From a virus: a stretch of 64,000 nt of DNA. Of the stretch, positions 1 to 64,000 are shown piece after piece. The number at the start of each line of letters is the position of its first letter. The first letter of the stretch is position 1. The translations under genes were made by a program, and so were the position numbers. Below the pieces are notes generated by a model that saw only the letters and a list, made by a program, of their open reading frames with translations, had not been told where the DNA came from and ran no database searches. The stretch lies in the IMG/VR virus record IMGVR_UViG_3300027797_000016, positions 32,001 through 96,000 of that record. One strand, written 5' to 3'.

Positions 1-263
1 TCTCCTCCACCAGTTCTATTATGGAGAATACCAGTTCCTAAATCTTTTCTACCAAAGACAGCAATCATATAGATTTCGTGCTTGAATGCTTCTTCTTCAG
101 TAAGATTTTGTTTTAGGAATATGATACGATTTTTATCTTTAGGAACATATATTCCTTTTTGATGTTTTTCATATAATCTGTTTCCTCCACCTTTACCAAC
201 ATAATAAGGAGTTCTGTTCTCACGCAAATATGCATAAGTATAAAATCTTTTAGGATTTACCAT
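1..263 (-). CDS. GIY-YIG free-standing homing endonuclease, 5' part (runs off window)
   Basis: Manual translation MVNPKRFYTYAYLRENRTPYYVGKGGGNR...EEEAFKHEIYMIAVFGRKDLGTGILHNRT; closely similar to 13053-13724. Confidence 0.85.
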   Translation of the reverse strand, partial: MVNPKRFYTYAYLRENRTPYYVGKGGGNRLYEKHQKGIYVPKDKNRIIFLKQNLTEEEAFKHEIYMIAVFGRKDLGTGILHNRTGGG

Positions 264-365
264 TTCTACTCTTAAACTGACTGCATTATTATTTATATTA
301 AAAAGGAGTAGATTTCTCTACTCCCACCTTACAGATTGCAGTCAGTTAAGGCATCATTATTTAGT
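264..365 (-). promoter_or_regulatory. HEG leader cassette A: TAAATA, antisense segment, terminator, TATAAATA, leader
   Basis: Minus strand CTTAACTGACTGCA complementary to leader TGCAGTCAGTTTAAG; hairpin GGAGTAGA-GAAA-TCTACTCC-TTTTT. Confidence 0.75.
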
Positions 366-396
366 ATTAGTACCTAAAAGTGGTTTGCTAAACATA

Positions 397-549
397 TTAA
401 AATACTGGTAAAACTTCAACTTTTTTGCATCCTTGATATTCTACCACATTTTTCCAGAAAAAGGCACTCTCAACATCCAGAAATACTACTGATTGCTTAC
501 TGAACTGACCTTTCTTTTTGGGTTTGAGGTAGACAACACTATATTTCAT
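397..549 (-). CDS. small hypothetical protein (50 aa)
   Basis: MKYSVVYLKPKKKG...; ATGA overlap with upstream gene. Confidence 0.6.
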   Translation of the reverse strand: MKYSVVYLKPKKKGQFSKQSVVFLDVESAFFWKNVVEYQGCKKVEVLPVF

Positions 550-740
550 TTTATTTTTTCTCCCCATACCCATTTTGTTTCTCCTGTTGGATTTGGATGT
601 AGTTCATAATATTCTTCCTCACCCAATCTTCTATAAACATAATGAGTTCCATCCTCTCTTTCACAAACATATTCACACTTATGTGGTGAATATAATCGTG
701 CCTCAATTATTTTGTCTTTTAGATTTAACATCGTAATCAA
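546..740 (-). CDS. hypothetical protein
   Basis: ORF in coupled minus-strand array. Confidence 0.6.
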   Translation of the reverse strand: MITMLNLKDKIIEARLYSPHKCEYVCEREDGTHYVYRRLGEEEYYELHPNPTGETKWVWGEKIK

Positions 741-845
741 TTATAATTCTTTTATGTTCAGTATAAGAGTCTGTGCAGATATAACACTCTAACTTACCAC
801 CAAGTTCTTCTACAAGTTCATTCAGTTTTTCTTTTTGTTCTTCAG

Positions 846-1046
846 TCATTTTTTGCAATCTAAGAAATAAGAATACCTTGCACTATTATCAGGTGTATAT
901 CTTACAACATCACATTCCTTATATGCATCCACCACCTCAAACTTTTGCTCTGGTGGTGATGGTTGTGATTCTAACCAGTTCGCAGCACCATTTATAAGGA
1001 ATGAAAGTGCTGCAATTCCTACAATAATAACAATAATACTTTTCAT
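846..1046 (-). CDS. membrane-anchored hypothetical protein, paralogue of 9344-9580
   Basis: N-terminal TM; FxVVxxYKxCDxVxx...YFLxC shared. Confidence 0.7.
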   Translation of the reverse strand: MKSIIVIIVGIAALSFLINGAANWLESQPSPPEQKFEVVDAYKECDVVRYTPDNSARYSYFLDCKK

Positions 1047-1387
1047 TCTTCTACCTCCCAAGGGGATTTGCGGTTCATAAGTTTTTTCAAACTCTCTATT
1101 TGTTTTGGGTCTGGGTTGTTTATTTTTTCAACCAGGGTATCATAATCCCTCGCAGAAAGCAAGATGCGTTCTGGTTTTGCTCCCTTACCCCAGAACTTCT
1201 CAAACTCCCACTTGTAGTTCATATCCAACCACCCACCATTTAAGGAAGACCAGAATGAAACCCAGATATGATAATCATCAAATCTAAATCCCTGATGAGA
1301 CATCAAACGATACCACCACCAGAAACTTGAGTATTTTAGATAACGATTAGAGATTATCCATTTGTTTAAGAACACTGGAAGGTTCAT
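1043..1387 (-). CDS. Trp-rich hypothetical protein
   Basis: FWxxLNxGWxxM-like motif shared with 1384, 15881, 16302 ORFs. Confidence 0.7.
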   Translation of the reverse strand: MNLPVFLNKWIISNRYLKYSSFWWWYRLMSHQGFRFDDYHIWVSFWSSLNGGWLDMNYKWEFEKFWGKGAKPERILLSARDYDTLVEKINNPDPKQIESLKKLMNRKSPWEVEE

Positions 1388-1680
1388 TTTTTCCACTCAT
1401 ACATTTCACACCACCCATTACTCAATTCCGTCCAAAAAGCATTAGGAAGTTTATAAGAATACTTCATATCTCTCATCCAATATGTATATGCTTCCCAAGC
1501 ATATCCTACACCAATCCAACCACAAAGAAAGTCATACCATTTCGTATTTCTATACACAAAAAGATTATTAGTATCAAATGGGTTCCACCGAAAATAAGGT
1601 TTGAACTCATAAGAATGAAAATCTACATACTTATCGTATTCTTTTTGAGTGTAGTTCTTATATCGTTCAAAGAGGTTCAT
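1384..1680 (-). CDS. Trp-rich hypothetical protein
   Basis: FWTELSNGWCEM motif; ATGA coupling. Confidence 0.7.
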   Translation of the reverse strand: MNLFERYKNYTQKEYDKYVDFHSYEFKPYFRWNPFDTNNLFVYRNTKWYDFLCGWIGVGYAWEAYTYWMRDMKYSYKLPNAFWTELSNGWCEMYEWKK

Positions 1681-1906
1681 TTTCCTCCTCCCAATCAATC
1701 TCAACGGTTTCTGATTGTTCTACATTAGTATAAGGCATCGGATTACCATTCCCTGTTACATCTTCATATATTGTTTCAAACATCCAGTTACAAGCAAAAC
1801 TCTCAAATGCTTCTTGAGTTGGTTCTTCCTCAAATAGTTCTTCTGTGGGAGTGAATGTGAGAGTTCGGGTGTATGTGACTGTGACTGCTTTGAGTGGGAT
1901 TTTCAT
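1667..1906 (-). CDS. hypothetical protein
   Basis: ATGA coupling; resembles 15394-15624. Confidence 0.65.
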   Translation of the reverse strand: MKIPLKAVTVTYTRTLTFTPTEELFEEEPTQEAFESFACNWMFETIYEDVTGNGNPMPYTNVEQSETVEIDWEEENEPL

Positions 1907-2091
1907 TTTAGGTTCTCCAGTTCCTGTTTGATTTGTTTGAGGTTCATTCCTGCCCAAATATCAAGGGCAATATCTGCTTTTTGAATTGCGGTCCAGAGTT
2001 TAGGATAATTCCTCCAATCCACAACATCCTCATCAATTGCTATAAGCAAATCAAGAATACAGATTTTATAGAGTTTTTCTGTTTCAGTCAT
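1903..2091 (-). CDS. hypothetical protein
   Basis: MTE start, ATGA overlap. Confidence 0.65.
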   Translation of the reverse strand: MTETEKLYKICILDLLIAIDEDVVDWRNYPKLWTAIQKADIALDIWAGMNLKQIKQELENLK

Positions 2092-2312
2092 TTTCCTTCC
2101 AGTTCATCAAGAATACCAGCAGCATAAGAACCAAAGTCAATCTCACCCAACGCTGTATCACCACAATACTCGGGCACATTCTCCATCATAAATTCATCAA
2201 GATAAAGAAACACACGAATTGCTCTGCGTTTATCGTGCTCGGTGATTATGGTATGAGGTTCCGCAATAGTTTTCGCAACCATATCAAAGAGTTCGTCTAT
2301 AGTAAGTTTCAT
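2088..2312 (-). CDS. hypothetical protein
   Basis: first gene after promoter element. Confidence 0.65.
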   Translation of the reverse strand: MKLTIDELFDMVAKTIAEPHTIITEHDKRRAIRVFLYLDEFMMENVPEYCGDTALGEIDFGSYAAGILDELEGK

Positions 2313-2327
2313 TTGCTATTTGCGAAT

Positions 2328-2397
2328 TGTGTATGAGTGTATTATAAGGCATCTGGTGGGGTTTTGGTGGGGTCTTGTGCCAGTTCGTCAGGTGTCT
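2328..2397 (-). promoter_or_regulatory. repeated early promoter element
   Basis: GACACCTGACGAACTGGCAC...GATGCCTTATAATACACTCATACAC. Confidence 0.75.
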
Positions 2398-2566
2398 CAT
2401 CACTCAAAGAAATGCGGAGATTATCCCCCCCAATATGAAGGTGGAATATCCTCCCATCATTCAAGTATATTCCGCACCAATACACATCTTCCGTCATATT
2501 TTCCCAATGGACCATCTTCACATCTTCTAACACAAACTCATCAGGATTGGTAAGTCTTTCGGTCAT
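2342..2566 (-). CDS. hypothetical protein (C-terminus encoded by promoter element)
   Basis: ends TPDELAQ...PPDAL as does 19309-19602. Confidence 0.65.
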   Translation of the reverse strand: MTERLTNPDEFVLEDVKMVHWENMTEDVYWCGIYLNDGRIFHLHIGGDNLRISLSDETPDELAQDPTKTPPDAL

Positions 2567-2829
2567 TGATAGGGATTGGGTAGATTTTTGATGATTTCAG
2601 TAAAGAAAGCAAGACGGTCTTTGGTATAAGCGACATCAACTCCGTGTGTCTCACAGAGTTTCATAATCTTTTTACTCTTTTCGTTGTAAAAAGAATATCC
2701 CTCAAATTGCCCATACTCAACATCATCAATAAGTGATTCCTTCATCACCTCAAATAACTGAAATAATTCTTGTTGAGAGAGTTCTACTTGTCGTCCAGTT
2801 TGTTGGTGCCCGTTGAATGTGATTTTCAT
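2563..2829 (-). CDS. hypothetical protein
   Basis: ORF in coupled array. Confidence 0.65.
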   Translation of the reverse strand: MKITFNGHQQTGRQVELSQQELFQLFEVMKESLIDDVEYGQFEGYSFYNEKSKKIMKLCETHGVDVAYTKDRLAFFTEIIKNLPNPYQ

Positions 2830-2830
2830 T

Positions 2831-3091
2831 TCAATTTACTCCATACAATTCCAAAATCCTTTTCGCAACAACAATAGAAAGTTCTTTGTTCCCAATAGAC
2901 ATATCTTCGGTGATGTTTTTAGAACCTTCTTCAAGTCCTCGTTCTCCAGATTTTATGTAAACTCCACCATTATCTGCTTGGAGTTCCACCCGATAAGTCA
3001 TTCCTTCTGCCTCATCAGTATATTCGTAGCAGTCGGTGGTACTATGAAGAATTTGAGTTCCGGGAACGATATTGTAAGGTTGAAAAGTCAT
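2831..3091 (-). CDS. hypothetical protein
   Basis: first gene after promoter element. Confidence 0.65.
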   Translation of the reverse strand: MTFQPYNIVPGTQILHSTTDCYEYTDEAEGMTYRVELQADNGGVYIKSGERGLEEGSKNITEDMSIGNKELSIVVAKRILELYGVN

Positions 3092-3098
3092 TAGGTTT

Positions 3099-3172
3099 CT
3101 GTGTGTATGAGTGTATTATAATGCATCCAAGTCACCACCGGGTCTTTCGTGTGCCTCTTTCATAAGTGTCTC
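3099..3172 (-). promoter_or_regulatory. repeated early promoter element
   Basis: GACACTT...GGCAC...TATAATACACTCATACAC. Confidence 0.7.
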
Positions 3173-3394
3173 CGTTCTCTTGAGGAACTCATTACCTTGT
3201 GCTTCAATCAAATCGGCAAGGTTATTCAAATCTTCTACTGGAATACTGTCCTTCATACCATACTTACGGGCAAAGGCATAGATTGCTGATTTTAATGCGA
3301 GAGATTGTAAATGTTCCATAGAAATTGGACCTCCGTGTGGAAGACCAGCACAAGTATCGTTGTAGTATTCGTTATATCGATCCAACAAAAGCAT
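3116..3394 (-). CDS. hypothetical protein
   Basis: ORF between two promoter elements. Confidence 0.6.
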   Translation of the reverse strand: MLLLDRYNEYYNDTCAGLPHGGPISMEHLQSLALKSAIYAFARKYGMKDSIPVEDLNNLADLIEAQGNEFLKRTETLMKEAHERPGGDLDAL

Positions 3395-3414
3395 TTTCTT
3401 TCATCAAGATAAAT

Positions 3415-3474
3415 CAATTATACAACAAAAGGCACCTAAAATCAAGTGCCCTTGTGCCAGTTCTTCAAGCGTCC
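3415..3474 (-). promoter_or_regulatory. repeated early promoter element, TTGATT-N17-TATAAT with GGCAC/GTGCC hairpin
   Basis: read directly from sequence. Confidence 0.75.
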
Positions 3475-4254
3475 TTATGATATTCTAACTCTTTTGGAAG
3501 TATCTATTCCCCGTGCCCTTTGGTATTTTGCGAGATTACCAGCGTTTGTAATAAATCCAGTTTCTGTACACATCCATCTATGAGAATTTGCTTTTTTGCT
3601 ATTAATACTTCGTTCCTCAAAAGTAAGTGAATGAACTCCTATACCATCTTCATAACATTTTTTTCCTATTTCTCTTCTCTCTTCAATTGTTAAAGAATGT
3701 ATTCCTACACCATTTTCATAATTTTTTATTCCTATTTCTCTCAATTGTTCAGTAGTAAAGGAATGAACTCCTACACCATCTTCATAACATTTTTTTCCTA
3801 TTTCTCTTTTCTCTTCAATTGTTAAAGAATGTATTCCCTTCCCATCTTCATAACTTTTTTGTCCTATTTTTTTGCTTAATTCACTTCTTTCTTCTTGTGT
3901 TAAAGAAAAACAAGCATTTTTATTTTTATAAAGATTTTTTCCATTTTTTCTTCTTGTATCTAACGAAAAATTTCCACTACAACTTTCATTTAAGCACCAC
4001 TTATCAACATTATAAAATGGTTTTATTAATTGCCCCTCAATTTTTTGTGCGTGTTTCCAACCTTCATCAGTATAATCAAAAAGTTGTAATGTTTGTTTCT
4101 TTGGAGTATAAAGTTCCCAACACCACTTATGAGTTTTAGGAGAACCCACATAGTACTCACCAAACTTTTTCTCCTTATGAACTCCATAATAATAATACAA
4201 AACTTCCTCAAAGGTAATTTTATATGTGTATATTCTTGGACTTTGTGAAGTCAT
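3475..4254 (-). CDS. putative GIY-YIG-like free-standing endonuclease with 22-aa tandem repeats
   Basis: IYTYKIT...YYYGVH...YxGS N-terminus; SLTxEERREIGKKCYEDGxGxH repeats; HEG-type leader cassette. Confidence 0.7.
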   Translation of the reverse strand: MTSQSPRIYTYKITFEEVLYYYYGVHKEKKFGEYYVGSPKTHKWCWELYTPKKQTLQLFDYTDEGWKHAQKIEGQLIKPFYNVDKWCLNESCSGNFSLDTRRKNGKNLYKNKNACFSLTQEERSELSKKIGQKSYEDGKGIHSLTIEEKREIGKKCYEDGVGVHSFTTEQLREIGIKNYENGVGIHSLTIEERREIGKKCYEDGIGVHSLTFEERSINSKKANSHRWMCTETGFITNAGNLAKYQRARGIDTSKRVRIS

Positions 4255-4360
4255 AGTTCTGCTTTATGGTGTGTCGTATTACTATTTATACAAGAAAAGG
4301 TGCCCGAAAGCACCTAATCTCCGCTTCTGGTTACGACACACATAAGCATCTTTATTTATG
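4255..4360 (-). promoter_or_regulatory. HEG leader cassette B
   Basis: GCTTATGTGTGTCGTA vs leader TACGACACACCATAAAGC; AGGTGCT-TTCG-GGCACCT-TTT hairpin; TAAATA and TATAAATA. Confidence 0.75.
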
Positions 4361-4718
4361 AGTAATTGTAATGTAAATGTGTTTCCCAAGTAAAGAATGG
4401 TTGGTCACGACGAGCAATCATTTCTACAATATAATCCGGAACCAGTTTACCATACTTTTCCATAAATTCATCTTCTGTTGGTTGTTCCAATCCTTGCATA
4501 TAATAATCAGCACCTTCACCAACAAACTTCTCAAAATAACAAAGGTCGTGGTCTTTATCACCAATCGGTAGATAGTTACGGCAAATCTTCAACCAATAAA
4601 ACCTACCTTCCCCAGTCGCAACATAATCAATAGCAAAGAACCTGTAAAATGGTCTTTTATTTTCTGCTTCTCTTTCGGCAGCAATATCAAGCATTTCATC
4701 AAGTGTAAGGTCAGTCAT
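4356..4718 (-). CDS. hypothetical protein
   Basis: MTD start with GGAGG RBS, ATGA overlap. Confidence 0.7.
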   Translation of the reverse strand: MTDLTLDEMLDIAAEREAENKRPFYRFFAIDYVATGEGRFYWLKICRNYLPIGDKDHDLCYFEKFVGEGADYYMQGLEQPTEDEFMEKYGKLVPDYIVEMIARRDQPFFTWETHLHYNYS

Positions 4719-4966
4719 AATGCCTCCAATTCATCAGCAAGTTTAAGAATGTCTTTTACATTTACAACACCAATTCCGTGGTCTCCATCTACACTAAAGT
4801 TCCAGTATGAAAGTTCTGTTACTAATGTTCTCAATACGGCAGCAAACTCATAATGTGTTTTTTTAACCATAGGGTCTCTACCCTCACGAATAAGTTTCCC
4901 AAGAGTGGGAGAACCTTCGGCAACATTTCGTGCTGCTGCTATAATTTTTTGTGCTGTTTCAGTCAT
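4715..4966 (-). CDS. MTERA...ELEAL family paralogue
   Basis: shared helical pattern and junction sequence. Confidence 0.7.
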   Translation of the reverse strand: MTETAQKIIAAARNVAEGSPTLGKLIREGRDPMVKKTHYEFAAVLRTLVTELSYWNFSVDGDHGIGVVNVKDILKLADELEAL

Positions 4967-5270
4967 TCAGTTTCTCCGCAAGTTCTTCTGTGGTGTATTT
5001 TTCTCCATCAAAATTGAAAAAGGTTCTATCTTTTCCAAGAACTTGATGTTCGTAATAAGTTTTTCCAGAGACTTGTGGAAACTCACCATTCACTTTTTCT
5101 TTTATATAGTTGATGTCTCCAATATAGTCGTCACAATCAAGACTACCCGTAAATTGTTTTGGATGATTGTTCATAAACTTCACAGTTGCTTCTACCAAAC
5201 TCATATCAGGTTTTGTGGATACTAACTGAAATCCAAAGCGGGCAAGTAGTTTGTTGAATAGGTCAATCAT
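4959..5270 (-). CDS. hypothetical protein
   Basis: coupled array. Confidence 0.65.
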   Translation of the reverse strand: MIDLFNKLLARFGFQLVSTKPDMSLVEATVKFMNNHPKQFTGSLDCDDYIGDINYIKEKVNGEFPQVSGKTYYEHQVLGKDRTFFNFDGEKYTTEELAEKLND

Positions 5271-5499
5271 TTTCCCCGACCTTCATTTTAGTAATAACAT
5301 AATGAAATTGAGGTTTGCCTTCCTCATCCAAAATATCCTCTCCAGGACACATATAAAAGATGATTTTAGCACCACTCGCAAGTTGTTCTTCAATACCTTC
5401 CATCGTTCTATATGTTCCAGTTCTCATATATTCTGGAAGTGAATTGAATGCGTCCTCAAGGATTTTTATTTGTTCTTGTGTAAGGTTTCTTTCAGTCAT
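5263..5499 (-). CDS. hypothetical protein
   Basis: MTE start, TAATG overlap. Confidence 0.65.
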   Translation of the reverse strand: MTERNLTQEQIKILEDAFNSLPEYMRTGTYRTMEGIEEQLASGAKIIFYMCPGEDILDEEGKPQFHYVITKMKVGEND

Positions 5500-5711
5500 T
5501 AGAGTTTCTCCAGTTCATCTCTCAATTTAGCAAGTTCTTTTACATCAATAATAGAATAATATGAATCTTGTGGATTTGGATATTGTGTAAGTCGAATTAT
5601 AATTTCTGTGATACTTTGGCAAAGTGCTTCTTTCATATCATCTGTTGGTTCTTGTCTAAGTCCTCCACAAAACTCATCCCAAACTAATTGTGCTCTTTTG
5701 AGGTCAGTCAT
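5499..5711 (-). CDS. MTERA...ELEAL family paralogue
   Basis: EPTDDMKEAL shared with 17736-17945. Confidence 0.7.
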   Translation of the reverse strand: MTDLKRAQLVWDEFCGGLRQEPTDDMKEALCQSITEIIIRLTQYPNPQDSYYSIIDVKELAKLRDELEKL

Positions 5712-5917
5712 TTTTCTAACCTTTCAGTAATATTTTCAAAAGAACTATAATCATAAGAAGTTGGTTGTCCCATTCTCAATTTCCCATCAGTATAAGAATG
5801 TTTATGAATTACCATCTTCCCCCCAAGTCCAACGAAGTCAATCAGTATTCTATCACATTCATAGAATTCTTTGAGATATTGTGATACTTTTACATAATCT
5901 ATGGGTTTAGCAGTCAT
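5708..5917 (-). CDS. hypothetical protein
   Basis: coupled array. Confidence 0.6.
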   Translation of the reverse strand: MTAKPIDYVKVSQYLKEFYECDRILIDFVGLGGKMVIHKHSYTDGKLRMGQPTSYDYSSFENITERLEK

Positions 5918-6045
5918 TTTTCTGTTTTTCCATAAGTTCTTTCAATTTTTGTTTAGCATAATCCGTGAGTTCTCTTTTTGACTTTCTCAACTCGTCAATT
6001 TCACTTTGAGATAGAAGGAACCCGTCTGGGATATTCCCGTATTCT

Positions 6046-6240
6046 TCACTCATCTCTTATATCCTTGAACCATTGGGCGAATTTAATCCATTCTTTATCA
6101 TTAAATGCTTCTGAACGATTGGCAGCACTGTAATCTTGGTTCCCATTTTCAGCACAAAATTTATGAAATGCGTGTTTAATCTCACACATCATAAGGTATC
6201 GGTGCATATTAACCATTTCGCATATTTGGGCATCAGTCAT
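6046..6240 (-). CDS. hypothetical protein
   Basis: MTD start, ATGA overlap. Confidence 0.6.
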   Translation of the reverse strand: MTDAQICEMVNMHRYLMMCEIKHAFHKFCAENGNQDYSAANRSEAFNDKEWIKFAQWFKDIRDE

Positions 6241-6419
6241 ACTTCCCACGCATAAGATTTCAGGAGTTCGTTGTCTCTTTCAAGTGTCTCAATTTTATCA
6301 TACAAATCGTCAATAATTTCAATCAAAGCACAATAGTCAATACTTTCAATATCAGCACCATTTTCCATATCGGCATAGGTGTAATAAGACAATTGCTGTT
6401 TTAGGTTGCGTTCAGTCAT
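6237..6419 (-). CDS. hypothetical protein
   Basis: MTE start, ATGA overlap. Confidence 0.6.
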   Translation of the reverse strand: MTERNLKQQLSYYTYADMENGADIESIDYCALIEIIDDLYDKIETLERDNELLKSYAWEV

Positions 6420-6607
6420 TTGTTTTTTTGTTTCTCAAAGTATTCAGTAAGTCCTTCAACTGCTCCAATAGAAAAGGCAATCCAACCTGGAGACAATACC
6501 CAAATCCAACTCCAATCAATAGTGTGAGTTAGTTTAGCACAAATAAAAAGAAAGAGCAAACTTTCAAAAATGCCGATTTTGAGTTTGCCGATTTTGATTG
6601 GGTTCAT
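6416..6607 (-). CDS. small membrane protein
   Basis: KLTxxIDWSWxWVLSPxW motif common in small phage membrane proteins. Confidence 0.7.
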   Translation of the reverse strand: MNPIKIGKLKIGIFESLLFLFICAKLTHTIDWSWIWVLSPGWIAFSIGAVEGLTEYFEKQKNK

Positions 6608-6608
6608 T

Positions 6609-6827
6609 TCAGTTGTCCTCCTTCAAACGAATATTGCCTTCAGTATCACCACACATAGAATAGAAAGCATCTTCAGCAATAGAACGCAAGAATGTATCAT
6701 AGTCATTTTGTGTGGGTTCCCCTTCTTGTCCGGATGTTTCCTCTTCCCACATTTTCAAGAAATCATCTACGGAAAGTGTGAATTCACGGGGAATGTATGC
6801 GACTTTGGGAATGATGTGATTAGTCAT
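6609..6827 (-). CDS. hypothetical protein
   Basis: follows TATAATACACTCATACAC half element at 6835-6855. Confidence 0.65.
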   Translation of the reverse strand: MTNHIIPKVAYIPREFTLSVDDFLKMWEEETSGQEGEPTQNDYDTFLRSIAEDAFYSMCGDTEGNIRLKEDN

Positions 6828-6995
6828 AATGTGTTTGTGTATGAGTGTATTATACAGGATTTCCGTCAATAAACATAGGGTGATTTGGATAAGAACTCCT
6901 AACCATCATCACCCTAATCATAAGAGAACCATAACTCCCAGATTGTTTCATAGGAGTTCCCTTTCTGGTGTGGTTCCAAGATAGAACAGACATAA

Positions 6996-7250
6996 TCAAT
7001 CTCCAAGACTACCAGACCTTACACTATCCACACCAGATAACCACCCATCATTATAACCATTTTTACCACCATCTTCCCATCCATCATCATAACCAACACC
7101 ATATGCTTTATCAGCAACCGCAAGAGCAAACTTTACAGCAACCTCACGAAAGGCATTATTCATAGCACCAGTCATAACACCAGCACCAAGAGTATTCATT
7201 CCAAACTGGGTTCCATCACCCCAGAGTTCAATAAGTTCTTGTTCAGTCAT
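6996..7250 (-). CDS. hypothetical protein with GxxxG repeats
   Basis: GYDDGWEDG...GYNDGW. Confidence 0.6.
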   Translation of the reverse strand: MTEQELIELWGDGTQFGMNTLGAGVMTGAMNNAFREVAVKFALAVADKAYGVGYDDGWEDGGKNGYNDGWLSGVDSVRSGSLGD

Positions 7251-7251
7251 C

Positions 7252-7330
7252 AGGTGTTTGTGTGTATGAGACTATTATAAGGCATCCAGAGGCACCCAGA
7301 GCATCCCCTGTGCCAGTTCTTCAAGTGTCC
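7252..7330 (-). promoter_or_regulatory. repeated early promoter element
   Basis: GGACACTTGAAGAACTGGCAC...GATGCCTTATAAT. Confidence 0.75.
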
Positions 7331-7462
7331 TCACCCAAGTTCTTATAAATCGCATCCATCCATATCTTATCAAAATATTTCCTGTCTTCATCAGTAATCA
7401 TATTTGCTCTCATATACTCTTCAAGTGTGATGTTATTATCATCCAAGTATTTTTGGAGTTCT

Positions 7463-7747
7463 TCAAGGTTTATAGACATAAACCTCAAAGGTTATTTTAT
7501 TCATATGGTCTCCAAATTCCATATTCATACTTACTACCTGTGCTTTTCCTGTTTGGATTTGTCCTGCTACTTGTTGAAAAGAAGTTTTCAAATCATCAAG
7601 GTCATAAGATTTGAGTATTGGAGGTTTTGATTTCTTCAGTTCATCTGCAAATGTTTCTTCACCCTCATAATCTTCTATTCTTGGAAATTTTGGTTTCTCT
7701 TTCTTTCCGTAAAGTTCCTCATATTTTTGTAGTAAAGGGTTCATCAT
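7463..7747 (-). CDS. hypothetical protein, paralogue of 11928-12176
   Basis: NPLxxKY...SFQQVAxQxQTxxAQVxSM...IxFEVY. Confidence 0.7.
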   Translation of the reverse strand: MMNPLLQKYEELYGKKEKPKFPRIEDYEGEETFADELKKSKPPILKSYDLDDLKTSFQQVAGQIQTGKAQVVSMNMEFGDHMNKITFEVYVYKP

Positions 7748-7950
7748 TCTAAAATAATATCACAACCATCGTTTCGTAAGTTCAACGACCACACAGATTT
7801 TACCACATTTGATAGATTATTACCAACACTCATCCACACCTCAAAATCCTCACCATACTCATTTGTATCAGGAAGAACACTCAAGATTTCTTTGAGTTCC
7901 CGAATGGTGAGTGCGTCAGTTGTGAATGGTTGGTTTCTTATATCAGTCAT
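7744..7950 (-). CDS. hypothetical protein
   Basis: coupled array. Confidence 0.6.
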   Translation of the reverse strand: MTDIRNQPFTTDALTIRELKEILSVLPDTNEYGEDFEVWMSVGNNLSNVVKSVWSLNLRNDGCDIILE

Positions 7951-8047
7951 TTCTCACACCGATGTAATGGAATACGAAGAAACTGAAAGAACCTTCCAGT
8001 CCATCCTATCATATCTCCACATTTAGGACAACAATACGATGGGTAGG

Positions 8048-8233
8048 TCATTTCAATCCAATCAGTTTAGCAAAATCAGGAGTGATAGTAAGGTTTTGTT
8101 CTCTTACAAGATTACGAACTTCCTTACGAAGATTTATCCACTTGCTGTAGTAATCTTGTGATGCTTTTTGTGCTCTGTTTTTAGCATCAAAGTCGCACTG
8201 GTGCTCGTAAGTTCTGGTTTCGTAGTATCTCAT
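8048..8233 (-). CDS. hypothetical protein
   Basis: coupled array. Confidence 0.6.
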   Translation of the reverse strand: MRYYETRTYEHQCDFDAKNRAQKASQDYYSKWINLRKEVRNLVREQNLTITPDFAKLIGLK

Positions 8234-8775
8234 TTTTCATCCACCCAGAAAAATCCAAGAAGATTTTTCATACAAAAACGGATTACAAAATTCGGTTTAG
8301 TCGGCATATAATACCTGAAAGACCTACAATTACCGAATGTATAATATCCTTCGTGGTCATTTCCTTGTTTAATTACAAAACTGGAAGTAATATTACTACC
8401 AGTCGCAATAAGGTTAGAATATGTAAGTTTAGGTGGAAATTGTCCGTGTTCCTTCGCATACTCAAAGTTATCAATAATTCTATTGAACTTTGTATCATAC
8501 AAAGTTTCAGCAATATACTTTGACTTATAAAAACTATTCTTTGTTCTCTCAATCAAATCATCAATCTTCTCATCCAATTCTTGCGATATTTCTTCCAGAG
8601 TTTTACAAGGTTCAGGTATATCAAGATAATCTTTGATTACATCAAAATACTCATAATCTTCGGTGAAATAAAAACAACCAAGAATATAAGGAAGAACACT
8701 TTGAGGTGCTCCTTTCAGTTTCTCTGGATTGAGTTTATATCCTGATGGTCCTATTTTTAGTGTTGGTTCAGTCAT
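8230..8775 (-). CDS. hypothetical protein
   Basis: long ORF; C-terminus PNxxxRFxMK weakly like 8974/12315 family. Confidence 0.7.
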   Translation of the reverse strand: MTEPTLKIGPSGYKLNPEKLKGAPQSVLPYILGCFYFTEDYEYFDVIKDYLDIPEPCKTLEEISQELDEKIDDLIERTKNSFYKSKYIAETLYDTKFNRIIDNFEYAKEHGQFPPKLTYSNLIATGSNITSSFVIKQGNDHEGYYTFGNCRSFRYYMPTKPNFVIRFCMKNLLGFFWVDEK

Positions 8776-8776
8776 T

Positions 8777-8977
8777 TCAAATACCTGCGTCAGCATCAAT
8801 AGTGAATTCTGCTTTGTCTGTGATAATCTCTACACTCATATCATTCATAATGTCGGCAATCAAATCCCTTACCCTCTCCCTTGACTTGTGAGTATATACT
8901 CCATTCCAGTTTGATACCATTAGAGAGTGGTTGAAAGTATCAATAATAACTGCAAGTTCGTGTGCTGTGATTTTCAT
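8777..8977 (-). CDS. hypothetical protein
   Basis: coupled array. Confidence 0.6.
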   Translation of the reverse strand: MKITAHELAVIIDTFNHSLMVSNWNGVYTHKSRERVRDLIADIMNDMSVEIITDKAEFTIDADAGI

Positions 8978-9195
8978 TTGTTCTTCACCCAGTTACAATC
9001 AAAAAATACTTTAGACCAGAACCTTACCCAAGCATTAGGAACTTTACCTTCTTGTGGCACCCAAGTCATAGGAGAAAAACTAGCATCACCACCAAACGCA
9101 TAACAAGTCCAGTTAGATAGTTTTGGTTGTGTGATAGTATATGTGTTTGATTTATTGTAATCAGCAGGAAAAGTATATTCAGTATATTCAGTCAT
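8974..9195 (-). CDS. hypothetical protein, paralogue of 12315-12593
   Basis: EGKVPNAWVRF...DCNWVKNK shared. Confidence 0.7.
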   Translation of the reverse strand: MTEYTEYTFPADYNKSNTYTITQPKLSNWTCYAFGGDASFSPMTWVPQEGKVPNAWVRFWSKVFFDCNWVKNK

Positions 9196-9343
9196 CGTAT
9201 TCCAATTTTGAGAGTGCCTTTCAGTTCATTATAAAGTCCATTCAATCCCTGTCTCCTATCATTATCAGTTACATCAAGAATATGATACAATAGTCGTGCC
9301 TGTTCTTCGTCCAGTGTGATTTTGTAGTTCTTTTGAATTTCAA

Positions 9344-9580
9344 TCATTTTGGGCAGTGGAGAAAATATTTGTATTCAGAAAGCATATTATATTGCCATTG
9401 AACTAAATCACAACCTTTGTATTCACTGACAACTGTAAAAGTTCCATGTTTCTCAACTGGTTCTGCAACTGCTTGTGCTTCTGGTTGTTTGAAACTCTCA
9501 AGAATAGCAGGCACCATAAAATACAGACAAGCAAGACAAAATCCAGTAAGTAATCCAAGTGCGTATTGTGGGTATCTCAT
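9344..9580 (-). CDS. membrane-anchored hypothetical protein
   Basis: paralogue of 846-1046. Confidence 0.7.
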   Translation of the reverse strand: MRYPQYALGLLTGFCLACLYFMVPAILESFKQPEAQAVAEPVEKHGTFTVVSEYKGCDLVQWQYNMLSEYKYFLHCPK

Positions 9581-10326
9581 CGTAGTTTCCTCTTGATTTT
9601 ATTGAGACAATCGTTGAAACCTTCTACAGTACACTCAACATAAGCATTTTGAGACCCAGCGGCAGATTGTTCTTTCGGCAACCATTCTTCAATGGCATCC
9701 ACAAGTTCCTGAAGTGATGTTTCTTTCTTGGTGAATGTATCATCCCACCAGTCAGCAATCACATCATAAAGAGTTTGTGGTTTGGTAGATGAAACTACAC
9801 CTTGCTTGACTGCTTCCCTGAATGCTTCTTTCAATCCATCAGCAACTTGCTCTGGTGTTTGAGGTTTCAAACAATCTAATGGGTCTTTATCTGGATTTTC
9901 TTCACACCATTTCTTACTCTCACGAACAGCATCTTTTATTTGTTGTCCTTTCCCATAAGTAAATACCGCCCACCTAAACCAAGCAGCAGGAGAAAGTTCA
10001 TAATAACCATCACTCAAATATCCACTCAACTTTTCACCAAAACGAAGAGCAACAGATTTCCATTCATTATCTTCTTGTTCTTCTTGAACTTTTTCCATTA
10101 CTTCCTTTGCGGTAGAGATTGCGTAAGCAAACTCATATCCTGCTTGGAAACCTTGCCACCTTGTATCATCATACTGGGAGTCAGTTTCTAATTCAGGATA
10201 TTGCCCCCACCAATCTTTGTAGCATTCTTCTACTGGTGATTTTGTTCGTTGCTGTTCTTCAAGTTTTTGTAGTTTCTCTTGGAGAATAGCAATATCCTCT
10301 TTGAGTTGTTGAATAGTTTCAGTCAT
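9577..10326 (-). CDS. mosaic hypothetical protein
   Basis: 249-aa ORF; PQTPxxV segment shared with 12315-12593. Confidence 0.75.
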   Translation of the reverse strand: MTETIQQLKEDIAILQEKLQKLEEQQRTKSPVEECYKDWWGQYPELETDSQYDDTRWQGFQAGYEFAYAISTAKEVMEKVQEEQEDNEWKSVALRFGEKLSGYLSDGYYELSPAAWFRWAVFTYGKGQQIKDAVRESKKWCEENPDKDPLDCLKPQTPEQVADGLKEAFREAVKQGVVSSTKPQTLYDVIADWWDDTFTKKETSLQELVDAIEEWLPKEQSAAGSQNAYVECTVEGFNDCLNKIKRKLR

Positions 10327-10526
10327 TTCAAGTTCTCCCTTGCTTTGCGAGCAGTATCATAAAGTTCCCGAAGTCGTTGCGACCTCTCCTCTCGTTTTTT
10401 GACTTGTTCTGGACTATTATGCCACACACTATCAGTTCCGTGTAAAGGGCAATCTGGATTGAGGTTTTGAGTGTTTGAAGTTTTGGTTCCTATTTGAATG
10501 TAGGAACAGGTGCATTTGGTAGTCAT
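10323..10526 (-). CDS. hypothetical protein (CxC...CPxHG)
   Basis: coupled array. Confidence 0.6.
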   Translation of the reverse strand: MTTKCTCSYIQIGTKTSNTQNLNPDCPLHGTDSVWHNSPEQVKKREERSQRLRELYDTARKARENLK

Positions 10527-10708
10527 ACATCCTCCATATCAAAACTCATATCATATTTTGGTAGTGGTTGTCCTGCTACATTATAGCACCAATCACAAAA
10601 GTTCATACTCTCTACCATATCAACATCCCATCCACAACACTCCACAGCACTATGAAGTGTGGAAAGAAACTCTGGTGTGAGAAGTTCTTTGAGTTCTTGT
10701 TTCGTCAT
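10523..10708 (-). CDS. hypothetical protein
   Basis: coupled array. Confidence 0.6.
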   Translation of the reverse strand: MTKQELKELLTPEFLSTLHSAVECCGWDVDMVESMNFCDWCYNVAGQPLPKYDMSFDMEDV

Positions 10709-10973
10709 CGGTTCATCCAGTCTCTCAAATCAACAATTTCATACCAGTCATACCTATACTTTTGTTTTGATATTTCCTCCCATTTTTCTTTTGCTTCCTC
10801 TTTGGTTTCGTAGCATTCAATCCAATCATCAGTATAGGCAGAAGGATAATAGTTGTCTCCAGCAATCAATAGATAAGGTTTCATCGTTCAGCAACCACAT
10901 CGTTGATAGTGAGCAAAATCACTCAAACTGGTGCTACCATATTCTACAACACCATCAAGTAAGCAAAGGTAGT

Positions 10974-11159
10974 TCATTTCAGTTGCTCCAAGCAAATAGA
11001 ACAGAGACAATCATCAGTTTTAGGAACTCTAAACATAATATGGTTTCCAGAGCAACAATCTCTATCACCACATTTTCTACATTCATCACAAACCCACTCC
11101 TTTTGATTACGACATTTTACGAAATCTTCAAGAGTGTATTGTTGGAGAATAGAAGTCAT
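10974..11159 (-). CDS. Cys-rich small protein, possible Zn binding
   Basis: multiple CxxC. Confidence 0.6.
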   Translation of the reverse strand: MTSILQQYTLEDFVKCRNQKEWVCDECRKCGDRDCCSGNHIMFRVPKTDDCLCSICLEQLK

Positions 11160-11305
11160 TCTAATACATCAGTAAGTTTGTTATACATCCAAGAGATTAT
11201 GAGTGCCTGTCCCCAAGTAAGAGGAAAGAAAGATACAAGTGCCCAACCCATCAATCCCACAAAAATATAAAATCCAATTGTTTCACCAATCTCTTGTTTA
11301 GTCAT
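11156..11305 (-). CDS. small membrane protein
   Basis: hydrophobic segments; ATGA overlap. Confidence 0.55.
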   Translation of the reverse strand: MTKQEIGETIGFYIFVGLMGWALVSFFPLTWGQALIISWMYNKLTDVLE

Positions 11306-11484
11306 TTGAGGTTCCTCATCAATCGTGCGTAAGAATAATTCCAAGTAGAAGGGTCTTCTGGGTCAAAAGGGTTCTTGTATTCTTTTGGTTCATAAGGTTC
11401 TGGTGTATATTGGAAGAATTTAGAAGCAATATAAGAACCAAGACAAGGAAACAGAAAGCAAAGAAGAGCAGATGTAAGGGTCAT
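11302..11484 (-). CDS. hypothetical protein with N-terminal hydrophobic segment
   Basis: first gene after promoter element. Confidence 0.6.
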   Translation of the reverse strand: MTLTSALLCFLFPCLGSYIASKFFQYTPEPYEPKEYKNPFDPEDPSTWNYSYARLMRNLK

Positions 11485-11489
11485 CAGGG

Positions 11490-11565
11490 TTGTTTGTGTA
11501 TGAAACTATTATAAGGCATCAGGGCACCGAGTTCAAGTGCCCTGTGCCGGTTCTTCAAGTGTCCC
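11490..11565 (-). promoter_or_regulatory. repeated early promoter element, TTGAAC-N17-TATAAT
   Basis: CAGGGCAC/GTGCCCTG inverted repeat around the -35. Confidence 0.8.
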
Positions 11566-11935
11566 CAACAGAGTTGAGAGCAAGACCAATTCTACTAATT
11601 TTATTTTCTAAACTATTGTAATACTGATAAACATAATTATCATCAAGATTATCATTTTTTGCTTTCCTCACAAGAGCAAGCAAATCGTTAATCTCATAAT
11701 TACTAAAGGGTTCTACCGTCCATTCACCGATAGATACAACTTTTTTAGTCATCAGGTGTCTTTGTGTGTATGAATGTATTATAAGGCATCTGGTGCCCCT
11801 GTGGAGTGGTGTCTGTGCCAGTTCGTCAAGTGTCCTCTGCTCTTCAAGGATTATTTCAAAAATCATTCTGGTGTAGCTTTCTGTTGCTCCCCAGTGTCTT
11901 GCTAATCTTATAATGTCTTTATGTTTATTAGTCAT
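11555..11935 (-). CDS. hypothetical protein; reading frame crosses a promoter element, internal start at 11752
   Basis: MTNKH... continues in frame through element into MTKKVV... Confidence 0.55.
   Translation of the reverse strand: MTNKHKDIIRLARHWGATESYTRMIFEIILEEQRTLDELAQTPLHRGTRCLIIHSYTQRHLMTKKVVSIGEWTVEPFSNYEINDLLALVRKAKNDNLDDNYVYQYYNSLENKISRIGLALNSVGDT
11753..11835 (-). promoter_or_regulatory. repeated early promoter element
   Basis: GGACACTTGACGAACTGGCAC...GATGCCTTATAATACATTCATACAC. Confidence 0.75.
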
Positions 11936-12176
11936 CCCCATAAACCTCAAAGATAATTTTTGCTCCACCCATTACATCCCTTTCCATACTCATACTCAAC
12001 ACCTGTGCCCTACTAGTTTGGAGTTGTTCTGCTACTTGTTGAAAAGATACTTTCAAGTCATTAGGGTCATAACATTTTGCGAGTTTTCGTAGTTTTGATT
12101 TCTCTACTGGTTTTGGAGGTTCTGGTGGTTTTGGATTATGGATTTCATTATATTTTTCAATTAGTGGATTAGTCAT
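11928..12176 (-). CDS. hypothetical protein, paralogue of 7463-7747
   Basis: shared motifs. Confidence 0.7.
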   Translation of the reverse strand: MTNPLIEKYNEIHNPKPPEPPKPVEKSKLRKLAKCYDPNDLKVSFQQVAEQLQTSRAQVLSMSMERDVMGGAKIIFEVYGDD

Positions 12177-12314
12177 TTTCTTTACAATACCTTTGATATT
12201 CCCAATGATGAACCATTTCTACAAGGTCTTTGGTAACTAAACAATCTTCATTATCTTTAATTTTATCCCAATCAATAGGATTTTTTTCACTCCATTCTTC
12301 GTAGGTTAGTTTAG

Positions 12315-12593
12315 TCATTTGTTCTTCACCCAGTTACAATCTAAAAATACTTTCATAAAAAACCTCACCCAAGCATTAGGAACTTTACCTTCTTCTGGTG
12401 TCCAAGTGATAGAAGAAAATGAGGCATTACCACCAAAAAGGTAGCAGGTATAGTTAGATTGTTTTGGTTGGTGAATAAAAAGATAATCGTTGGGAATTGG
12501 GAATACACCATCTTCCTTTGCTTGTTTCATAGCACCACGAAGTCCAGCATCTACTTCATCTGGTGTTTGTGGCGTTGGTTGATATTCAGTCAT
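12315..12593 (-). CDS. chimeric hypothetical protein
   Basis: N-part like an internal segment of 9577-10326, C-part like 8974-9195. Confidence 0.7.
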   Translation of the reverse strand: MTEYQPTPQTPDEVDAGLRGAMKQAKEDGVFPIPNDYLFIHQPKQSNYTCYLFGGNASFSSITWTPEEGKVPNAWVRFFMKVFLDCNWVKNK

Positions 12594-13056
12594 AAGGAAT
12601 CCATTCAGCAAAACTAAAGATATACGCAAGTCCCCATTCTAATGTATGAGGTGGTAGTTCGTCAATATGATTAAACGCAAGTCGTCTTGCTTCCAAGATG
12701 CGTTCTTTACCTACCGCAAGTAGATTTGCTTTAGAACCTTTGAGAAACTCATTATAATCTGCCTGATTATTCTGTTTCGCACCAGAGATATACAATCGTC
12801 TCATTTCAGTAAAAAGTTCTGCGGTTTCGGGGGCAAATGTAATCACTTCTTCCCCCAAAGGGATTTCCATAGTTTTCATCGCACTCATTGAAAATTTCAT
12901 CGCATCTCTGGTTTCTTCTACTGATAAGGCATCCTCATCCTCATCACGAAACTTATGTTGTATTATACCGTTACTGCACTCAACTAATCTTAAAAGAGCA
13001 ATCTTGTCCTTCTCAGAGTCAGGTAGTGCTTGAAATCTTGCGTCCCAGTCAATCAT
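12586..13056 (-). CDS. hypothetical protein
   Basis: 156-aa ORF, ATGA overlap with HEG stop. Confidence 0.7.
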   Translation of the reverse strand: MIDWDARFQALPDSEKDKIALLRLVECSNGIIQHKFRDEDEDALSVEETRDAMKFSMSAMKTMEIPLGEEVITFAPETAELFTEMRRLYISGAKQNNQADYNEFLKGSKANLLAVGKERILEARRLAFNHIDELPPHTLEWGLAYIFSFAEWIPYD

Positions 13057-13724
13057 TTTCTTCCAAGTCTCCAACCATCACCGGGACATTCTACCATCCT
13101 TTTACAATTTCCGCAACCATCATTCCACCACTTTTTACCTTTTCGTGTCTCACTCATTTTTCTTCTGGTTTCTTTGGAAAGGATTTTACCTTTTCGTGTC
13201 TCACTCATTTTTCTTCTGGTTTCTTCTGAAACAGGTCTGCCTTTAAGACCTTCAATTATTTTATCTATATGCTCTTTTGAGAGAGTTTTACCAATTTGTG
13301 ACTCACTCATTTTTCTTCTGGTTTCTTCCGAATGAATTTTACCATAGTTATGATTTTTTTCCCCTCTCCTTGCTTCACTCATTTTTTTTCTAGTTTCTTC
13401 TGAAGGGGTTCTTTCTCTCATTTTTTTTCTGGTTTCTTCACTAAAAACATAACCAGAAGCACCATCACCACCATCTGTAAGGTTGTGAAGAATACCAGTT
13501 CCCAAATCTTTCCTACCAAACACAGCAATCATATAGATTTCGTGTCTAAATGCTTCTTCTTCTGTTAAGTTTTGTTTGAGGAATATAATTCTTGATTTAT
13601 CTTTGGGTGGGTTATTTCGTCTGTTTGTAGAATAAATCCTATCTCCAGTACCTTTACCAATATAATAAGGTGTCTTATCTTCACGCAAATATGCGTAAGT
13701 GTAAAACCTATTAGGATTTACCAT
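13053..13724 (-). CDS. GIY-YIG homing endonuclease with NUMOD3-type repeats
   Basis: FYTYAY...YYIGKG...R...E...N motifs; repeated SEETRRKMSE. Confidence 0.9.
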   Translation of the reverse strand: MVNPNRFYTYAYLREDKTPYYIGKGTGDRIYSTNRRNNPPKDKSRIIFLKQNLTEEEAFRHEIYMIAVFGRKDLGTGILHNLTDGGDGASGYVFSEETRKKMRERTPSEETRKKMSEARRGEKNHNYGKIHSEETRRKMSESQIGKTLSKEHIDKIIEGLKGRPVSEETRRKMSETRKGKILSKETRRKMSETRKGKKWWNDGCGNCKRMVECPGDGWRLGRK

Positions 13725-13833
13725 AGTTCTGCTTCTAAATTGTGTTCGCAATACTATTTATACAAGAAAAGGTGCCCGAAGACACCCTTCCCACTCTTAT
13801 GGATGCGAACACATTAGAGCACCAGTATTTATC
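13725..13833 (-). promoter_or_regulatory. HEG leader cassette C
   Basis: GCTCTAATGTGTTCGCA vs leader TGCGAACACAATTTAGAAGC; GGTGTC-TTCG-GGCACC-TTTT; TAAATA and TATAAATA. Confidence 0.75.
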
Positions 13834-14006
13834 TGTTTAGCACAACTCCACCCTATAACAAGCAAGAAAGCATGATTTGATGTGCTAATTTGTCCCGCAA
13901 AAAATTAATTCTTTCTTCATCATACTGCTGAAAGTTTCCTTTCTTCTCCACTTTCTTATAATAATGTAGAGCATTTATAATTATACCATAATCTTCTATT
14001 GTAATA

Positions 14007-14237
14007 TCAATTTTCATAACTCAATTGAATAATCTTTGATATATCTATTGTTGCGAAGAATGCCTGTAATCCTACAATATCCCAAGTTTTAATTTTAATG
14101 GAGAACGGAACCATTACTAAACCACCAACCAAACGAAAATAACACCCTAACTTTACATCCACATAAAGAAGAATGAAGTATCCAACCAATAACAGAACAC
14201 TACCAATAATACGAAGAGATGTTGGTGTTAATTTCAT
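14007..14237 (-). CDS. small multi-pass membrane protein
   Basis: three hydrophobic segments. Confidence 0.65.
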   Translation of the reverse strand: MKLTPTSLRIIGSVLLLVGYFILLYVDVKLGCYFRLVGGLVMVPFSIKIKTWDIVGLQAFFATIDISKIIQLSYEN

Positions 14238-14422
14238 TACATTCTCATTTTTAATACTTCTGCCGTTACTTCTTGTTGTTTCATATACAACTTTAGCATA
14301 CCTTTGAGTGAAATCTGTAGTTCTTCTACATTCTCACAATTATCAATATTTCTTGCTAATTTTTCATACTCAAACATCTTTGAGGGATTTGTGAGTATAA
14401 TATCATCTGGATGTCCCGTCAT
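14237..14422 (-). CDS. putative NblA-like phycobilisome degradation adaptor
   Basis: LxxxSKxFEYEKxxRxIDxxxxxEELxxxLKxxLKLYxKQQE two-helix pattern; size 61 aa. Confidence 0.5.
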   Translation of the reverse strand: MTGHPDDIILTNPSKMFEYEKLARNIDNCENVEELQISLKGMLKLYMKQQEVTAEVLKMRM

Positions 14423-14603
14423 TTTTCTTATAAAATTCTATTTTGAGTTGAGTAATGAGTAAATCAACTTTATCTTCAATACGAGTAAGTCGTTCCTCAA
14501 TAGTATCTATACGATACTCATCAAGTGCTTCTTTTTTAACTGAATAAGGGTCAATCGTAGCCATAGTTCCTTGTAGTGAATTGAGTAGTTGTTCGTCAGT
14601 CAT
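14403..14603 (-). CDS. hypothetical coiled-coil protein
   Basis: IEERLTRIEDKVDLL. Confidence 0.6.
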   Translation of the reverse strand: MTDEQLLNSLQGTMATIDPYSVKKEALDEYRIDTIEERLTRIEDKVDLLITQLKIEFYKKNDGTSR

Positions 14604-14802
14604 TTACCACCTCCATAAACTCATCATAAGACAAATCAACAAAATCTTCATAATACAATTTATTCACAATTTTATTCACCACTTCTAAATCAAAATATTT
14701 TTCTAATTCAGTTCTGGTTTCGCAGGATACTCTTCCGTGTCCGTCGTGAGTTGTTTTTAGTTTCTCAAAGGAACTCATATCAAAAATATTAGTATCAGTC
14801 AT
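14596..14802 (-). CDS. hypothetical protein
   Basis: coupled array. Confidence 0.6.
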   Translation of the reverse strand: MTDTNIFDMSSFEKLKTTHDGHGRVSCETRTELEKYFDLEVVNKIVNKLYYEDFVDLSYDEFMEVVND

Positions 14803-14989
14803 TTTGTGTCTCCTCTGGTTCTATCCATTCTTTATAGTCATCTGCTTTTACATAAGGAGCAGTTTCCCAATCACTCCATTCTTTCCAGAGAGGGGGAGCA
14901 ATACAACCTCTAGGCAACTGATTTTTATACCGATACTGAAAATCTGGACGGCACATCAGTCCATTATCAACCACTCGGATTTCGATCAT
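14795..14989 (-). CDS. hypothetical protein
   Basis: FQYR...WSDW motif. Confidence 0.6.
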   Translation of the reverse strand: MIEIRVVDNGLMCRPDFQYRYKNQLPRGCIAPPLWKEWSDWETAPYVKADDYKEWIEPEETQND

Positions 14990-15145
14990 TCTTTCTCTCC
15001 AAATCTAAAAGGATAAAGTCGTTTCACACCACCAGAAGCATACTTGATTTCATCTTCTAATTGACGAATATAAACGAAAATTGAGTATGGAACCTCAAAG
15101 TGCTCTAACTCTTTGGTCTCATTATTATAGCACGAAATGTAGGAT

Positions 15146-15397
15146 TTACTCATCATCTAACACTTCATCCCTTTCAATAAGTTCATCATATTCATCAAGT
15201 TGAGTTTCGTATTTGATAAATCTCAAGTTATTCAACATCTCAAAAAGTTCAGTTTTCTCATCAATTAATTCTTTACGATAATTATCACTAAAAACTAATT
15301 TAAGTTTTTCTTCTGGATGATTTAACTCTTGTTTAATATATTCGTATCTTTTAGATAGTATGGTCTCACACCTTTCAATCGTTTCTACGAGTTTCAT
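15146..15397 (-). CDS. hypothetical protein
   Basis: coupled array. Confidence 0.6.
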   Translation of the reverse strand: MKLVETIERCETILSKRYEYIKQELNHPEEKLKLVFSDNYRKELIDEKTELFEMLNNLRFIKYETQLDEYDELIERDEVLDDE

Positions 15398-15624
15398 TTC
15401 AGTTCCTCAATAGTCAGTTTCAGTCCGTTTCCATTATCGTCAATTGTTTTGTTGATAAAGTCCTCATAATCACCAATATCTTCCCAAGCACCAAACTTAT
15501 AATAGAGTGTCTTCTCAACATAATGCTGATACATTCTTTCAGTCTCTTCAACATCTCCATCACACCATTCACTAAAAGTTTCAGGAGTGAGTGTGATTTC
15601 TGCTGTGATTTTTACTGGTTTCAT
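15394..15624 (-). CDS. hypothetical protein
   Basis: GGAGG RBS, ATGA overlap. Confidence 0.65.
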   Translation of the reverse strand: MKPVKITAEITLTPETFSEWCDGDVEETERMYQHYVEKTLYYKFGAWEDIGDYEDFINKTIDDNGNGLKLTIEELK

Positions 15625-15884
15625 AATGCCTCCAAATAATCTGCGATTTCTTTAATACTTTCCAATTTTGGTTCAGTCTTTCTGGAAAGGTCAATCATTA
15701 GTCCGTCATTTTGATTTACAAAGGGTGATGTAGTTGGAGTATTTTCCTTATACCATTCATCATTTCTTTTTTCTCTTGTGAAGTTTGTCCAAAGAAGTCT
15801 TGTTTTGTATTTTAGATTCAAATAATCTGCGATTTCTTTAATACTTTCCAATTTTGGTTCAGTCTTTCTGGAAAGGTCAGTCAT
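15621..15884 (-). CDS. hypothetical protein with terminal direct repeat
   Basis: DLSRKTEPKLESIKEIADYL at both ends. Confidence 0.6.
   Translation of the reverse strand: MTDLSRKTEPKLESIKEIADYLNLKYKTRLLWTNFTREKRNDEWYKENTPTTSPFVNQNDGLMIDLSRKTEPKLESIKEIADYLEAL
15633..15879. repeat. 61-bp perfect direct repeat (15633-15693 and 15819-15879)
   Basis: identical by inspection. Confidence 0.9.
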
Positions 15885-16099
15885 TCCAGTTCCTCAATCA
15901 TATCATAATAACCATCATTTACTATATACCAGAAGTTCACAGCAACTGTTTTCTTATCCTTACTATAAGACCAATAAGTATTTCTCACAGAATAATAACC
16001 AGTATAAGTCTCTAACTTCTCGTAAGGAGTAAAAACCCAATGTTTCCAACTATTACAAGTCAGTTTCATACGATAAAAGTAGTAAGATAAACTATTCAT
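15881..16099 (-). CDS. Trp/Tyr-rich hypothetical protein
   Basis: FWYIVNDGYYDM. Confidence 0.65.
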   Translation of the reverse strand: MNSLSYYFYRMKLTCNSWKHWVFTPYEKLETYTGYYSVRNTYWSYSKDKKTVAVNFWYIVNDGYYDMIEELE

Positions 16100-16305
16100 A
16101 ATGCCTCCAATTCATTAGCAAGGTCATAAAGCACCCGAGCATCAACTACCATATCTTCTACACCTTCTTCTTCACAACACTGATAGTATTGAAACTCATT
16201 CACAATCTCACGAATAACAGCAGCAAGAGAAAGTTCTTCGTGATGTGTACTGTCCACCCACTTATCTTCCCAAGCACGATAAATTCTTTTTGCCCTTTCA
16301 GTCAT
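16096..16305 (-). CDS. MTERA...ELEAL family paralogue
   Basis: 3' half nearly identical to 17512-17739. Confidence 0.75.
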   Translation of the reverse strand: MTERAKRIYRAWEDKWVDSTHHEELSLAAVIREIVNEFQYYQCCEEEGVEDMVVDARVLYDLANELEAL

Positions 16306-16547
16306 AGTGCCTCCTCCAAATCTTTCGGGCAAATAAACGGAACATAAAATTTAGGATTTTCTGCCCAAGTATAAGAAAGTGATTTATTATTCATCTTATA
16401 CCAAGAAGCATTCAAAATCCACCAAAACTGAACCTGTGGATATTCTGAATGAGAAGGAAAGTATATCCCCTCTACATTACTACAAAATTCTTTTGGTTGT
16501 CTTATCAAAGTTTTCCAGTAATCAAAAATGAGTTTAGTTAGTTTCAT
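16302..16547 (-). CDS. Trp-rich hypothetical protein
   Basis: FWWILNASWYKM. Confidence 0.65.
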   Translation of the reverse strand: MKLTKLIFDYWKTLIRQPKEFCSNVEGIYFPSHSEYPQVQFWWILNASWYKMNNKSLSYTWAENPKFYVPFICPKDLEEAL

Positions 16548-16705
16548 TTCTGGTTCTCCTGAAGTTCAAGTTCTTCAATCATACTTTCACTCCAAGTAAT
16601 ACCATCAAAATCTTCAGGACATCCCATCCAATTCCTTGCTTCTTCTTCGGTTTCAAAATCAAGAAACCCAATATTGGTTTCAACAATTTTTACTGTGTAA
16701 GTCAT
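16544..16705 (-). CDS. hypothetical protein
   Basis: first gene after promoter element. Confidence 0.6.
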   Translation of the reverse strand: MTYTVKIVETNIGFLDFETEEEARNWMGCPEDFDGITWSESMIEELELQENQK

Positions 16706-16785
16706 CAGGTCTTTGTGTATGAATGTATTATACGACAAAGGGCACTCGGTTTCAAGTGCCCTTGTGACGGTTTCTCAAGTGTCCT
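16706..16785 (-). promoter_or_regulatory. repeated early promoter element, TTGAAA-N17-TATAAT
   Basis: AAGGGCAC/GTGCCCTT inverted repeat; near-identical to 21092-21170. Confidence 0.85.
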
Positions 16786-16975
16786 CCAGTTCATCAAGTT
16801 CATCGGCAATCTCAAGAATATCCTTTGATTTTACCATATAAGTTCCATCTTCCCAACTCTCATAATCACTTACAATCTCACGAAGAACATTAATAAGAGA
16901 AGATATCTCATTCCTTTTTGAGAACTTTGGTTCCCGTAAGAATGTTTCCAAGATTTTTTGTGCCCTTTTAGTCAT
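16775..16975 (-). CDS. MTERA...ELEAL family paralogue
   Basis: MTKRAQKI...LREIV...DILEIADEL. Confidence 0.7.
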   Translation of the reverse strand: MTKRAQKILETFLREPKFSKRNEISSLINVLREIVSDYESWEDGTYMVKSKDILEIADELDELEDT

Positions 16976-17178
16976 TTCAGTTTCTCCTGAAGTTTTAGAT
17001 AATCATAAGAAATCTTACATTTCTGTGGTTGTTCCATACATAACACAATACCTTGATTTTTTCCATCTACCACACCATCATCAAAACCAAAACGAACACC
17101 TATAAGAAATACAACAGCAGAGGTTGCGAGAACGGCAATACAAATTATTCCAGATAAAACAGCATTATCATCACTCAT
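16972..17178 (-). CDS. membrane-anchored hypothetical protein
   Basis: TM segment plus GxxxG repeats. Confidence 0.6.
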   Translation of the reverse strand: MSDDNAVLSGIICIAVLATSAVVFLIGVRFGFDDGVVDGKNQGIVLCMEQPQKCKISYDYLKLQEKLK

Positions 17179-17320
17179 TTCAGTTCCTCCACCCGAACTT
17201 TTACAATACCATTAGACAAATCATCTGTATTATTATCTTCATCATAAACAGAGACTTCTACATTATCATTAGCAAGATTGAGAACTTCTTTGATATATTC
17301 TGTGAGTTGTTTGTTTTTAG

Positions 17321-17515
17321 TCATTCCAGTTCCTCCACAGCATTAGCAATTTTGTTGAAGTCATCAGCAGTCAACCAAGCAAGTCCATAATCATCATACA
17401 CAAAACTATCAGCAACAGCACGAATAGCAGCAGCAACTCCATCCTTTGGAAAGTTGTAAGTATCCTCTGCTTCGTATGCTCTCATAATCTTTTTTGCTCG
17501 TTCTTGATTAGTCAT
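17321..17515 (-). CDS. MTERA...ELEAL family paralogue
   Basis: ERAKKIM...AAAIRAV. Confidence 0.7.
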   Translation of the reverse strand: MTNQERAKKIMRAYEAEDTYNFPKDGVAAAIRAVADSFVYDDYGLAWLTADDFNKIANAVEELE

Positions 17516-17739
17516 AATGCCTCCAATTCATTAGCAAGTTCATATAAAACTCTCGCATCAACTACCATATCTTCTACACCTTCCTCTTCACAACACTGGT
17601 AATACTGAAACTCATTCACAATCTCACGAATAGCAGCAGCAAGAGCATCATTATTAAGTTTTTGAATAATAAAATCTTGTCTTTTATCTGCGAAAGTGAG
17701 ATAAAATGCTTCCATAATCCTTTGTGCTCGTTCAGTCAT
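17512..17739 (-). CDS. MTERA...ELEAL family paralogue
   Basis: see 16096-16305. Confidence 0.75.
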   Translation of the reverse strand: MTERAQRIMEAFYLTFADKRQDFIIQKLNNDALAAAIREIVNEFQYYQCCEEEGVEDMVVDARVLYELANELEAL

Positions 17740-17945
17740 AATGCCTCCACATTATCAGCAAGTTCGTTGATATCTTCCATAATTTTATGGACTATTTCCC
17801 ATTCAGCATACTGCATATAGGAAAGCACTACTTCAATAACAACCTCACGAATAGAAGATGCTAATGCTTCTTTCATATCATCTGTTGGTTCTACAATCAA
17901 TTCTGATTTGAATGTTTCCCAGATTTGGTATGCGGTGTTAGTCAT
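17736..17945 (-). CDS. MTERA...ELEAL family paralogue
   Basis: EPTDDMKEAL; ends VEAL. Confidence 0.7.
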   Translation of the reverse strand: MTNTAYQIWETFKSELIVEPTDDMKEALASSIREVVIEVVLSYMQYAEWEIVHKIMEDINELADNVEAL

Positions 17946-18023
17946 CAGGTTTCTGTGTATGAGAGTATTATAAGGCATCTGGTGCCCCTGTGGAGGGCTC
18001 TTGTGACGGTTCTTCAAGTGTCC
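17946..18023 (-). promoter_or_regulatory. repeated early promoter element
   Basis: core CTCCACAGGGGCACCAGATGCCTTATAAT identical to the 11753-11835 copy. Confidence 0.8.
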
Positions 18024-18199
18024 TTATGATTAGTCATTCCATTCACATTTTCAATATTTTCCTTTACAAGTTCAATAAGAATATCTGATGCCCCTTTACA
18101 TATGAGAGTTTCCCAATGACCAACTACAAGTTCATTATTTACAAGGTTTAGAAGGTCAAGAGCAAAGGAAATTGCTCTTTCCTGTTGTTCGTCAGTCAT
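18014..18199 (-). CDS. hypothetical protein
   Basis: coupled array. Confidence 0.6.
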   Translation of the reverse strand: MTDEQQERAISFALDLLNLVNNELVVGHWETLICKGASDILIELVKENIENVNGMTNHKDT

Positions 18200-18603
18200 T
18201 TCTTCCAATCCTCATATTTAATCTTTTTACATTCAGTCCTATCTTTGAGTGTTAATACACCTCCACAACTGCTTATCACTGGATTTTTACTGGTTTTATC
18301 AAGAACTTCAATATTTCCATTTGAATATTGAGCGATATATTTTCCACCGTCCCATTCAGGAAGTTCTAAATCATTGGGATTAGTAATCCATCCAATACCC
18401 CACCAATTAAATCCTTCATTATACACAACCATTAAAACACCTCCACTTTTCACTAGAATAGAATGAGGATTTTCATTCAACCATTCTTGAATATATGGGT
18501 GATTTACAAGTTCTTCTGTGGTATCAAAGTCAAATTCCGAAGGATTGTCACCATCAACAAATCCAGGAATTCTTTGTCTAAAATGGTTTTTTGGTTTAGT
18601 CAT
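18196..18603 (-). CDS. hypothetical protein
   Basis: 135-aa ORF. Confidence 0.7.
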   Translation of the reverse strand: MTKPKNHFRQRIPGFVDGDNPSEFDFDTTEELVNHPYIQEWLNENPHSILVKSGGVLMVVYNEGFNWWGIGWITNPNDLELPEWDGGKYIAQYSNGNIEVLDKTSKNPVISSCGGVLTLKDRTECKKIKYEDWKK

Positions 18604-18781
18604 TTTTCGTTCCTCCATAATAATGTTGTGCGTTGAGTGTTCTCCACATTACAATCTGCTCAAAACATTCTCCAAGAGAACGGCAAACAAAACTATCTTC
18701 ATCTATTCCATCTGGTCCATCCCAGATTGTTGCCGTGTATCCTTTGGTTGGATGTGGGGTATAAGTGATTTCAATTCTCAT
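18596..18781 (-). CDS. hypothetical protein
   Basis: coupled array. Confidence 0.6.
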   Translation of the reverse strand: MRIEITYTPHPTKGYTATIWDGPDGIDEDSFVCRSLGECFEQIVMWRTLNAQHYYGGTKND

Positions 18782-18945
18782 TCTTCATCCTCATCATCAG
18801 CACGACTTACACCAGAGTGAGTCATTTGGTAATTATAAACACCACGAACATCCCACATCATATTTTTTAGTAGTTTTTCTGCTTCCTCATAAGTATCAGC
18901 AGCAATTACAACTTCACCAGAATATTTGAAGTGGTAGTCAGTCAT
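18778..18945 (-). CDS. hypothetical protein
   Basis: IxAxTYEEA motif. Confidence 0.6.
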   Translation of the reverse strand: MTDYHFKYSGEVVIAADTYEEAEKLLKNMMWDVRGVYNYQMTHSGVSRADDEDEE

Positions 18946-18955
18946 TTCAGTTTCC

Positions 18956-19285
18956 TCAAAATTTCTCTTCAATTTCTTGTTTTGTTGCTACCTCTACACT
19001 AGGATAACTCACATCCTCATAATCACCAAAGTCAAAATCCATAATCAGTTTTGAGGCAACATTATCACACAGATAATCCGCAAAAATGTTAGGGTCAAGT
19101 TCTCCGTCATCTGTAAGCATATCATCATTCTTATGCTTTTCGGGGTCAAACCTCATATAAAAAGTTACTTTATAACCTTTTAGATTTTTTAGATTATCTT
19201 TGTGTTTTTCTTGTTCCTTATGTTTTTGGATTTGAAGTTCAAGTTCGTCGATTTGGTCTTCTGTCAGTTGAGAAAGGTCAATCAT
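18956..19285 (-). CDS. hypothetical protein
   Basis: first gene after promoter element. Confidence 0.7.
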   Translation of the reverse strand: MIDLSQLTEDQIDELELQIQKHKEQEKHKDNLKNLKGYKVTFYMRFDPEKHKNDDMLTDDGELDPNIFADYLCDNVASKLIMDFDFGDYEDVSYPSVEVATKQEIEEKF

Positions 19286-19289
19286 CGGT

Positions 19290-19364
19290 TTGGTTGCTTA
19301 TGAGACTATTATAAGGCATCTGGTGGGATTTTGGGAAGTCCTTGTGCCAGCTCATCAGGTGTCC
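19290..19364 (-). promoter_or_regulatory. repeated early promoter element
   Basis: GGACACCTGATGAGCTGGCAC...CCCACCAGATGCCTTATAAT; same subtype as 2328-2397. Confidence 0.75.
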
Positions 19365-19602
19365 TTGTTTCTTCTATTTTAGTTTCACTCAATCTTCCTA
19401 TATTATAACCAGAATAAAAACTCGCATATATCCATTTTCTCATCAGGTCTTCACGGGTCTTTGGGTCTTCAACAGCACAATCTCCATAAAAGTATTCGTT
19501 TTTGAAAGAATAGTCAGTATGATTGGAATAAAACCATTCGTTGAAGGAAGTTTCAATATTATCAACAAACTTCCAATCTTCTATCGGGTATTTTTTAGTC
19601 AT
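19309..19602 (-). CDS. hypothetical protein
   Basis: C-terminus encoded by promoter element. Confidence 0.65.
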   Translation of the reverse strand: MTKKYPIEDWKFVDNIETSFNEWFYSNHTDYSFKNEYFYGDCAVEDPKTREDLMRKWIYASFYSGYNIGRLSETKIEETRTPDELAQGLPKIPPDAL

Positions 19603-19808
19603 AAGTTTTCCCAGTCATAATCAAAAATAATTCTTTTATGTTTTATATCTGTGACGACAATTACTTTACCCACACTATAAGGATTACTACTACATTCATC
19701 CCAGTGTTTCTTTGCTATTGATTTATCCGTTGTGCGACCAGAGTAATTTGCATCACCCATACCATCAGCAGTTGTTCCAGCAAACAAAAGATACCAAGTT
19801 TCAGTCAT
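19599..19808 (-). CDS. hypothetical protein
   Basis: coupled array. Confidence 0.65.
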   Translation of the reverse strand: MTETWYLLFAGTTADGMGDANYSGRTTDKSIAKKHWDECSSNPYSVGKVIVVTDIKHKRIIFDYDWENL

Positions 19809-20212
19809 TCAAACAACCTCTCATTTACTTCACGAATACAAGCATTATAACCAACAGAATACTCTGGTAGTCCAACACCTTTTTTATATTCGGGAATATT
19901 CTCCCTAATCAAACGCAGCACTCTAATAGTCATATCGTCTATATCAACTCTCTCATCAAGGTTAGGTTTTAGCAATTCCCAGAGTTTATCATAAAAACTT
20001 TCAGGTTCTATGATGCGTTGATACTTCACACCCATAATGGTTGCGGTATCTCCTTCTATGAGAACTGTTGAGATGTCTATTTCTTTAGTCATTTGTGATT
20101 TTAGATAAGGGCAATAGTCAGGTTCAAAACAAGCACTTTGAAAACTGGCACTTGTTTCTACATCATCAGGAGCATAACACCAACCGCAGTCCAAGTATTT
20201 ACAGGAATTCAT
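19805..20212 (-). CDS. hypothetical protein
   Basis: Cys-rich N-terminus; C-terminal GYNACIxE like the end of 9577-10326. Confidence 0.65.
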   Translation of the reverse strand: MNSCKYLDCGWCYAPDDVETSASFQSACFEPDYCPYLKSQMTKEIDISTVLIEGDTATIMGVKYQRIIEPESFYDKLWELLKPNLDERVDIDDMTIRVLRLIRENIPEYKKGVGLPEYSVGYNACIREVNERLFE

Positions 20213-20394
20213 AGTTTTACGGGTTGTTGTAGGTCTTGTGTCCAAAGTTGTTTATATGTAATCCACCTTTCTACACCAGTTTCCTGTTGTGCCGTCCAGT
20301 GATTCCCATACTCATCAACCGCATCCAAATAATGAATACCTGTCTTGGGGCAGATTACTCTGGATACTTGTGTGAATTTTAGTCGTTCAGTCAT
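20209..20394 (-). CDS. hypothetical protein
   Basis: coupled array. Confidence 0.65.
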   Translation of the reverse strand: MTERLKFTQVSRVICPKTGIHYLDAVDEYGNHWTAQQETGVERWITYKQLWTQDLQQPVKL

Positions 20395-20660
20395 AATTTT
20401 TCAAGTTCCATAATAACAGATTGAAGGTCTCTAACACCTATAACCCAGTCATCCTCTACATCATCTTCAATCTCATATACATTCTTGAATTGATTGATGA
20501 GTTCTTTGAGTAATTCGGCAACAGATTTATTATATTGAGAACATTCATATGCAATACCGTAAATATAAGTATCTCTTCCGGTTTCTGGATGATTATAATT
20601 CTCTGGATGGTTCGGGTTGTGAAGATAAATCGCACCCGTTAGTTTTTCAGTTTCAATCAT
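20391..20660 (-). CDS. hypothetical protein, ELEAL-family-like C-terminus
   Basis: VIGVRDL...ELEKL. Confidence 0.6.
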   Translation of the reverse strand: MIETEKLTGAIYLHNPNHPENYNHPETGRDTYIYGIAYECSQYNKSVAELLKELINQFKNVYEIEDDVEDDWVIGVRDLQSVIMELEKL

Positions 20661-20833
20661 TTTAGTTCCTCAAATATAAGTATTACAAAAACTACGATGT
20701 CCTTTTACCCATTCAACTGCCTTTTCAATATTCCCATCACACATATAAAGACCTTTCAAACACTCCAAATACCCAGCACCAGTTTTTTCACGAACTTCTG
20801 GAACTAACTTTTTATAATATTGTATTTTTTCAG

Positions 20834-21091
20834 TCATTCCCCCCACCCCTCAAAGTATTCCGCAAAAAATGCAAATCCTAACCCGAATTTATATTGTTGC
20901 ATATTTACACTAAAAAGAGAAGAACCGAAGAAAGAAAGCAAGATGTTAAACCCCCCAGAAGAATGAACTATACCACCAGGAGTATCATAATACACCCAAA
21001 GAAATGAACGATTTTTGAGAATACCAAACTGCCAAGTGTGGGAGGTTTCACCATTATCCCAAACTTTTTTATCGTGCTGGAAGAGTTTCAT
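20834..21091 (-). CDS. hypothetical protein, paralogue of 22590 and 23055 ORFs
   Basis: aromatic beta-rich pattern with (S/G)LF motif. Confidence 0.65.
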
Positions 21092-21170
21092 CAGGTCTTT
21101 GTGTATGAGGTCATTATACGACAAGGGCACTCGGTTTCAAGTGCCCTTGTTCCAGTTTCTCAAGTGTCCT
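21092..21170 (-). promoter_or_regulatory. repeated early promoter element with GGGCAC/GTGCCC hairpin
   Basis: near-identical to 16706-16785. Confidence 0.85.
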
Positions 21171-21188
21171 CAGTTTCTACCAAATACC

Positions 21189-22112
21189 TTATACAACACT
21201 ATTAATCCAGTTACGATCTGGTTGTAAACTCTCTTGATTTCTCAGCATAGTGCCCTTAAATCCATCCATCACCCAAACACTTCTACCATCATCCCAAGCA
21301 TTTTGTAATCCAGCAACATTAGACCACAAAGGCCAAGCATGATCGGTATCAAGTATTTGTGGTCCTTTAAATCCAGATAGTTTTGTTGGACCAGATGGAG
21401 CAATCCAATCAGCATCAATATTAGTTAACCAATCTTGTGTCCTACCCTTTGATGGTTTCATTCCAGTAGCATAAGATGCTCCAACTGGTTTATCAGTATA
21501 ACCTTTCACCCACTCAATCACTTTACCCTGAAACCATTTTACAGATTCACGATTTAACTCATTACCAACTTCATATATCACATTATCATACTTTTCAAGT
21601 CGTGATGTAACCTCTTTTACATGAGCACGTTGATACTTATTCCACGGACCTCTACTATGAACTTGTGAAGGATCTTTTGGTCCATTTTTTATACCATTAA
21701 AGGGATGTAACCTCCAAGAATCACCACCCTTTGGAAAATATGGAACAATAGCACCCTCAAACAAACAAACACCCACAGTAATACCAAGTTCATCTGCTGC
21801 TTTGACTGCTCTCTCCAGAGCATCATAGTATCCACGATTTAACCTCCCACTTTTATCTTTTCTCCACGGCACATCATCAATCTTCACAACTCCTGGTGTA
21901 TTACTTCCCCAAGGAGAAGCAGCAAAGTTTGCTCCTCCTGTCTCTATAGTCCACAGACGAGTAAAGTTTCCAGTAATCTTATTCATACCAATAAGTTCAC
22001 CATTTATAGCCTGAACCGTATTCCAAGTATGATTACCTGCCAATTGTTCTTTCTTTCCGTCAATATAAAAGTTATTACGTTTAATTGTAATCCCAGTTAT
22101 ATTGTCTTCCAT
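21189..22112 (-). CDS. putative clan GH-A (GH5-like) glycoside hydrolase
   Basis: RLW...YYDALERAVKAADELGITVGVCLF...NVIYEVGNE acid/base motif; TAAATA upstream. Confidence 0.6.
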   Translation of the reverse strand: MEDNITGITIKRNNFYIDGKKEQLAGNHTWNTVQAINGELIGMNKITGNFTRLWTIETGGANFAASPWGSNTPGVVKIDDVPWRKDKSGRLNRGYYDALERAVKAADELGITVGVCLFEGAIVPYFPKGGDSWRLHPFNGIKNGPKDPSQVHSRGPWNKYQRAHVKEVTSRLEKYDNVIYEVGNELNRESVKWFQGKVIEWVKGYTDKPVGASYATGMKPSKGRTQDWLTNIDADWIAPSGPTKLSGFKGPQILDTDHAWPLWSNVAGLQNAWDDGRSVWVMDGFKGTMLRNQESLQPDRNWINSVV

Positions 22113-22166
22113 TTTATTCCCATTACTGATATCTTGTATTTATTTGATCATCAGTATCCTCATCAA

Positions 22167-22451
22167 TCATTGAGGTGTCTCTGTTACTGGGGGTGGAGGG
22201 GTTAATGGTGGTAGTATAACAGGTTCTGGTGCTGGTAGTTGTAGTGGTTGTGGTTGTGGTTGTGGTTGTGCTTCTACAACTGGTTTTTGTGTTTTTACTT
22301 CTTCCAGTTGTTTCTCAAGTTGAATAATCTTCTCCTCAAGTATTGGTGAAGGAATATTTGTAGAACCTTCAGCAAGTTTATAACCAGCAACACTCACACC
22401 AAAGATACTTGAGAGTGCTGCAACAATAGAAACAGTCTTAGTGAAACTCAT
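22167..22451 (-). CDS. membrane-anchored protein with coiled coil and Pro-rich tail
   Basis: N-terminal TM, LEEKIIQLEKQLEE, (QP)n. Confidence 0.7.
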   Translation of the reverse strand: MSFTKTVSIVAALSSIFGVSVAGYKLAEGSTNIPSPILEEKIIQLEKQLEEVKTQKPVVEAQPQPQPQPLQLPAPEPVILPPLTPPPPVTETPQ

Positions 22452-22589
22452 AATCAGTCAGCAAGTCCTACGATGGGTTTAATGTTCATAAAGTCGTTAT
22501 ACAGCAACCTGGCGAATATAATGTGGGGTTTCTGTCTAGTTTCAATTGCTGAACTGGTTGCGACTGCCCACAGTATATTCAGTTCTTTT

Positions 22590-22868
22590 TCAGTCATCAT
22601 AATTGCACTTATTATCCTCAATATTATTCAAATAATCCCATTTCCAAGTTCTTGATGCGAGACTCACATCAAATCCTATGCGATGGACCCAAAATAGAAG
22701 TCCAAAGAGACCATTAGAACCTACATTAATTTGCAGATAAGGCCATCCTGCATAATCGTTAATGGAAAATGAGACCTGAAGTAAACTCCAATTTCTTATA
22801 TTGAGAATTTGTACATAGAAATCCGTTCCAAAATCTTTTCTAACATTAAATTGAATTAGTTTTTTCAT
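22590..22868 (-). CDS. hypothetical protein, paralogue of 23055-23318
   Basis: DFGxxxYxxILxIxxxxLLQ. Confidence 0.7.
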   Translation of the reverse strand: MKKLIQFNVRKDFGTDFYVQILNIRNWSLLQVSFSINDYAGWPYLQINVGSNGLFGLLFWVHRIGFDVSLASRTWKWDYLNNIEDNKCNYDD

Positions 22869-23062
22869 TCTTGGAGTTCCTGTGCGAGTTGTATCATATC
22901 ATCACGGTCTAAAACTTGCAAATCATTTTGTGCTGTATAAGACCTTACAGTTTCTGCAGCAACTTGTAGAATTGCAGAAACCAGTTTCTCTTCAGTATCA
23001 GCACCTTGATTGTTTCTACAGTCCCAGATTGCATTCATAAAATCCCGTGCTCTTTCAGTCAT
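22865..23062 (-). CDS. MTERA family paralogue
   Basis: MTERARDFM...LAQELQE. Confidence 0.65.
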   Translation of the reverse strand: MTERARDFMNAIWDCRNNQGADTEEKLVSAILQVAAETVRSYTAQNDLQVLDRDDMIQLAQELQE

Positions 23063-23318
23063 TTGCAATTCCCTCCCGATAAGAATTTAAGTTTCTACAG
23101 AACCAAGAAAGAACATCAACAGAAACACCATACCTCCAGATTGTAAGGTCAAATCCAAATAAGGAAGAGTGTCCAACATTTACAAGCAAACCAGAACTTC
23201 CTGCATATTCATTAAGGTCAATATTAAACTGAAGCAGACATAATCGTTTGATTTGTAGAATATTCAGGTAATACTCTTTGCCAAAATCATCAACAAACAG
23301 ATAATCAATTAGTTTCAT
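23055..23318 (-). CDS. hypothetical protein, paralogue of 22590-22868
   Basis: shared motifs. Confidence 0.65.
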   Translation of the reverse strand: MKLIDYLFVDDFGKEYYLNILQIKRLCLLQFNIDLNEYAGSSGLLVNVGHSSLFGFDLTIWRYGVSVDVLSWFCRNLNSYREGIAND

Positions 23319-23493
23319 TGTTTTCATCCTCAAAGTCAAAGTATTCGTGAATTTGTTCCATTACACACATTTCAATATGGTCACAGATAGACTCTTCAGT
23401 CGGGTTCTCAATATGCTTATGAGCACGACGATAACCCCGACACACACCCTCCTCGATTGCTCGTTCCAGTATAACAAGTGTTTTTACTTTCAT
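23305..23493 (-). CDS. hypothetical protein
   Basis: AIEEGVxRGYRRAHKH. Confidence 0.7.
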   Translation of the reverse strand: MKVKTLVILERAIEEGVCRGYRRAHKHIENPTEESICDHIEMCVMEQIHEYFDFEDENNETN

Positions 23494-24095
23494 TTGCTCA
23501 ACTCCTTAATACCTTTTTGCAAGTATCCATAATCTCTTGTTTCAGTAATGTTTTTCACTTCTCCACAAACATTACACTTACCTTCCCAGACCGATGATAC
23601 TCTGTCGTGGTATTCTCCATATTTACTTCCACAATCAAAACAAACTACATCAGCATTCTTAAGGGTATCAACAGTCACCTCATTTTCAGCACACATTGCA
23701 GAAATTTCTTCCTCTGTATATTGCTCTGCAGAAGGATTAAGTGCGCGGGAGAGTTTTGCTTTTAGGTCACGAACTTCTGCTTCTAACTTACAGACCTCAT
23801 CACGATAATCCTCAACCAATTTTAGATCATACTCTTCAGCAATCTTACGCATCTCTTCTTCACTACGCATATCATTAAAGGTGACAGCACAAGCACCTTT
23901 CATAATACCCATTTCAGTATGTCCAATCGCACGTGCAAAGTTACTGAAGAGAGTAAAGAGTTGAGTTGAGTTCAGGTCTTGAGCAGGAACCTCAAAGGTA
24001 TAATGCTCCTCTGGAAGTGTCTCATCATCATAGATACCACCAGTGTGGTCCCAAGTGGAATCAAATTTGAGAGTGATTTTTGCTTCGTAGGTCAT
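23490..24095 (-). CDS. hypothetical protein with C-terminal Zn ribbon
   Basis: CFDCG...CNVCG. Confidence 0.7.
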   Translation of the reverse strand: MTYEAKITLKFDSTWDHTGGIYDDETLPEEHYTFEVPAQDLNSTQLFTLFSNFARAIGHTEMGIMKGACAVTFNDMRSEEEMRKIAEEYDLKLVEDYRDEVCKLEAEVRDLKAKLSRALNPSAEQYTEEEISAMCAENEVTVDTLKNADVVCFDCGSKYGEYHDRVSSVWEGKCNVCGEVKNITETRDYGYLQKGIKELSK

Positions 24096-24099
24096 TGCT

Positions 24100-24175
24100 T
24101 TGGATTTGTATGTACATACTATAAGACCCTCAACTGCGAAAGTCAAGGGTCAGTGGACGGTTTGTAAAGTGTCTA
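24100..24175 (-). promoter_or_regulatory. diverged early promoter element, TTGACT-N17-TATAGT
   Basis: GACACTTTACAAACCGTCCAC; GACCCT/AGGGTC hairpin. Confidence 0.7.
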
Positions 24176-24358
24176 TGAAATCAAAACTTCTTTACATATT
24201 CGTTTACATACTTGTTGATTTTCATCACACTCAATTAGACACTGATAGTAATCGTTAATCAAATCATTATGTTCGTTAGATTTTTCAGTTATTCCTCCAA
24301 GATTTTGAGTAGTATCGTTCCAACCTGCAAGTTGATTAAAGGAAATTAAGTTATGCAT
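24173..24358 (-). CDS. small Cys-containing protein
   Basis: DYYQCLIECD...CKRICKEVL. Confidence 0.7.
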   Translation of the reverse strand: MHNLISFNQLAGWNDTTQNLGGITEKSNEHNDLINDYYQCLIECDENQQVCKRICKEVLIS

Positions 24359-24469
24359 AATAGCCTCTACGCACAAGTAACATTATAATAAAGAGTTTTT
24401 ATGTTGTTGTATTCTCACCTTACTATTTTAACATCATAAGTTCTTTTTGTGTTGATTTCTTAACATATC

Positions 24470-24778
24470 TCAATCTCTTCTCATTTCATCGTCATTACGA
24501 AAGAAATCTGCAATATCATCAACACTATTAAATTTAGTGCGATGGTTTCTGGGATCAGGATCACCCAGGTCAAGAGCATTTAGAAATCCATCAAGACTTT
24601 CTTCAGTCATTTCTGGATTTGCTGCTTTTCTACGTGCTTGTCTTAATATTGATCCAGCACTTCTGTTAGATTTACTTAATTTTTCTGCCCATATTACATC
24701 ACTTAAACTTACTTCTTCTTGATTTGCAATACGATCACATATCTCCTGAAGACGAACACGGTAAGCAGTTGATAACAT
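24470..24778 (-). CDS. cyanophage-type hypothetical protein
   Basis: MLSTxYRxRL...LDLGDPDP; TAAATA upstream. Confidence 0.75.
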   Translation of the reverse strand: MLSTAYRVRLQEICDRIANQEEVSLSDVIWAEKLSKSNRSAGSILRQARRKAANPEMTEESLDGFLNALDLGDPDPRNHRTKFNSVDDIADFFRNDDEMRRD

Positions 24779-24804
24779 AATGGTATTATCCAGATATGGT
24801 GTAT

Positions 24805-24978
24805 TTATTGTTCTTTTAACATTTTAAAATACATCTTATAATACTTCTGTTTCATTTTTTGTATATATTCATACTCTTCTGGTTCATCATAACAACTCAA
24901 AAGGTATGAAATTCCCTCCAATTCACTAATCAATCGTGCTATTGTCGTTGGATGCTTTGGATCTACGTTCCATTTCAT
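24805..24978 (-). CDS. hypothetical protein
   Basis: ARLISELEG. Confidence 0.6.
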   Translation of the reverse strand: MKWNVDPKHPTTIARLISELEGISYLLSCYDEPEEYEYIQKMKQKYYKMYFKMLKEQ

Positions 24979-25192
24979 CTTGTATTTCTTTTGCAAGTTT
25001 ATATGATCTTTGCTCAATATTCCATCTAACAATAGGATTTCGTGGGTCATTTAGTATTATCCATTTTGTTTTCTCATAATGAAGACGCAAAAGATGACTT
25101 GAGTAGGATACAAGACCAGCAACGTTCTCATCAGTTGCAATGAGATATGCGATACAGAAAAATATGAGAAGATAAAGGTATACTGAATTCAT
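24926..25192 (-). CDS. membrane-anchored hypothetical protein
   Basis: TM then PRNPIVRW. Confidence 0.65.
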   Translation of the reverse strand: MNSVYLYLLIFFCIAYLIATDENVAGLVSYSSHLLRLHYEKTKWIILNDPRNPIVRWNIEQRSYKLAKEIQDEMERRSKASNDNSTID

Positions 25193-25214
25193 TATAAGAA
25201 TAATTACATCTTAC

Positions 25215-25412
25215 TTATTTAATCATTCTCCAGTTCTTATCCTCGTTGTTTTCGTTCATCCAAAACTCATATCGTCCAGAGATACTTTCCAGTTTCATCA
25301 TTCCATCTTTACGGTCGGTGACTCTGCAAGAATGTAGTCGGTCCATATCATATACAAAGATATCCTTCGCATTAGAATTTTTTGGGCTGACATAAACGAA
25401 TTCAGTTTTCAT
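25215..25412 (-). CDS. hypothetical protein
   Basis: VSPKxSxAK...MDxLHSC. Confidence 0.65.
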   Translation of the reverse strand: MKTEFVYVSPKNSNAKDIFVYDMDRLHSCRVTDRKDGMMKLESISGRYEFWMNENNEDKNWRMIK

Positions 25413-25456
25413 AATGTTTTTAAGTGGTTAAAAGTAGTCTCAAACCTAACAAAGGT

Positions 25457-25485
25457 ATTATACAGGTTTATTGAGTATCCGTCAA
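25457..25485 (-). promoter_or_regulatory. sigma70-type promoter TTGACG-N17-TATAAT
   Basis: read directly. Confidence 0.7.
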
Positions 25486-25887
25486 GTATTGTTGGTACAG
25501 GATGCGTTCATTCCATCTCGCAGCAATTTCGTGGGGTTGTTCCCAGTACTCCAAGTTCTCCATACATTCACCTTTGTAGTATCTTTTAGATGCTTTGAGT
25601 TTTAGTTCTCCTTTACAAAATTGCAGGACATGATATAATTCATGAATCAATGTTTTTGTATAAGTTTCCTTATCCAAGTGAGTATCCAGTTCAATAAGAA
25701 ACTCACGAGGATTGTAATGTCTTCCAGCAACATCACAATATCCATATGCCTGCTCTTTTTTCATACCACGATGAAGAACCTCAATCTCCAGTTTGTGCCT
25801 TGGAAGATGCTTGGATACAAACCAACTCACCACATCTTCACAGAGTGTCTTGGAGTAACCATACCCTTCTGTGTAAAGCGTTAGCAT
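25468..25887 (-). CDS. HExxH zinc metallopeptidase-like protein
   Basis: TLIHELYHVLQ...PHEIAA. Confidence 0.75.
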   Translation of the reverse strand: MLTLYTEGYGYSKTLCEDVVSWFVSKHLPRHKLEIEVLHRGMKKEQAYGYCDVAGRHYNPREFLIELDTHLDKETYTKTLIHELYHVLQFCKGELKLKASKRYYKGECMENLEYWEQPHEIAARWNERILYQQYLTDTQ

Positions 25888-25999
25888 TTAGAATGAGGTG
25901 ATAATGGTGTAAGTCACACGAGTTCCCCATTGCATAAAGGTGAGGAATGAGACGACAAAAATCAGTCTATCAAGGTTAGAAAGGGACATTAGGTCTCTT

Positions 26000-26070
26000 G
26001 GGTTACTCACCTACTATAAAGCACCTTGCAGACGATCCTGAAGGTGCTTGTGACGGTTTTAGAAGTGGAT
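26000..26070 (-). promoter_or_regulatory. diverged early promoter element at start of early region
   Basis: CACTTCTAAAACCGTCAC; AAGCACCTT/AAGGTGCTT inverted repeat; TATAGT. Confidence 0.6.
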
Positions 26071-26077
26071 AAGGTAT

Positions 26078-26410
26078 TTAACTTAAGACAGATGCATTGA
26101 CAATAATATTACCTTCTCTTTGTTTCTCTTTGACTGAACTTCCATTCACAGTAAAGACATTATAATAATATCTACCACTATCAAGAGAAGCAGTTATAGT
26201 ACTTGCCATTGAGATTCTAATTGTACTGGTACTTGTTGTAATTCCAGTCGTAAATGGATAAGTTGTTGTGTCTCCTGCATACTTTGCAAGAAATGCAGAT
26301 GCTGTGTATGATGAAATACCAACAAGAGATTGGTCTGGGTTTTTAAGAATAAAATCTCTTGTAAAATCTTCACCTTGTTGTATTGTGAAGTTCTCTGCGA
26401 TGACTGACAT
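26078..26410 (-). CDS. virion structural/tail-fibre-associated protein
   Basis: FTIQQGEDF...GRYYY...EGNIIV; last gene of structural block. Confidence 0.7.
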   Translation of the reverse strand: MSVIAENFTIQQGEDFTRDFILKNPDQSLVGISSYTASAFLAKYAGDTTTYPFTTGITTSTSTIRISMASTITASLDSGRYYYNVFTVNGSSVKEKQREGNIIVNASVLS

Positions 26411-26413
26411 TTT

Positions 26414-27742
26414 TTATCTTGTTAATGCTTGGAGTTGTTGATTGGGAAGTCTTTTTGGGTAGTATTTTAAGTATTTGCAATGACAATTAATTCTAGAATT
26501 GCTGGCTATTTCGGTGAGACCTATAATTAACATACTAACATTAATTTTATCTGGAACTACACCTAAATTATCAGTACCCATCAAAATACCATTTCTGGCA
26601 GCAGCAAAATTATTCTCTTTAAATGCAAAGGAAACTTTTGATCCTGTTGCTGCCAACCCAAAATCAATTCCAACTTGATCGTTATATGCACCTCCAGGTC
26701 GAACTCCATTTCTTACAAGAAAATATCCCCCACCAAATCTGGTAGTTATAAAATATTGAATTGTATAAAATGAATCTCCAACTGCAGTACCTGCAACACC
26801 AAATCCTGGATATCCTTCTGGTGCATTGACATTAAACGGGAAATCAGTATGTTCCAATAAAATAGTTCCTTCAGTTCCATTATACCAACTAAAATTATTT
26901 TGTGTTATTATTGCAGTATCTTTATCTCGGGTTCTTGTTGATCCTATTGTGGGTATGTAGGAGGTTGGGAATGCTCCTGCTTCCAGTTGAGCACCCCAGA
27001 TGTAGATACCTGATGTTCCGTCTCCAGTATATTGTGTTGTAGAACCATTATATATTATAATGGATGGGTTATTGGTTGTATTTACTGTACCCTTTGTTGC
27101 AGTTAAAATGCATCTATACCATCCGTTTGGATATGCTATTGTTGTTGCTGATATTGCAGTATAATCTGCACTTGTAAGACCAGTAGATACAATTGCACCA
27201 TTAGATAAATTAAAAATTACTTGTGCAGCGGCATTTAAAAAATTAGAAAGAGATAATGAAACATAACCTCTTTCTGCTGCTTTTGCAAATACACTCAAAG
27301 TTACAGTTTCATTACTTGCAGTTCTTCCAACATAAGCAAAATGTTCTACATTAGATGCAGTATTTTCTACTAATTTCTCTGCACTATTAGTTCCATCAGG
27401 TGCAGTCGTTGCTGATGTATTTGTTGTAATACCTATATTTGATTTAGTCCAAGCAGCATTATCAAACTGCTCACTATAAGTCAACAAATTAGTCCTACTC
27501 TCCTCCACCAACAAACCCAAACTCTCACCAGTCACCGGGTTGTGGTCAAAACGTGCCTCATTGACTCCGGATAACTTAATCAACCCATCAGCACCCGTAT
27601 AAGACCCACCAGATGCTCTTGTGAAGGTGATTCTTGAGTCTAGTGCCTTCACCCGTGCAAAGTTTAGATCCAGAGTTGGTCTAACCTCTGGATAGTCTAA
27701 ATCAGTTGTATCAGCAGAAAGCAGAAAGGTATCAATACTCAT
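26414..27742 (-). CDS. structural fibre/spike protein, paralogue 1 (probable lectin/CBM-like domains)
   Basis: ITFTRASG...GLLVEESRTNL...WGAQLE...TSYIPT. Confidence 0.8.
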   Translation of the reverse strand: MSIDTFLLSADTTDLDYPEVRPTLDLNFARVKALDSRITFTRASGGSYTGADGLIKLSGVNEARFDHNPVTGESLGLLVEESRTNLLTYSEQFDNAAWTKSNIGITTNTSATTAPDGTNSAEKLVENTASNVEHFAYVGRTASNETVTLSVFAKAAERGYVSLSLSNFLNAAAQVIFNLSNGAIVSTGLTSADYTAISATTIAYPNGWYRCILTATKGTVNTTNNPSIIIYNGSTTQYTGDGTSGIYIWGAQLEAGAFPTSYIPTIGSTRTRDKDTAIITQNNFSWYNGTEGTILLEHTDFPFNVNAPEGYPGFGVAGTAVGDSFYTIQYFITTRFGGGYFLVRNGVRPGGAYNDQVGIDFGLAATGSKVSFAFKENNFAAARNGILMGTDNLGVVPDKINVSMLIIGLTEIASNSRINCHCKYLKYYPKRLPNQQLQALTR

Positions 27743-27748
27743 TGTTTA

Positions 27749-28171
27749 TCAGGTAGTGGTTATTCCATATCTCCAAGTCCCAGCTGGAGTTCTAATATAA
27801 AGTCTGTTATTTGTGGTATCATAAATCAACGGAACAGTTCCAATTGGTACTGCAGGTTCTGCACCAGTAGGAGGACCTACAGTAGGAGCACCAGCACAAG
27901 TTGGAATACATAAGAACCCATTTGTTGCGGTGGTTGCTAATGAACTTCCAGCACCAATGACTACATTACCACTATTTGGTTGTAGTGTAAGGTTAGTATA
28001 ATTATTTGTTGTTCCAGTTGTAGGAAAACCAACAATGGTTGTAGTTGATGCAATACCAACGGGTGACTGAATATTTCTTACAGTAATACCAGAAGAGTTC
28101 TGGAATGCAAGTTCACCAAGCATTCCATTGGTAGGAATTTGATTAGAATTTGAGCCTATAAGACTTGCCAT
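27749..28171 (-). CDS. tail-fibre-associated protein
   Basis: NQIPTNGMLGELAFQ; YDTTNNRLYI. Confidence 0.7.
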   Translation of the reverse strand: MASLIGSNSNQIPTNGMLGELAFQNSSGITVRNIQSPVGIASTTTIVGFPTTGTTNNYTNLTLQPNSGNVVIGAGSSLATTATNGFLCIPTCAGAPTVGPPTGAEPAVPIGTVPLIYDTTNNRLYIRTPAGTWRYGITTT

Positions 28172-28195
28172 ATGACTTATACTTTATTTTACTAT

Positions 28196-28546
28196 TTAGA
28201 AGAAGGTTCTCTGTGGATTTTGTGGAGTTACTACATAATCTTCTAACTCATTAGGAAGTGGAATTTCTGGTTTGTTACCATAAACCGTTCTGTAGTTATA
28301 ATGATATCCTTCTATTTGAGTTGGTGGAGTAATGACTTCTCCAACTTCACTATAAACACCATCACCATTAAAAAGAATACCAACCTCATCAATTGCAAAA
28401 GTTTCAGTTTGAGTTGTGATTTCTAATGAGTCTAGTGGTTCATTAGTTTCTGGGTTATATGAAGTATGAGTGTGCTCTGGGATTGTGGAGAACACTTGGA
28501 GTGCTTCTTCTTTGGAAGCGAACTTAAGGAAATAATCTGTTATCAT
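28196..28546 (-). CDS. hypothetical protein, possible fibre accessory
   Basis: DYFLKF...GYHYNYR...PxNPxRxF. Confidence 0.7.
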   Translation of the reverse strand: MITDYFLKFASKEEALQVFSTIPEHTHTSYNPETNEPLDSLEITTQTETFAIDEVGILFNGDGVYSEVGEVITPPTQIEGYHYNYRTVYGNKPEIPLPNELEDYVVTPQNPQRTFF

Positions 28547-28562
28547 GATGTTTTTGTTTTAT

Positions 28563-29894
28563 TTATGATGTGAGGGTTTGGAGTTGGGAGTTAGAAAGAC
28601 GGACTGGGTAGTATGAGAGTCTGGAGATGGTTCCATTTAGGTATCTATTAGTATCACTTTCACGACCAACAACTAATATATTAAATCCACTTTGACTTAT
28701 ATTACCTGTAGCATCCAAAGAAATATTTCCTCCATTTAAACATTGTGAGAAGTAATTTACATCCTCATAATTAAATATCGATTTACCATTTCCTGATGTA
28801 TAAGTATTTGATATAAATTCAACTGCATATGTAAAATCTGTTAAAAATGCAAAACTTCGCATGGTTGATATATACACTCCGGATTCTTGCCCTCCTATTC
28901 TTGAGGACATTCTACGACTAATATTAGAACTATCAAATATACTAACTAAATACATATCTAAAATACTACTTGGGTGAATTTTGTTATTAAAATTCACTAA
29001 GAAACTCCCCTCATCCTGTCTATACCAACTACTAAAGTTCTTACCAGTTATTGATGCATTATCTGCTGCTCGGGTTCTTGTTGATCCTACTGTGGGTATG
29101 TAGGAGGTTGGGAAGGATGCTTGTTCTATTTGGGCGCCCCAGACGTAGATGCCACTGGTGCCGTCTCCTGTGTAAACAGTATTTATACTCGTTGTATTTA
29201 AAGTTACATTAAAATTAACTGCAGTTCCACTACCTGCGGTTGAAGGAATTCCCGTTAAAATACATCTATACCACCCGTTTGGATATTGTTGAATATTTGT
29301 TGTAATTACCGATCCATTTCCTTCTGCTAAAGTACTAACTACACTTCCAGTATCACTATCAAACCAAGCAGATGCTCTATTTCCTGCTGCACCTGCTGCA
29401 ATTATTTGAAATCTTATTCTATATCTTTCTGCAGATTTTATGAAAATAGAAGCAGTATATGTTGCAGATGTTGATCCGGATACATCTAAATTTATAAAAT
29501 GATCTGTGCTTGGACTTGTATCTTCATATAGTTTTTCGCAATCATTAGTTCCATTTGGAGATAAAGTTGCTGCAACATTTGCTGATACAGAAGTCCGGAC
29601 TTTACTCCAAGCAGCATTATCAAACTGCTCACTATAAGTCAACAAATTAGTCCTACTCTCCTCCACCAACAAACCCAAACTCTCACCAGTCACCGGGTTG
29701 TGGTCAAAACGTGCTTCATTTACTCCAGATAACTTAATCAACCCATCAGCACCCACATAAGACCCACCACTAGATCTTGTAAAGGTAATACGGGGGTCTA
29801 GTGTTTTACTATTTGCAAAATCAAGGTCAAGTGTAGGTAGCACAATAGGGTAATCAAGTTCTGCACTGGTATTAAAAACTTGTTTGACTGACAT
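28563..29894 (-). CDS. structural fibre/spike protein, paralogue 2
   Basis: same constant blocks as 26414 and 31543. Confidence 0.8.
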   Translation of the reverse strand: MSVKQVFNTSAELDYPIVLPTLDLDFANSKTLDPRITFTRSSGGSYVGADGLIKLSGVNEARFDHNPVTGESLGLLVEESRTNLLTYSEQFDNAAWSKVRTSVSANVAATLSPNGTNDCEKLYEDTSPSTDHFINLDVSGSTSATYTASIFIKSAERYRIRFQIIAAGAAGNRASAWFDSDTGSVVSTLAEGNGSVITTNIQQYPNGWYRCILTGIPSTAGSGTAVNFNVTLNTTSINTVYTGDGTSGIYVWGAQIEQASFPTSYIPTVGSTRTRAADNASITGKNFSSWYRQDEGSFLVNFNNKIHPSSILDMYLVSIFDSSNISRRMSSRIGGQESGVYISTMRSFAFLTDFTYAVEFISNTYTSGNGKSIFNYEDVNYFSQCLNGGNISLDATGNISQSGFNILVVGRESDTNRYLNGTISRLSYYPVRLSNSQLQTLTS

Positions 29895-29913
29895 ATTATT
29901 AGTTTATTTTTAT

Positions 29914-31515
29914 TTAGACTGTGATTCCACTTCTTATAACCTTTAATGTATTATTACGATATGTAGGTGAGAATAATAACCGTGCATTTGCTCCGCTAAT
30001 ATCAGCACCAAAAGAACCTAAAACCTCACTATTTGCAAGACTTGCATATTCTATATAATCACAAGCAGTCGCAGCAGAACCAACACTTTGTAAAATCATA
30101 ATATCAGTACTTTGATAGTTTCTCACTACACTTGTGGCAGGAAAACTAAATCCAGACCCTAATGCACCCAATGTTGCACTTAATGTATTTCCAGTCACAT
30201 AACCACTTCCGGGAGATACAATCACAACAGATGCAACTCCACCAGATTTAGTCATTGTATTACCAACACCAGCAAAGGTAGTTGTTCCAATACCAGTGAC
30301 TTGAGACCCTGCCTGATTATAAAAGAGTCTTAATGCAGTAGTACCAACACCAACTGCAAAGTAAATATTACCCGCAGTCACTGCAAACCCAGTAAATCCA
30401 GAGTTTGGAATACTAGATGCAAATGAGACTGCAATTGATGATGCAGTTCCTAGTCCGTGAACTGCAGTAGTTACAATTAAATTAGATGCACTTGTAAATC
30501 CAACTGCATTAAAGGAAAGTCCAATACCAATATTTGCTCTTGCATCATTACCACTACCACCAGTAATAGCAACATTCGTATAAGATGCTTCTGTAAATCC
30601 AGCACCAGCAGTGATTGTACCAACTGATGTAAGATTCGTAGACATTCCTGATGTAATCAGTTGTCCGGTGCAAGCAATCGAGACTTGATATCTTGCAGTC
30701 TGGAATGTTGCAGTAGGAAGACTATCTAATACTTGATTCGCAGTGGTTGCAGTAGTGGTAAGAATACCAGAGGTTTGAGAACCTATGACTCCAGTATTAA
30801 ATGTTGCTGATGTAGTAACTCCAGAAACATTTAGATTAGTTGCAGATGCACTTCCTAATATTGGTGTGACTAATGTAGGACTAGTAGCAAATACAGCAGC
30901 ACCAGTACCAGTCTCATCAGTAAGTGCTGCTGCTAGATTAGAACTTGATGGTGTTGCAAGGAAAGTAGCAACGTTAGCAGCAAGACCAGAAATACCTGTA
31001 GAAACCGGTAGTCCAGTACAATTTGTAAGAGTACCAGATTGTGGAGTTCCTAATATTGGTGTGACTAATGTAGGACTAGTAGCAAATACAGCAGCACCAG
31101 AACCAACATTATCAGTAAGTGCTGTTAAGAGTTGTAGTGATGTAAAAGACCCCAATGATGTTGCGGTATTAACTGATGTGATTGCACCAGTGAGATTAGG
31201 TATATTAGTTGTTGAGGTTGCAGTTCCACTGACTGCACCACTAAATGATGTTGCAGTAATGATACCTGCAGTTACATTTGCAAGTGTTGTGATACCAGTT
31301 ACATTTAAGTCAGTAAAGGTATTGGGTGCATTTGCGATTGCAGTTTCGATTGTTGCAGTTGTGGTTGCATCTAATGAAGCAATGTTTCTTAACTGTCTTC
31401 CTGCACTGATGACTTCTGTGTTACCAATACTTACTGATGTGACTGATGTGATACCAGCATTTACAATATTTCTACTATCATCGATGATAGTAGAGTTTGA
31501 AATTTTAATTGCCAC
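29914..31515 (-). CDS. tail fibre protein
   Basis: G/T/S-rich; duplicated AAVFATSPTLVTPILG; C-terminal domain shared with 34662-38921. Confidence 0.8.
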   Translation of the reverse strand: MAIKISNSTIIDDSRNIVNAGITSVTSVSIGNTEVISAGRQLRNIASLDATTTATIETAIANAPNTFTDLNVTGITTLANVTAGIITATSFSGAVSGTATSTTNIPNLTGAITSVNTATSLGSFTSLQLLTALTDNVGSGAAVFATSPTLVTPILGTPQSGTLTNCTGLPVSTGISGLAANVATFLATPSSSNLAAALTDETGTGAAVFATSPTLVTPILGSASATNLNVSGVTTSATFNTGVIGSQTSGILTTTATTANQVLDSLPTATFQTARYQVSIACTGQLITSGMSTNLTSVGTITAGAGFTEASYTNVAITGGSGNDARANIGIGLSFNAVGFTSASNLIVTTAVHGLGTASSIAVSFASSIPNSGFTGFAVTAGNIYFAVGVGTTALRLFYNQAGSQVTGIGTTTFAGVGNTMTKSGGVASVVIVSPGSGYVTGNTLSATLGALGSGFSFPATSVVRNYQSTDIMILQSVGSAATACDYIEYASLANSEVLGSFGADISGANARLLFSPTYRNNTLKVIRSGITV

Positions 31516-31542
31516 CGTCTTCGTTTACACTAGGGGTTATTG

Positions 31543-32811
31543 TTATTTAGTTAATGCTTGGAGTTGAGCGTTGGTAAGTCTTTTTTGGTAGTATGAGAGT
31601 CTGGAGATGGTGTACTGTCCAATTGTAGTTCTTTGATCAGTATTTTTTCCAAATTCTAATTGATTAAATCCTGGAGAAGTTGCGTATATATTACCACTTC
31701 CTGTTCCTATTGTCCCATTTAATGCAGAAATAATTGGAGATGAATTTATATTGTAAGATTGAATTACTTTTTGAAAATTATTATTTGTTAAAGAAAATTG
31801 TGGATATAAATTTGTTCCTCCAACATTATATTGAGTATGAATACTGTTTGATATAGTTAGTAATCTAAAGTAATTATTAATCGTTCCAAATGTGGTTGCT
31901 GGGTAATTATTAATACTCCATATATTATTAGTAATATTTAATTCAGTTTTAAATTGTGCAAAAAATGTCCCCTCATCCTGCCGATACCACTCTCTAAAGT
32001 TCTTACCAGTTATTGATGCATTATCTGCTGCTCGGGTTCTTGTTGATCCTACTGTGGGTATGTAGGAGGTTGCGAATTCTCCGGATTCGACTTGTATTCC
32101 CCAAAAATAATTGTCTGCAGACCCGCCCTCAAGGTCAACACGAGCATCAGGTCCAAAAACTCCACCATTATAATCAGGTCTTGCAACTAAAGTACAACTA
32201 AATCTATACCAATCATTTTGATATCTTTCAGTTCTTATATTTTGAAATTGTCCGCTATTAGGATTATTTCCATCAAATCTAAAATTATATGTTCCCAACG
32301 ACCCGCCACCAACTGACTGTTGAAATATTTCTATATTACTAAAGTCTCTATTCAGTCCACCAAATCTTCTTTTAGAAAAAAAACTGAGTGCTAGTGTAGA
32401 AAGTCCATTAGCATTAAAAACACTTGACGTTAATTCACTTACAGTAATATAATAAACAGTTCCTAAAACTCCATAAGGATTTAATATTGTATCAGTATTT
32501 ACTTGTGTATTTAAATTCCCACTCCAACCTGACACAAAGTCTTCACTATAAGTAATCAAATTAGTCCTACTCTCCTCCACCAGTAACCCCAAAGATTCAC
32601 CAGTATAAGGATCGTGGTCGAATCGTGCCTCATTGACTCCGGCAAATTTAATATAACCATCAGCACCCACATAAGACCCACCAGATGCTCTAGTGAAGGT
32701 TATTCTTGGGTCTAGTGTTTTACTATTTGCAAAATCTAGGTCAAGTGTAGGTCTTACACTTGGGAAATTATTAACTGATGACTTATTGGAACCAACTCTA
32801 AAAACAGACAT
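31543..32811 (-). CDS. structural fibre/spike protein, paralogue 3
   Basis: same constant blocks. Confidence 0.8.
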   Translation of the reverse strand: MSVFRVGSNKSSVNNFPSVRPTLDLDFANSKTLDPRITFTRASGGSYVGADGYIKFAGVNEARFDHDPYTGESLGLLVEESRTNLITYSEDFVSGWSGNLNTQVNTDTILNPYGVLGTVYYITVSELTSSVFNANGLSTLALSFFSKRRFGGLNRDFSNIEIFQQSVGGGSLGTYNFRFDGNNPNSGQFQNIRTERYQNDWYRFSCTLVARPDYNGGVFGPDARVDLEGGSADNYFWGIQVESGEFATSYIPTVGSTRTRAADNASITGKNFREWYRQDEGTFFAQFKTELNITNNIWSINNYPATTFGTINNYFRLLTISNSIHTQYNVGGTNLYPQFSLTNNNFQKVIQSYNINSSPIISALNGTIGTGSGNIYATSPGFNQLEFGKNTDQRTTIGQYTISRLSYYQKRLTNAQLQALTK

Positions 32812-34622
32812 TACTTAATATTCTCCTTCAGGTTATTTATCTCTTTCTGTTGCTTCTTCACGACCTCAATCAGTAATCCAATCAAACCATTATAATTCAC
32901 AGTCTTACTATCAGTACCATTTACAAGTTCTGGAAGAACTTTCTCCACTTCTTGAGCAATCACACCCATAGAACTTCTACCACTTTCTTTCCAATCAAAG
33001 GATACTCCATTAATCTGTAGAACCTTATCTATTGGATTTATAATTGGTTTAATGTTCTCTTTGAGGTTAATGTCCGATGCAGAGTTAAAATCAGTAGATG
33101 TGGTAACACCAGAGACTAATACATCTCCAATGACGTGAAGTTTACTTGTTGGATTTGTGGTTCCAATACCAAGATTACCAGAGACATAAGCACCACCAGT
33201 GACCTGAAGTCTTTGTAATGATGTTCCTGTTGATGTTGCAGCACCAATAAAGACGGGTCCATTTACAAAGGTAGAAATTCCTGTAATTTGTAAGTCAGTA
33301 AATGTATTGGGTGCATTTGAGATTGCACTCTCAATTGTTGCAGTCGTAACACTATCAAGAGAAGCAATATTTTGTAACTGTCTTCCTGAACTAATGACTT
33401 GAGTAGATGCAATATTTAAAGAACCAACTGTACCAATACCACTATAAGAAACATTGGTTCCTGATAGGTTAGTAATAGTTCCATTAGTACTGTTAAAGGT
33501 TGTAATAGTCCCTGCAGTACCAGTTAAATTGGTAATAGTTCCATTAGTACTGTTAAAGGTTGTAATAGTCCCTGCAGTACCAGTTAGATTGGTAATAGTT
33601 CCTGTGGTACTGTTAAGAGTTGTAATCGTACCAATACCAGTAATCCTTCCATTTCTTGCTGTAAACTCATCAAATACTAAATCATCAGCAACATATAAGT
33701 CTCCACCAACATATAAATCTCCACCAGTAGTTGTAATACCACCAGAACTTGCAAGTGTACTAATACCAGCAACAGTAATACTACCAAATAAAGTAGTTGG
33801 TCCACTTATGTTTGATGGACCAGGAAAGACTGTAAGTGCATCAACAACAGCAGTAGTTACAACATCAATACCTTGTAAGAAAGTAGAAACTCCAGATACT
33901 CTTAATGAACCAGTACTTGTAAGACCAGATACTACTAGTGAATTTGTTGTTGTAACTCCAGAAACTACTAATGAACCAGTTGTTGTAACTCCAGTATTAT
34001 TGATTGTAGTACTTCTTACATTAGTGATTGTAGAAATACCAGTATAGTTTAGATTAGTTCCAGAGATATTAGTTACAGAACCATTTGTATAAGTTAATGT
34101 AGTTCCACTGATTGTTGTTACAGTACTAACACCTAAAGAGTTTATATTTCCTGTTAGATTACCAACAAAACCACCAGAAGAAGTAGTAACTCCAGAAACT
34201 AATACATTTCCACGAACATCAAGAGTTACTAAAGGATTTGTGGTTCCAATACCAACAAGACCAGTATTTGTAGTAGAAACAATCGTTCCACCAGTTCCTA
34301 CATTTAAAATTCTAACAGTTGCAATACCAGTTATATTTCCGTTTCTTGCTGTAAACTCATCAAATACTAAATCATCAGCAACATATAAGTCTCCACCAAC
34401 ATATAAATCACTTACAGTAGTTGTGACCCCAGTAAATGTAGATACACCAGTTACAATTAATGTTTGTAGTTTTGTATTTCCAACTACCTCAAACTTTGTA
34501 CTTGGATTTGCAGTACCAATACCAATATTTGGTAGTGCTGTGGTTGCAATACCAACATTTTTATTGGCGTCATTAACTCTAACAAATGAAGCAAATTGTG
34601 AAAGTTCTCTATTATTAGCCAT
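32811..34622 (-). CDS. tail fibre with C-terminal S74-type intramolecular chaperone
   Basis: GIGTTNP repeats; SDINLKENI...GVIAQEVEKVLPELV...VNYNGLIGLLIE. Confidence 0.85.
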   Translation of the reverse strand: MANNRELSQFASFVRVNDANKNVGIATTALPNIGIGTANPSTKFEVVGNTKLQTLIVTGVSTFTGVTTTVSDLYVGGDLYVADDLVFDEFTARNGNITGIATVRILNVGTGGTIVSTTNTGLVGIGTTNPLVTLDVRGNVLVSGVTTSSGGFVGNLTGNINSLGVSTVTTISGTTLTYTNGSVTNISGTNLNYTGISTITNVRSTTINNTGVTTTGSLVVSGVTTTNSLVVSGLTSTGSLRVSGVSTFLQGIDVVTTAVVDALTVFPGPSNISGPTTLFGSITVAGISTLASSGGITTTGGDLYVGGDLYVADDLVFDEFTARNGRITGIGTITTLNSTTGTITNLTGTAGTITTFNSTNGTITNLTGTAGTITTFNSTNGTITNLSGTNVSYSGIGTVGSLNIASTQVISSGRQLQNIASLDSVTTATIESAISNAPNTFTDLQITGISTFVNGPVFIGAATSTGTSLQRLQVTGGAYVSGNLGIGTTNPTSKLHVIGDVLVSGVTTSTDFNSASDINLKENIKPIINPIDKVLQINGVSFDWKESGRSSMGVIAQEVEKVLPELVNGTDSKTVNYNGLIGLLIEVVKKQQKEINNLKENIK

Positions 34623-34661
34623 TTTTCATTTGTTAGATGTTACTTCTTACTATAGTATTTA

Positions 34662-37600
34662 TCAATTGGTAATTGAGTTGGTAGCAATCTTAATCGTGTT
34701 ATTTCTATAAGTTGGAGTAAATACTAATCTTGCATTAGAACCTGAAATATCAGCATTAAAACTACCAAGAATTTCATTATTTGCAATGGTTGCAAACTCA
34801 ATATAATCACAAGACGTAACAGCACTTCCAACAGATTGTAAAATCATTACGTCACTGAATTGATAGTTATTAACTACCACAGATGATATAAAGGTAAATC
34901 CAGTACCCACATTTGCACCATCAAAATTAGTTGCGGTTAATCTACTTGTTGCAGTATAACCAGAACCCGGAGATACAATTGATACATTAGTTATTGATCC
35001 TCCAATACTTGCAACTGGTGCATTGGATGCAAATAAATCATCACCAACATCAGTTCCAGTCAATGTTCCAATTCCAACACCAGTAGAAATTCCAAGACTA
35101 TTAGAAGTTCTTGGTATTGCATAATAAATTTGAGTACTTCCAGTTGTAGTCACACCAGGACCAGGAAGAATACCTGGGTAACCTAATGATGCAGTTGCTC
35201 TTGCAGTTGTTCCAATACCAATATTTGGTGTACTAAATGTAACTACAGCAGATGCAGCAGTTGTATATCCAATACCTAGGTTTACAAGAGAAATTGTACT
35301 CACTCCAAATCCAACAGTTGCAGAAGTACCAACTGGATTAAATGTTGCAATTGGACTTGCTGCTAAATCAGTTGCAGTATAACCACTTCCAGGATTAGTA
35401 ACATATACATTTGTGACTAAAATAGTAGAGACTGCTGCACCAACACCTGACCCTGGTGCTAAAGATGGACTATTAAAAGAAATTGCTGGGATACTTATAC
35501 TATAACCAATTCCTGGATTTGAAATTCTTATTTGAGTAATTCCAACTCCAACACTACCAATTGCAGTGCTTGCAACTCCAACAGGACTTGAGACAGTGAC
35601 TGTAGGTATTGAGGAATAACCAAACCCTGGATTTGTAATTGTAACATTAGTAAATGTAACTCCAAGACCAGCAATAACAGCACCACCAGAACCAGTAAGT
35701 CCATTAACTGCAGTCACTGCAATTCCTGGTGCAATATTGTATCCAGAACCAAATCCAACTACATTTACGCTACCAATACCCATTGCTACCGTAACACTAG
35801 CACCACTTCCCACAGTTGCAAGAATTTGAGGAGTTGGGACCAGTGATGCACCAAATCCAGCATTATTAACTGTTACATCAGTAACTCCCATTTTAGTGAT
35901 GGTAACACCAGCACCTGTTCCACCACCACCAGTAATTGTAACAGTAGGAATATTAATGTACCCAGAACCACTATTTGTAATTGTAAAATCTTCAAGAGCT
36001 CCACCGGCACCAATTCCACCGAATGCTCCTGTTGCACTGTTAATACCAATACTCGGCATACTAAAGATAACATTGGGTGAACCACCAAATCCACTTCCAA
36101 AATTGATAATAATATCAGTAGAGGTTACTCCAAGTCCTACAGTTGCTGCAAATCCAGTAACTGTAGGTGTGAGTGCTAATGTTGGTGAAGAAGTATATCC
36201 AGTACCAGCATTTACTACAGTAACTGTACTAACCCCTAGTGTAGAAAGAATTGTTGCAGTATTAATTCCAACATTGGGAGTACTAACTGTAAGTAAAGGA
36301 GGTCTTGTATATCCAATTCCTGTTGTAATATTAAATTGTGATGATATACCTAGACTGTTTACTATCGCAGTAGCAGTATTAATACCAACTTGAGGTGCAG
36401 AGAATGTAAGAATTGGGAAATTGCCAGAAGTATATCCAGTTCCAGTAATTGGAAATTCTATATTAGTTACAAATACATTTGATACTGATAAGGATGCTCC
36501 TACTAATGCAAATCCACTTACAGAAATAGTAGGAATTGGATTATATGCTGAACCACTACTTGTAATCGTAATTGTAGAAACTCCAAATCCAACAATACCT
36601 GATGCGCTACTACCAACACCAACTGGACTATTAAATGCTACTGTTGGAACTGTTGTGTGAATTCCTGGAGTATTAATAGTAACGTCGGTTACTATTACAG
36701 TACTGACTATTGCAGTTGCAGTGCTTCCAATACCAGATACACCAGAAATCGCAGGACTATTAGTAGGATTTGCAATAGTAATGGTTGGAATTGCAGTATA
36801 ACCAGAACCTTGATTTGTAATAGTTAATGCAGTAACTTTTGAGTTTTGTGCTGGAGTTGCTGGAATTGCACGATTAAATAAAACAGGAGTATTGGTTGAT
36901 ATTCCAGAGACATTTGATGAAGTATTAAAGGACCCATTTGAAATGGAGTCAATATCAACTCTTAATTCTGGAGCAATATTTATATTTGCTCTTGCATCAA
37001 GACCAGTTCCAGAACTTGTACTTAACAGAACATTAGTATAACTTCCAGATGCATATCTTGTTCCACCCTGAAGACTTCCAACTGACAGTGAACTTGAGGA
37101 TGATGCACCACCAACAAGTTGTCCCGTGCAAGTTACCTGAACATTATACTTTGCACTTCTAAAAGCAGTAGTATTAAAACTATTCAGTACTTGATTTGCG
37201 GTAGTTGCTGTAGTTGTAACAATTCCAGAAGTAAGGTTTACAACAGGACTTGTTCCAATAATTACTGTTGTTCCTACAGAAACACTTTCCAATACATTAA
37301 CAGTTCCCCGAACATCTAAAGTTTGTAATGGATTTGTGGTTCCAATACCAATACGATTTGTAGCAGCATTTACAGATAAAGTATTACCATTGACCGTTAA
37401 ATTGCCGCTAACAGTTGCAACTCCAGTAATCAGTGCATTACCAACCACATCCAAAGTTGCTGTTGGATTTGTAGTTCCAATACCAAGACGATTTTCTCCT
37501 GGATTATAAACCAATCCACTATTATCTACTTTTAGTATTGCATTATTTTCAGTCTGTTCTGTAAATGTTGGATAAAAAAGACTGGATGCTTGTGTAATCG

Positions 37601-38921
37601 CAACTCCAACAGAGTTTGCAGAACCAACTGTAACTGCACCAGGAGCACCCCAAACAGGAGAACCTACTCCACCAGAAAGTAATACCTGACCTGATGTTCC
37701 ACTATCATTATTTACATATAACTTACCAGAAAGTGCAATATCTCCACGAGTATCTAATGAGTATTGTGGATTTGTGGTTCCAATACCAACTCTTGCAGTA
37801 TCAGTAACCACTGTTGCAAATGTTCCAATACCAACTTGCAGTTTTTGTAATGGATTTGTGGTTCCAATGCCTACTCTGCGAGTATTGGAGTTAACAAATA
37901 AGGTATTTACATCTACCTGAAGATTTGATGTGATTGTTGCTGATGTACCTACAAAAAGATTTGTAGTAGTCGTAAAACCACTGTTAATTGTATTTGCAGT
38001 CAGTACTCCAATAAAACCAGTAGTTGCCGTTATAAAACCAATAGTTGCAGCAGTACCTACAAAAAGATTTGTAGTTGTTGTAAAACCACTGTTAATTCTA
38101 TTTGCACCCAGTACTCCAATAAATCCTGTGGTTGCACTAATAACACCAACAGTAGATACTCCACTTACTTTACTATCACCGACTACATCCAAAGTTGATG
38201 TTGGATTTGTGGTTCCAATACCAACAGAACCTGAAACTACTTTAAAGAATGTTGTAGTGTCTGAAATCTCAAAATTACCTACTTTCAGACTTTCAGTAAA
38301 TGTTCCTGTGGTTGCAGTTAATATTCCAATTGTTGCAATACCACTAATCTTTACATTTCCTAATACATCCAGTTTAGATGTAGGAAGAGTACTACCAATT
38401 CCAACAAAATCATTGGAAGCACTGTATACAAAATCTTGCGATCCTTGTAAAAATCCACTACTATTCTTATAAGGAACTGCTCCAATATCTCCAGTTACAG
38501 AAACATCAGTAACTGTAATTTGAACGTCTACAGAACTAGAACCAGCACCTACCCAAGATGCTGGATTATTTACGGTTACTCCACTTCCAACAAAGTTTAA
38601 ATCAGTAATCTGATTTACACCACCAACGATTACTCCTGCGTTTCTTATAGTAACGCTACCAGGAGTTACAACCCCACCAGCAATCAAACTGGTCTGTTTC
38701 GTCCAGTATCTTTCACCGGATCCTGCAGATGCAACTACATATAAATCAGCAATGTCTCCAGTATAAGGATTTACTCCAACAGAAGATACGCCAATTAGTG
38801 GGTCTCCTAAATCAGGTTCTGCCTGATCTAGACCCAAAAATTCATAACGATCTGATGTGATACCACTTTGATCTCTTCTTTTTACTCTATTACTTAAAAA
38901 GTTTGGATTTGGATTAACCAT
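34662..38921 (-). CDS. long tail fibre/structural protein
   Basis: GIGTTNP repeats and many ITNxGSGYTxxPTxT repeats. Confidence 0.85.
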   Translation of the reverse strand: MVNPNPNFLSNRVKRRDQSGITSDRYEFLGLDQAEPDLGDPLIGVSSVGVNPYTGDIADLYVVASAGSGERYWTKQTSLIAGGVVTPGSVTIRNAGVIVGGVNQITDLNFVGSGVTVNNPASWVGAGSSSVDVQITVTDVSVTGDIGAVPYKNSSGFLQGSQDFVYSASNDFVGIGSTLPTSKLDVLGNVKISGIATIGILTATTGTFTESLKVGNFEISDTTTFFKVVSGSVGIGTTNPTSTLDVVGDSKVSGVSTVGVISATTGFIGVLGANRINSGFTTTTNLFVGTAATIGFITATTGFIGVLTANTINSGFTTTTNLFVGTSATITSNLQVDVNTLFVNSNTRRVGIGTTNPLQKLQVGIGTFATVVTDTARVGIGTTNPQYSLDTRGDIALSGKLYVNNDSGTSGQVLLSGGVGSPVWGAPGAVTVGSANSVGVAITQASSLFYPTFTEQTENNAILKVDNSGLVYNPGENRLGIGTTNPTATLDVVGNALITGVATVSGNLTVNGNTLSVNAATNRIGIGTTNPLQTLDVRGTVNVLESVSVGTTVIIGTSPVVNLTSGIVTTTATTANQVLNSFNTTAFRSAKYNVQVTCTGQLVGGASSSSSLSVGSLQGGTRYASGSYTNVLLSTSSGTGLDARANINIAPELRVDIDSISNGSFNTSSNVSGISTNTPVLFNRAIPATPAQNSKVTALTITNQGSGYTAIPTITIANPTNSPAISGVSGIGSTATAIVSTVIVTDVTINTPGIHTTVPTVAFNSPVGVGSSASGIVGFGVSTITITSSGSAYNPIPTISVSGFALVGASLSVSNVFVTNIEFPITGTGYTSGNFPILTFSAPQVGINTATAIVNSLGISSQFNITTGIGYTRPPLLTVSTPNVGINTATILSTLGVSTVTVVNAGTGYTSSPTLALTPTVTGFAATVGLGVTSTDIIINFGSGFGGSPNVIFSMPSIGINSATGAFGGIGAGGALEDFTITNSGSGYINIPTVTITGGGGTGAGVTITKMGVTDVTVNNAGFGASLVPTPQILATVGSGASVTVAMGIGSVNVVGFGSGYNIAPGIAVTAVNGLTGSGGAVIAGLGVTFTNVTITNPGFGYSSIPTVTVSSPVGVASTAIGSVGVGITQIRISNPGIGYSISIPAISFNSPSLAPGSGVGAAVSTILVTNVYVTNPGSGYTATDLAASPIATFNPVGTSATVGFGVSTISLVNLGIGYTTAASAVVTFSTPNIGIGTTARATASLGYPGILPGPGVTTTGSTQIYYAIPRTSNSLGISTGVGIGTLTGTDVGDDLFASNAPVASIGGSITNVSIVSPGSGYTATSRLTATNFDGANVGTGFTFISSVVVNNYQFSDVMILQSVGSAVTSCDYIEFATIANNEILGSFNADISGSNARLVFTPTYRNNTIKIATNSITN

Positions 38922-38947
38922 CTTTGTTTAAACTTATATTATATGTA

Positions 38948-39304
38948 TTACTGATTTGAAGTCTCTAGAATAGAGGTTAAAAATTTAAGATTAGTTGCAG
39001 AACTTCCATTAATTGTGATAAAATCATCGGTCTCAAGAACAAGTTTTCCAGGAAGAAGATTTACTGTATCATTTCCAGGAATAGCAAAATTTCTAACTAT
39101 TTCGGTTGTGACTGTACCAAATCCAGAAACATTCCTGTTATGATAAAAACTTATTGATTGAGTGCCTGCACTTATGTTAGAGCACTGTGCTAACAAGAAC
39201 ACTCCAACAAATCCAACCGGTGCCCTATAAATCTCCTCCGTGGAAATTCCAACTACTTTTGTTACAGTTCTAAAACTGTTGACTGCTGCTGCTGCGACTG
39301 CCAT
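38948..39304 (-). CDS. small virion structural protein
   Basis: YxAPxG...GKLVLETxD...SILE. Confidence 0.75.
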   Translation of the reverse strand: MAVAAAAVNSFRTVTKVVGISTEEIYRAPVGFVGVFLLAQCSNISAGTQSISFYHNRNVSGFGTVTTEIVRNFAIPGNDTVNLLPGKLVLETDDFITINGSSATNLKFLTSILETSNQ

Positions 39305-39319
39305 TTAATTTAAACCTCC

Positions 39320-42300
39320 TTATTCGGCTAGAGCGAGAATGAATGGGGTCATAGTTGTAAAGAGTGCTTTTGTAAAGTCTCTTCCTGAAATTTGACCCGT
39401 TGCTTGATTAATAATAACACCATCACCAATTTTAAAGTTTCCTGCTTGGTCAGTTGAAGTGTAGACAACTATACCACCATTTTCCTGAATTACTTCATTT
39501 TCAGGAATAACTACACCCCCAAGAGCTGGCTTTGCTCTATTTATATCATTTCCAGAACCCACCCATTCAAATGAGTGAGATGAAGTAATCTGTAAACTTA
39601 CTCTAGAGAAGTACACAGTAGTTCCAACACTTACTGTATTATTCAGGTTTTGTAATAAAGAAATTGTGGAAATTCCAGCAGAAGGTAAGGTAGCACTATC
39701 AACTTTATAATAAATTGGTTGCATCCTAGATACAGATGCTGTTGCTGTATTAACACCTACATTTGGCGATGCAATAGTGATTGTAGGTGGATTTCTATAT
39801 TGTGTTCCTGAATTTAAAATGTTTATTGCTGTTACTTGCCCACCCACAACAACTGAAGATGCTTGAGCAGTAATGCCATTTACTCCCTCTGGAGAACTTA
39901 TAGTAACTCTTGGAGCAGAAGTGTAACCAGACCCACCATCAGTAACTTCAATAACATCTACAAAGGATAATAACTCTCCAAAGTAACAAACTTGTCCGTC
40001 ATAAGGTCTATAAGTACCTACTCCAGAAACAACAACTGCGTTTGTTTTTTCAAGAGCCTCTGTATTAATAACACCAGTTGAACGATAAATTGACTTACTC
40101 TCTGCATCACCAACTCCATCTGCAACAAGTCCCAAACGACCAAATGATGAGTTGGAGTTAGTGATATCACATTGTCCACCAGAACCAGTAAAGATTGCAA
40201 TATCATCGCATATTGTAAAGATGGAAACTAACTGTGAGTATGCACCATTTGTAATAGAAACTCCAATGCCACCTTGATTGTATTGGGTATAACTATCCAC
40301 ACTCATCGTACCAGTTACACCAATATCATCTTGATCGCCAGGTTCTGCATCAAATCCATCCACTTTCATTCCAATTGAACTTGGAATAAAGTTGGTACAG
40401 TTCCTCACATAAGGACCTTGAGTAATATTTCCAACACCTCTGGAATATGCTGGTTTAACTATTCCACCAGAAACATAAGTATGAGGAAGAGTAGAGGTGC
40501 CAACATTTACGACAAATGTTGTTCCTGCAATTCCAATTACTTCAATAACAGGAAAATTGTAACCCAAATTTCCACTTGGATAGGTAACTATTCCTGGTCC
40601 AGAAGGACAAGTAAATCCTAATCCAATTAGAGTAACCACATCTCCAACTTTAACATATGCTCCAGTAGCAGTAATTGTAGTAATACCCGAAGTATTATCA
40701 TATTTTGCTGCAGTAATTCCAATAGAACGATTTACAACAAAACCACCATTTACATAGGTATGGGGAATAGTGGATATTCCTGTGTTAATTATAAATGATC
40801 CATCATTATTTAATTTATTAACATAAAACTCATATCCATATGCCCCAGAAGGGAATGTTTGAGTTGAGATCCCACCACCAGAATCGCAAGAAAAATTTAA
40901 ATCACGAACTTCAATTACATCACCTGGTCTTACAGAAAGACCCGGAACAGTTAATGTTGTACTTCCAGTTTCATTATCATATGATGCAGTTGATACACCT
41001 ATAATTGATGTAAAACCAATTCCAAGATTTCCTGGATAGGTGGTCTTAATTCCAGCAGGACCAAGAGCAGATAATCCATTATTAATTATAGTTGTAATAA
41101 TTCCAACGCAAGAATAAATTGCAGATACTACATTTGAACATCCATTAATTGCATTATTAAATCCAGTATCTGGATCATCTTGCATTGACAAATCTTTTAC
41201 TTGAGTAAACTCATTTTGGAAATTTGCATATTTTTGTACTGTTCCGCCAGAAACATAAGTATGAGGAAGAGTTGACTGACCAACAACAACCTCAAAGGTA
41301 TTCACTCCAACTATGCTCTTAACATTAAAAATGTAACCCAAATTTCCACTTGGATATGTAACTATTCCTGGTCCAGAAGGACAAGTAAATCCTAATCCAA
41401 CAACTTTAACTGCATCATTAATTGATAATCCGTGATTGATTGCAGTAATTGCGGTAACTCCAGTTGTATTATTGTAAACTGCATTGGTAACTGCAGTTTG
41501 AATACCTACAGGATTAGAACCCCACGTTACATTATTAATAATTGCTCTTGCAATACCAGCAGAATACTTTAATGCATCAATTGTTTCTGTTTTTATACCA
41601 ACAATATTTTGTAATACACCTTCACTTGTATAATATGATTTTCCTGCTCCAACACATTTAGTATTTCCACCTCTGGTAATATCAAAACAAACTGACTTAA
41701 ACATATCCTTAATATCATTCTTACGACCTGATATAGAACTAATACCAAGAGTAAGTGGTGGGTTTCTATATTCGGTACTTGTTAAGTATCCTACTGCCTC
41801 ACTTGCAATATAATCAAGATTTAATCGAAGCATTCTTGCTCCGTCAAAAAATCTATCAGTAGATACACCAAGCAATGGTTGTAAGGTAACAACTGCTGAT
41901 CCATTTGTCATATCTGGACCAATAAAACTTAAGTCAGTTATGTGACAACCATTATTAACATAAAATAAATCACGACTTGGATATTTGGGAGTAATTATAC
42001 AGTTACGAAGTTCTGTTCCTTCTACAGCAACCCGTGTTGCAAGAACTATTGGGTTTTCTTCCACATATGCACCCGGAAATACTTTAACCGTATCTCCAGG
42101 AAATGCTATCATTGCAGCAGCTTTGATAGTTCTCTTTGTATAATTTTCTGCAAGACCACTATTATCATCATTACCAGTTTGTGAGACATATATTGTCTTT
42201 CCAACTGGACGATATGACTTAACTTCTACTGCCCCCTTTCCAATTGTTGGAGTTAAATCAATACCAATTCCAGCAGTAATTTGAGTTACAATTCCAGAAA

Positions 42301-43939
42301 GATTTGCACCATCACCATAATAATTAAGTGCAGTTACATCACCAACAACTTCCAATTCTGTTGAGGGTAAATCTGTTCCAATACCTAAAGAATTTGTTGA
42401 TGGATTAAAAGTAAATCCACTTGAATTTACAGATAAAGTTGTAATTCCTGATGTAACTGGAGAAAATACTCCATAAAATACGTCATTATCATTCGTTTCA
42501 GTAACTGTAATGTCTACAAAATCGGAAGCACTTGCCCAGACTGATGGTAAAGTAGATCCTCTAGAAACAAGGACCTGATTGTTAAATCCAGGAGATAATT
42601 GTGTTGGGATGAAAAAAGATAGATTAGTAGTTGCACTTCCAACTAATACCCGATGAAAAGTACTAATCCCAATTGAATTAACTCCAATTGAAGTAATTGT
42701 AGTTCCTGGTACTATATCATTTTCTCCTGCAGTTTCTTCAACAAGATAACCAATTAATAAATTTGATGTATTTACTCCAATTACACTTCTATTTGAACCA
42801 CTTAAAGTACCAATTCCAGAAGAAGAAAATGTTTGTGGAGTAGTTGCATATAATTGGTTACTAAATGCAATATCACCAACTACATCAAGATTTCTTTGTG
42901 GTAAATTAGTACCAATTCCAAGTTTTGCTGTAGATGGAATAAAGGATAATTTAGAAGTATTTACATTTATAGAGGTACTTCCAATTCCAGTAGCGAATGT
43001 TGGAAATAATACATTAGATGTAGAATTTGATGTAATTATTACACTTGTTGAAACGCCAGATGTAGATGAAAATCCACTTATATTAATATCATATGTTCCA
43101 CTTAAAGTAATATCAACAGTAACAATTCCAACTGTTCCTGCACCAGGTCCATTAATTACAAACCCATTTCCAAAATCTAGAATTGTTCCTAGACCAACAT
43201 TTATTCCATCATCACGAACTTCAATTGTAGCACCACCGATTAGAATAAGATCATTTGTATCAACAAGTGAAATCATTTCCACTACATCACCAGAAAATGC
43301 TGAAGTTAATAATCTTACAGTTGTGCCTATTCCAACATATTCTGTTGTTGGAATTAACTTAACACCATTTAAATAAACATCAAGTTGATCTTGTTGGTAT
43401 ATGAAATAATAATCAGTTTGACCTTCAGTTGATATAAATGTCTGTTGATTTCTGTATACACCAAAACTTTCCCATTCAACACCAGTTCCAGTGGATTTTA
43501 AATATTGTCCTGATGAACCAGAAGCATTATTATTATCACGAAGAGTTCCATCAATACCTAAAGTATTAAAGGTACTAATTCCAACACTATTAATATTTCC
43601 ATCAATAAATACATCACCTTTTACATATAATGCAGTTTGTCCTGCAGATACAGTACGAACATCTAATAAGTATGCAGGATTTGCAGTGCCAACACCAACC
43701 GAACCACCAACTCCAAGAACTGTAAGAACTGTTCCTCCAAGTCCTACATTGAGTTCATCTGCAAAAGTACCAATACCCGTAAGATAAAAATTAGTTGCTC
43801 CAATGCCACCATTAACGTCAAGAGTGTATTTTGGTGCTGTTGTTCCTATACCAACCTTTCTTGTATCTGCATCAGCAAGAATGAGGTTTGTAGATGCCTC
43901 AAAACCGTGACGTACTACGAAGTTTTTTGAGATGGACAT
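39320..43939 (-). CDS. large virion structural protein (fibre/baseplate-associated)
   Basis: DVYLNGVKL; YVSQTGND pectin-lyase-like entry motif; three internal repeats; YTSTDQAGNFKIG end. Confidence 0.8.
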   Translation of the reverse strand: MSISKNFVVRHGFEASTNLILADADTRKVGIGTTAPKYTLDVNGGIGATNFYLTGIGTFADELNVGLGGTVLTVLGVGGSVGVGTANPAYLLDVRTVSAGQTALYVKGDVFIDGNINSVGISTFNTLGIDGTLRDNNNASGSSGQYLKSTGTGVEWESFGVYRNQQTFISTEGQTDYYFIYQQDQLDVYLNGVKLIPTTEYVGIGTTVRLLTSAFSGDVVEMISLVDTNDLILIGGATIEVRDDGINVGLGTILDFGNGFVINGPGAGTVGIVTVDITLSGTYDINISGFSSTSGVSTSVIITSNSTSNVLFPTFATGIGSTSINVNTSKLSFIPSTAKLGIGTNLPQRNLDVVGDIAFSNQLYATTPQTFSSSGIGTLSGSNRSVIGVNTSNLLIGYLVEETAGENDIVPGTTITSIGVNSIGISTFHRVLVGSATTNLSFFIPTQLSPGFNNQVLVSRGSTLPSVWASASDFVDITVTETNDNDVFYGVFSPVTSGITTLSVNSSGFTFNPSTNSLGIGTDLPSTELEVVGDVTALNYYGDGANLSGIVTQITAGIGIDLTPTIGKGAVEVKSYRPVGKTIYVSQTGNDDNSGLAENYTKRTIKAAAMIAFPGDTVKVFPGAYVEENPIVLATRVAVEGTELRNCIITPKYPSRDLFYVNNGCHITDLSFIGPDMTNGSAVVTLQPLLGVSTDRFFDGARMLRLNLDYIASEAVGYLTSTEYRNPPLTLGISSISGRKNDIKDMFKSVCFDITRGGNTKCVGAGKSYYTSEGVLQNIVGIKTETIDALKYSAGIARAIINNVTWGSNPVGIQTAVTNAVYNNTTGVTAITAINHGLSINDAVKVVGLGFTCPSGPGIVTYPSGNLGYIFNVKSIVGVNTFEVVVGQSTLPHTYVSGGTVQKYANFQNEFTQVKDLSMQDDPDTGFNNAINGCSNVVSAIYSCVGIITTIINNGLSALGPAGIKTTYPGNLGIGFTSIIGVSTASYDNETGSTTLTVPGLSVRPGDVIEVRDLNFSCDSGGGISTQTFPSGAYGYEFYVNKLNNDGSFIINTGISTIPHTYVNGGFVVNRSIGITAAKYDNTSGITTITATGAYVKVGDVVTLIGLGFTCPSGPGIVTYPSGNLGYNFPVIEVIGIAGTTFVVNVGTSTLPHTYVSGGIVKPAYSRGVGNITQGPYVRNCTNFIPSSIGMKVDGFDAEPGDQDDIGVTGTMSVDSYTQYNQGGIGVSITNGAYSQLVSIFTICDDIAIFTGSGGQCDITNSNSSFGRLGLVADGVGDAESKSIYRSTGVINTEALEKTNAVVVSGVGTYRPYDGQVCYFGELLSFVDVIEVTDGGSGYTSAPRVTISSPEGVNGITAQASSVVVGGQVTAINILNSGTQYRNPPTITIASPNVGVNTATASVSRMQPIYYKVDSATLPSAGISTISLLQNLNNTVSVGTTVYFSRVSLQITSSHSFEWVGSGNDINRAKPALGGVVIPENEVIQENGGIVVYTSTDQAGNFKIGDGVIINQATGQISGRDFTKALFTTMTPFILALAE

Positions 43940-43984
43940 TTGTGCTCCTGGAGTTCACTATCCCTCCATTATTGTTTTTATTAT

Positions 43985-45946
43985 TTATACAATTGCTTCA
44001 ATTTTTGCAAAAGCATTAGTACTACTATTACCACCAAGTTGAGTATTGATCACATTAACACTCCCATCAGTATATCCACTACCTCCTCCACCACCAGACC
44101 CATATTCAACCGCCGCATTTCCTCCATAAGCACCAGAACCACCACCACCTTGTTTTCCACTACCATCACCACCATTATTGCGATAACCAAGACCTTGCTT
44201 ATATCCTCTTTGTATTACTGCTGTTTGTGATGTTATAGATCCGGTTTTTGCTGCTCTCCATTGCTGCTGTCCAACATCTTGACAGGGAGAGAACCCAATA
44301 TCTCTATAATATTTCCCAATTGTACAACCAGAAACCTGACCACCAGAAGACCCAGAAGCAAGTGATCCACTTCCAGTAGGCAGTGCTCCATTATCAACTC
44401 TTCTACCTCCAGCACCACTACGTCTTCCCTGACCAAACTCACCACCTACACCAATACCACCACCATCACCACCACTATGGGCAGTTCCAGAACCTCCACC
44501 ACCACCACATACGGCAATTAATCTTGCTTTTTCATAAAGATATGCAGCACCTCCACCACCATTAGAACCTCCTGTTGAAGCAGTTGCAGCACCCAATTTA
44601 AATACATATTCTGTATTTTGTCTAATCACATATTCAAAGACTGATAGACCACCTTGACCTCCCCTTGGTCCTCTTGATGCTCCTGCAGATGCTGCTAAAG
44701 TAATTCTAACTCTTATATCTTTTTCTGATGGATATATGACCAAAGAACGATCTAAATTGTTAAGATCTGCAGTAAAAGTTGTAGGATTATTAAAAAGATT
44801 TATTGATCCAGAATCAATAAAACCTCCACTGTCATTTATAGACTCAAAGTTTATAATTTGTCTTGCCAATACAGTACTAAAATTAACAGTATTTGTAAAA
44901 ATGGGTGAGTTGCAAGCAATAGGATGAGTTAATCTTGCTCTTACTGTATTTGTTGTGGTTCCTGGAGACCAATCTATAGAGATTGTTGTAGTACCACTAA
45001 CAGTTATATGTGTAACCGTATTATTTTGAAGTATTGGTTGAGAAGAACTGGGAGTTGCCTGAATAGTGAAATTTCTACAGAAGTTATAATAGTCTCCAGC
45101 AAATAGTCCTTCAATAGCAAATCTTAATCTATATTGTTGAGAACTAATTCTCACAAATTCTGTAATCATTAATGTAGGTTGAGAGTTGCCACCAGCTCCA
45201 ATGCGTTCAAATGTTGGAATGCTAGCTGTGTCAACTGGAACACTGAAATTAATTAAATAGAATCTTGTTGAACCAGAAATAATAGGAACTACACTAGTAA
45301 TAATATTAGGTAATGATACTGAAAGTGAAGTAGTACCAGAACCAATAACCGTGGTACTATCACTTAAGTCATTACCATTCAACTGCCATCGATAAGAAAT
45401 ATTACCTTGTGTTGTATCAGTTAATGCTCCTAAAGTAGTAAAAATTGTAGATCTTGTTGGTGCTGCAGTTTGATCTGTTGGTTGTGTAACTATGCTTATG
45501 AATGGAAAAACTGTAAGAGTTGCTGAATTGGAGTTTAGAACCTCATTAACTGCATTTCCTGTGGATCTTCCAGTACCTACAGTCACTGCAGATCCTACTG
45601 GTTGTGAGTAAGCAGAAGGTACATAATCAACATCAACATAAAATCCTAGTCCATTTTCAGTAGGACTTTTTGCGTTTGTAATCGTTAATGTAGTTGTTCC
45701 AGACCCTGTGATTGTTGCCCCCCGAAAAGTTCCATCAGTAAGTGGTCCAAATCCTTTAGCATACCATCTATAGGATAAAATTCCAGTATTTGATGCTGGA
45801 TTTGGTGGGTCTTGTGTAGGAAAGAATGCAGTTGCGATTCCTATAAATGTTGCAGACCCACCATCACATACACTTACTGATTGTGGTTGTGTTGTAAAAG
45901 ATAGAATGGGACCATTAAGATCCAGAGTCGTTTGTTTTCCAATCAT
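43985..45946 (-). CDS. Ig-like-domain, glycine-rich structural protein (possible adhesin)
   Basis: two TQP...SYRW...LTI Ig-like repeats; C-terminal GGGG loops. Confidence 0.75.
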   Translation of the reverse strand: MIGKQTTLDLNGPILSFTTQPQSVSVCDGGSATFIGIATAFFPTQDPPNPASNTGILSYRWYAKGFGPLTDGTFRGATITGSGTTTLTITNAKSPTENGLGFYVDVDYVPSAYSQPVGSAVTVGTGRSTGNAVNEVLNSNSATLTVFPFISIVTQPTDQTAAPTRSTIFTTLGALTDTTQGNISYRWQLNGNDLSDSTTVIGSGTTSLSVSLPNIITSVVPIISGSTRFYLINFSVPVDTASIPTFERIGAGGNSQPTLMITEFVRISSQQYRLRFAIEGLFAGDYYNFCRNFTIQATPSSSQPILQNNTVTHITVSGTTTISIDWSPGTTTNTVRARLTHPIACNSPIFTNTVNFSTVLARQIINFESINDSGGFIDSGSINLFNNPTTFTADLNNLDRSLVIYPSEKDIRVRITLAASAGASRGPRGGQGGLSVFEYVIRQNTEYVFKLGAATASTGGSNGGGGAAYLYEKARLIAVCGGGGGSGTAHSGGDGGGIGVGGEFGQGRRSGAGGRRVDNGALPTGSGSLASGSSGGQVSGCTIGKYYRDIGFSPCQDVGQQQWRAAKTGSITSQTAVIQRGYKQGLGYRNNGGDGSGKQGGGGSGAYGGNAAVEYGSGGGGGSGYTDGSVNVINTQLGGNSSTNAFAKIEAIV

Positions 45947-45947
45947 T

Positions 45948-48900
45948 TTAGTTTAGAAAGTTTTGTCCTACAACAACACCATACCAACTAGAACCACCAT
46001 CAAAGGTCTTATAGGAATAGATATCACTTCTACCTGCAGTTGGTGTTACAATTGGAATAACTCCACCACCAGGCCAATTAACAGTAATTGGTGGTCCATC
46101 ACCAGTTGTAAAGGTATTAATACCAACTCCAAATGCAGCAGTTTGTGTAATTTTAATTGTAAAGGAACTTACTTCACCTGGAGGATTTGTGATTGTAAAG
46201 GAGTTTACCTTATCAGTTGCAGATAATAAGAAGTTCTGTGCTCTTGAGAGATCAACAGTAACAACATTTGATGCAATAGAAAGTGTTTTTACTGCTTCTC
46301 TTGAAGTCTTAATTCTTAAAGTACCCTCAACATCAAGTTTTGTTCTTGGTACTGTGGTTCCAATACCAACATTAGGACCAACAGTTGTGATTGCAGTTCC
46401 ACCACTACCAACTACAAGTGTTGCAGTGGTAACGATACCAAGATTAATCGTACCAGTTCCACCAGAGAAGTTAAAGGAACTTGCAGTAATAATACCAGTG
46501 ATGATTACATTATTTGCACTTAAGGTATTATTAAATCTTGCAGTATTATTGACCCAAAGTGAAGTTCCACCAGCGCCAACTGCACCAACCTCAAGTTTAA
46601 ATCGTGGAACAGAAGTACCAATACCAACATTATTAAGTGCAGTATTATAAATGCCTCCAGATATTTGAGTCCATCCTGCTGCTGGGACAGTTACTCCAAA
46701 TAGTCTGGATCCATCACCAACAAAATATGTTGCTGTTAATGTACCAACAATATTTGTACCTCCAATAACGTGAAGTTTATATTGATTTGCAGTGGTTCCA
46801 ATACCAACTCCACCATTTCCATCTATAGAAACTTGAGTTGTTCCAGAACCAACCAGAAGTTTTGATGTTCCTGGATTATTAGTTGCAATACCAATAGCAT
46901 CAAAGATGCCAATATTAGCAGTTTTAGAAATACTTACATTACCAAAACGATACCATTCATTATCTAAAGTATAAATCCAACCAACATAACCACCCTTCTC
47001 TGGGTTGTTAAGGTATACAATGTCTCCTGGGTTTCCTGAAAGTGTTGGTTCAGTGATTCCTACAGTATACTTTCTTGAGACTATTTCATCACCCTGTAAA
47101 AAGAGTGAGTTTGCCTCAAGACCATCAGTAGAAGTTGAGGTTACTTTACCTCTTAAAACTACAGGTCCATTAAACTCTGAGATTGCCTTACTATCAGGAC
47201 CACCCTCTACACGAATTGAGCGACTAAAGTTACCCTCAACTGGACTAATCACATTCAGTCCAGGAAGACCTCCAATGTCTTCACCAGTCACTGTTTGTAT
47301 AGGGGTATCAAAGATGTCTTCTTGACCGGTAATAGAACTTAATCTTTTATTACCAGAGTATGAAATACCCTTATCATTCATACCAGTGTAGAAGTTAACA
47401 CCACCATCTTTTTTAGTTGATTGTGCTAATAGTTCTTCTTGTAATGAGATTTGACGGTCTTGTTTGTCTGGGAATGCAGTTGAGTAGTTACCTGGACCAT
47501 AACCAACATACTCAAAGGTATGTCCCGACGCTCTCATAATAGAGTGTCTTCTTAATTCAATTGGCTCAACACGGATTCTTCTTACAACACTACCAATCGC
47601 GTGATTGACTGCACGAGTTCCTAATACACCACGGAACACCTTGATTGGGTTTGTAGGAGTACTTGGAACATTAGACTTGACTCTTACAATCTCATCATCA
47701 ATCACCAGATAATCACCAATATTGATATCAAGATTTGATACATTAAGAAGATTAACTTCATCAATTAGTGCATCAGGTATCAGTGCAGAAAGTGTAGTAG
47801 TAATACCAGCATAAGTTGGAACCATTCTACCATTCAGGTTCTCATTCTCTCTTGTAATCACACCTTCATTTGAGGTAAAACCTTCACGATATGCAAGAAG
47901 AGTTCCTGTTGCTGCTGGAGCACTTGTAGAAACGCCAATATTCACAATAAAGGAGTTAAGACTTAAGTTCTCAGTAACAACAAACTGACCAGTATAAAGT
48001 GCTTCATTTGCACCAGTAATGCTAATCTTATTATCTACTTTCAGTCCGTGAGCATTGATTGTGGTAATCGTTGCAATACCAATTACATTATTATAAGTAA
48101 GTGAACTAATACGAATTGCTTCACCAGTTAGATATGTGATTGCATTAGAAGTAAATACTGGACCAACTGTAGTGGAAATACCCGATACTGCAGAGGCAGA
48201 TACTGCAGTAAAACTTGTTGCAGAACCTACATTCGTAATACGGTAAAGGTTGTTATAATCCTGATAAGAAGTAGAAGTTACGCCAGAAATACTAACAACA
48301 TCACCAACATTATTATAAATTTGAGTGACTGTAAGAACTGCACCACTAAATCCACCATAAGAACCAATACCAGTTACAGTCAGTGTATTACCGATTCCAT
48401 ATGCACTACCACCATCCATAATCTTCACATTAGTGATGCTTCCTGAACCATCAACAGTGACTTTTGCAGTTGCTTGTTGACCTACAGTAGAAGTTCCAAT
48501 ACCTACAAGACTTGCATTATAATAGTCACCAGGAGTACCAGAACCATAACCTGTACCAGCATTTGAAATAGAAACTCTTGTAATACGATTGAGTCCGTGA
48601 TCTAATGAAGTAAAGACATTATGTGAAGTGGATGATACTGAACGAATATCAGTCAGTCCAATACCAATATCACTATCATTAAATACCTTATTGATAGTTT
48701 CTTTTGTTAAACTATTACGAACATCATTCACTACAACTTCACCAATCAGTGAAGAAGATGCAAAACACTTGGTTTCTTCAGGGTCTGCTTCTGGATTATC
48801 ACGATTGATTTGTGGAAAAAGTTCTTTAACTGGTTGTGAGAACTTTTCATTAGTAAATGGAGCAACACTTGGAGCATTTGATGCATTAACAAGAGTTAAG

Positions 48901-51740
48901 TAATAAACACCATCTTGTTCTCCTGCAATATATTTCTGTGCTTCTTCACTTCTGTAGATGAAATAAGTATTATTAAATTTCTTTCTTCTAAAATGTGGTA
49001 GTGATGTAGATCTATTTGTTGTATCACTTGTAAATGTGCCTGGATTTGTGGTTAATGAGAAACTAAATTGCTTAGTATTAGCAACTGCAGTCACAGTAAA
49101 GGTTCCATTAAATCCAAGATTTGCAGTACCTAAAGTATTATTAGTACTTATAATATTCAGTATCTCAACTTGAGAACCAATTGTAAGATTATGTGATAGT
49201 TCAGTTGTAATAGTTGCTGTGTTAGAACTCCAGATAGCATTTGCAATGAACTTAAAGTTTCTCTGCTCATTCACATTAGTAATAGATCCAGAACCAAAGT
49301 AAGTTTGGATTTCACTATTTGTTGCACCAATTGTTGTGTTACTTTCCTGAATAATAAATCCATCACTTGGCGGTCTTGCGGTTGCACCAGAGTCTGATGG
49401 GAGAACATAACGAACACGATAGATTGTATCTACTGCATTACGATCATCAGTGAGACGATTAAAGAATGTTCTTGGAGTTGCATCACCAAGAACAGAAGAT
49501 CCAAGACTTACAATCGTTGAGTAAATGGTGTTATTAGATGTTGCAACTTTAATGTACCATTGACCTTGAGTATCATCAAACTGAATTGGATGTCCAATGT
49601 CTCCAGGATTCTTATCACTAACACGACTTGCAACAGTTAGAGTTCCACCCTTTGCATTAATAATGAGTGGTGTTGCACCGATTGCATCATTCTGGGTTTT
49701 GGCAATCTTGATTTGATTTGTTCCAATTCCTGACGTAATCGCATAATAAACTGTATTAGGAGTCATTCCATCAGGAAGTTGACCTGTATCACCAATCACA
49801 CGAATACTTTCACCATTTGCAAAAGTATGTGCAGTTGTAAGAGTGAGTGTATTGCTTGTAATGCTATTGACTCCTACACTTCTTCCTACAAAAAACTCTT
49901 TCTCACTAGAAGTTTGAGAATCAGGCATTACGATTCTTGCACTATATTCAACGGGAGTTCCTCCAGATGAAATAAGTACTTTGAGAGTATCATTTTCTCT
50001 TGCACCAATACGATATCCTTCGAAAACATTTTCTGGTGGAACATCTGGATTAGTTTGTGCATAAAGATATAGATGTCCTGTGGATGCAACACCAACAGTT
50101 GCATTTACATCAATCGCATTAAACTCAATAGAGGTTTCGGTTTTTGAGAATTCTTTTGGTGGAATGATGTGTGTAATATATCCTTGGTCATCTTGTGGAA
50201 ATGCAGTTCTTCTAAATCCCGATGCAACTAGTGCCTTTGCACCAAAGTTTGAGTTGGAGTTGGTGATAGACATATCTCCACCACTCTCAACCACAAAATG
50301 CTCTGCATAACCAATCGCAAATACTGATACGTTTTGAATGAATGCATCATTAGTTGCTTTAATATGGAAGTTACGATATTCTGGTTTAAAGATTGACCTG
50401 GAGTTTGTACTGATAGTCTCATTTCCAGAAACAGTGCTATCTTGATAAACACCAGAATCATTATCATAAAGTACAAAAGCATTATCATCTTTTTGCAGTC
50501 CAATACCAGTGAATTGAGCAACCACCATCGATTTAAATCCAGTTGCTTTATTACCATCCGCGAGCAATCCACACATACCAAAGACAGAACGCAGAGTTAT
50601 GTTAAAGATATATGGTGATGCAGAAGTTACAGTATCTGACTGAAGTGTTAAAGAAGATCCAGTAACTGAAGGAAGAGCAAGTGATGGTGCATTTTGTACT
50701 TGATAGGTAAGTTCTGTATCACTCAACTTTTCAGCAACAACAAATTGTCCATTATATCCAGGTGCAGTAATTCCTCCGATTCTAAATGGAGTATCAACAT
50801 CTAAACCAGGAACTGCAGTGGTCGTTGTAACTGTGATGATTTTAGAAGGTACTACACCATTTCCAGCACGAATACTTGAGATTCCTGCAGATTCTCCTAT
50901 GGATCCTACAATACGGAACTCATCAATCTTTGGTTGAATATCAATACCAGAACTTGGATAATCAGGTGAAATTTCACGACCTGATGATTGTCCATATGCA
51001 AGTCCAACTTTCTCATAATACATCTCAAGATCTGTGCGATCTGTGGAGTATGTTTGGAAAGGATCAGAAATATTTACATCGTTTACACCATCAGCATACT
51101 CAAAACACGCTAACTTATGATGTGAGAAGTTAGGAACAAATGTGTTGCTAGTGTAATCAATATAACAGGTTCCATTAGGATCTGCATCAAACATTGAGAA
51201 CTGCCAGAGATAGCAAGCACCAGTGACCCGGAATATTGCAGAACGTTCAATATTGTTATTGGTTGGGTTTGGAACATACAGAGGTCTTATTTTCGTCTTT
51301 CTTAAATCAAGACCAACAATAGAAGTTCCTCTTGGAATAATGACCCCACCATTAATACTATTCAGTTTGTAAAGTTGATTATTTGGGTCTACTAAATTAA
51401 AACTAGTGGTGAGGTCAAATGGTGGAAAGTCATTACTTGTAGATCCATTACGAAGTCTATAGTTATTAGAACCATCAGGAATCCATCCTGGACGATTATC
51501 TACGATATGATCGCCAGGATATAGAAGAATTGTCGTTTTTGCGAATCTATCGTTATTCAGTCCTTGCTGATACGAAAATCTCGCAGATTCTATCAAAGAA
51601 CGTTGAATAGTTTTAAATGGACGAGTTAATGAACTCCCTTGATTTTCAATAGAGTCAGTTGCATCAAGACTATTGGGATCTACATATATGATATTTCCAC
51701 GAACAGATTTCAAAAAATTATTTAATCTTGAAAGACCCAT
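45948..51740 (-). CDS. giant virion structural protein (1930 aa)
   Basis: MGLSRLNNFLK...PFKTIQR start typical of cyanomyophage structural proteins; fibre-like C-terminus. Confidence 0.8.
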   Translation of the reverse strand: MGLSRLNNFLKSVRGNIIYVDPNSLDATDSIENQGSSLTRPFKTIQRSLIESARFSYQQGLNNDRFAKTTILLYPGDHIVDNRPGWIPDGSNNYRLRNGSTSNDFPPFDLTTSFNLVDPNNQLYKLNSINGGVIIPRGTSIVGLDLRKTKIRPLYVPNPTNNNIERSAIFRVTGACYLWQFSMFDADPNGTCYIDYTSNTFVPNFSHHKLACFEYADGVNDVNISDPFQTYSTDRTDLEMYYEKVGLAYGQSSGREISPDYPSSGIDIQPKIDEFRIVGSIGESAGISSIRAGNGVVPSKIITVTTTTAVPGLDVDTPFRIGGITAPGYNGQFVVAEKLSDTELTYQVQNAPSLALPSVTGSSLTLQSDTVTSASPYIFNITLRSVFGMCGLLADGNKATGFKSMVVAQFTGIGLQKDDNAFVLYDNDSGVYQDSTVSGNETISTNSRSIFKPEYRNFHIKATNDAFIQNVSVFAIGYAEHFVVESGGDMSITNSNSNFGAKALVASGFRRTAFPQDDQGYITHIIPPKEFSKTETSIEFNAIDVNATVGVASTGHLYLYAQTNPDVPPENVFEGYRIGARENDTLKVLISSGGTPVEYSARIVMPDSQTSSEKEFFVGRSVGVNSITSNTLTLTTAHTFANGESIRVIGDTGQLPDGMTPNTVYYAITSGIGTNQIKIAKTQNDAIGATPLIINAKGGTLTVASRVSDKNPGDIGHPIQFDDTQGQWYIKVATSNNTIYSTIVSLGSSVLGDATPRTFFNRLTDDRNAVDTIYRVRYVLPSDSGATARPPSDGFIIQESNTTIGATNSEIQTYFGSGSITNVNEQRNFKFIANAIWSSNTATITTELSHNLTIGSQVEILNIISTNNTLGTANLGFNGTFTVTAVANTKQFSFSLTTNPGTFTSDTTNRSTSLPHFRRKKFNNTYFIYRSEEAQKYIAGEQDGVYYLTLVNASNAPSVAPFTNEKFSQPVKELFPQINRDNPEADPEETKCFASSSLIGEVVVNDVRNSLTKETINKVFNDSDIGIGLTDIRSVSSTSHNVFTSLDHGLNRITRVSISNAGTGYGSGTPGDYYNASLVGIGTSTVGQQATAKVTVDGSGSITNVKIMDGGSAYGIGNTLTVTGIGSYGGFSGAVLTVTQIYNNVGDVVSISGVTSTSYQDYNNLYRITNVGSATSFTAVSASAVSGISTTVGPVFTSNAITYLTGEAIRISSLTYNNVIGIATITTINAHGLKVDNKISITGANEALYTGQFVVTENLSLNSFIVNIGVSTSAPAATGTLLAYREGFTSNEGVITRENENLNGRMVPTYAGITTTLSALIPDALIDEVNLLNVSNLDINIGDYLVIDDEIVRVKSNVPSTPTNPIKVFRGVLGTRAVNHAIGSVVRRIRVEPIELRRHSIMRASGHTFEYVGYGPGNYSTAFPDKQDRQISLQEELLAQSTKKDGGVNFYTGMNDKGISYSGNKRLSSITGQEDIFDTPIQTVTGEDIGGLPGLNVISPVEGNFSRSIRVEGGPDSKAISEFNGPVVLRGKVTSTSTDGLEANSLFLQGDEIVSRKYTVGITEPTLSGNPGDIVYLNNPEKGGYVGWIYTLDNEWYRFGNVSISKTANIGIFDAIGIATNNPGTSKLLVGSGTTQVSIDGNGGVGIGTTANQYKLHVIGGTNIVGTLTATYFVGDGSRLFGVTVPAAGWTQISGGIYNTALNNVGIGTSVPRFKLEVGAVGAGGTSLWVNNTARFNNTLSANNVIITGIITASSFNFSGGTGTINLGIVTTATLVVGSGGTAITTVGPNVGIGTTVPRTKLDVEGTLRIKTSREAVKTLSIASNVVTVDLSRAQNFLLSATDKVNSFTITNPPGEVSSFTIKITQTAAFGVGINTFTTGDGPPITVNWPGGGVIPIVTPTAGRSDIYSYKTFDGGSSWYGVVVGQNFLN

Positions 51741-51769
51741 TTTTATTACTACTATAAGTTCCTTATCAT

Positions 51770-52561
51770 TTATTTATCGTCCTTATTTCTTGGTCTTCTT
51801 GTTGCTTTCCATCCTTTATAATTATCTTGCTTTCCATTTACGACTTCATATACAAACTTAGAAAATAAATTATTTTCTTTGCAAAATTTTAAAGCATTAA
51901 TAGTTTTAAATATTTCACCATCAGGAGAAATAAAAGTATAAACATACTTACATTTTGAATCACTTAACTTTTCTTTAGTTTCAATAGTGTGATTTTTATT
52001 ATAAAAAGGATTTTTTTCTCCCGTTATATCTCTTCCACCATTTTCCCAAAATTTTTTATGCGACACACTTATTTTATTTTTATGCTCCTCTTCTTTTTTA
52101 ATTCCTTTCATTTTTTTGGAAAATTTTTCAATATGTTCTTTTGATTTTGGTGGTTTTGATTTACCCTTTAAAGATTTTGATATATTTTCTCTTCTTTCTA
52201 TACTAAATTTAATTCCTGTTTTTAATTCACTCATTCTTTTTTTACAATTTTCATATAAAACTGAGGTATATCTTACTTGAGTTTTATTTTTTGCACTCAT
52301 ACTACAGAATGCCTGATTCATTTTAATAGTTTTATAATGCTTTAATCCATACCTTTTGATACAAATCTTTTCCAATAATGCGTGAGCAATATAATGTTCT
52401 CTTGCGGCCAAATAGACAATTCTTTTATTATTTCCATATATGCTTTTAGGAAATGTATGATGTCCCTCAACATACACTCCTTTCTCCTTTGCTTTCTTTT
52501 TAGTGTAATTTCTTTGTTCTGCTTTTCTTATGAGGTTACAATAAACCTTTAGATAATTCAT
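51770..52561 (-). CDS. HNH-like homing endonuclease with NUMOD-type C-terminus
   Basis: EGHHxxP...VYLxxREHYIAHxLL; SKEHIEK, HTIETKEKLS. Confidence 0.8.
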   Translation of the reverse strand: MNYLKVYCNLIRKAEQRNYTKKKAKEKGVYVEGHHTFPKSIYGNNKRIVYLAAREHYIAHALLEKICIKRYGLKHYKTIKMNQAFCSMSAKNKTQVRYTSVLYENCKKRMSELKTGIKFSIERRENISKSLKGKSKPPKSKEHIEKFSKKMKGIKKEEEHKNKISVSHKKFWENGGRDITGEKNPFYNKNHTIETKEKLSDSKCKYVYTFISPDGEIFKTINALKFCKENNLFSKFVYEVVNGKQDNYKGWKATRRPRNKDDK

Positions 52562-52666
52562 ACTGCTCTTAAAACTGACTAGCAATATTATTTATACTAA
52601 AAAGGAGGAGATTTTAGTCTCCTCCAACCTCAAAGATGCTAGTCAGTTAAGGCATTTTTATTTATT
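52562..52666 (-). promoter_or_regulatory. HEG leader cassette D
   Basis: CTTAACTGACTAGCA vs leader TGCTAGTCAGTTTTAAG; GGAGGAGA...TCTCCTCC-TTTTT; TAAATA and TATAAATA. Confidence 0.75.
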
Positions 52667-53290
52667 ACTCTTCCACTTATGATCTTTCCATTTTAGTCTT
52701 TTTTCTAATTCTTTATCAAAGATTAGCATATATCTATGTTTCCTGGTTCTCTCTCTCCACTCGCCTTTAAGACTCCTTGTAGGACCTCTTGAGTGCTTTA
52801 TATAGGATCCATCAGGTTGTTCAATCCAGAAGTCACTCTTAGGATCGGTCGTCCCAAAATACCGGAAATTAGTTGCACGATAAATGACTCCTGTATGGTG
52901 ATTAGCATCAGCATAGCTAAGAATACAACGAACATTTGCATCTTTACGAAACCTCTTGATACAACGACTTACGAACCAGGATGTGATATTATATTCTTCT
53001 TTTTGGACATCTGGATGAACACAAAGTCTTGAGAGTTCATAGAGACCTTCCTGTTCATTTCTTTGTAGTCCAAATGCACCTACGGCAAGCTCTGGAACTG
53101 GGAAAGAAGTAAAAACGCAAGCAGCAATAGGGCTGCCAATTCTAAGGACATCTGTGAAAGATTTTCTATAGAGTGCATAGTTATAGTGACTTTTAAAAGT
53201 TTTACTCTCATCCTTAAGATAATGATATGTTAAAAGGAGTGGTTCAAGTTCTTTTTTTGTCACTCTTTCTATATAGAAGTCACTTTTCAT
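52658..53290 (-). CDS. Mom-family (GNAT-fold) DNA adenine modification protein
   Basis: HYL...ELSRL...SWFVSR...LSYAD...HxGxIYxATNF. Confidence 0.75.
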   Translation of the reverse strand: MKSDFYIERVTKKELEPLLLTYHYLKDESKTFKSHYNYALYRKSFTDVLRIGSPIAACVFTSFPVPELAVGAFGLQRNEQEGLYELSRLCVHPDVQKEEYNITSWFVSRCIKRFRKDANVRCILSYADANHHTGVIYRATNFRYFGTTDPKSDFWIEQPDGSYIKHSRGPTRSLKGEWRERTRKHRYMLIFDKELEKRLKWKDHKWKSNK

Positions 53291-53308
53291 AATAATAAGT
53301 ATTTGTAA

Positions 53309-53842
53309 TTATTTACTAACACGATTATATGATTTTCCATAAAATGGATTATTTTCTCCAGTAATATCTCTTCCACAATCTTTCCAATATTTTTTGGCAG
53401 CTTTTCTCATTTTATTTTTAGTTTCCTCACTATGCGGTTTTCTTTTTCTATTCTTAGAAGAAAGTTTCATTTTTTCTATTGTTTCTGGTGAATGTTTTTT
53501 ACCATAAAATGGATTTTTACTGCCAGGTTTTGAAATTTTTTTCTTAGTATCTTCATTATGCGAATATCCAGATATTCCATCACCACCGTTAGTCATATTA
53601 CGAAGAATACCAGTTCTCAAATCTTTTCTACCAAAAATAGAAATCATATAAACTTCGTGTTTATTTGCCTCTTCTTCTGTAATATTTTTCTTTAAGAAGA
53701 TAATTTTATTATTGTCTTTTGGTTTTAAGTTTGTTTTATTTTGTCTAATATGACTTTTATAAACTCTCCTTCCTCTACCTTTACCAATATAATAGGGAGT
53801 TCCGTCTTTACGCAAATATGCGTAAGTGTAATATTCGTTCAT
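53309..53842 (-). CDS. GIY-YIG homing endonuclease with NUMOD3-type repeats
   Basis: YYTYAYLR...YYIGKG...NMTNGGDG; HSEETKNKM. Confidence 0.88.
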   Translation of the reverse strand: MNEYYTYAYLRKDGTPYYIGKGRGRRVYKSHIRQNKTNLKPKDNNKIIFLKKNITEEEANKHEVYMISIFGRKDLRTGILRNMTNGGDGISGYSHNEDTKKKISKPGSKNPFYGKKHSPETIEKMKLSSKNRKRKPHSEETKNKMRKAAKKYWKDCGRDITGENNPFYGKSYNRVSK

Positions 53843-53940
53843 TGTGTCTTGGTGTTGACTATTAATATTTATAACATAAAAGTGGGACTTATACAACTAT
53901 ATCCACCAAGACACAAGTTGCTGCCCATTTTACTTAATTA
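53843..53940 (-). promoter_or_regulatory. HEG leader cassette E (variant)
   Basis: TTGTGTCTTGGTG perfectly complementary to CACCAAGACACAA ending at the A of the ATG; TATAAATA at 53866-53873. Confidence 0.65.
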
Positions 53941-53942
53941 TG

Positions 53943-54101
53943 TTATGATTTGCTGATAAGGTACTCAACAGTATTTGCTACATCATTCATAGCATCACGA
54001 AGATTTTCTCTTTGACCTGATTCCATATCAAAAGTAACGGGATCTGTAAGAGTCCATCTCCACTGATTCATATCTTTATTGAACCATAGGTTAATTATCA
54101 T
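53943..54101 (-). CDS. small hypothetical protein (52 aa)
   Basis: INLWFNKDMNQWRWTL...AMNDVANTVEY. Confidence 0.6.
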   Translation of the reverse strand: MIINLWFNKDMNQWRWTLTDPVTFDMESGQRENLRDAMNDVANTVEYLISKS

Positions 54102-54253
54102 TATGATTTTTTATATTTTTCTAATTTGATCCAATTTAGGAGTGCATTTAGTTCTCCTCGTTTTGATTCAGTCATATCTTGACCTTTACTGAAGAGATAG
54201 AAATCAATTGCTTCAATAGTGAGATTACGATCTTTTTGTGAAATTAGAGACAT
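54101..54253 (-). CDS. small hypothetical protein (50 aa)
   Basis: MSLISQKDR...LLNWIKLE. Confidence 0.6.
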   Translation of the reverse strand: MSLISQKDRNLTIEAIDFYLFSKGQDMTESKRGELNALLNWIKLEKYKKS

Positions 54254-54275
54254 ATTAAAGTTTTTAAGAAACTTA

Positions 54276-54347
54276 AGCCCCCGATCTGATTTGAACAGAC
54301 GGCCGACGGTTTACAAAACCGTTGCTCTACCACTGAGCTACAAGGGC
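54276..54347 (-). tRNA. trnT: tRNA-Thr(UGU)
   Basis: GCCCTTGTAGCTCAGTGGTAGAGCAACGGTTTTGTAAACCGT...GTTCAAATC...GGGGCT cloverleaf. Confidence 0.95.
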
Positions 54348-54356
54348 AACAAAAGA

Positions 54357-54385
54357 ATTATAGATTATTTAGAGCATTTTGTCAA
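54357..54385 (-). promoter_or_regulatory. consensus sigma70 promoter TTGACA-N17-TATAAT for tRNA-Thr, with TAAATA in the spacer
   Basis: read directly. Confidence 0.85.
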
Positions 54386-54647
54386 GGACTTCAGGATTCT
54401 CAAGATCCATTTCGAATAAACAAGGATGTGCCTCCTCATCAATTAAGTAGAATGATTTTTGATAGAAAAATTCTGGATCATATGTTAGATGCTCATTTGC
54501 TTTTTGGATGATCTCTGGATCATCTTGCATAATAATTGGTATTTCATCAAAAGTAAATGCAATACCATTAATATAATAAGTTAGAATAATAAACTTATCG
54601 TCTTCTGTCTCATACCAATTATAAGAAGTTGTGATCTTATATTTCAT
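54369..54647 (-). CDS. hypothetical protein
   Basis: YYINGIAFTFDE...YLIDEEAHP. Confidence 0.7.
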   Translation of the reverse strand: MKYKITTSYNWYETEDDKFIILTYYINGIAFTFDEIPIIMQDDPEIIQKANEHLTYDPEFFYQKSFYLIDEEAHPCLFEMDLENPEVLDKML

Positions 54648-54658
54648 TGGTTTTTTTA

Positions 54659-55387
54659 TTATTTATTGATCCATTTGCGAATAGAATTATCACTAACACC
54701 ATATTTTTTACCTACAGCAAGATAAGAACTTTCTTTTACTTCTTGTAATAATTGTTCTTTAGAAGGTCTTTCAACTTTTCTTTGAGATTTTGAATAACAA
54801 CTATTACAAAGACCCGTTTTGCAGTTTGTTTTTAATTCAACCTCACACGAAGAACATTTATGAATTTTTTTGGTTCGTATTATTTGAATTTTATTTTTTA
54901 TTGTTTGTGAGTTTTTATTTTTCTTATTTTTACCACGATATGTTGGTGTTTTAGCGTGGCAGTTGGGACATAATATTTTTAGATTTTCTAACATATTGTT
55001 ATAATGGTCTCCATCAATATGATCTAATTCTAAAGGTATTGGTTCTCCTAACCATTCACTCAACTCACAACATTCGCATCTATGATTCTTTAATCCCTCT
55101 ATAATTAATCTTTTTCGCAATTTGTTAGAATTGTACTCATAATTCTTAACAAGTATTTCGCTTAATGGAGTTGTATTAAACTTGTGAGTTTTCCCCTTTA
55201 GATGTCCTTGACCTGTAAAATGTGAAGTGTCTATTCCATAAAGTTTTTCAAATTTTTTAAATACTCTATAGTTTCCACCTCTTGGAGATAATCCAAGTTT
55301 TGTAAGTGCTTGTGCTATAGAAAAACTTTCTTCTACTGCTTTTTTAAAGTCTTCTATAGAATATGAATGTTTCATACTGATAAACAT
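54659..55387 (-). CDS. free-standing HNH endonuclease with C-terminal HTH (alternative start 55375)
   Basis: CECC...LELDHIDGDHYNNxLENLxILCPNCH; AVGKKYGVSDNSIRKW. Confidence 0.9.
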   Translation of the reverse strand: MFISMKHSYSIEDFKKAVEESFSIAQALTKLGLSPRGGNYRVFKKFEKLYGIDTSHFTGQGHLKGKTHKFNTTPLSEILVKNYEYNSNKLRKRLIIEGLKNHRCECCELSEWLGEPIPLELDHIDGDHYNNMLENLKILCPNCHAKTPTYRGKNKKNKNSQTIKNKIQIIRTKKIHKCSSCEVELKTNCKTGLCNSCYSKSQRKVERPSKEQLLQEVKESSYLAVGKKYGVSDNSIRKWINK

Positions 55388-55418
55388 ATTGTATAGTTAT
55401 TTATATAAGTTTATCAGT
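55376..55418 (-). promoter_or_regulatory. start-sequestering hairpin with late promoter TATAAATA in its loop
   Basis: ACTGATAAAC...GTTTATCAGT-ATG, 10-bp inverted repeat. Confidence 0.7.
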
Positions 55419-55422
55419 TCAA

Positions 55423-55775
55423 TAGGAGCGGGGGGACTTGAACCCCCACGGTCTAAGACCAGCGGATTTTACTTACCACTATAGTTTTCACTACCCTTTC
55501 GGTTTGTGGTCTGGACTATGCCTTCACCATTTACTAAAAGTAATTAGGTGGGTGATTATAGTCTCTACACGTTTTGTATTCTTTCAGATAATTCAAACCC
55601 TCTCTGAAACCACATTGGGTAGCGGTTGTCTTTCCAACTGTCATACAACTTCGCTCGGCGTTGGCATCAGCATTACCCGTTAAGCGTTCACCGAATTTAC
55701 ACCTTACTACTTACTCGTTTCCAAATAAGCGACCCATTTTGAGTCCGATGCGGCTACCAATTACGCCACACTCCC
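55423..55775 (-). tRNA. trnL: tRNA-Leu(UAA), exons 55742-55775 and 55423-55471
   Basis: acceptor GGGAGTG/CGCTCCT-A, long variable arm GGTC-TTA-GACC, T arm GGGGG-TTCAAGT-CCCCC; spliced loop CU|UAA AA. Confidence 0.9.
55472..55741 (-). ncRNA. ORF-less group I intron, 270 nt
   Basis: P AAATTCGGTGAA, Q AACGCCGAGC, R GTAGAGACTA, S AAGGCATAGTCC; P1 U.G at splice site; terminal G. Confidence 0.9.
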
Positions 55776-55784
55776 GATAAGACA

Positions 55785-55813
55785 ATCATAAGACCTCTGC
55801 CTCAGATTGTCAA
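55785..55813 (-). promoter_or_regulatory. sigma70 promoter TTGACA-N17-TATGAT for tRNA-Leu
   Basis: read directly. Confidence 0.8.
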
Positions 55814-55818
55814 GTGTA

Positions 55819-56025
55819 TCATCCCAAATAAGTTGCGGGATGATACTTCAAGTACTCACGAAAAGTCAACTTCATTTCCTTTCCACTCATCCCACAGTTT
55901 TTTGCTGCTGCAGGAAGGTTCATTTTAGAATAAAATAATGCTTCATTTGATTCCTTTACATTTTCTGGTGTTGTTTTCACTGGTTCATCTTTCAGTGACT
56001 TAAGATTAATGCGATAAGGATTCAT
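55819..56025 (-). CDS. hypothetical protein
   Basis: KTTPENVKE...MNLPAAAKNCGM. Confidence 0.7.
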   Translation of the reverse strand: MNPYRINLKSLKDEPVKTTPENVKESNEALFYSKMNLPAAAKNCGMSGKEMKLTFREYLKYHPATYLG

Positions 56026-56080
56026 AAGAAGGTATTGTGTGTAAAATTTTACCGGAGATTTTTACCCCCAAAAATGGAAC

Positions 56081-56263
56081 TTAAAGTGGATTTGCATATG
56101 AGAGAGTGTTCTCATCAACAGTAGCACGAACGAAGTCTAGCACATTCATAAATTCTTGAACAGTCTCACAGAATACTTGCTTCTCATTACCATCACTGGA
56201 ATAGAGGTACACAGTACGCTTGAGAGGGTCAACCACACATCGGGTCAGGAACTCGTCTTGCAT
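56081..56263 (-). CDS. hypothetical protein
   Basis: own promoter TTGACA-N17-TATGAT at 56289-56317. Confidence 0.7.
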   Translation of the reverse strand: MQDEFLTRCVVDPLKRTVYLYSSDGNEKQVFCETVQEFMNVLDFVRATVDENTLSYANPL

Positions 56264-56391
56264 TCGGTTTGTTTTTGATTACCTTGTTATCATAGCAGGT
56301 CCTTGGTCGGTTGTCAAGAGGTGTGAGATCAGCAAACCTTATGACTCTATTGAGACAACAATTATAGTACTGACATCCATTTTAATTTTTT

Positions 56392-57060
56392 CTATAATGA
56401 TAACCAAAGACTTGGATGAGGCATAGACTGATGATGTAAATTATATTCTGGTTTTAAGCACAGTTTTACATCACCAGCAATTACATACCTATTCTTTAGA
56501 TTTTCCTTTTTTAATGTTGAATGCATAAGATTACTAGGAAATATAATTGCTGTTCCTTCAGTAGGAGTAATTGTATAATTTCCACAATTATACTTGTTAA
56601 ACTTTTTGATTAGATTATACTTATTACTTGGTTCAAAAATATTTCCAGAAACCTCATTTACATTATTTAAATTATGAACACAGAACTTATCTGAAGTATC
56701 GTCAGAAGACAGATAATAACAAAAAGAAATATCTGATCCATTGTGTATATGAGGTTTGAGTTGAGGAATATCTTTATTGTGATATCCAACCCAAGATTTT
56801 ACAAAGTTAATATTCAGTTTTTCATAATCTATTTCTAATAAATCAAGATAATTACATATACATTTTTTTAATGATTGGAAAAGACTGGTATAATTTTTAT
56901 TCAAATGCAACGAACACCTTCCGGAATTTTCTGGTGTTTCATTTTCATATCCATTAAACCACAAAGATTTTAATTCTTCAAAATATTGATTCTTAAATTC
57001 TTCATGCATTTCTATAGTATCTTGAGCAACTAATATAGGAAAAACCTCATGAACCTTCAT
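56392..57060 (-). CDS. putative 2OG-Fe(II) oxygenase
   Basis: SW...HIH...SFCYY...IFPSxLxH...R. Confidence 0.8.
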   Translation of the reverse strand: MKVHEVFPILVAQDTIEMHEEFKNQYFEELKSLWFNGYENETPENSGRCSLHLNKNYTSLFQSLKKCICNYLDLLEIDYEKLNINFVKSWVGYHNKDIPQLKPHIHNGSDISFCYYLSSDDTSDKFCVHNLNNVNEVSGNIFEPSNKYNLIKKFNKYNCGNYTITPTEGTAIIFPSNLMHSTLKKENLKNRYVIAGDVKLCLKPEYNLHHQSMPHPSLWLSL

Positions 57061-57061
57061 A

Positions 57062-57901
57062 TTATGTGTTTATATTATACTCACTATTATCTCCTGGATA
57101 GTCATTTGGTGTCAAGCCTTGATACTCGGCAATTAAATCTTCACCATCAGTTCTTGTTCCATAAACATGGTAAAAACAATCAATTGGCATTCCACCTTTT
57201 GCTTGTAGATAAATTTTCTTTTCATCCCATCTTTTTATAATTACATCCTGATGAGCACCAATAGGAGTTAAATTAATTGTAATTGATTGAATATCAACTA
57301 AATCTTTCCAATACAACGGCAATTCAATTTCAGTTTTATTTTTAACTCTTCCACGAACATAAACATCATTACTAGGACCTTCTGGACAAGTATGTCTTAG
57401 TCTCCAACCTTCTTTTGTTGGGTGAGGAATATCAAAGTTTTTCTTTGCTGATAACACATGAGCGCCTCCATTTGAAGTTACCCTTCCCCCCGCCGAAATA
57501 TTTCCTTCTACTTCTAATCCTCCCTTTGCTATTTCCTGGGGTCCTTCAACTAAAAGAGCGACATACTCTGGAAATCCTTCAATTTTTACCGTACCTTGAA
57601 CCAATAGAGTTCTGGCTTTGGATTCTGCGCTACCCTCCTCTCGTCCATCAATAACTACATCCCCCAGTACATAAAGAGATTTCTCCGGACTTTCGCAATC
57701 CACATTTGCAGTTTTTGCAATCATCAAAGTTCCTAGTCTCTCTGGGAAAGCACCAGATCTTCCTATTTGTGCTGGACCCTCAATAAATGCAGAACCTCTT
57801 ATTTTTTTATTCTCACCAACACCCAATCCAAGTGCAATGGGTTGTCCTGCACCAATCATTACTTGTCCACCGAAAGCCGCATCATCTAATAAAAATGACA
57901 T
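57062..57901 (-). CDS. baseplate/tail spike-associated structural protein
   Basis: KNFDIPHPTKEGWRLRHTCPEGP C-domain; in gp5 cluster. Confidence 0.65.
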   Translation of the reverse strand: MSFLLDDAAFGGQVMIGAGQPIALGLGVGENKKIRGSAFIEGPAQIGRSGAFPERLGTLMIAKTANVDCESPEKSLYVLGDVVIDGREEGSAESKARTLLVQGTVKIEGFPEYVALLVEGPQEIAKGGLEVEGNISAGGRVTSNGGAHVLSAKKNFDIPHPTKEGWRLRHTCPEGPSNDVYVRGRVKNKTEIELPLYWKDLVDIQSITINLTPIGAHQDVIIKRWDEKKIYLQAKGGMPIDCFYHVYGTRTDGEDLIAEYQGLTPNDYPGDNSEYNINT

Positions 57902-57913
57902 AATTTTTCTCCT

Positions 57914-58531
57914 TTACTTTGGTTGTTGTTTTCTTTGGAAGGATTGACCACCGACTTTTGAATCTACATTTGCACATCCATCACTTACTCCACGAATAAT
58001 TGATGAATAAATTGTCATACAACTATTTGCAACGATTTCTGCTTTACCAGGACTTGCAATTTTATACATTAACTTTGCATTAATAAGAACCTTATTATCA
58101 GCATCAAGTTTTATGTTTTCATTTGCTTCCAATCTAATATTACCTTTAGTTCCACCTTCTCCTATTGCAATAAGTTCTATATCAGTACCTTGCAATCTTA
58201 TCTTACCATTGGATGCAATAATGTCAATATTTCCATTAACCGCATTAATGAATAGAGTATCTTCTGCTTCTACTCTATCTTCTCCCGATTGAATTGCAAT
58301 TCTTCCTGGAGCAGTAATTTGAGTGGATCCTGTTCTTACACCATCCTTATCCAAAACAATAGAGTGCCTTCCATCTGATGCTTGAAGTAATATATCCGAA
58401 GTAACTGCCCCATCAGCAGAAACGTGTCCAAAAGAAATTGAACCGTGATCATTTCCTTGGCGGATTGCTGTATAATTCTTTTTAGCAGTAGGTGTATTTC
58501 TATTCTTATTTCTATTCTGAGGGGTTGCCAT
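57914..58531 (-). CDS. gp5 C-terminal-like beta-helix protein
   Basis: periodic INAxNGNIxIxAxNGKIRL repeats. Confidence 0.6.
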   Translation of the reverse strand: MATPQNRNKNRNTPTAKKNYTAIRQGNDHGSISFGHVSADGAVTSDILLQASDGRHSIVLDKDGVRTGSTQITAPGRIAIQSGEDRVEAEDTLFINAVNGNIDIIASNGKIRLQGTDIELIAIGEGGTKGNIRLEANENIKLDADNKVLINAKLMYKIASPGKAEIVANSCMTIYSSIIRGVSDGCANVDSKVGGQSFQRKQQPK

Positions 58532-58542
58532 ATGATTAATTA

Positions 58543-61281
58543 TTAAGGTGTGAACATTTCGATTGTTGGATATTCTGTAAATCCAAATCCAGGATCAATA
58601 ACAGCAACTTTAATCACTCTTCCAAAAGATCCAAAAACTGGTTCAAGAACAGCACCATTACTTGGAGTAATTCTAATTTTATCAGTAACATTATAATTGA
58701 TTCCTGGATTTGTCACAATAACACTTTTTAATCTTAAAGCTACTGGATAAGTTGGATCTTTAACTGGTTCTTGAACAAAAGGAACTGAAGGTGGGAAATA
58801 ATCTCCAGCACCAATAATACTACGACTACTTAACGTTGACCGAACTGTTCCTGGAATATTTAGTAGAGGGTCATTACTTGTTATATCAGTACCTTGTCTT
58901 AAGATAGCAGATGGTAGAGTAGTAACTTGCGCAATAATACTTTCTCTTAAAGTATCATATACTTGAATTGGTTCTCCTACAGTTTCATAATAACCAGCAT
59001 AACGAATACCATTATCATAATAAACAGCACCATAATAAGCCCTTCCATTTACATATCCAGTTTGTTTTAATCCAACAAGATCAGTGACTTGTAAAAGTTT
59101 TGATCCATCTATTACAATTGGATCTCTTACAACTTCAAATTGTGGTATAAATGTTGCATTAATTCCTGTTGGTGTAGGAGTTCCTGGTGGAGTTCCTGGT
59201 GGAGTTCCTGGTGGGGTTCCTGGTGGAGTTCCCGGTGGAGTTCCCGGTGGGGTTCCCGGTGGAGTTCCCGGTGGAGTTCCCGGTGGAGTTCCCGGTGGAG
59301 TTCCTGGTGGAGTTCCTGGTGGAGTTCCTGGTGGGGTTCCCGGTGGGGTTCCTGGTGGGGTTCCCGGTGGAGTTCCCGGTGGAGTTCCCGGTGGAGTTCC
59401 TGGTGGAGTTCCTGGTGGAGTTCCTGGTGGGGTTCCTGGTGGAGTTCCCGGTGGAGTTCCTGGTGGAGTTCCTGGTGGAGTTCCCGGTGGAGTTCCCGGT
59501 GGGGTTCCTGGTGGAGTTCCTGGTGGAGTTCCTGGTGGGGTTCCCGGTGGGGTTCCCGGTGGGGTTCCTGGTGGGGTTCCCGGTGGAGTTCCCGGTGGAG
59601 TTCCTGGTGGAGTTCCTGGTGGAGTTCCTGGTGGAGTTCCTGGTGGAGTTCCTGGTGGGGTTCCCGGTGGGGTTCCTGGTGGAGTTCCTGGTGGAGTTCC
59701 TGGTGGAGTTCCTGGTGGAGTTCCTGGTGGAGTTCCTGGTGGAGTTCCTGGTGGAGTTGGTGTAGGAGTACCAGGAGTTGGAGGTGTTGGAGGTGTTGGT
59801 GTAGGAGTACCAGGAGTTGGAGGTGTTGGAGGTGTTGGAGTTGGAGTTAGTGAAGTTGGTGTAGGATAACCCAGACCAGGATCTATTACTTCTATTTGCG
59901 TTACAAGTCCTCGTATTTCTTTTTCTGGTCTTGGTGGAATTGGTAGTTTTGGTGTATCTATATCCACAGAGAACGCAAGGATTCTCATATCATTAAAATC
60001 ATTTCTAGTTATGTTTGCATCAGCAAATATAACATTAGATTTTTCGCCGGGAGTTTGCTTTAACTTATTAGGACCATCTTCATGTAACTTTGTGAAGTCA
60101 TGTTTTCCTTTTTCTAGGGTTCCTACTTGGATTCCACCCCCTCCACTGCCACGTGGCCGGCCGACTCTGTTTCCATCAATATCTCTATCCACAAAGGCTC
60201 CCCCTTCCCCCTTTACTGTGCCACCATCTGATGATGCTACTACTCTATAGTCAACATTTGGTTTTACCATTCTACGCTCAACCATACTTCTCCTTAGACC
60301 ACCAGGTCCGCCCTTACGATCTTCTCTTATGCTAAATTCATGTCGTGGGCCGGGGTTTTTTCTAGGATTCTGCTCTGTAAATGTAAATCTATAACCCGTT
60401 CCAATATCTCCTGCACCTGTTACCCTCCAAGTTACCTCTAAAAGATCTCCGGGTTTATAACCTTTTATTCTTGCAAGAGTCTCTGGAGAAACTTTTAGTC
60501 TATATGTGAGACTATATGTTGTTCTGCCTCCGAATGGTGTTGGACGAGGACTTGAAGGTGTAAATACGCCTGCCTCAAACGGACCTTGACGACCTGTACC
60601 TTGACCAAGACCTTTACCAGGACCTGAAGATGCCTTACCATCAAATAGTACGGATGGTAATGTGGACGCACTGAAGTAAGATTTTGGATCCCAAGGGCCC
60701 ATATCTTCTCCATCTAGACCCCAATTTCTCCCATAACCAACTTCATTTTCGGGGCAAAGTTTTTCTGGCGGCGCATCTCGTTTTTCTTTTTCTTGCTTAA
60801 CAGGAGGATCGTCAAGAATAGCTCTGAGTACAGCACCACTTCCAATTGATGCATTATCTCTTGCAGAAACGAGTGGTGGATACTGATATCCATTGCCACG
60901 ACGAACAATATCTACAGCCATAATAGCACCATCTGTACCTATGACTGCATTAGCCGCAGCACCAATTCCACCTCCACCAAAAATTTGAATGGTTGGAGGT
61001 TTACATAGTGTATTTGAACTAGTAATTCCTACGCATGGGTCACCTTTTTTTGTTAACTCTTTTGTTCCTGACTTTTCAATTAAGTCTCTAACCTGCTTAA
61101 TATTCAAATATTTAAGTACTTGCTTTCCACTTCTAAAGATAAAAATAGTTCCTGGGTTTTTCTTGTCATATTCTTTTGCCTCACAGAATGTTACATTCCT
61201 AACCAATCCCAAAATAGGATCAATATAAGCAAATCTAAAATCATCTTCTATTGCTTCACCAAATAAAATTAATTTTGACAT
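58543..61281 (-). CDS. baseplate-associated protein with long Pro/Gly/Thr linker
   Basis: GxGYxxPP and VIDPGxGY motifs flanking (PPGT)n. Confidence 0.7.
59177..59752. repeat. 48 x 12-bp tandem repeat GG(A/G)GTTCC(T/C)GGT
   Basis: 576 bp; only two variable positions. Confidence 0.95.
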
Positions 61282-61290
61282 ATCTAAGTT

Positions 61291-63105
61291 TTATTTTTCC
61301 TGTGTAAAACGGTTATCAAGTAAAGATTGTGGGAAGAATTGACCTGTCCCATACTCTTGTACTGGAGGACGTAAATTTGGTGTATCTTTTGATGGCTTTC
61401 CAAAATCAATTGTCGGTTCACGAAACACTGAAATACGAGGGAGACCTGCTGCTGCATCGGAAGCTGCCAAAGCAACCTCTGCAGGTCTTGGTAATTGTGC
61501 TTCTTCCGCAGCTCCAGCACCTTCTTGTAAGGTATAAAAATCTGATATAGGGCAATTTGGTTTTAAATCACACCCAAAAATATCCATAGAAATATTTTCA
61601 AAAGAAAATGCTGATACAATAGTTGCAGTAATATCAGGTATATCTATATCACCAAGTTTCTCAACGAAAGAACCCAATAAATTTTGAATCTGATCAACAT
61701 CTAATATTTCATCCCCTCTATCCTCAAGAGTTTCCTCTTTTGGACCTTGATTAAAAAGTTGTTCTGCAGCCTCGATTTGACCCAATTGAACATCACTTAA
61801 AAAATTACCAATAGATCTAGTTATTTTTATAACAGTTCCATTCACAATTCCTTTATTTTTTTCAATTATAGATCCTGTTAGATCTTCAACAAAACAAATT
61901 GGCACGAAAGGTGTGGTGCCTCCTTCTGGAAATGGTTTTTCTTTGGTTGGAGGATTTGTAGGACCTTGTGATGGTTGTGATTGTGGTGTATCTTCATTAT
62001 CACCCAATAGCAAATTTTTTAAAGTACCTTCTATTTGTTTAGGCAAATTTTCTGTAATCTTAATGAAAAGACATTTAATTTCTTCAGTAATTTCTATTTT
62101 AATATCAAAAAATTGAAATCTTTGATTTGGATACATTATATCGGCTAAAGGACTAAGTGCGTTATTGATTTTCTTTGTAATGAATTCTAAAATTTTATTA
62201 AAGACAATCTTCATATATTTTGCAATTTTAGGTACAAATTTTTTAACTAATTTTTCTATTTGTTGAGCATCAGTACCAAGATCAGTCCCGATTGCTCCAA
62301 TTTGAGAGACTGCATCGACATAAGATGTTGCCGATTGCAAAATCTTTTCAATTTCTTTAGTTAAAGTATCAATATCAGTTTGCATTGCTTTCATTGCAGA
62401 ACCAGGAAGATCACAAGGACTTAACATTACAGTCTTTTTAAGATATAAATCTAGTCTTTTTGTATCAGCATTACTCTGCAAATGAACTGCATCAACATTT
62501 TCTATAGTTGCTCCTGGTACTGCAACTTCTAAATCTAAATCTTGAAGTTGTTCAGAAGTAGGAACTGGTGTTGATAATGATGTTGGTTTCTTAATTACAA
62601 GTCCTTCGTCAGGTGCTTTAATATTTGGATCCTTACTTCCAATAGTAGATTCGGCATACCCACTTGTCGCAAGACTTCCTGGTGTTGTATTAGTTACCCT
62701 ACTATCACCAATTTTTGTCGCAAGAGAAGTTTGTGCATTATTACCAAGCACCCCCATAATCACAGGAACTTGTTGATCCTGACCATCTAGGAAGAAACCA
62801 AACACCATATTTCCTTGTCGGAGATTTGCTGTTCCACCCGACTTTGCTTGACCACCACCACCAGTCACAGGATACATTACCTGTGCCCAAGGAAGTTCCT
62901 CTGATTTTATTTCATTTTCTCCTTGATCGTGAAGACCTATAATACGAACCTTATATCTTCTACCCCATCCAGGAACTTCATCCGCACTTTCAAACTTTCC
63001 TGGCAGTATATTGTCTCTCCAAGTGGAGTCATCGGCAATTTGTCCAATCCACCAGTTAAAACTTGCACCAAGAAAACCTGAATTAAATAAAGATCCTTCA
63101 CTCAT
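61291..63105 (-). CDS. baseplate hub gp5-like protein (N-terminal OB fold)
   Basis: WWIGQI...RYKVRIIGLH...LPWAQV...VFGFFLDG...PVIMGVL. Confidence 0.85.
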   Translation of the reverse strand: MSEGSLFNSGFLGASFNWWIGQIADDSTWRDNILPGKFESADEVPGWGRRYKVRIIGLHDQGENEIKSEELPWAQVMYPVTGGGGQAKSGGTANLRQGNMVFGFFLDGQDQQVPVIMGVLGNNAQTSLATKIGDSRVTNTTPGSLATSGYAESTIGSKDPNIKAPDEGLVIKKPTSLSTPVPTSEQLQDLDLEVAVPGATIENVDAVHLQSNADTKRLDLYLKKTVMLSPCDLPGSAMKAMQTDIDTLTKEIEKILQSATSYVDAVSQIGAIGTDLGTDAQQIEKLVKKFVPKIAKYMKIVFNKILEFITKKINNALSPLADIMYPNQRFQFFDIKIEITEEIKCLFIKITENLPKQIEGTLKNLLLGDNEDTPQSQPSQGPTNPPTKEKPFPEGGTTPFVPICFVEDLTGSIIEKNKGIVNGTVIKITRSIGNFLSDVQLGQIEAAEQLFNQGPKEETLEDRGDEILDVDQIQNLLGSFVEKLGDIDIPDITATIVSAFSFENISMDIFGCDLKPNCPISDFYTLQEGAGAAEEAQLPRPAEVALAASDAAAGLPRISVFREPTIDFGKPSKDTPNLRPPVQEYGTGQFFPQSLLDNRFTQEK

Positions 63106-63140
63106 TATTTTTTATACTTTCCATATTAATAATAATCTAT

Positions 63141-63998
63141 TTATAATGGTTTTGGAGACCCCATTCTTCCTGTGGAGTCTCTACATAAAGTTAATTTGGT
63201 ATAACCACCAGAACGTAAACTGATATAATGACATAACTTTGCAATTACATAAAACCCTCCAAATTGTTTGTCCATAATTTTTGTATCTTTTGTAGAAGTT
63301 TCTGGGGCATCAACAAAAATATAATCGCCTGCGTGTAAACTAAAATCTCCTGTGATTGTAATTTCAACTTTTGTTGAGAAGAATTGATTATATCTCATTA
63401 CAGATTGATTGAGAATATTTTTGGGATCAAAGTTTTTTGTTGTAGAATTATCAATTTGTTGTTGAGTATTTCCGTCTGGTAATGTTCCCGTATCAATTAG
63501 CATATATTGAGTTCTTGAGTAGTCTTGATTAGCACCCTCTTGATTAAATTCTTTGTTATATTTTGGTAGGTTTTTTCCTGCTTTTTGAAGTTTACTTTCT
63601 GCACCTTTTCCCCCTCCCAAAACATTTGGTGTTATAACTTCATAGTAACAATTAAAAGGATCAAACATAATTGTTCTTGTTGAATATGTTCCAATTTGAA
63701 GTTTTGATTGGACACTTCCACTAGGAGTCACAACATTATATTCTAATATTTTTCCTCCATATTCGGGAGGAACACTTGAACCTCTTCCATCAGGAGTTTC
63801 ATTATAAACTAAACTCTTATACTTTTTTGGACCACCACCAGGTTCATTTTTTGAAAGTAACCCCTCCACAGATTTAAATTTATATCCATCAGAAGTTTCA
63901 TAAAAAAAGAAACCTGCAGTATTACCTAAAGCATTTGAACCATTAGGGCCTGAAATTTGAGGTACTGCTTTTCTTGCAAGTTGTAAAATAGTAGCAAA
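63141..63998 (-). CDS. baseplate hub/tail protein (gp27-like), 5' end beyond window
   Basis: frame open to window edge with GFFFYETSDGYKFKS; ITITGDFSLHAGD...GxYVIxxLCH. Confidence 0.7.
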   Translation of the reverse strand, partial: FATILQLARKAVPQISGPNGSNALGNTAGFFFYETSDGYKFKSVEGLLSKNEPGGGPKKYKSLVYNETPDGRGSSVPPEYGGKILEYNVVTPSGSVQSKLQIGTYSTRTIMFDPFNCYYEVITPNVLGGGKGAESKLQKAGKNLPKYNKEFNQEGANQDYSRTQYMLIDTGTLPDGNTQQQIDNSTTKNFDPKNILNQSVMRYNQFFSTKVEITITGDFSLHAGDYIFVDAPETSTKDTKIMDKQFGGFYVIAKLCHYISLRSGGYTKLTLCRDSTGRMGSPKPL

Positions 63999-64000
63999 TG

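Follow-up and report, generated by a model that had tools for sequence, protein, structure and literature searches.

A portable 5′ control cassette of homing endonuclease genes in T4-like cyanophages, with a ribosome-site mask and a predicted small-RNA unit

Introduction

Homing endonucleases are among the commonest selfish genes of large phages, and to our knowledge detailed accounts of how the harm done to the carrier is restrained exist for a few T-even examples only. In the 64-kb stretch of viral DNA analysed here in full (hereafter the window), four nuclease genes are each preceded by a segment complementary to their own leader, and this arm is accompanied by a promoter-like motif and a terminator-like hairpin. 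The question raised by these loci is whether the arm only masks the ribosome-binding site (RBS) in transcripts that read through from upstream genes, or whether it is also released as a discrete RNA. Hairpins that sequester the RBS and contain a nested late promoter are described, in the accessible text of PMC2988022, for T4 I-TevI, I-TevII, I-TevIII and segB, as well as for mobE of the Aeromonas phage Aeh1. Similarly, the accessible portion of PMC2677866 presents environmental "fractured gene" endonucleases with upstream hairpins that include TATAAATA and two complementary motifs.

The source phage and its nuclease genes

The window is part of a 105-kb viral contig with a G+C content of 36% and an estimated completeness of ca. 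42% (CheckV), and all the genes examined lie on the minus strand. The source is a T4-like cyanophage of freshwater type, whose closest named relative is the freshwater Synechococcus myovirus S-SRM01 (identity ca. 82%, over short pieces). Four public RNA runs, all consisting of assembled contigs, contained this phage: one freshwater metatranscriptome with 93% of the sampled words and three others with small shares.

Database searches with Pfam and PHROGs revealed NUMOD3, GIY-YIG and HNH matches for genes located behind the cassettes. Gene C combines a GIY-YIG-like N-terminus with three NUMOD3 stretches. The N-terminus of gene A is the same as that of gene C and matches NUMOD3 and homing-endonuclease relatives; the 87-aa fragment available in the window had no Pfam match. 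The protein encoded by gene B had neither a Pfam nor a PHROG match, and its MTSQSPRIYTYKITFEEV.YYYYG... motif is probably GIY-YIG-like. Proteins related to gene B (MTSQSPRIY.YKITFEEVPYYYYG...) recur behind cassettes in many contigs and in S-SRM01 (e.g., L106:10707-11483 and L199:1892-2665), and may represent a GIY-YIG-like homing-endonuclease family that has not been described so far.

Several features were observed around these genes. The region 51770-55405 of the minus strand comprises three nuclease genes (D, E and an HNH ORF) amid a 210-aa ORF of no assigned function, small ORFs and a tRNA-Thr gene (54276-54347), which has a CTAAATA motif upstream, at ca. 54372. The HNH-type ORF (242 aa; 54659-55387, minus strand) lies behind a bare TATAAATA (55398-55405) with no arm and no terminator, and just before this motif is a sequence resembling the 3′ half of a tRNA (GGTTCAAGTCCCC...), in which neither ARAGORN nor Rfam called a tRNA. 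At the other end of the region, GATAAATA overlaps the stop codon of nuclease gene D and is located upstream of a 1930-aa ORF (45948-51740).

The freshwater metatranscriptome contigs join or diverge exactly at 3475, the end of nuclease gene B, and at 4713-4715, where the 120-aa ORF that precedes cassette B begins. These breakpoints suggest, from contigs only and at 90% likeness, that the block composed of the 120-aa ORF, the cassette and nuclease gene B is replaced or absent in variants of the population. Other contig ends, at 301 and 13846, and a joint linking 13703 to 4251 were set aside as assembly effects, as they fall on the terminator-promoter block, and contigs break at the cassettes because this block is repeated.

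Organization of the cassettes

The four sites display the same succession of elements: a TAAATA motif (P1) and, 4-5 bases further on, a 5′ arm; a hairpin rich in G+C with a T-run behind it; the TATAAATA motif (P2); and a leader that complements the arm and precedes the ATG of the nuclease gene (Table 1). The whole cassettes A-D gave RNA folds between -32 and -38 kcal/mol; relative to dinucleotide shuffles, their z-scores lay between -4.7 and -5.7, and none of 200 shuffles folded as well.

An architecture of ca. 100-110 bp common to four nuclease genes had been claimed by the initial annotation, and it was recovered on the minus strand at every one of these sites. It is not a product of chance, given the strand bias of TATAAATA, a covariance model with exactly four matches in the contig, and the more than 170 copies found elsewhere. 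The same annotation had called for a covariance model of the regions preceding cyanophage homing endonuclease genes (HEGs). Such a model, constructed from 150 distinct cassette copies, identified cassettes A-D as its only matches in the 105-kb contig and six cassettes in the complete genome of S-SRM01 (record positions 17953, 48433, 51247, 55959, 62406 and 192421), each with a nuclease-like ORF behind it. S-SRM01 is a cultured phage whose latent period lasts 6-8 h (PMC8557907).

Table 1. Elements of the five nuclease cassettes of the window and the genes that they precede
Feature	Position	Strand	Remarks
Cassette A, P1	358-363	-	TAAATA in CTAAATA context; sequence
Cassette A, predicted P1 transcript, 53 nt	300-352	-	Two-hairpin fold, -18.9 kcal/mol; start placed at 6th nt after P1
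Cassette A, SL1 (5′ arm + leader mimic)	326-352	-	Fold
Cassette A, terminator hairpin, then T-run	304-325	-	Fold
Cassette A, P2 late promoter TATAAATA (predicted)	290-297	-	Sequence
Cassette A, leader of P2 mRNA	264-284	-	Complements 5′ arm; cognate duplex -19.8 kcal/mol
Nuclease gene A, ATG 261-263	3-263	-	N-terminal 87 aa only in window; MVNPKRFYTYAYLRE..., GIY-YIG-like
Cassette B, P1 (CATAAATA)	4353-4358	-	First TAA is stop codon of upstream ORF 4356-4718
Cassette B, predicted P1 transcript, 55 nt	4293-4347	-	SL1 + UUCG-loop terminator; -19.5 kcal/mol
Cassette B, P2 TATAAATA	4283-4290	-	Sequence
Cassette B, leader of P2 mRNA	4255-4277	-	Complements arm; -18.9 kcal/mol
Nuclease-like gene B, 259 aa, ATG 4252-4254	3475-4254	-	MTSQSPRIYTYKITFEEV.YYYYG... 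motif
Cassette C, P1 (GATAAATA)	13826-13831	-	20 nt past stop of upstream ORF
Cassette C, predicted P1 transcript, 56 nt, terminator within	13765-13820	-	Fold, -20.9 kcal/mol
Cassette C, P2 TATAAATA	13755-13762	-	Sequence
Cassette C, leader	13725-13749	-	Complements arm; -21.6 kcal/mol
Homing endonuclease gene C, 223 aa, ATG 13722-13724	13053-13724	-	NUMOD3, E = 9e-28
Cassette D, P1 (AATAAATA)	52659-52664	-	Upstream ORF 52658-53290 ends inside P1
Cassette D, predicted P1 transcript, 55 nt, terminator within	52599-52653	-	Fold, -19.5 kcal/mol
Cassette D, P2 TATAAATA	52589-52596	-	Sequence
Cassette D, leader	52562-52583	-	Complements arm; -22.6 kcal/mol
HNH homing endonuclease gene D, 263 aa, ATG 52559-52561	51770-52561	-	One NUMOD3 stretch; HNH
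Cassette E, plain T4 type, fifth nuclease cassette	53840-53916	-	13-nt arm 53904-53916; TATAAATA 53866-53873; leader paired up to ATG 53840-53842
GIY-YIG-like gene behind cassette E	53309-53842	-	Without P1 and without terminator upstream

Distribution of the cassette

Named phages searched by BLAST contained no match to the A/D-type cassette, and S-SRM01 was the only one to match the B/C type. Two exact-pattern scans of IMG/VR, using the terminator-P2 junction only as a query, returned 113 and 92 stretches, and more than 170 distinct copies of the architecture were found in the sampled contigs. A set of 150 distinct cassettes from IMG/VR contigs and S-SRM01 was aligned. At the gathering score, the tRNA-Thr was the only Rfam match in the whole window, and the cassette fits no family. 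The fetched loci contained 341 distinct TATAAATA sites, 188 of which have a leader-complementary arm. The claim that the antisense arm has a promoter-like site and a terminator of its own is borne out by this collection: P1 is invariant in 150/150 aligned copies, and P1 occurs together with the hairpin and T-run at 173 of the 188 arm-bearing sites. At four more, P1 and the hairpin are present but the T-run is decayed; the few others are explained by missed detection, by spurious arms in coding regions and, in one case, by a degenerate P1. A block of 22 nt, composed of the 3′ half of the terminator, the T-run and P2, is identical in 113 contigs that differ in their arms.

Nearly all the 155 complete downstream ORFs encode GIY-YIG, HNH or NUMOD3 proteins. 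The proposal that the cassette travels with free-standing endonucleases thus agrees with comparative evidence, as several nuclease families were found behind it. Since one and the same leader class can stand before ORFs of the GIY-YIG, HNH and other types, the module extends as far as the start codon and no further. Some cassettes precede ORFs of 108-203 aa without a match to nuclease families (L185:7642-7965, L056:6983-7390, L144:392-1000 and L065:9752-10234, with N-termini MEEFLEGLKTFDAG..., MEDLFASLKDVV..., MPNWSEEGF... and MKLNVKALNECLG...), which may be further selfish genes or cargo placed under the same control module. At four loci of other phage contigs (L104:~7430, L189:~3478, L007:~2437 and L151:~6210), P1 lies directly against a tRNA gene at its 3′ end, and the sequence just upstream of P1 resembles a T-arm, an arrangement reminiscent of T4 segB in its tRNA cluster.

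Cassette E, which was not among the four cassettes initially listed, has homologues in L009 (+2085) and L110 (-9731). Such plain T4-type cassettes (E in the window, and the L009, L110 and L029-type families elsewhere) lack both P1 and the terminator. Across the sequences compared, these two elements are present or absent together, a co-occurrence that rests on few independent lineages because the cassette copies are homologous.

Complementarity between arm and leader

In the alignment of 150 sequences, 88% of the cells assigned to the arm:leader helix and the terminator were paired. Double-sided changes numbered 646 versus 182 ± 18 in shuffles (n = 150), and the covariation score reached 0.44 versus 0.22 after shuffling and at most 0.125 with slid partners. 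Alignment-free duplexes had a median of -23.3 kcal/mol for cognate arm:leader pairs versus -10.4 kcal/mol for non-cognate ones. Over 126 copies, the helix had a median length of 17 bp and a median energy of -23.7 kcal/mol, and the arm matched the leader in 125 of them. The sole mismatch, L103:~385 (plus strand), is a chimera that carries an L007-type arm and an L084-type leader joined at the conserved terminator-P2 block; a search of the rest of the L103 locus yielded no cognate arm for this cassette. Given the strength of the cognate duplexes and the 125 matched copies, the long-range pairing of arm and leader is therefore under selection.

A complement to the leader in front of the ATG had been noted from the start, and its presence stands. 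The length of 14-18 nt then assigned to it was too short: the complementarity extends over ca. 17-20 bp and reaches to 2-4 nt before the ATG. In all copies, the P2 motif lies 3-5 nt ahead of the 3′ arm. The best complement of each arm was always its own leader. Cross-pairing between A and D reached -16 to -17.5 kcal/mol, as compared with -20 to -23 kcal/mol with their own leaders, so that these two cassettes could cross-react within the window; the arms of B and C were largely orthogonal.

P1 as a late-promoter-like element

The only invariant columns of the alignment (n = 150) are the TAAATA of P1 and the TATAAATA of P2, while arms, loops and spacers vary freely. TAAATA was found at the P1 position in 177 of the 188 arm-bearing sites, versus 4/188 in a control window located 28 nt further upstream. 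P1 and P2 are followed by the same context, N-T-A-W-T-R-C, in which the sixth base after the motif is a purine at 99% of P1 sites and a G at 94% of P2 sites, and the seventh is a C at 99% and 96%, respectively. At ordinary TATAAATA sites preceding start codons (n = 86), the sixth base is a purine in 81%. T4 late promoters initiate six bases downstream, and the purine shared at the sixth base fits initiation six bases past the motif.

Immediately before P1 stands an A (68%) or a C (32%); G and T do not occur there. This preference matches the motifs that are purged from the antisense strand of the contig: counts on the coding and antisense strands were 27:2 for ATAAATA and 10:1 for CTAAATA, whereas GTAAATA (19:9) and TTAAATA (14:13) were not purged. 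In a separate count, TATAAATA had 11 occurrences on the coding strand and none on the other, and ATAAATA 21 versus 1, with ca. 13.5 expected per strand; such a bias shows clearly that the motif has a function in this phage. Several CTAAATA sites are located just 5′ of genes or of the tRNA. The established late-promoter motif of cyanomyoviruses, all of which possess g55, g33 and g45, is NATAAATA (PMC2984593). CTAAATA, the form present at 32% of the P1 sites, including cassette A, differs from it, and the strand counts suggest that the late-promoter core of this phage is A/C-TAAATA, which is broader than the published motif.

The stop codon of the upstream ORF falls inside P1 at 56% of 161 loci, the other ca. 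44% having their stop outside P1 or no such ORF. A role of P1 as a mere stop codon of the upstream gene was rejected as insufficient, since the hexamer is equally invariant where no stop falls within it. Altogether, P1 is conserved and promoter-like, and its spacing and putative initiation context are those of the P2 late promoter.

The predicted P1 RNA

The first nucleotide of a P1 transcript was placed on the basis of what is known of T4 and of the nucleotide preferences described above. A transcript running from the sixth base past P1 up to the T-run would measure 46-57 nt (53, 55, 56 and 55 nt in A-D). In all 150 copies, the predicted transcript folds into a stem-loop flush with its 5′ end (SL1), with the terminator hairpin directly behind. 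The first base of SL1 is the predicted +1 in 116 copies and +2 in 34. In SL1, the 5′ portion of the arm pairs with the leader-like segment that follows; the loop, of 6-7 nt, complements the bases with which the predicted P2 mRNA starts. Median values for SL1 were 8 bp, -6.2 kcal/mol and a z-score of -1.9, with 73% of the cells paired in a MAFFT alignment. SL1 and the terminator together had 230 double-sided changes versus 106 in shuffles, and the SL1 stem was stronger with cognate (-6.6 kcal/mol) than with non-cognate (-3.6 kcal/mol) strands. Support for SL1, covariation included, is thus moderate. A leader mimic that competes with the leader would be superfluous for a mask acting in cis only, and is what would be expected of a stable free antisense RNA.

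A search based on structure only (P1, two hairpins and a T-run) retrieved 158 units composed of P1, SL1 and terminator, and P2 came next in 154. The other four are L143, where P2 is displaced by 14 nt, L186, a detection artefact, L087, an unrelated hairpin, and L153:5677 (plus strand), a decayed unit in which P1, a perfect hairpin and the terminator precede a non-complementary leader and a non-nuclease gene. No stand-alone unit that would act in trans on a distant target was identified among the 158 matches.

Proposed mechanism and alternative explanations

The core of the cassette is the known T4-type RBS mask with a nested late promoter, and the T4 mechanism, a cis mask on read-through RNA, is certainly encoded as well. 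A small RNA antisense to the leader of the late mRNA is the most likely product of the additional promoter and terminator, and we consider it on balance probable that the cassette makes such a discrete RNA besides the mask. Taken whole, the explanation that we somewhat favour is a portable 5′ control cassette of free-standing HEGs in S-SRM01-like T4-type cyanophages, in which the mask and the putative P1 RNA are combined. A more tentative part, which we regard as possible but short of probable, is that this sense-strand inverted-repeat RNA of ca. 50 nt is made late, seeds through its loop on the 5′ end of the late nuclease mRNA, and represses it in trans with a specificity set by the locus-specific arms.

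According to this model, transcripts arriving from upstream would mostly end at the terminator. In those that read through, the arm would pair with the leader over 17-20 bp and bury the ribosome site, as in the T4-type mask. Late in infection, the P2 mRNA would be open for translation because its start lies inside the 3′ arm. Simultaneously, P1 would give rise to an RNA of 46-57 nt, starting six nucleotides downstream at the conserved purine-C, ending at the terminator, and adopting the form of a 5′-flush SL1 followed by the terminator hairpin. This RNA could nucleate on the 5′ end of the P2 mRNA because the SL1 loop complements its first nucleotides; it would then zip over the whole leader and throttle nuclease synthesis in trans, so that the nuclease would bring its own governor wherever it moves. 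The antisense RNA would be specified by an inverted repeat in the sense strand because the phage avoids late promoters on the antisense strand.

The chief alternative, which we find doubtful, is a T4-type mask that acts in cis only. The arm would then work solely in read-through RNA, the terminator would insulate the nuclease gene, and P1 would be kept as a weak promoter with silent read-through products, as a supply of stop codons for the upstream gene, or as an A/U-rich processing site. An arm, a nested late promoter and a masked RBS form the proven design of I-TevI, segB and Aeh1 mobE in the accessible text of PMC2988022, and the same design was proposed for environmental nuclease genes in that of PMC2677866. 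A mask alone would likewise maintain the arm:leader complementarity, the upstream ORF does stop within P1 at more than half of the loci, and trans-only units were absent from the structure search. However, a cis-only mask leaves unexplained the invariance of TAAATA at loci where it is not a stop codon, the initiation context common to P1 and P2, the A/C preference that matches the strand-purged motifs, the leader-mimicking SL1 at the predicted +1 or +2 in all copies, and the joint presence or absence of P1 and terminator. Moreover, an efficient terminator in the loop would leave few read-through RNAs to mask.

Another explanation, which we hold to be improbable, is a recombination module comparable to PeSLs (promoter-early stem-loops), in which the conserved block and the promoter motifs at the edges mainly provide short homologies for shuffling nuclease ORFs and their flanks, the P1 RNA being a by-product. 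Terminator-promoter motifs of the PeSL type are documented shufflers in T4-like phages (PMC2839356, PMC4122927). Consistent with shuffling, the 22-nt block is the same in contigs with unlike arms, one leader class precedes different kinds of ORFs, the L103 chimera is joined at this very block, and metatranscriptome contigs link cassettes B and C across it. Yet exchange at a central block would part arms from leaders, and all but one of the 126 cassettes are matched. A unit made of cassette and nuclease gene bounded by promoter repeats at both ends was also rejected, since A/C-TAAATA lies near only 28 of 152 nuclease 3′ ends. In any case, recombination could go together with either RNA mechanism and does not compete with them. 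Finally, a P1 RNA directed mainly at another target (the related nuclease mRNA of a co-infecting phage, another cassette of the genome, or a host transcript) would fit the nearly equal cross-pairing of A and D, but is very improbable given that every arm has its best complement in its own leader and that B and C are largely orthogonal.

The favoured explanation, a mask combined with a P1 RNA, concerns an abundant element, which has more than 170 distinct copies in the sampled contigs and six in the cultured S-SRM01, precedes nucleases of at least three families, and in which a second, putative late promoter and an internal terminator have turned a cis mask into an apparent small-RNA gene. If the RNA is real and acts in trans, the cassette would provide a regulator that moves with its nuclease and a natural set of orthogonal antisense/leader pairs, and would explain how antisense control can operate in a genome that avoids antisense-strand late promoters. 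It would then represent both a new class of device by which selfish nucleases limit themselves and a new kind of small-RNA gene in phages. If no RNA is made, the invariant P1 still calls for an explanation.

Comparison with known systems

As in the T4-type mask, the cassette has an upstream arm that pairs with the leader and ribosome site of an HEG, and a TATAAATA late promoter, predicted here, between the two arms, so that late transcripts would be free of the mask. Cassette E is exactly of this type. In contrast, cassettes A-D have a strong predicted intrinsic terminator in the loop; their arm follows an invariant late-promoter-like motif of its own, which shares the start-site context of P2, and is pre-folded in a stem-loop that mimics the leader. 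An arm supplied by read-through only, with neither promoter nor terminator of its own, was found in E and two other families, and not in the A-D type. A second promoter or an internal terminator is mentioned neither in the S-SRM01 genome paper (PMC8557907) and a 2025 review of phage small RNAs (PMC12197685) nor in PMC2988022 and PMC2677866, as far as the accessible text of these sources extends. The version of the T4-type mask with terminator and P1 is thus new relative to the literature searched.

Like PeSLs, the cassette is a conserved composite of terminator and promoter motifs repeated between genes (four times in the contig and six in S-SRM01), and PeSLs are tied to the modular shuffling of accessory genes (PMC2839356, PMC4122927). 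As regards shuffling at the motif, the observations here are the single chimeric cassette and the occurrence of the same leader before different nuclease families. Unlike the cassette, with its late-type TAAATA and TATAAATA motifs, PeSLs have early (sigma-70) promoters, lack an arm complementary to a leader, and have no particular link with nuclease genes. CfrI of S-PM2 is also a cyanophage non-coding RNA linked to an HEG, but it is ca. 225 nt long, is transcribed from the opposite strand so that it spans both the nuclease gene and psbA, and is unrelated in sequence and design (PMC2984593, PMC12197685).

The cassette had been likened at the outset to a type I antitoxin. In type I systems, the toxin is a small, usually membrane-active peptide, and the antitoxin gene is overlapping or divergent on the opposite strand (e.g., hok/sok). 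The resemblance lies in a predicted small RNA, with its own promoter and terminator, that complements the translation-initiation region of an adjacent harmful gene. The defining features are nonetheless missing, and the comparison was abandoned: the "toxin" is a DNA endonuclease of 200-260 aa (223-263 aa for B, C and D) rather than a small membrane toxin, the RNA would be encoded upstream on the same strand, and nothing in the cassette supports a logic of differential stability or post-segregational killing.

Functionally, the nearest analogue appears to be RNA-OUT/RNA-IN of IS10, in which RNA-OUT, transcribed from the strand opposite to RNA-IN and overlapping it, exerts antisense control over the transposase. 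The predicted antisense segment of the cassette differs in being a same-strand inverted repeat upstream of the gene. In both cases, a mobile element would encode a stem-loop RNA whose loop pairs with the 5′ end of its own mRNA, forming a duplex that covers the ribosome site and limits the expression of a potentially harmful mobility enzyme.

Follow-up and report, generated by a model that had tools for sequence, protein, structure and literature searches.

A terminator and a late promoter enclosed by covarying RNA arms ahead of homing-endonuclease-type genes of a freshwater T4-like cyanophage

We report a cassette from a freshwater T4-like cyanophage in which two complementary arms, both encoded on the coding strand, enclose an intrinsic terminator and a T4-type late promoter ahead of genes of the homing-endonuclease type. 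The arms covary, and they are probably the two strands of one long-range hairpin in the nuclease leader, which would function as a late-only lock. The window, by which we mean the whole analysed stretch of 64,000 nucleotides, was taken from a 105-kb IMG/VR virus record that is 42% complete, and its genes are found on the minus strand. The nearest cultured relative is the Synechococcus phage S-SRM01, a freshwater T4-like cyanomyovirus of the Kyanoviridae, with approximately 83% DNA identity in patches.

Two cassettes form the core of this analysis, B (4252-4360) and C (13722-13833), both on the minus strand. The initial annotation had stated that they share a terminator/promoter backbone and a start context while their paired segments differ in step, and this description was confirmed. 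A shared 29-nt terminator/promoter core occurs in exactly two copies (4280-4308 and 13752-13780; shuffled sequences lead to an expectation of 0), and a 12-nt start context is common to B (4252-4263) and C (13722-13733), all of them at the places that had been given and on the minus strand. The 10-nt cores of the arms (4332-4341 with 4269-4278 in B, 13804-13813 with 13741-13750 in C) differ between the cassettes, and complementarity is kept in each pair. Each arm pair occurs once, its partner 10-mers being 53 nt apart on the same strand, and the reverse complement of each 10-mer is expected only 0.05-0.08 times in the whole 64 kb.

Read from 4360 to 4252, cassette B consists of a distal late-promoter-like motif of the NATAAATA type (4353..4360), which overlaps the stop codon (4356-4358) of an upstream ORF (4356-4718, 120 aa), a 17-nt segment representing the 5′ arm (4332..4348 in the fold), a 16-nt spacer, an intrinsic terminator found by terminator scan and fold (4291..4315, hairpin 4298-4315 plus T-run), the late promoter TATAAATA (4283..4290), the 3′ arm (4260..4278), five bases and the ATG. 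The 3′ arm is the reverse complement of the 5′ segment with two single-base bulges; it constitutes the leader of the nuclease mRNA and reaches a purine-rich SD-like tract at −12 to −7. Cassette C has the same order of parts and precedes a NUMOD3 homing endonuclease gene. Its distal motif of the NATAAATA type (13826..13833) is located 20 nt past the upstream stop codon (13853-13855), followed by the 5′ arm (13804..13821), the terminator hairpin with its T-run (13764..13792, folded as a 12-bp stem with a 4-nt loop), the exact late promoter motif (13755..13762) and the 3′ arm (13730..13750), the arms again as delimited by the fold. In both cassettes the exact TATAAATA is positioned 28-30 nt ahead of the ATG.

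Folding of the RNA extends the arms of B and C with single-base bulges to a stem of 17-19 bp, with a computed energy of −21 to −24 kcal/mol. The z-scores of the folds are −4.0 for B and −4.5 for C, with a range of −4.0 to −4.8 across the cassettes, and 0 of 200 shuffled sequences were as stable. The stem encloses the terminator and the late promoter TATAAATA in cassettes A, B, C and D. In B and C its 3′ strand takes in the leader including the SD-like tract and ends 6 nt before the AUG, the start codon is unpaired in the fold, and the SD-like tract is weak. The terminator hairpin is almost invariant among cassettes, with alternation of G.U and G-C at two pairs. Two further candidates were rejected: a leader ORF from the terminator stem of B to the nuclease ATG is not conserved in C, and an antitermination switch conflicts with the order of the parts, as transcription reaches the 3′ arm only beyond the terminator, so that the arm can have no influence on termination.

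The initial annotation had further proposed that compensatory changes between B and C reflect a selected RNA-RNA pairing, and covariation in a larger alignment was both looked for and found. A first sample came from scanning IMG/VR for exact matches to the loop core (60 loci). Together with S-SRM01, which carries five such cassettes, and the window this resulted in 48 unique homologous cassettes chosen by their loop sequence and not by their arms. The long-range stem is present in 47 of these 48, the exception being cassette L075. Changes on both sides occur in 11 of the 15 long-range pairs. The number of compensated cells is 123 compared to 39.7 ± 9.8 in shuffled alignments (0 out of 500 shuffles reach it), and sliding the partner by 1-3 columns lowers it to 8-31; the slid versions also reach a covariation score of at most 0.094, compared to 0.361 for the actual pairs. 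MAFFT and RNAalifold applied to the 48 cassettes recovered the terminator hairpin only, with the arms of variable length being misaligned, and the long-range pairs were then derived from the column-pair frequencies of the same alignment, so that the percentage of paired sequences is inflated. The counts of double changes, the shuffles, the slid controls and the per-sequence duplexes do not depend on the alignment-derived structure.

The per-sequence analyses and a second, protein-anchored sample provide independent checks on the pairing. This second search started from the gene B protein, was blind to the cassette and yielded 66 distinct upstream regions. An exact TATAAATA 23-30 nt before the ATG was found in 65 out of 66, together with arms of −20 to −30 kcal/mol and a loop hairpin of −9 to −19 kcal/mol, and many of the arm sequences were new. 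Pooling both samples gave 102 unique cassettes with 81 distinct arm pairs. Cognate arms reach a duplex energy of −23.2 ± 2.3 kcal/mol compared to −11.6 ± 4.3 kcal/mol for non-cognate arms, and 98% of the cognate but only 5% of the non-cognate duplexes are found at −20 kcal/mol or below. For the two cassettes of the window the prediction gave −21.0 (B) and −23.0 (C) kcal/mol for the cognate pairs and −14.8 and −10.6 kcal/mol for the crosses. The stems of the 102 cassettes contain 90 G.U pairs, and not one A.C occurs among 18 single mismatches. This bias is an argument for selection on the RNA of the coding strand; it speaks against a cruciform in the DNA, a site bound by a protein or an RNA transcribed from the opposite strand.

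The exception mentioned above, L075:310-414 (IMGVR_UViG_3300046804_001454), combines a 5′ arm of a B-like family with a 3′ arm of another family and precedes an HNH/NUMOD-type gene. It appears to have arisen by recombination across the conserved loop and may represent a natural “unlocked” mutant.

One claim of the initial annotation was not borne out, namely that the arms represent orthogonal RNA-target pairs, one per nuclease. Arms are shared among nuclease families. The same arm pair occurs before different nuclease types, with C-type arms found ahead of three N-terminal families, and conversely the B-type nuclease family is found behind dozens of arm pairs; one library contig even couples a B-type cassette to a C-type nuclease gene. 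There is also no excess of orthogonality within genomes: non-cognate duplexes within one genome (66 pairs) have −11.4 ± 4.9 kcal/mol, 9% of them at −20 or below, and thus resemble random non-cognate pairs (−11.6 ± 4.3 kcal/mol, 5% at −20 or below), which is why selected orthogonality was rejected. The arms are a sequence-free clamp that drifts and recombines, and not addresses matched to nucleases. Both partners are found on the same strand, 53 nt apart around the late promoter, which makes a T4-like hairpin in cis the simplest reading, ahead of an RNA with a separate target.

The two genes behind B and C had been called only distantly related, a wording that is if anything generous, since BLASTP reports no significant similarity between the proteins (E 0.54). 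Gene C (13053..13724, minus strand, 223 aa) is a NUMOD3 homing endonuclease (Pfam NUMOD3, 9e-28); its protein also matches the homing endonuclease groups phrog_314 and phrog_655, and TIGR01453 at 4e-9, which is below the cut-off. Gene B (3475..4254, minus strand, 259 aa) is a putative free-standing homing endonuclease. Sequence and profile searches with its protein gave no match in Pfam, PHROGs, NCBIfam or the PDB, and its AlphaFold models are of low confidence (pLDDT 44.8 and 45.1). Its neighbours in the ESM-Atlas carry NUMOD3 or GIY-YIG, and it belongs to a family of at least 1663 unannotated metagenomic proteins with a conserved N-terminal domain of approximately 105 aa and a C-terminal part with a variable number of repeats of approximately 22 aa. 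Residues Y9/Y11, YYG at 22-24, E73 and N89 are invariant in this family, and their spacing may resemble that of GIY-YIG. The N-terminal domain may be an unrecognised or very divergent catalytic domain of a homing endonuclease. The assignment as a putative nuclease is based on the position of the gene, the NUMOD3-like repeats, the ESM-Atlas neighbours and a presence/absence polymorphism. The polymorphism is found in a contig of a freshwater RNA library, where 3377-4362 (cassette B, gene B and its downstream terminator) is replaced by 27 other bases that join the end of the upstream ORF directly to the start of the next gene. For a mobile homing endonuclease an allele free of the nuclease is to be expected, and this variant looks like one; cassette B is inside the mobile unit. 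A freshwater metatranscriptome library contains 93% of the words of 4001-14000, in the form of contigs which are possibly derived from DNA and carry no information on starts, ends or strand.

The arrangement is not limited to B and C. All six arm-enclosed TATAAATA sites of the window (A-F, all on the minus strand) are located ahead of genes of the homing-endonuclease type. Cassette A (263..350; arms 337-347 and 275-285, terminator 304-325, TATAAATA 290-297) precedes a C-like nuclease gene (3-263) that is cut by the window edge. Cassette D (52562..52666; arms 52637-52648 and 52573-52584, TATAAATA 52589-52596) is followed by a homing endonuclease gene (51773-52561), and its arms equal those of A plus one inserted base pair. 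Cassettes E and F are plain hairpins in T4 style whose 3′ arm abuts or includes the ATG. The simple hairpin E (53842..53916; 13-bp arms 53904-53916 and 53842-53854, TATAAATA 53866-53873) has neither terminator nor distal motif, and its 3′ arm abuts the ATG of the nuclease gene 53312-53842. The short hairpin F (55376..55418; arms 55405-55418 and 55376-55389, TATAAATA 55398-55405) is found upstream of an HNH endonuclease gene (54662-55387).

The NATAAATA motif is the late promoter of T4-like cyanophages and is read by the gp55 sigma factor which all of them encode (PMC2984593); based on this literature, g55 is presumably present in this phage. The motif occurs 27 times on the coding strand compared to 2 times on the other, and it is positioned 10-42 nt ahead of baseplate-hub, tail-fibre and tail genes. 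At these structural-gene late promoters the motif is not enclosed, the arm duplex having only −1 to −10 kcal/mol compared to −21 to −24 kcal/mol at the nuclease genes. Late transcription in T4 starts at approximately the sixth base after the promoter motif. With this spacing the late start in B is predicted at about 4277, which is the second base of the 3′ arm, so that a late transcript would leave out the 5′ arm.

The nuclease genes are embedded in a cluster of small, contiguous ORFs of the same strand. Within 2-18 kb of the window eight minus-strand copies of an early-type promoter element were found by their sequence (2329-2349, 3103-3123, 6837-6857, 7262-7282, 11496-11516, 11766-11786, 16715-16735 and 17955-17975). 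With such elements upstream on the same strand, the nucleases would be positioned within early transcription units, and early transcription would arrive from upstream, with the cassette terminator standing between these promoters and the gene. The element itself consists of a TATAAT box and a fixed downstream block; in many copies a conserved block and a GC-rich hairpin come before the box. Groups of small ORFs are separated by these elements, which are similar to the PeSL cassettes known from T4-type coliphages. In RNA libraries, contigs fuse several of the early-element sites and skip the intervening genes (for example 3120 to 3451, 3120 to 7305 and 7329 to 12585), which fits a shuffling of modules at those repeats.

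Taken together, this suggests a double lock, in which we infer both the start and end points of the transcripts and the effect on translation. Transcripts of the early cluster arriving from upstream would mostly stop at the cassette terminator. A read-through RNA would carry both arms, and the resulting stem of 17-19 bp would bury the leader up to the SD-like tract so that ribosomes could not load. Late in infection an RNA polymerase of the gp55 type would start approximately 6 nt after TATAAATA, at the first bases of the 3′ arm, and the mRNA lacking the 5′ arm would have an open leader, the nuclease thus being made late only. The terminator would therefore halt most early transcription, the hairpin would silence the read-through, and the internal late promoter would provide a translatable mRNA. 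Complementarity would matter for such a lock and sequence would not, so that the arms could drift and recombine freely as long as they stay paired; a constraint on complementarity only accounts for the compensatory differences between B and C.

Over 47 cassettes the computed unpaired probability of the initiation region is 0.32 in the read-through RNA compared to 0.59 in the predicted late RNA, and for positions −13..−6 of cassette B it is 0-0.3 compared to 0.9-1.0. An occlusion of the ribosome site by the stem in B and C is plausible in terms of predicted structure. One must keep in mind that the stem ends 6 nt before an unpaired AUG and that the SD-like tract is weak in both cassettes, which makes the strength of the block uncertain. 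In addition, read-through RNA should be scarce given the terminator in the loop, and this weakens the need for a lock in cis.

A further point is that the cis hairpin on its own leaves unexplained the conserved NATAAATA-like motif found at promoter-like spacing before the 5′ arm. This distal motif could be a second late promoter, driving an RNA of approximately 56 nt (5′ arm, spacer and terminator) that acts in trans, a possibility which we regard as rather unlikely. The 5′ end of such a small RNA would be antisense to the whole late nuclease leader and might limit or delay translation as an RNA “antidote” travelling with the nuclease. The same antisense segment would also be present at the 3′ end of early transcripts terminated within the cassette, whether or not there is a distal promoter, and the action of a small RNA and the cis hairpin may coexist. 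In favor of it, TAAATA is found 4-6 nt before the base of the stem in 93 of 93 distinct cassettes, preceded by A in 83%, by C in 17% and never by G or T, and the motif is kept where arms, spacer and terminator have all diverged. From the distal motif a start is predicted at the second base of the 5′ arm, just as the proximal promoter is related to the 3′ arm. Folds of the putative RNAs (56-57 nt; cassettes B, C and D) give two hairpins, the loop of the first one containing the arm core, their cofolding with the late leader results in a net gain of −12.8 and −14.6 kcal/mol, and the terminator-less cassettes E and F are also without the distal motif. Against it, E and F show that the cis hairpin alone is used in the same genome. 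Moreover, 17-23% of cassettes carry a distal motif that does not follow the consensus (C at position 2), whereas 65 of 66 proximal motifs are exact. The distal motif also doubles as the upstream stop codon in approximately 60%, which could alone conserve the TAA; it is nevertheless present in the approximately 40% of cassettes where it is not the stop codon, C included. The cassettes with a terminator may moreover share one ancestor, in which case the spacing is possibly inherited and not selected, and there is no sign of selected orthogonality. In the MFE folds of these short RNAs (B, C and D) the base of the 5′ arm also pairs locally with the spacer; this first hairpin of the putative RNA is not claimed here, as a crude test separated cognate from non-cognate partners only weakly (4.69 compared to 4.08 bp). 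The wider view that each cassette is a self-contained two-promoter module, providing every nuclease gene with a two-hairpin RNA perfectly antisense at its 5′ end to the leader from the proximal late promoter and swappable between families, we likewise consider doubtful.

The inverted repeat could also work on a different level. It appears very unlikely to us that the stem of 17-19 bp is in the main a cleavage site for RNase III or another nuclease at which the upstream and the nuclease mRNAs are parted, or a stabiliser for the 3′ end of the upstream mRNA, instead of a block to translation. Such a role would leave unexplained that the late promoter is always placed in the loop, that the 3′ strand always ends at the SD-like tract and that the element is confined to nuclease genes. 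In length the stem would suffice for cleavage by a double-strand-specific enzyme, and it flanks the terminator, but it bulges at conserved places beside the SD-like tract; a precedent for processing is given by RNase E near T4 segB and segG and Aeh1 mobE (PMC2988022). Still more improbable, to the point of being nearly negligible, is a function of the repeat as DNA, be it as a cruciform, as a recombination or insertion site or as an operator such as a binding site of the nuclease itself. The cassettes do mark the borders of mobile units, as seen in the variant without 3377-4362, the recombinant L075 has arms of two families, and an operator that covers the late promoter of I-TevI is bound by this nuclease itself (PMC2988022). 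The 90 G.U pairs and 0 A.C fit only an RNA of the coding strand, however, whereas DNA or the other strand would lead to both equally or to neither, and hypervariable arms with 81 different pairs do not fit a site bound by a protein.

The preferred reading, a hairpin in cis that is bypassed by late transcription, has well-studied counterparts. Control by a hairpin and a late promoter is established for I-TevI and gene e of T4, and has been demonstrated or inferred also for I-TevII, I-TevIII, segB and Aeh1 mobE as well as for the genes soc and 49 (PMC2988022, PMC3014915). In those systems, and by its predicted geometry also in ours, TATAAATA is placed such that late transcripts would lack the 5′ strand, and the targets are free-standing homing endonucleases of the GIY-YIG or HNH type, here putatively, within early units. 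The cassette differs in its origin from a freshwater T4-like cyanophage lineage, in a loop of approximately 50 nt that includes a complete intrinsic terminator, in a 3′ strand that covers the leader to −7 and not the AUG, and in the second late-promoter-like motif ahead of the 5′ strand. Furthermore, the T4 hairpins are individual and unrelated, whereas the cyanophage cassette is one homologous portable unit found with at least eight N-terminal types of nucleases and more than 80 arm variants.

PeSL elements are likewise short conserved terminator/promoter modules that are repeated in hyperplastic regions and tied to module shuffling, but they contain a sigma-70 early promoter and no flanking arms (PMC2839356, PMC4122927). 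The cyanophage cassette has a late promoter, a covarying arm clamp and a link to nuclease genes; the promoter of A-D is of the late type TATAAATA and comes without a −35/−10 pair. The cassette is thus analogous to PeSL and not a member. Small RNAs directed at a 5′-UTR are also known from type I toxin-antitoxin pairs such as IstR-1/tisB, OhsC/shoB and Orz/zor. Similar features are present here, namely a promoter-like motif that is degenerate in 17-23% of cassettes, a terminator and a complementarity of 17-19 nt, and an active distal promoter would yield a short RNA, equipped with a promoter and terminator of its own, that is complementary over approximately 18-20 nt to the leader of a harmful neighbour. 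In contrast to those pairs the RNA would be in tandem on the same strand and not divergent, and the “toxin” is a DNA endonuclease and not a small membrane peptide. In the T4-like cyanophage S-PM2 a homing endonuclease gene is also linked to an RNA, CfrI (Millard et al. 2010, as cited in PMC2984593). CfrI is a true antisense transcript of approximately 225 nt from the opposite strand that spans the nuclease gene and psbA, while both partners of our cassette are on the coding strand.

The mechanism is already known for T4 and close relatives and is not categorically new. A blastn search against 50,697 phage records found no cassette outside S-SRM01, the text of the paper describing S-SRM01 does not contain it, and Rfam gave no match for 4150-4450 on either strand at E ≤ 1. 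With respect to the literature and databases consulted, what is new is the freshwater cyanophage lineage, the composite build with terminator and late promoter in a clamp, which represents a late-promoter counterpart of PeSL, the portability over at least eight N-terminal types of nucleases, the abundance, the depth of the covariation and the possible second promoter.

Homing endonucleases must stay nearly silent to spare the phage, and T4 achieves this gene by gene. In the cyanophage the control takes the form of one plug-and-play cassette of terminator, late promoter and sequence-free clamp that moves between unrelated nuclease genes. It is common in freshwater cyanophage metagenomes, with 60 exact-core loci and an occurrence before 65 of 66 B-type nuclease homologues. 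The more than 80 natural arm variants stand in for a compensatory-mutation experiment and support the T4 model in a lineage far from T4, and the cassette can be used to flag nuclease genes that are missed by protein family models, such as the gene B family with its 1663 members. If the distal promoter were active, a new class of phage small RNAs would be at hand, and in the two-promoter case each mobile nuclease would carry a co-evolving RNA antidote or rheostat as a same-strand tandem pair that is “type I-like”.

We further report minor observations on the surroundings of the cassettes. ARAGORN predicts a tRNA-Thr at 54276-54347, and the segment 55419-55470 just upstream of cassette F ends like the 3′ half of a tRNA, without being called by ARAGORN. 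A nuclease gene beside tRNA genes recalls segB of T4. Finally, a perfect 13-nt inverted repeat (34578-34590 and 34625-34637) brackets the start codon (34622) of a baseplate/tail-fibre gene of 603 aa; both of its arms are located downstream of the NATAAATA motif of that gene (34656-34663), an arrangement unlike that of the nuclease cassettes.

Follow-up and report, generated by a model that had tools for sequence, protein, structure and literature searches.

A split tRNA-Leu(UAA) gene beside a free-standing HNH endonuclease gene in an uncultured cyanomyovirus: a candidate for collaborative homing at a tRNA gene

Two phage genes, both protein-coding, provide the known cases of collaborative or trans homing (PMC3984707, PMC2790892). 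In the case of T4 MobE, the nick made in trans need not sit at the insertion site for the intron to be co-converted (PMC2790892). Endonucleases are also known from phage tRNA regions: T4 SegB cuts tRNA genes and co-carries neighbouring tRNA genes (PMC2330249), and F-TflIV and the other F-Tfl enzymes are endonucleases of the T5 tRNA region (Akulenko 2004, as cited in PMC2330249 and PMC10644984). For I-TevI, segB and mobE, a hairpin over the start of the gene combined with an internal late promoter has been described (PMC2988022). At the time of a 2014 review, every known phage intron lay in a protein-coding gene, despite the many tRNA genes that phages carry (PMC3984707); the literature that we searched contained neither a later account of an intron in a phage tRNA gene nor any account of an ORF-less tRNA-Leu(UAA) intron in phages.

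The window analysed here is a 64,000-nt stretch of a viral record (IMGVR_UViG_3300027797_000016, positions 32,001 to 96,000; coordinates below count from the first letter of this stretch). It comes from an uncultured T4-like cyanomyovirus, and its flanking ORFs match Synechococcus and Prochlorococcus myoviruses. A preliminary description had pointed to an ORF-less intron in a tRNA-Leu gene beside a free-standing HNH gene and had suggested that the two home collaboratively. The arrangement itself is borne out by a 270-nt group I intron, by exons that join into a tRNA and by the match of the HNH protein to PHROG 10822. The main added value of the present analysis is a population of related loci against which the suggestion can be weighed; the single parts belong to known kinds.

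The split tRNA gene and its intron

The tRNA-Leu(UAA) gene lies on the minus strand and spans 55775-55423. Read on that strand from 55775, a tRNA-Leu 5' half ending in GGACU is followed by 270 nt and then by a 3' half beginning UAAAAUCC. ARAGORN, applied to the spliced product, supports exon 1 at 55742-55775 (tRNA positions 1-33, last base U33) and exon 2 at 55423-55471 (U34 to the discriminator A, with no encoded CCA), which are identical to the intron-less gene of the syntenic IMG/VR contig L447 at 33/34 and 41/49 positions, respectively. Joined (55775-55742 + 55471-55423), they form a canonical 83-nt class II tRNA-Leu(UAA). The split gene was missed by default ARAGORN and by Rfam at gathering thresholds, the sole call being a tRNA-Thr at 54347-54276, and the intron mode of ARAGORN miscalled it as Leu(CAA) with a 278-nt intron. 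We placed the intron between U33 and U34 because none of the alternative U/G boundaries yields a tRNA. The insertion, at CU/c...g/UAAAA, is one base 5' of the classical tRNA-Leu(UAA) site, and thus not between U34 and A35 (CUU/AAAA), the position that defines the classical Leu.3Ug intron in Williams 2020.

The inserted 270 nt (55472-55741, minus strand) were identified as a group I intron lacking an ORF, of the IC3-like tRNA type, with Rfam RF00028 and with a profile of phage introns. RF00028 aligns over its full length (model positions 1-253) to 55751-55490, with an E value of 9.3e-6 and 30 bits, short of the gathering score of 50; related phage introns reach 62.6-66.4 bits. The low score is explained by P6, which is about 70 nt longer than in related introns; alignment with L056 and L072 places this extension at 55574-55648, measured against L056. 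When 63 further phage tRNA introns, excluding the window's sequence, were compiled into a profile, it matched the intron twice (E 3.4e-23 and 8.1e-9), the two matches being parted by the approximately 70-nt P6 insertion. In P1, exon GGACU and intron CA pair with the internal guide sequence UGGGUC(G)C (55736-55729, the 3' strand of P1, assigned from the Rfam alignment and from reading the sequence), placing U33 in a U.G wobble at the 5' splice site. The Rfam alignment further locates the catalytic core at 55508-55568 (P7 5' strand, P3', P8 and P7 3' strand), with the P7 halves at 55568-55556 and 55522-55508, and the 3' terminal G of the intron is at 55472. With a conserved core, the U.G wobble in P1, the terminal G and exons that join into a tRNA, the insert has the sequence features of a group I intron, and it presumably self-splices to yield a normal tRNA-Leu. 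Its sense strand contains no ORF of at least 40 aa; an 81-aa antisense ORF lacks any family match and was treated as spurious. The P6 insertion folds no more stably than shuffled sequence.

The 5' end of the intron is common to L056, L084, L072 and L050. L056 and L084 share both this 5' end and the insertion position, and L072 and L050 have only the 5' sequence in common with the window: in L050 an extra stretch precedes it, and in L072 the tRNA 3' exon begins CAUAAU. In a first comparison, the match to HNH-carrying relatives was limited to the final 59 nt of the intron. A chimeric intron whose 3' end travels alongside the HNH gene was considered and rejected; the same stretch is 98% identical to that of the HNH-less L043, and the conserved P7-P9 part explains the match. 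The remainder belongs to the lineage inserted after U33 (L056, L084, L072, L050), and there is at most a weak hint of recombination in the P9 hairpin.

The HNH cassette and its neighbourhood

The free-standing HNH gene (54659-55375, minus strand) encodes a protein of 238 aa, assigned as a homing endonuclease on the basis of PHROG 10822, T5 hegA/F-TflIV and an AlphaFold layout. Residues 2-236 match PHROG 10822 'HNH endonuclease' (E 2.8e-55), and residues 72-234 are 38% identical to T5 hegA (F-TflIV, a characterised enzyme; E 4e-26); the Pfam HNH_3 match reaches only 16 bits, under its cutoff. In an alignment of 15 family members, the catalytic His/Asn/His (H119, N131 and H140) and the four Zn-binding cysteines (C100, C103, C136 and C139) are invariant. 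At a site adjoining the first Zn-binding CxxC, 13 of the 14 relatives carry Gly, and the window's copy, alone among the 15, carries Glu. The alignment and the AlphaFold model (mean pLDDT 80, pTM 0.39) resolve four modules, namely an N-terminal three-helix module, a Zn-HNH core, a Zn ribbon and a C-terminal helix-turn-helix, with disordered linkers between them. Modules on disordered linkers are the typical layout of homing enzymes. A Foldseek search against the PDB gave no match at E <0.001, with weak McrA-type and Cap5-type HNH cores only; a PDB sequence search returned IscB at E 0.17 only, and the NCBIfam matches were to the HNH domains of ZorE and IscB only, all sub-threshold.

The start codon conserved among relatives is the ATG at 55375, and an in-frame ATG at 55387 is not kept in them. 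The gene thus begins 47 nt (or 35 nt, if ATG 55387 is used) after the tRNA end at 55423, in agreement with the 35-50 nt initially estimated, and 96 nt from the intron end. As also noted from the letters alone, the start lies in a hairpin with TATAAATA in its loop. This hairpin (55377-55417, minus strand) consists of a 9-bp stem with arms at 55417-55409 and 55385-55377, carries the late-promoter-like TATAAATA at 55405-55398 in the loop, and its 3' arm ends 1 nt before the HNH start codon. Covariation among cassettes supports it: the stem of L004 shows a double compensatory change (CTGGTAAAC/GTTTACCAG), and the hairpin was found in about 25 of 33 distinct related cassettes, with stem sequences that differ yet remain complementary. 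In most of these 33 cassettes, the stem has 9-18 bp, a TATAAATA-like motif lies near its apex, and 0-4 nt separate the end of the 3' arm from the ATG. We hypothesise that the hairpin hides the HNH start codon in read-through (pre-tRNA) transcripts, whereas transcripts from a late promoter in the loop would lack the 5' arm, so that the enzyme would be made late in infection only, through the freed start codon.

Two residents of the locus lie beyond the HNH gene on the same strand: a 92-aa cyanophage ORF (PHROG 4134; 54369-54647), which in HNH-less relatives comes right after tRNA-Leu, and the tRNA-Thr(UGU) called by ARAGORN and Rfam (54276-54347). In S-SSM5, an intron-less tRNA-Leu and the tRNA-Thr are separated by 2 nt. 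L447 has the order ORF68 homologue, intron-less tRNA-Leu, 19 nt, ORF92 homologue and tRNA-Thr. Judged by this synteny, both the intron and the HNH gene are insertions relative to L447 and S-SSM5, and L447 represents the type of allele that the HNH enzyme would be expected to attack.

Comparison with L004 separates the two elements. The hairpin and the HNH ORF share 90-100% nucleotide identity between the window and L004, the cassette being 96% identical and the full-length ORF 95-96% identical, and the similarity ends at the tRNA end and at the HNH stop codon. The tRNAs themselves are of class II in the window and class I in L004, and the introns are inserted after U33 and after U34, respectively, with different guide sequences. 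A shared cassette beside a different tRNA and intron lineage means that HNH gene and intron did not travel together here: at least once, the cassette moved alone between intron-carrying loci, or the introns came afterwards. A search for target-site duplications, in the form of tRNA-gene fragments around 80 HNH genes, yielded nothing useful. A broken tRNA-Thr was seen only in DSL-LC03, where the break is in the anticodon loop and a related HNH gene sits at the tRNA.

Distribution of the intron and of the HNH family

The intron is part of a wider family. An exact-motif scan of viral contigs with the P7-P9 core gave at least 120 contigs, with 93 distinct loci among the matches listed; these are group I introns that interrupt tRNA genes, mostly in class II tRNA-Leu(UAA) at the classical CUU/AAAA site. 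Some of the phage introns occupy short tRNAs (73-77 nt) whose anticodon is UAA, and a few occupy other tRNAs. In GenBank phage records, full-length matches were confined to three unannotated huge-phage assemblies (LR756501/503/511), and in the cultured cyanophages that matched, the tRNA genes are all intron-less. Conservation of the catalytic core extends to at least 120 loci in viruses and at least 120 in bacteria. Most of the bacterial loci are tRNA-Leu(UAA) genes, chiefly from Alphaproteobacteria, Acidobacteriota and Bacteroidales; tRNA-Leu(UAA) accounts for 88 of the 120 loci sampled among the matches listed, which agrees with Williams 2020. No cyanobacterium appeared among the 80 bacterial core-motif matches listed.

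The HNH family was surveyed with a protein-pattern scan of viral contigs that was blind to the intron. It gave at least 559 relatives, of which the best 80, corresponding to 70 distinct proteins, were analysed. Within this set, 52 of the 70 (about 75%) have their genes no more than 130 nt from a tRNA(UAA) gene or within the intron of one: 24 lie 16-101 nt downstream of an intron-less tRNA(UAA), six just upstream of one and seven beside one on the opposite strand, 11 lie downstream of an intron-bearing tRNA, and four (L199, L214, L219 and L224) are antisense inside a tRNA-Leu(UAA) intron. A further 13 adjoin other tRNAs, and five are found elsewhere, two of these with an intron match starting at the HNH stop. 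A sense-oriented intron-encoded member occurs in the huge phage LR756511.1, and five more are likely among the motif-scan loci. No relationship is seen among the acceptor, D and T stems of the tRNA(UAA) genes beside which these HNH genes lie; the tRNAs are of both classes I and II, and near-identical cassettes adjoin very different tRNA(UAA) genes. As judged by eye, the anticodon loop is the sole feature that we could discern as common to these neighbours and missing from other tRNAs, which is the main reason for thinking that the enzymes read the anticodon region. The HNH protein is probably a homing-type endonuclease specialised on tRNA(UAA) genes.

The preliminary description proposed checking the co-occurrence of intron and HNH across genomes, and the outcome is divided. 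Among the matches listed, 26 of the 93 intron-bearing phage tRNA loci (28%; mostly tRNA-Leu(UAA)) have an HNH-family ORF no more than 1 kb away, as against 4 of 162 intron-less phage tRNA-Leu(UAA) genes (2.5%, within 400 nt), the latter drawn by two pattern scans; this is an approximately 10-fold enrichment (odds ratio 15, p 2e-9), computed over unequal distances (1 kb versus 400 nt) and ignoring relatedness. HNH genes were near 6 of 120 bacterial intron loci among the matches listed. On the HNH tree, however, intron-bearing and intron-less contexts are interleaved, with at least six changes forced by well-supported branches. The HNH proteins of L213 and L223, about 2% apart, lie beside an uninterrupted and a split tRNA, respectively, and L230/L105, L206/L195 and L182/L175, like L213/L223, are near-identical pairs spanning uninterrupted tRNA(UAA) contexts. 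The window's own HNH clade (SH-aLRT 96) has all seven of its distinct members beside intron-bearing tRNAs and spans four tRNA backbones and several neighbourhoods. The occurrence of near-identical HNH genes beside uninterrupted genes shows that an intron is not required for carriage. The idea that the intron immunises the carrier genome finds no support in that form: near-identical enzymes sit beside uninterrupted tRNA(UAA) genes, 11 of which retain the consensus anticodon stem (11 of 38 intron-less carriers in the wider set).

A difference between carriers and other genes was found in the anticodon stem. We compared 27 intron-less carrier genes with 56 background genes that had passed the same pattern filter, at 33 anchored positions. 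G30 is present in 13 of 27 carriers (48%) and in 47 of 56 background genes (84%), with a p value of 0.0013 that ignores relatedness and only just survives correction for 33 positions; its partner C40 is present in 48% and 77%, respectively (p 0.013, relatedness again ignored). These two were the only positions among the 33 to differ, and none in the T arm did. In intron-bearing genes, G30 is near-universal, and P1 pairing may constrain it there. This suggests that the HNH enzyme recognises the anticodon stem-loop, where the intron sits, and it fits the possible view that carriers escape their own enzyme either by an intron or by an altered 30-40 pair.

Proposed mechanism, alternatives and relation to known systems

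Based on these comparisons, we propose the following hypothetical scenario, in which the phage tRNA-Leu(UAA) locus is occupied by two separate selfish elements, a group I intron and, immediately behind the tRNA, an HNH cassette of the T5 F-TflIV/hegA type: (i) the HNH enzyme most likely recognises the anticodon stem-loop DNA of the uninterrupted tRNA-Leu(UAA) in a co-infecting relative, such as L447; (ii) a nick or cut there would lead to recombinational repair from the carrier genome, which would copy in the HNH cassette; (iii) as such a break would fall on or beside the place of the intron, the latter would be co-copied, amounting to collaborative or trans homing; (iv) the carrier genome would escape cutting of its own copy, in which the recognition site is split by the intron; and (v) in intron-less carriers, a changed G30-C40 pair may give the same protection. 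For the central part of this scenario, that the HNH site overlaps the intron site and that the intron protects the genome and is carried along, we regard the case for and the case against as evenly balanced. Of the original proposal of collaborative homing at a tRNA gene, the tie of the family to tRNA(UAA), the enrichment beside introns and the intron-encoded members speak for it, and the L004 cassette with its other intron lineage speaks against it. HNH enzymes such as I-HmuI can reportedly act on both alleles, as Goodrich-Blair and Shub are said to have described in 1996, and such behaviour would count against a protective role of the intron.

In the best-surviving alternative, the HNH protein would be a normal free-standing homing endonuclease acting on the tRNA-Leu locus, with a target that the intron leaves intact (in exon 2, in the T arm, at the 3' end of the tRNA or in neighbouring sequence), and the intron would be an unrelated passenger. 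A shared preference for one conserved gene, within the same recombining phage populations, would then account for the co-occurrence of intron and HNH gene. Such independence would fit the interleaved contexts on the HNH tree, the near-identical enzymes found in both contexts and the shift of the cassette between loci with different introns, and it has precedents in T4 SegB, which recognises a T-loop motif of tRNA genes (PMC2330249), and in MobE, which mobilises the nrdB intron without cutting its insertion site (PMC2790892). The specificity for tRNA(UAA) across unrelated backbones is, however, hard to explain unless the anticodon loop is read; the difference between carriers and background concerns the G30-C40 pair and not the T arm, intron-encoded HNH relatives exist, and the HNH gene is about 10-fold enriched beside intron-bearing alleles. 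We therefore consider an independent passenger intron possible but somewhat improbable.

It is quite unlikely, in our view, that the HNH protein no longer homes, being either a decaying copy or a weapon in competition that damages the tRNA genes of rivals or of the host, no gene conversion being involved. The exchange of Gly for Glu beside the first Zn-binding CxxC, seen in the window's copy only, could indicate decay, and intron endonucleases can serve interference between co-infecting phages (PMC11620839); yet the ORF is full length, its catalytic and Zn-binding residues are intact, it is 95-96% identical to that of L004, and the regulatory hairpin and promoter have been preserved. It is hardly credible that the split tRNA-Leu gene is dead and that its insert does not function as an intron: the sub-gathering Rfam score and the unremarkable fold of the P6 insert would fit it, but the exons are perfect and form a canonical tRNA, the U.G wobble, terminal G and P7 core are intact, the match to related introns is strong, and no second tRNA-Leu was found anywhere in the 105-kb contig. 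Overall, two selfish elements at one locus remain our best explanation, held with middling confidence; cleavage site, immunity, co-mobilisation, splicing and late-only translation are the parts of it that we infer.

Beyond the single locus, at least 120 viral matches (93 distinct among those listed) carry group I introns that interrupt tRNA genes, and one HNH family accompanies about a quarter of them. Its members look like natural intermediates, being free-standing beside intron-less or intron-bearing targets or encoded within introns in either orientation, and they open two questions: how mobile introns originate, and how self-cutting is avoided, by an intron or by a change of a single base pair. 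As the target is only about 85 bp long, the biochemistry would be simple. A more far-reaching idea, which we put forward tentatively and consider rather doubtful, is that phages form a large reservoir of ORF-less tRNA-Leu(UAA) introns, with an HNH family dedicated to tRNA(UAA) as their trans-acting mobility engine. If true, these loci would provide a natural series in which no stage of the Bonocora-Shub pathway is missing, from the free-standing nuclease up to the mobile intron, and the idea could account for the patchy, horizontally transferred distribution of this old intron in bacteria.

Among described systems, the S-PM2 psbA intron with F-CphI (Zeng, Bonocora and Shub 2009; PMC6083498; PMC3984707) resembles the proposed logic in that the enzyme targets the intron insertion site. 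It differs in that the host gene is a protein gene there and a tRNA gene here, that F-CphI is Endo VII-like whereas the window's enzyme is a Zn-HNH protein of the F-TflIV type, and that relatives of the latter also occur beside intron-less targets and inside an intron; cutting is predicted here. T4 mobE, next to the nrdB intron with its defunct I-TevIII (PMC2790892), is likewise a free-standing HNH gene beside an immobile intron, but the window's intron has no ORF remnant and its target gene is a tRNA. The HNH core and C-terminal helix-turn-helix of T5 F-TflIV (hegA) recur in the window's protein, and within the T5 tRNA region a gap of 23 nt separates hegA from the tRNA gene ahead of it, a similarly tRNA-adjacent position; it belongs to another phage family, however, lies beside tRNA-Ile2 with no intron and lacks the N-terminal module.

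T4 SegB (PMC2330249) shares with the window's gene the position of a free-standing homing endonuclease in a phage tRNA cluster and the control by hairpin and late promoter. In contrast, it is a GIY-YIG enzyme that reads the T-loop and so cuts many tRNA genes, whereas the window's HNH family is tied to one anticodon. Control of the I-TevI type (PMC2988022) is similar in that a hairpin masks the start region and an internal late promoter frees the start; in the window there is no evident Shine-Dalgarno sequence, and the 3' arm abuts the start codon. Finally, the bacterial, cyanobacterial and plastid IC3 intron (Leu.3Ug; Williams 2020, bioRxiv 10.1101/2020.01.27.920355) occupies the same gene and anticodon loop, has the same core and is also ORF-less; the intron described here is phage-borne, is shifted upstream by one base (CU/UAAAA), and possesses a guide sequence of its own as well as a P6 extension.

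A broken tRNA-Thr and the nuclease genes

In Synechococcus phage DSL-LC03 (OR003938.1), a broken tRNA-Thr lies beside an HNH cassette at positions 3088-3640 of the compared locus L001, where an intron-less tRNA-Leu is followed by the native tRNA-Thr reduced to its 5' half, then by the cassette and a second, complete tRNA-Thr. The native gene breaks off in the anticodon loop, and the cassette consists of a hairpin with TATAAATA and an HNH protein of 136 aa (core identity 57%), whose stop is overlapped by the complete tRNA-Thr, which differs from the native one. This arrangement looks like the scar left by an anticodon-loop break.

The window's own free-standing HNH protein differs at residue 104 (55064-55066, minus strand), with CECCE as against C-x-x-C-G in 13 of 14 relatives; this change, adjoining a Zn ligand, is possibly a weakening one. 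Some 380 nt past the resident tRNA-Thr there is a second free-standing nuclease gene, of GIY-YIG type with NUMOD3 (53309-53896, minus strand; sub-threshold match to TIGR01453), followed by a gene for a Mom-family protein (52658-53290, minus strand).

Short tRNAs with a UAA anticodon

Class I tRNAs of 73-77 nt with the anticodon UAA are frequent among phage contigs, accounting for 23 of 58 in a background sample. They occur in the viral contigs L005 (2694-2967), L173, L179 and L004-L012; in L005 and L173, such a tRNA takes the syntenic position of the class II tRNA-Leu, sometimes combining the cyanophage-type acceptor stem GGGAGUG/CACUCCU with a foreign tRNA body.

The intron core and its possible inserts in other phages

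The viral contigs L084 and L111 have an intron about 435 nt long that belongs, like the window's intron, to the after-U33 lineage; its P6 holds three T-arm-like hairpins (GGTTCGAWTCC motifs), which may be tRNA-derived inserts. The same intron core splits other phage tRNAs, at putative splice sites, in contigs L100, L109, L121, L128, L131, L083, L086 and L094, with anticodons read by ARAGORN that include UUA (suppressor-like) and CAU. Partial core matches were found in Pelagibacter phage HTVC120P (MH598807.1, 19653-19807), Atu_ph07 and the crAss-like cr111_1 and cr116_1. They fall within a gene annotated as capsid and in stretches that carry no annotation, and may represent more unannotated group I introns.
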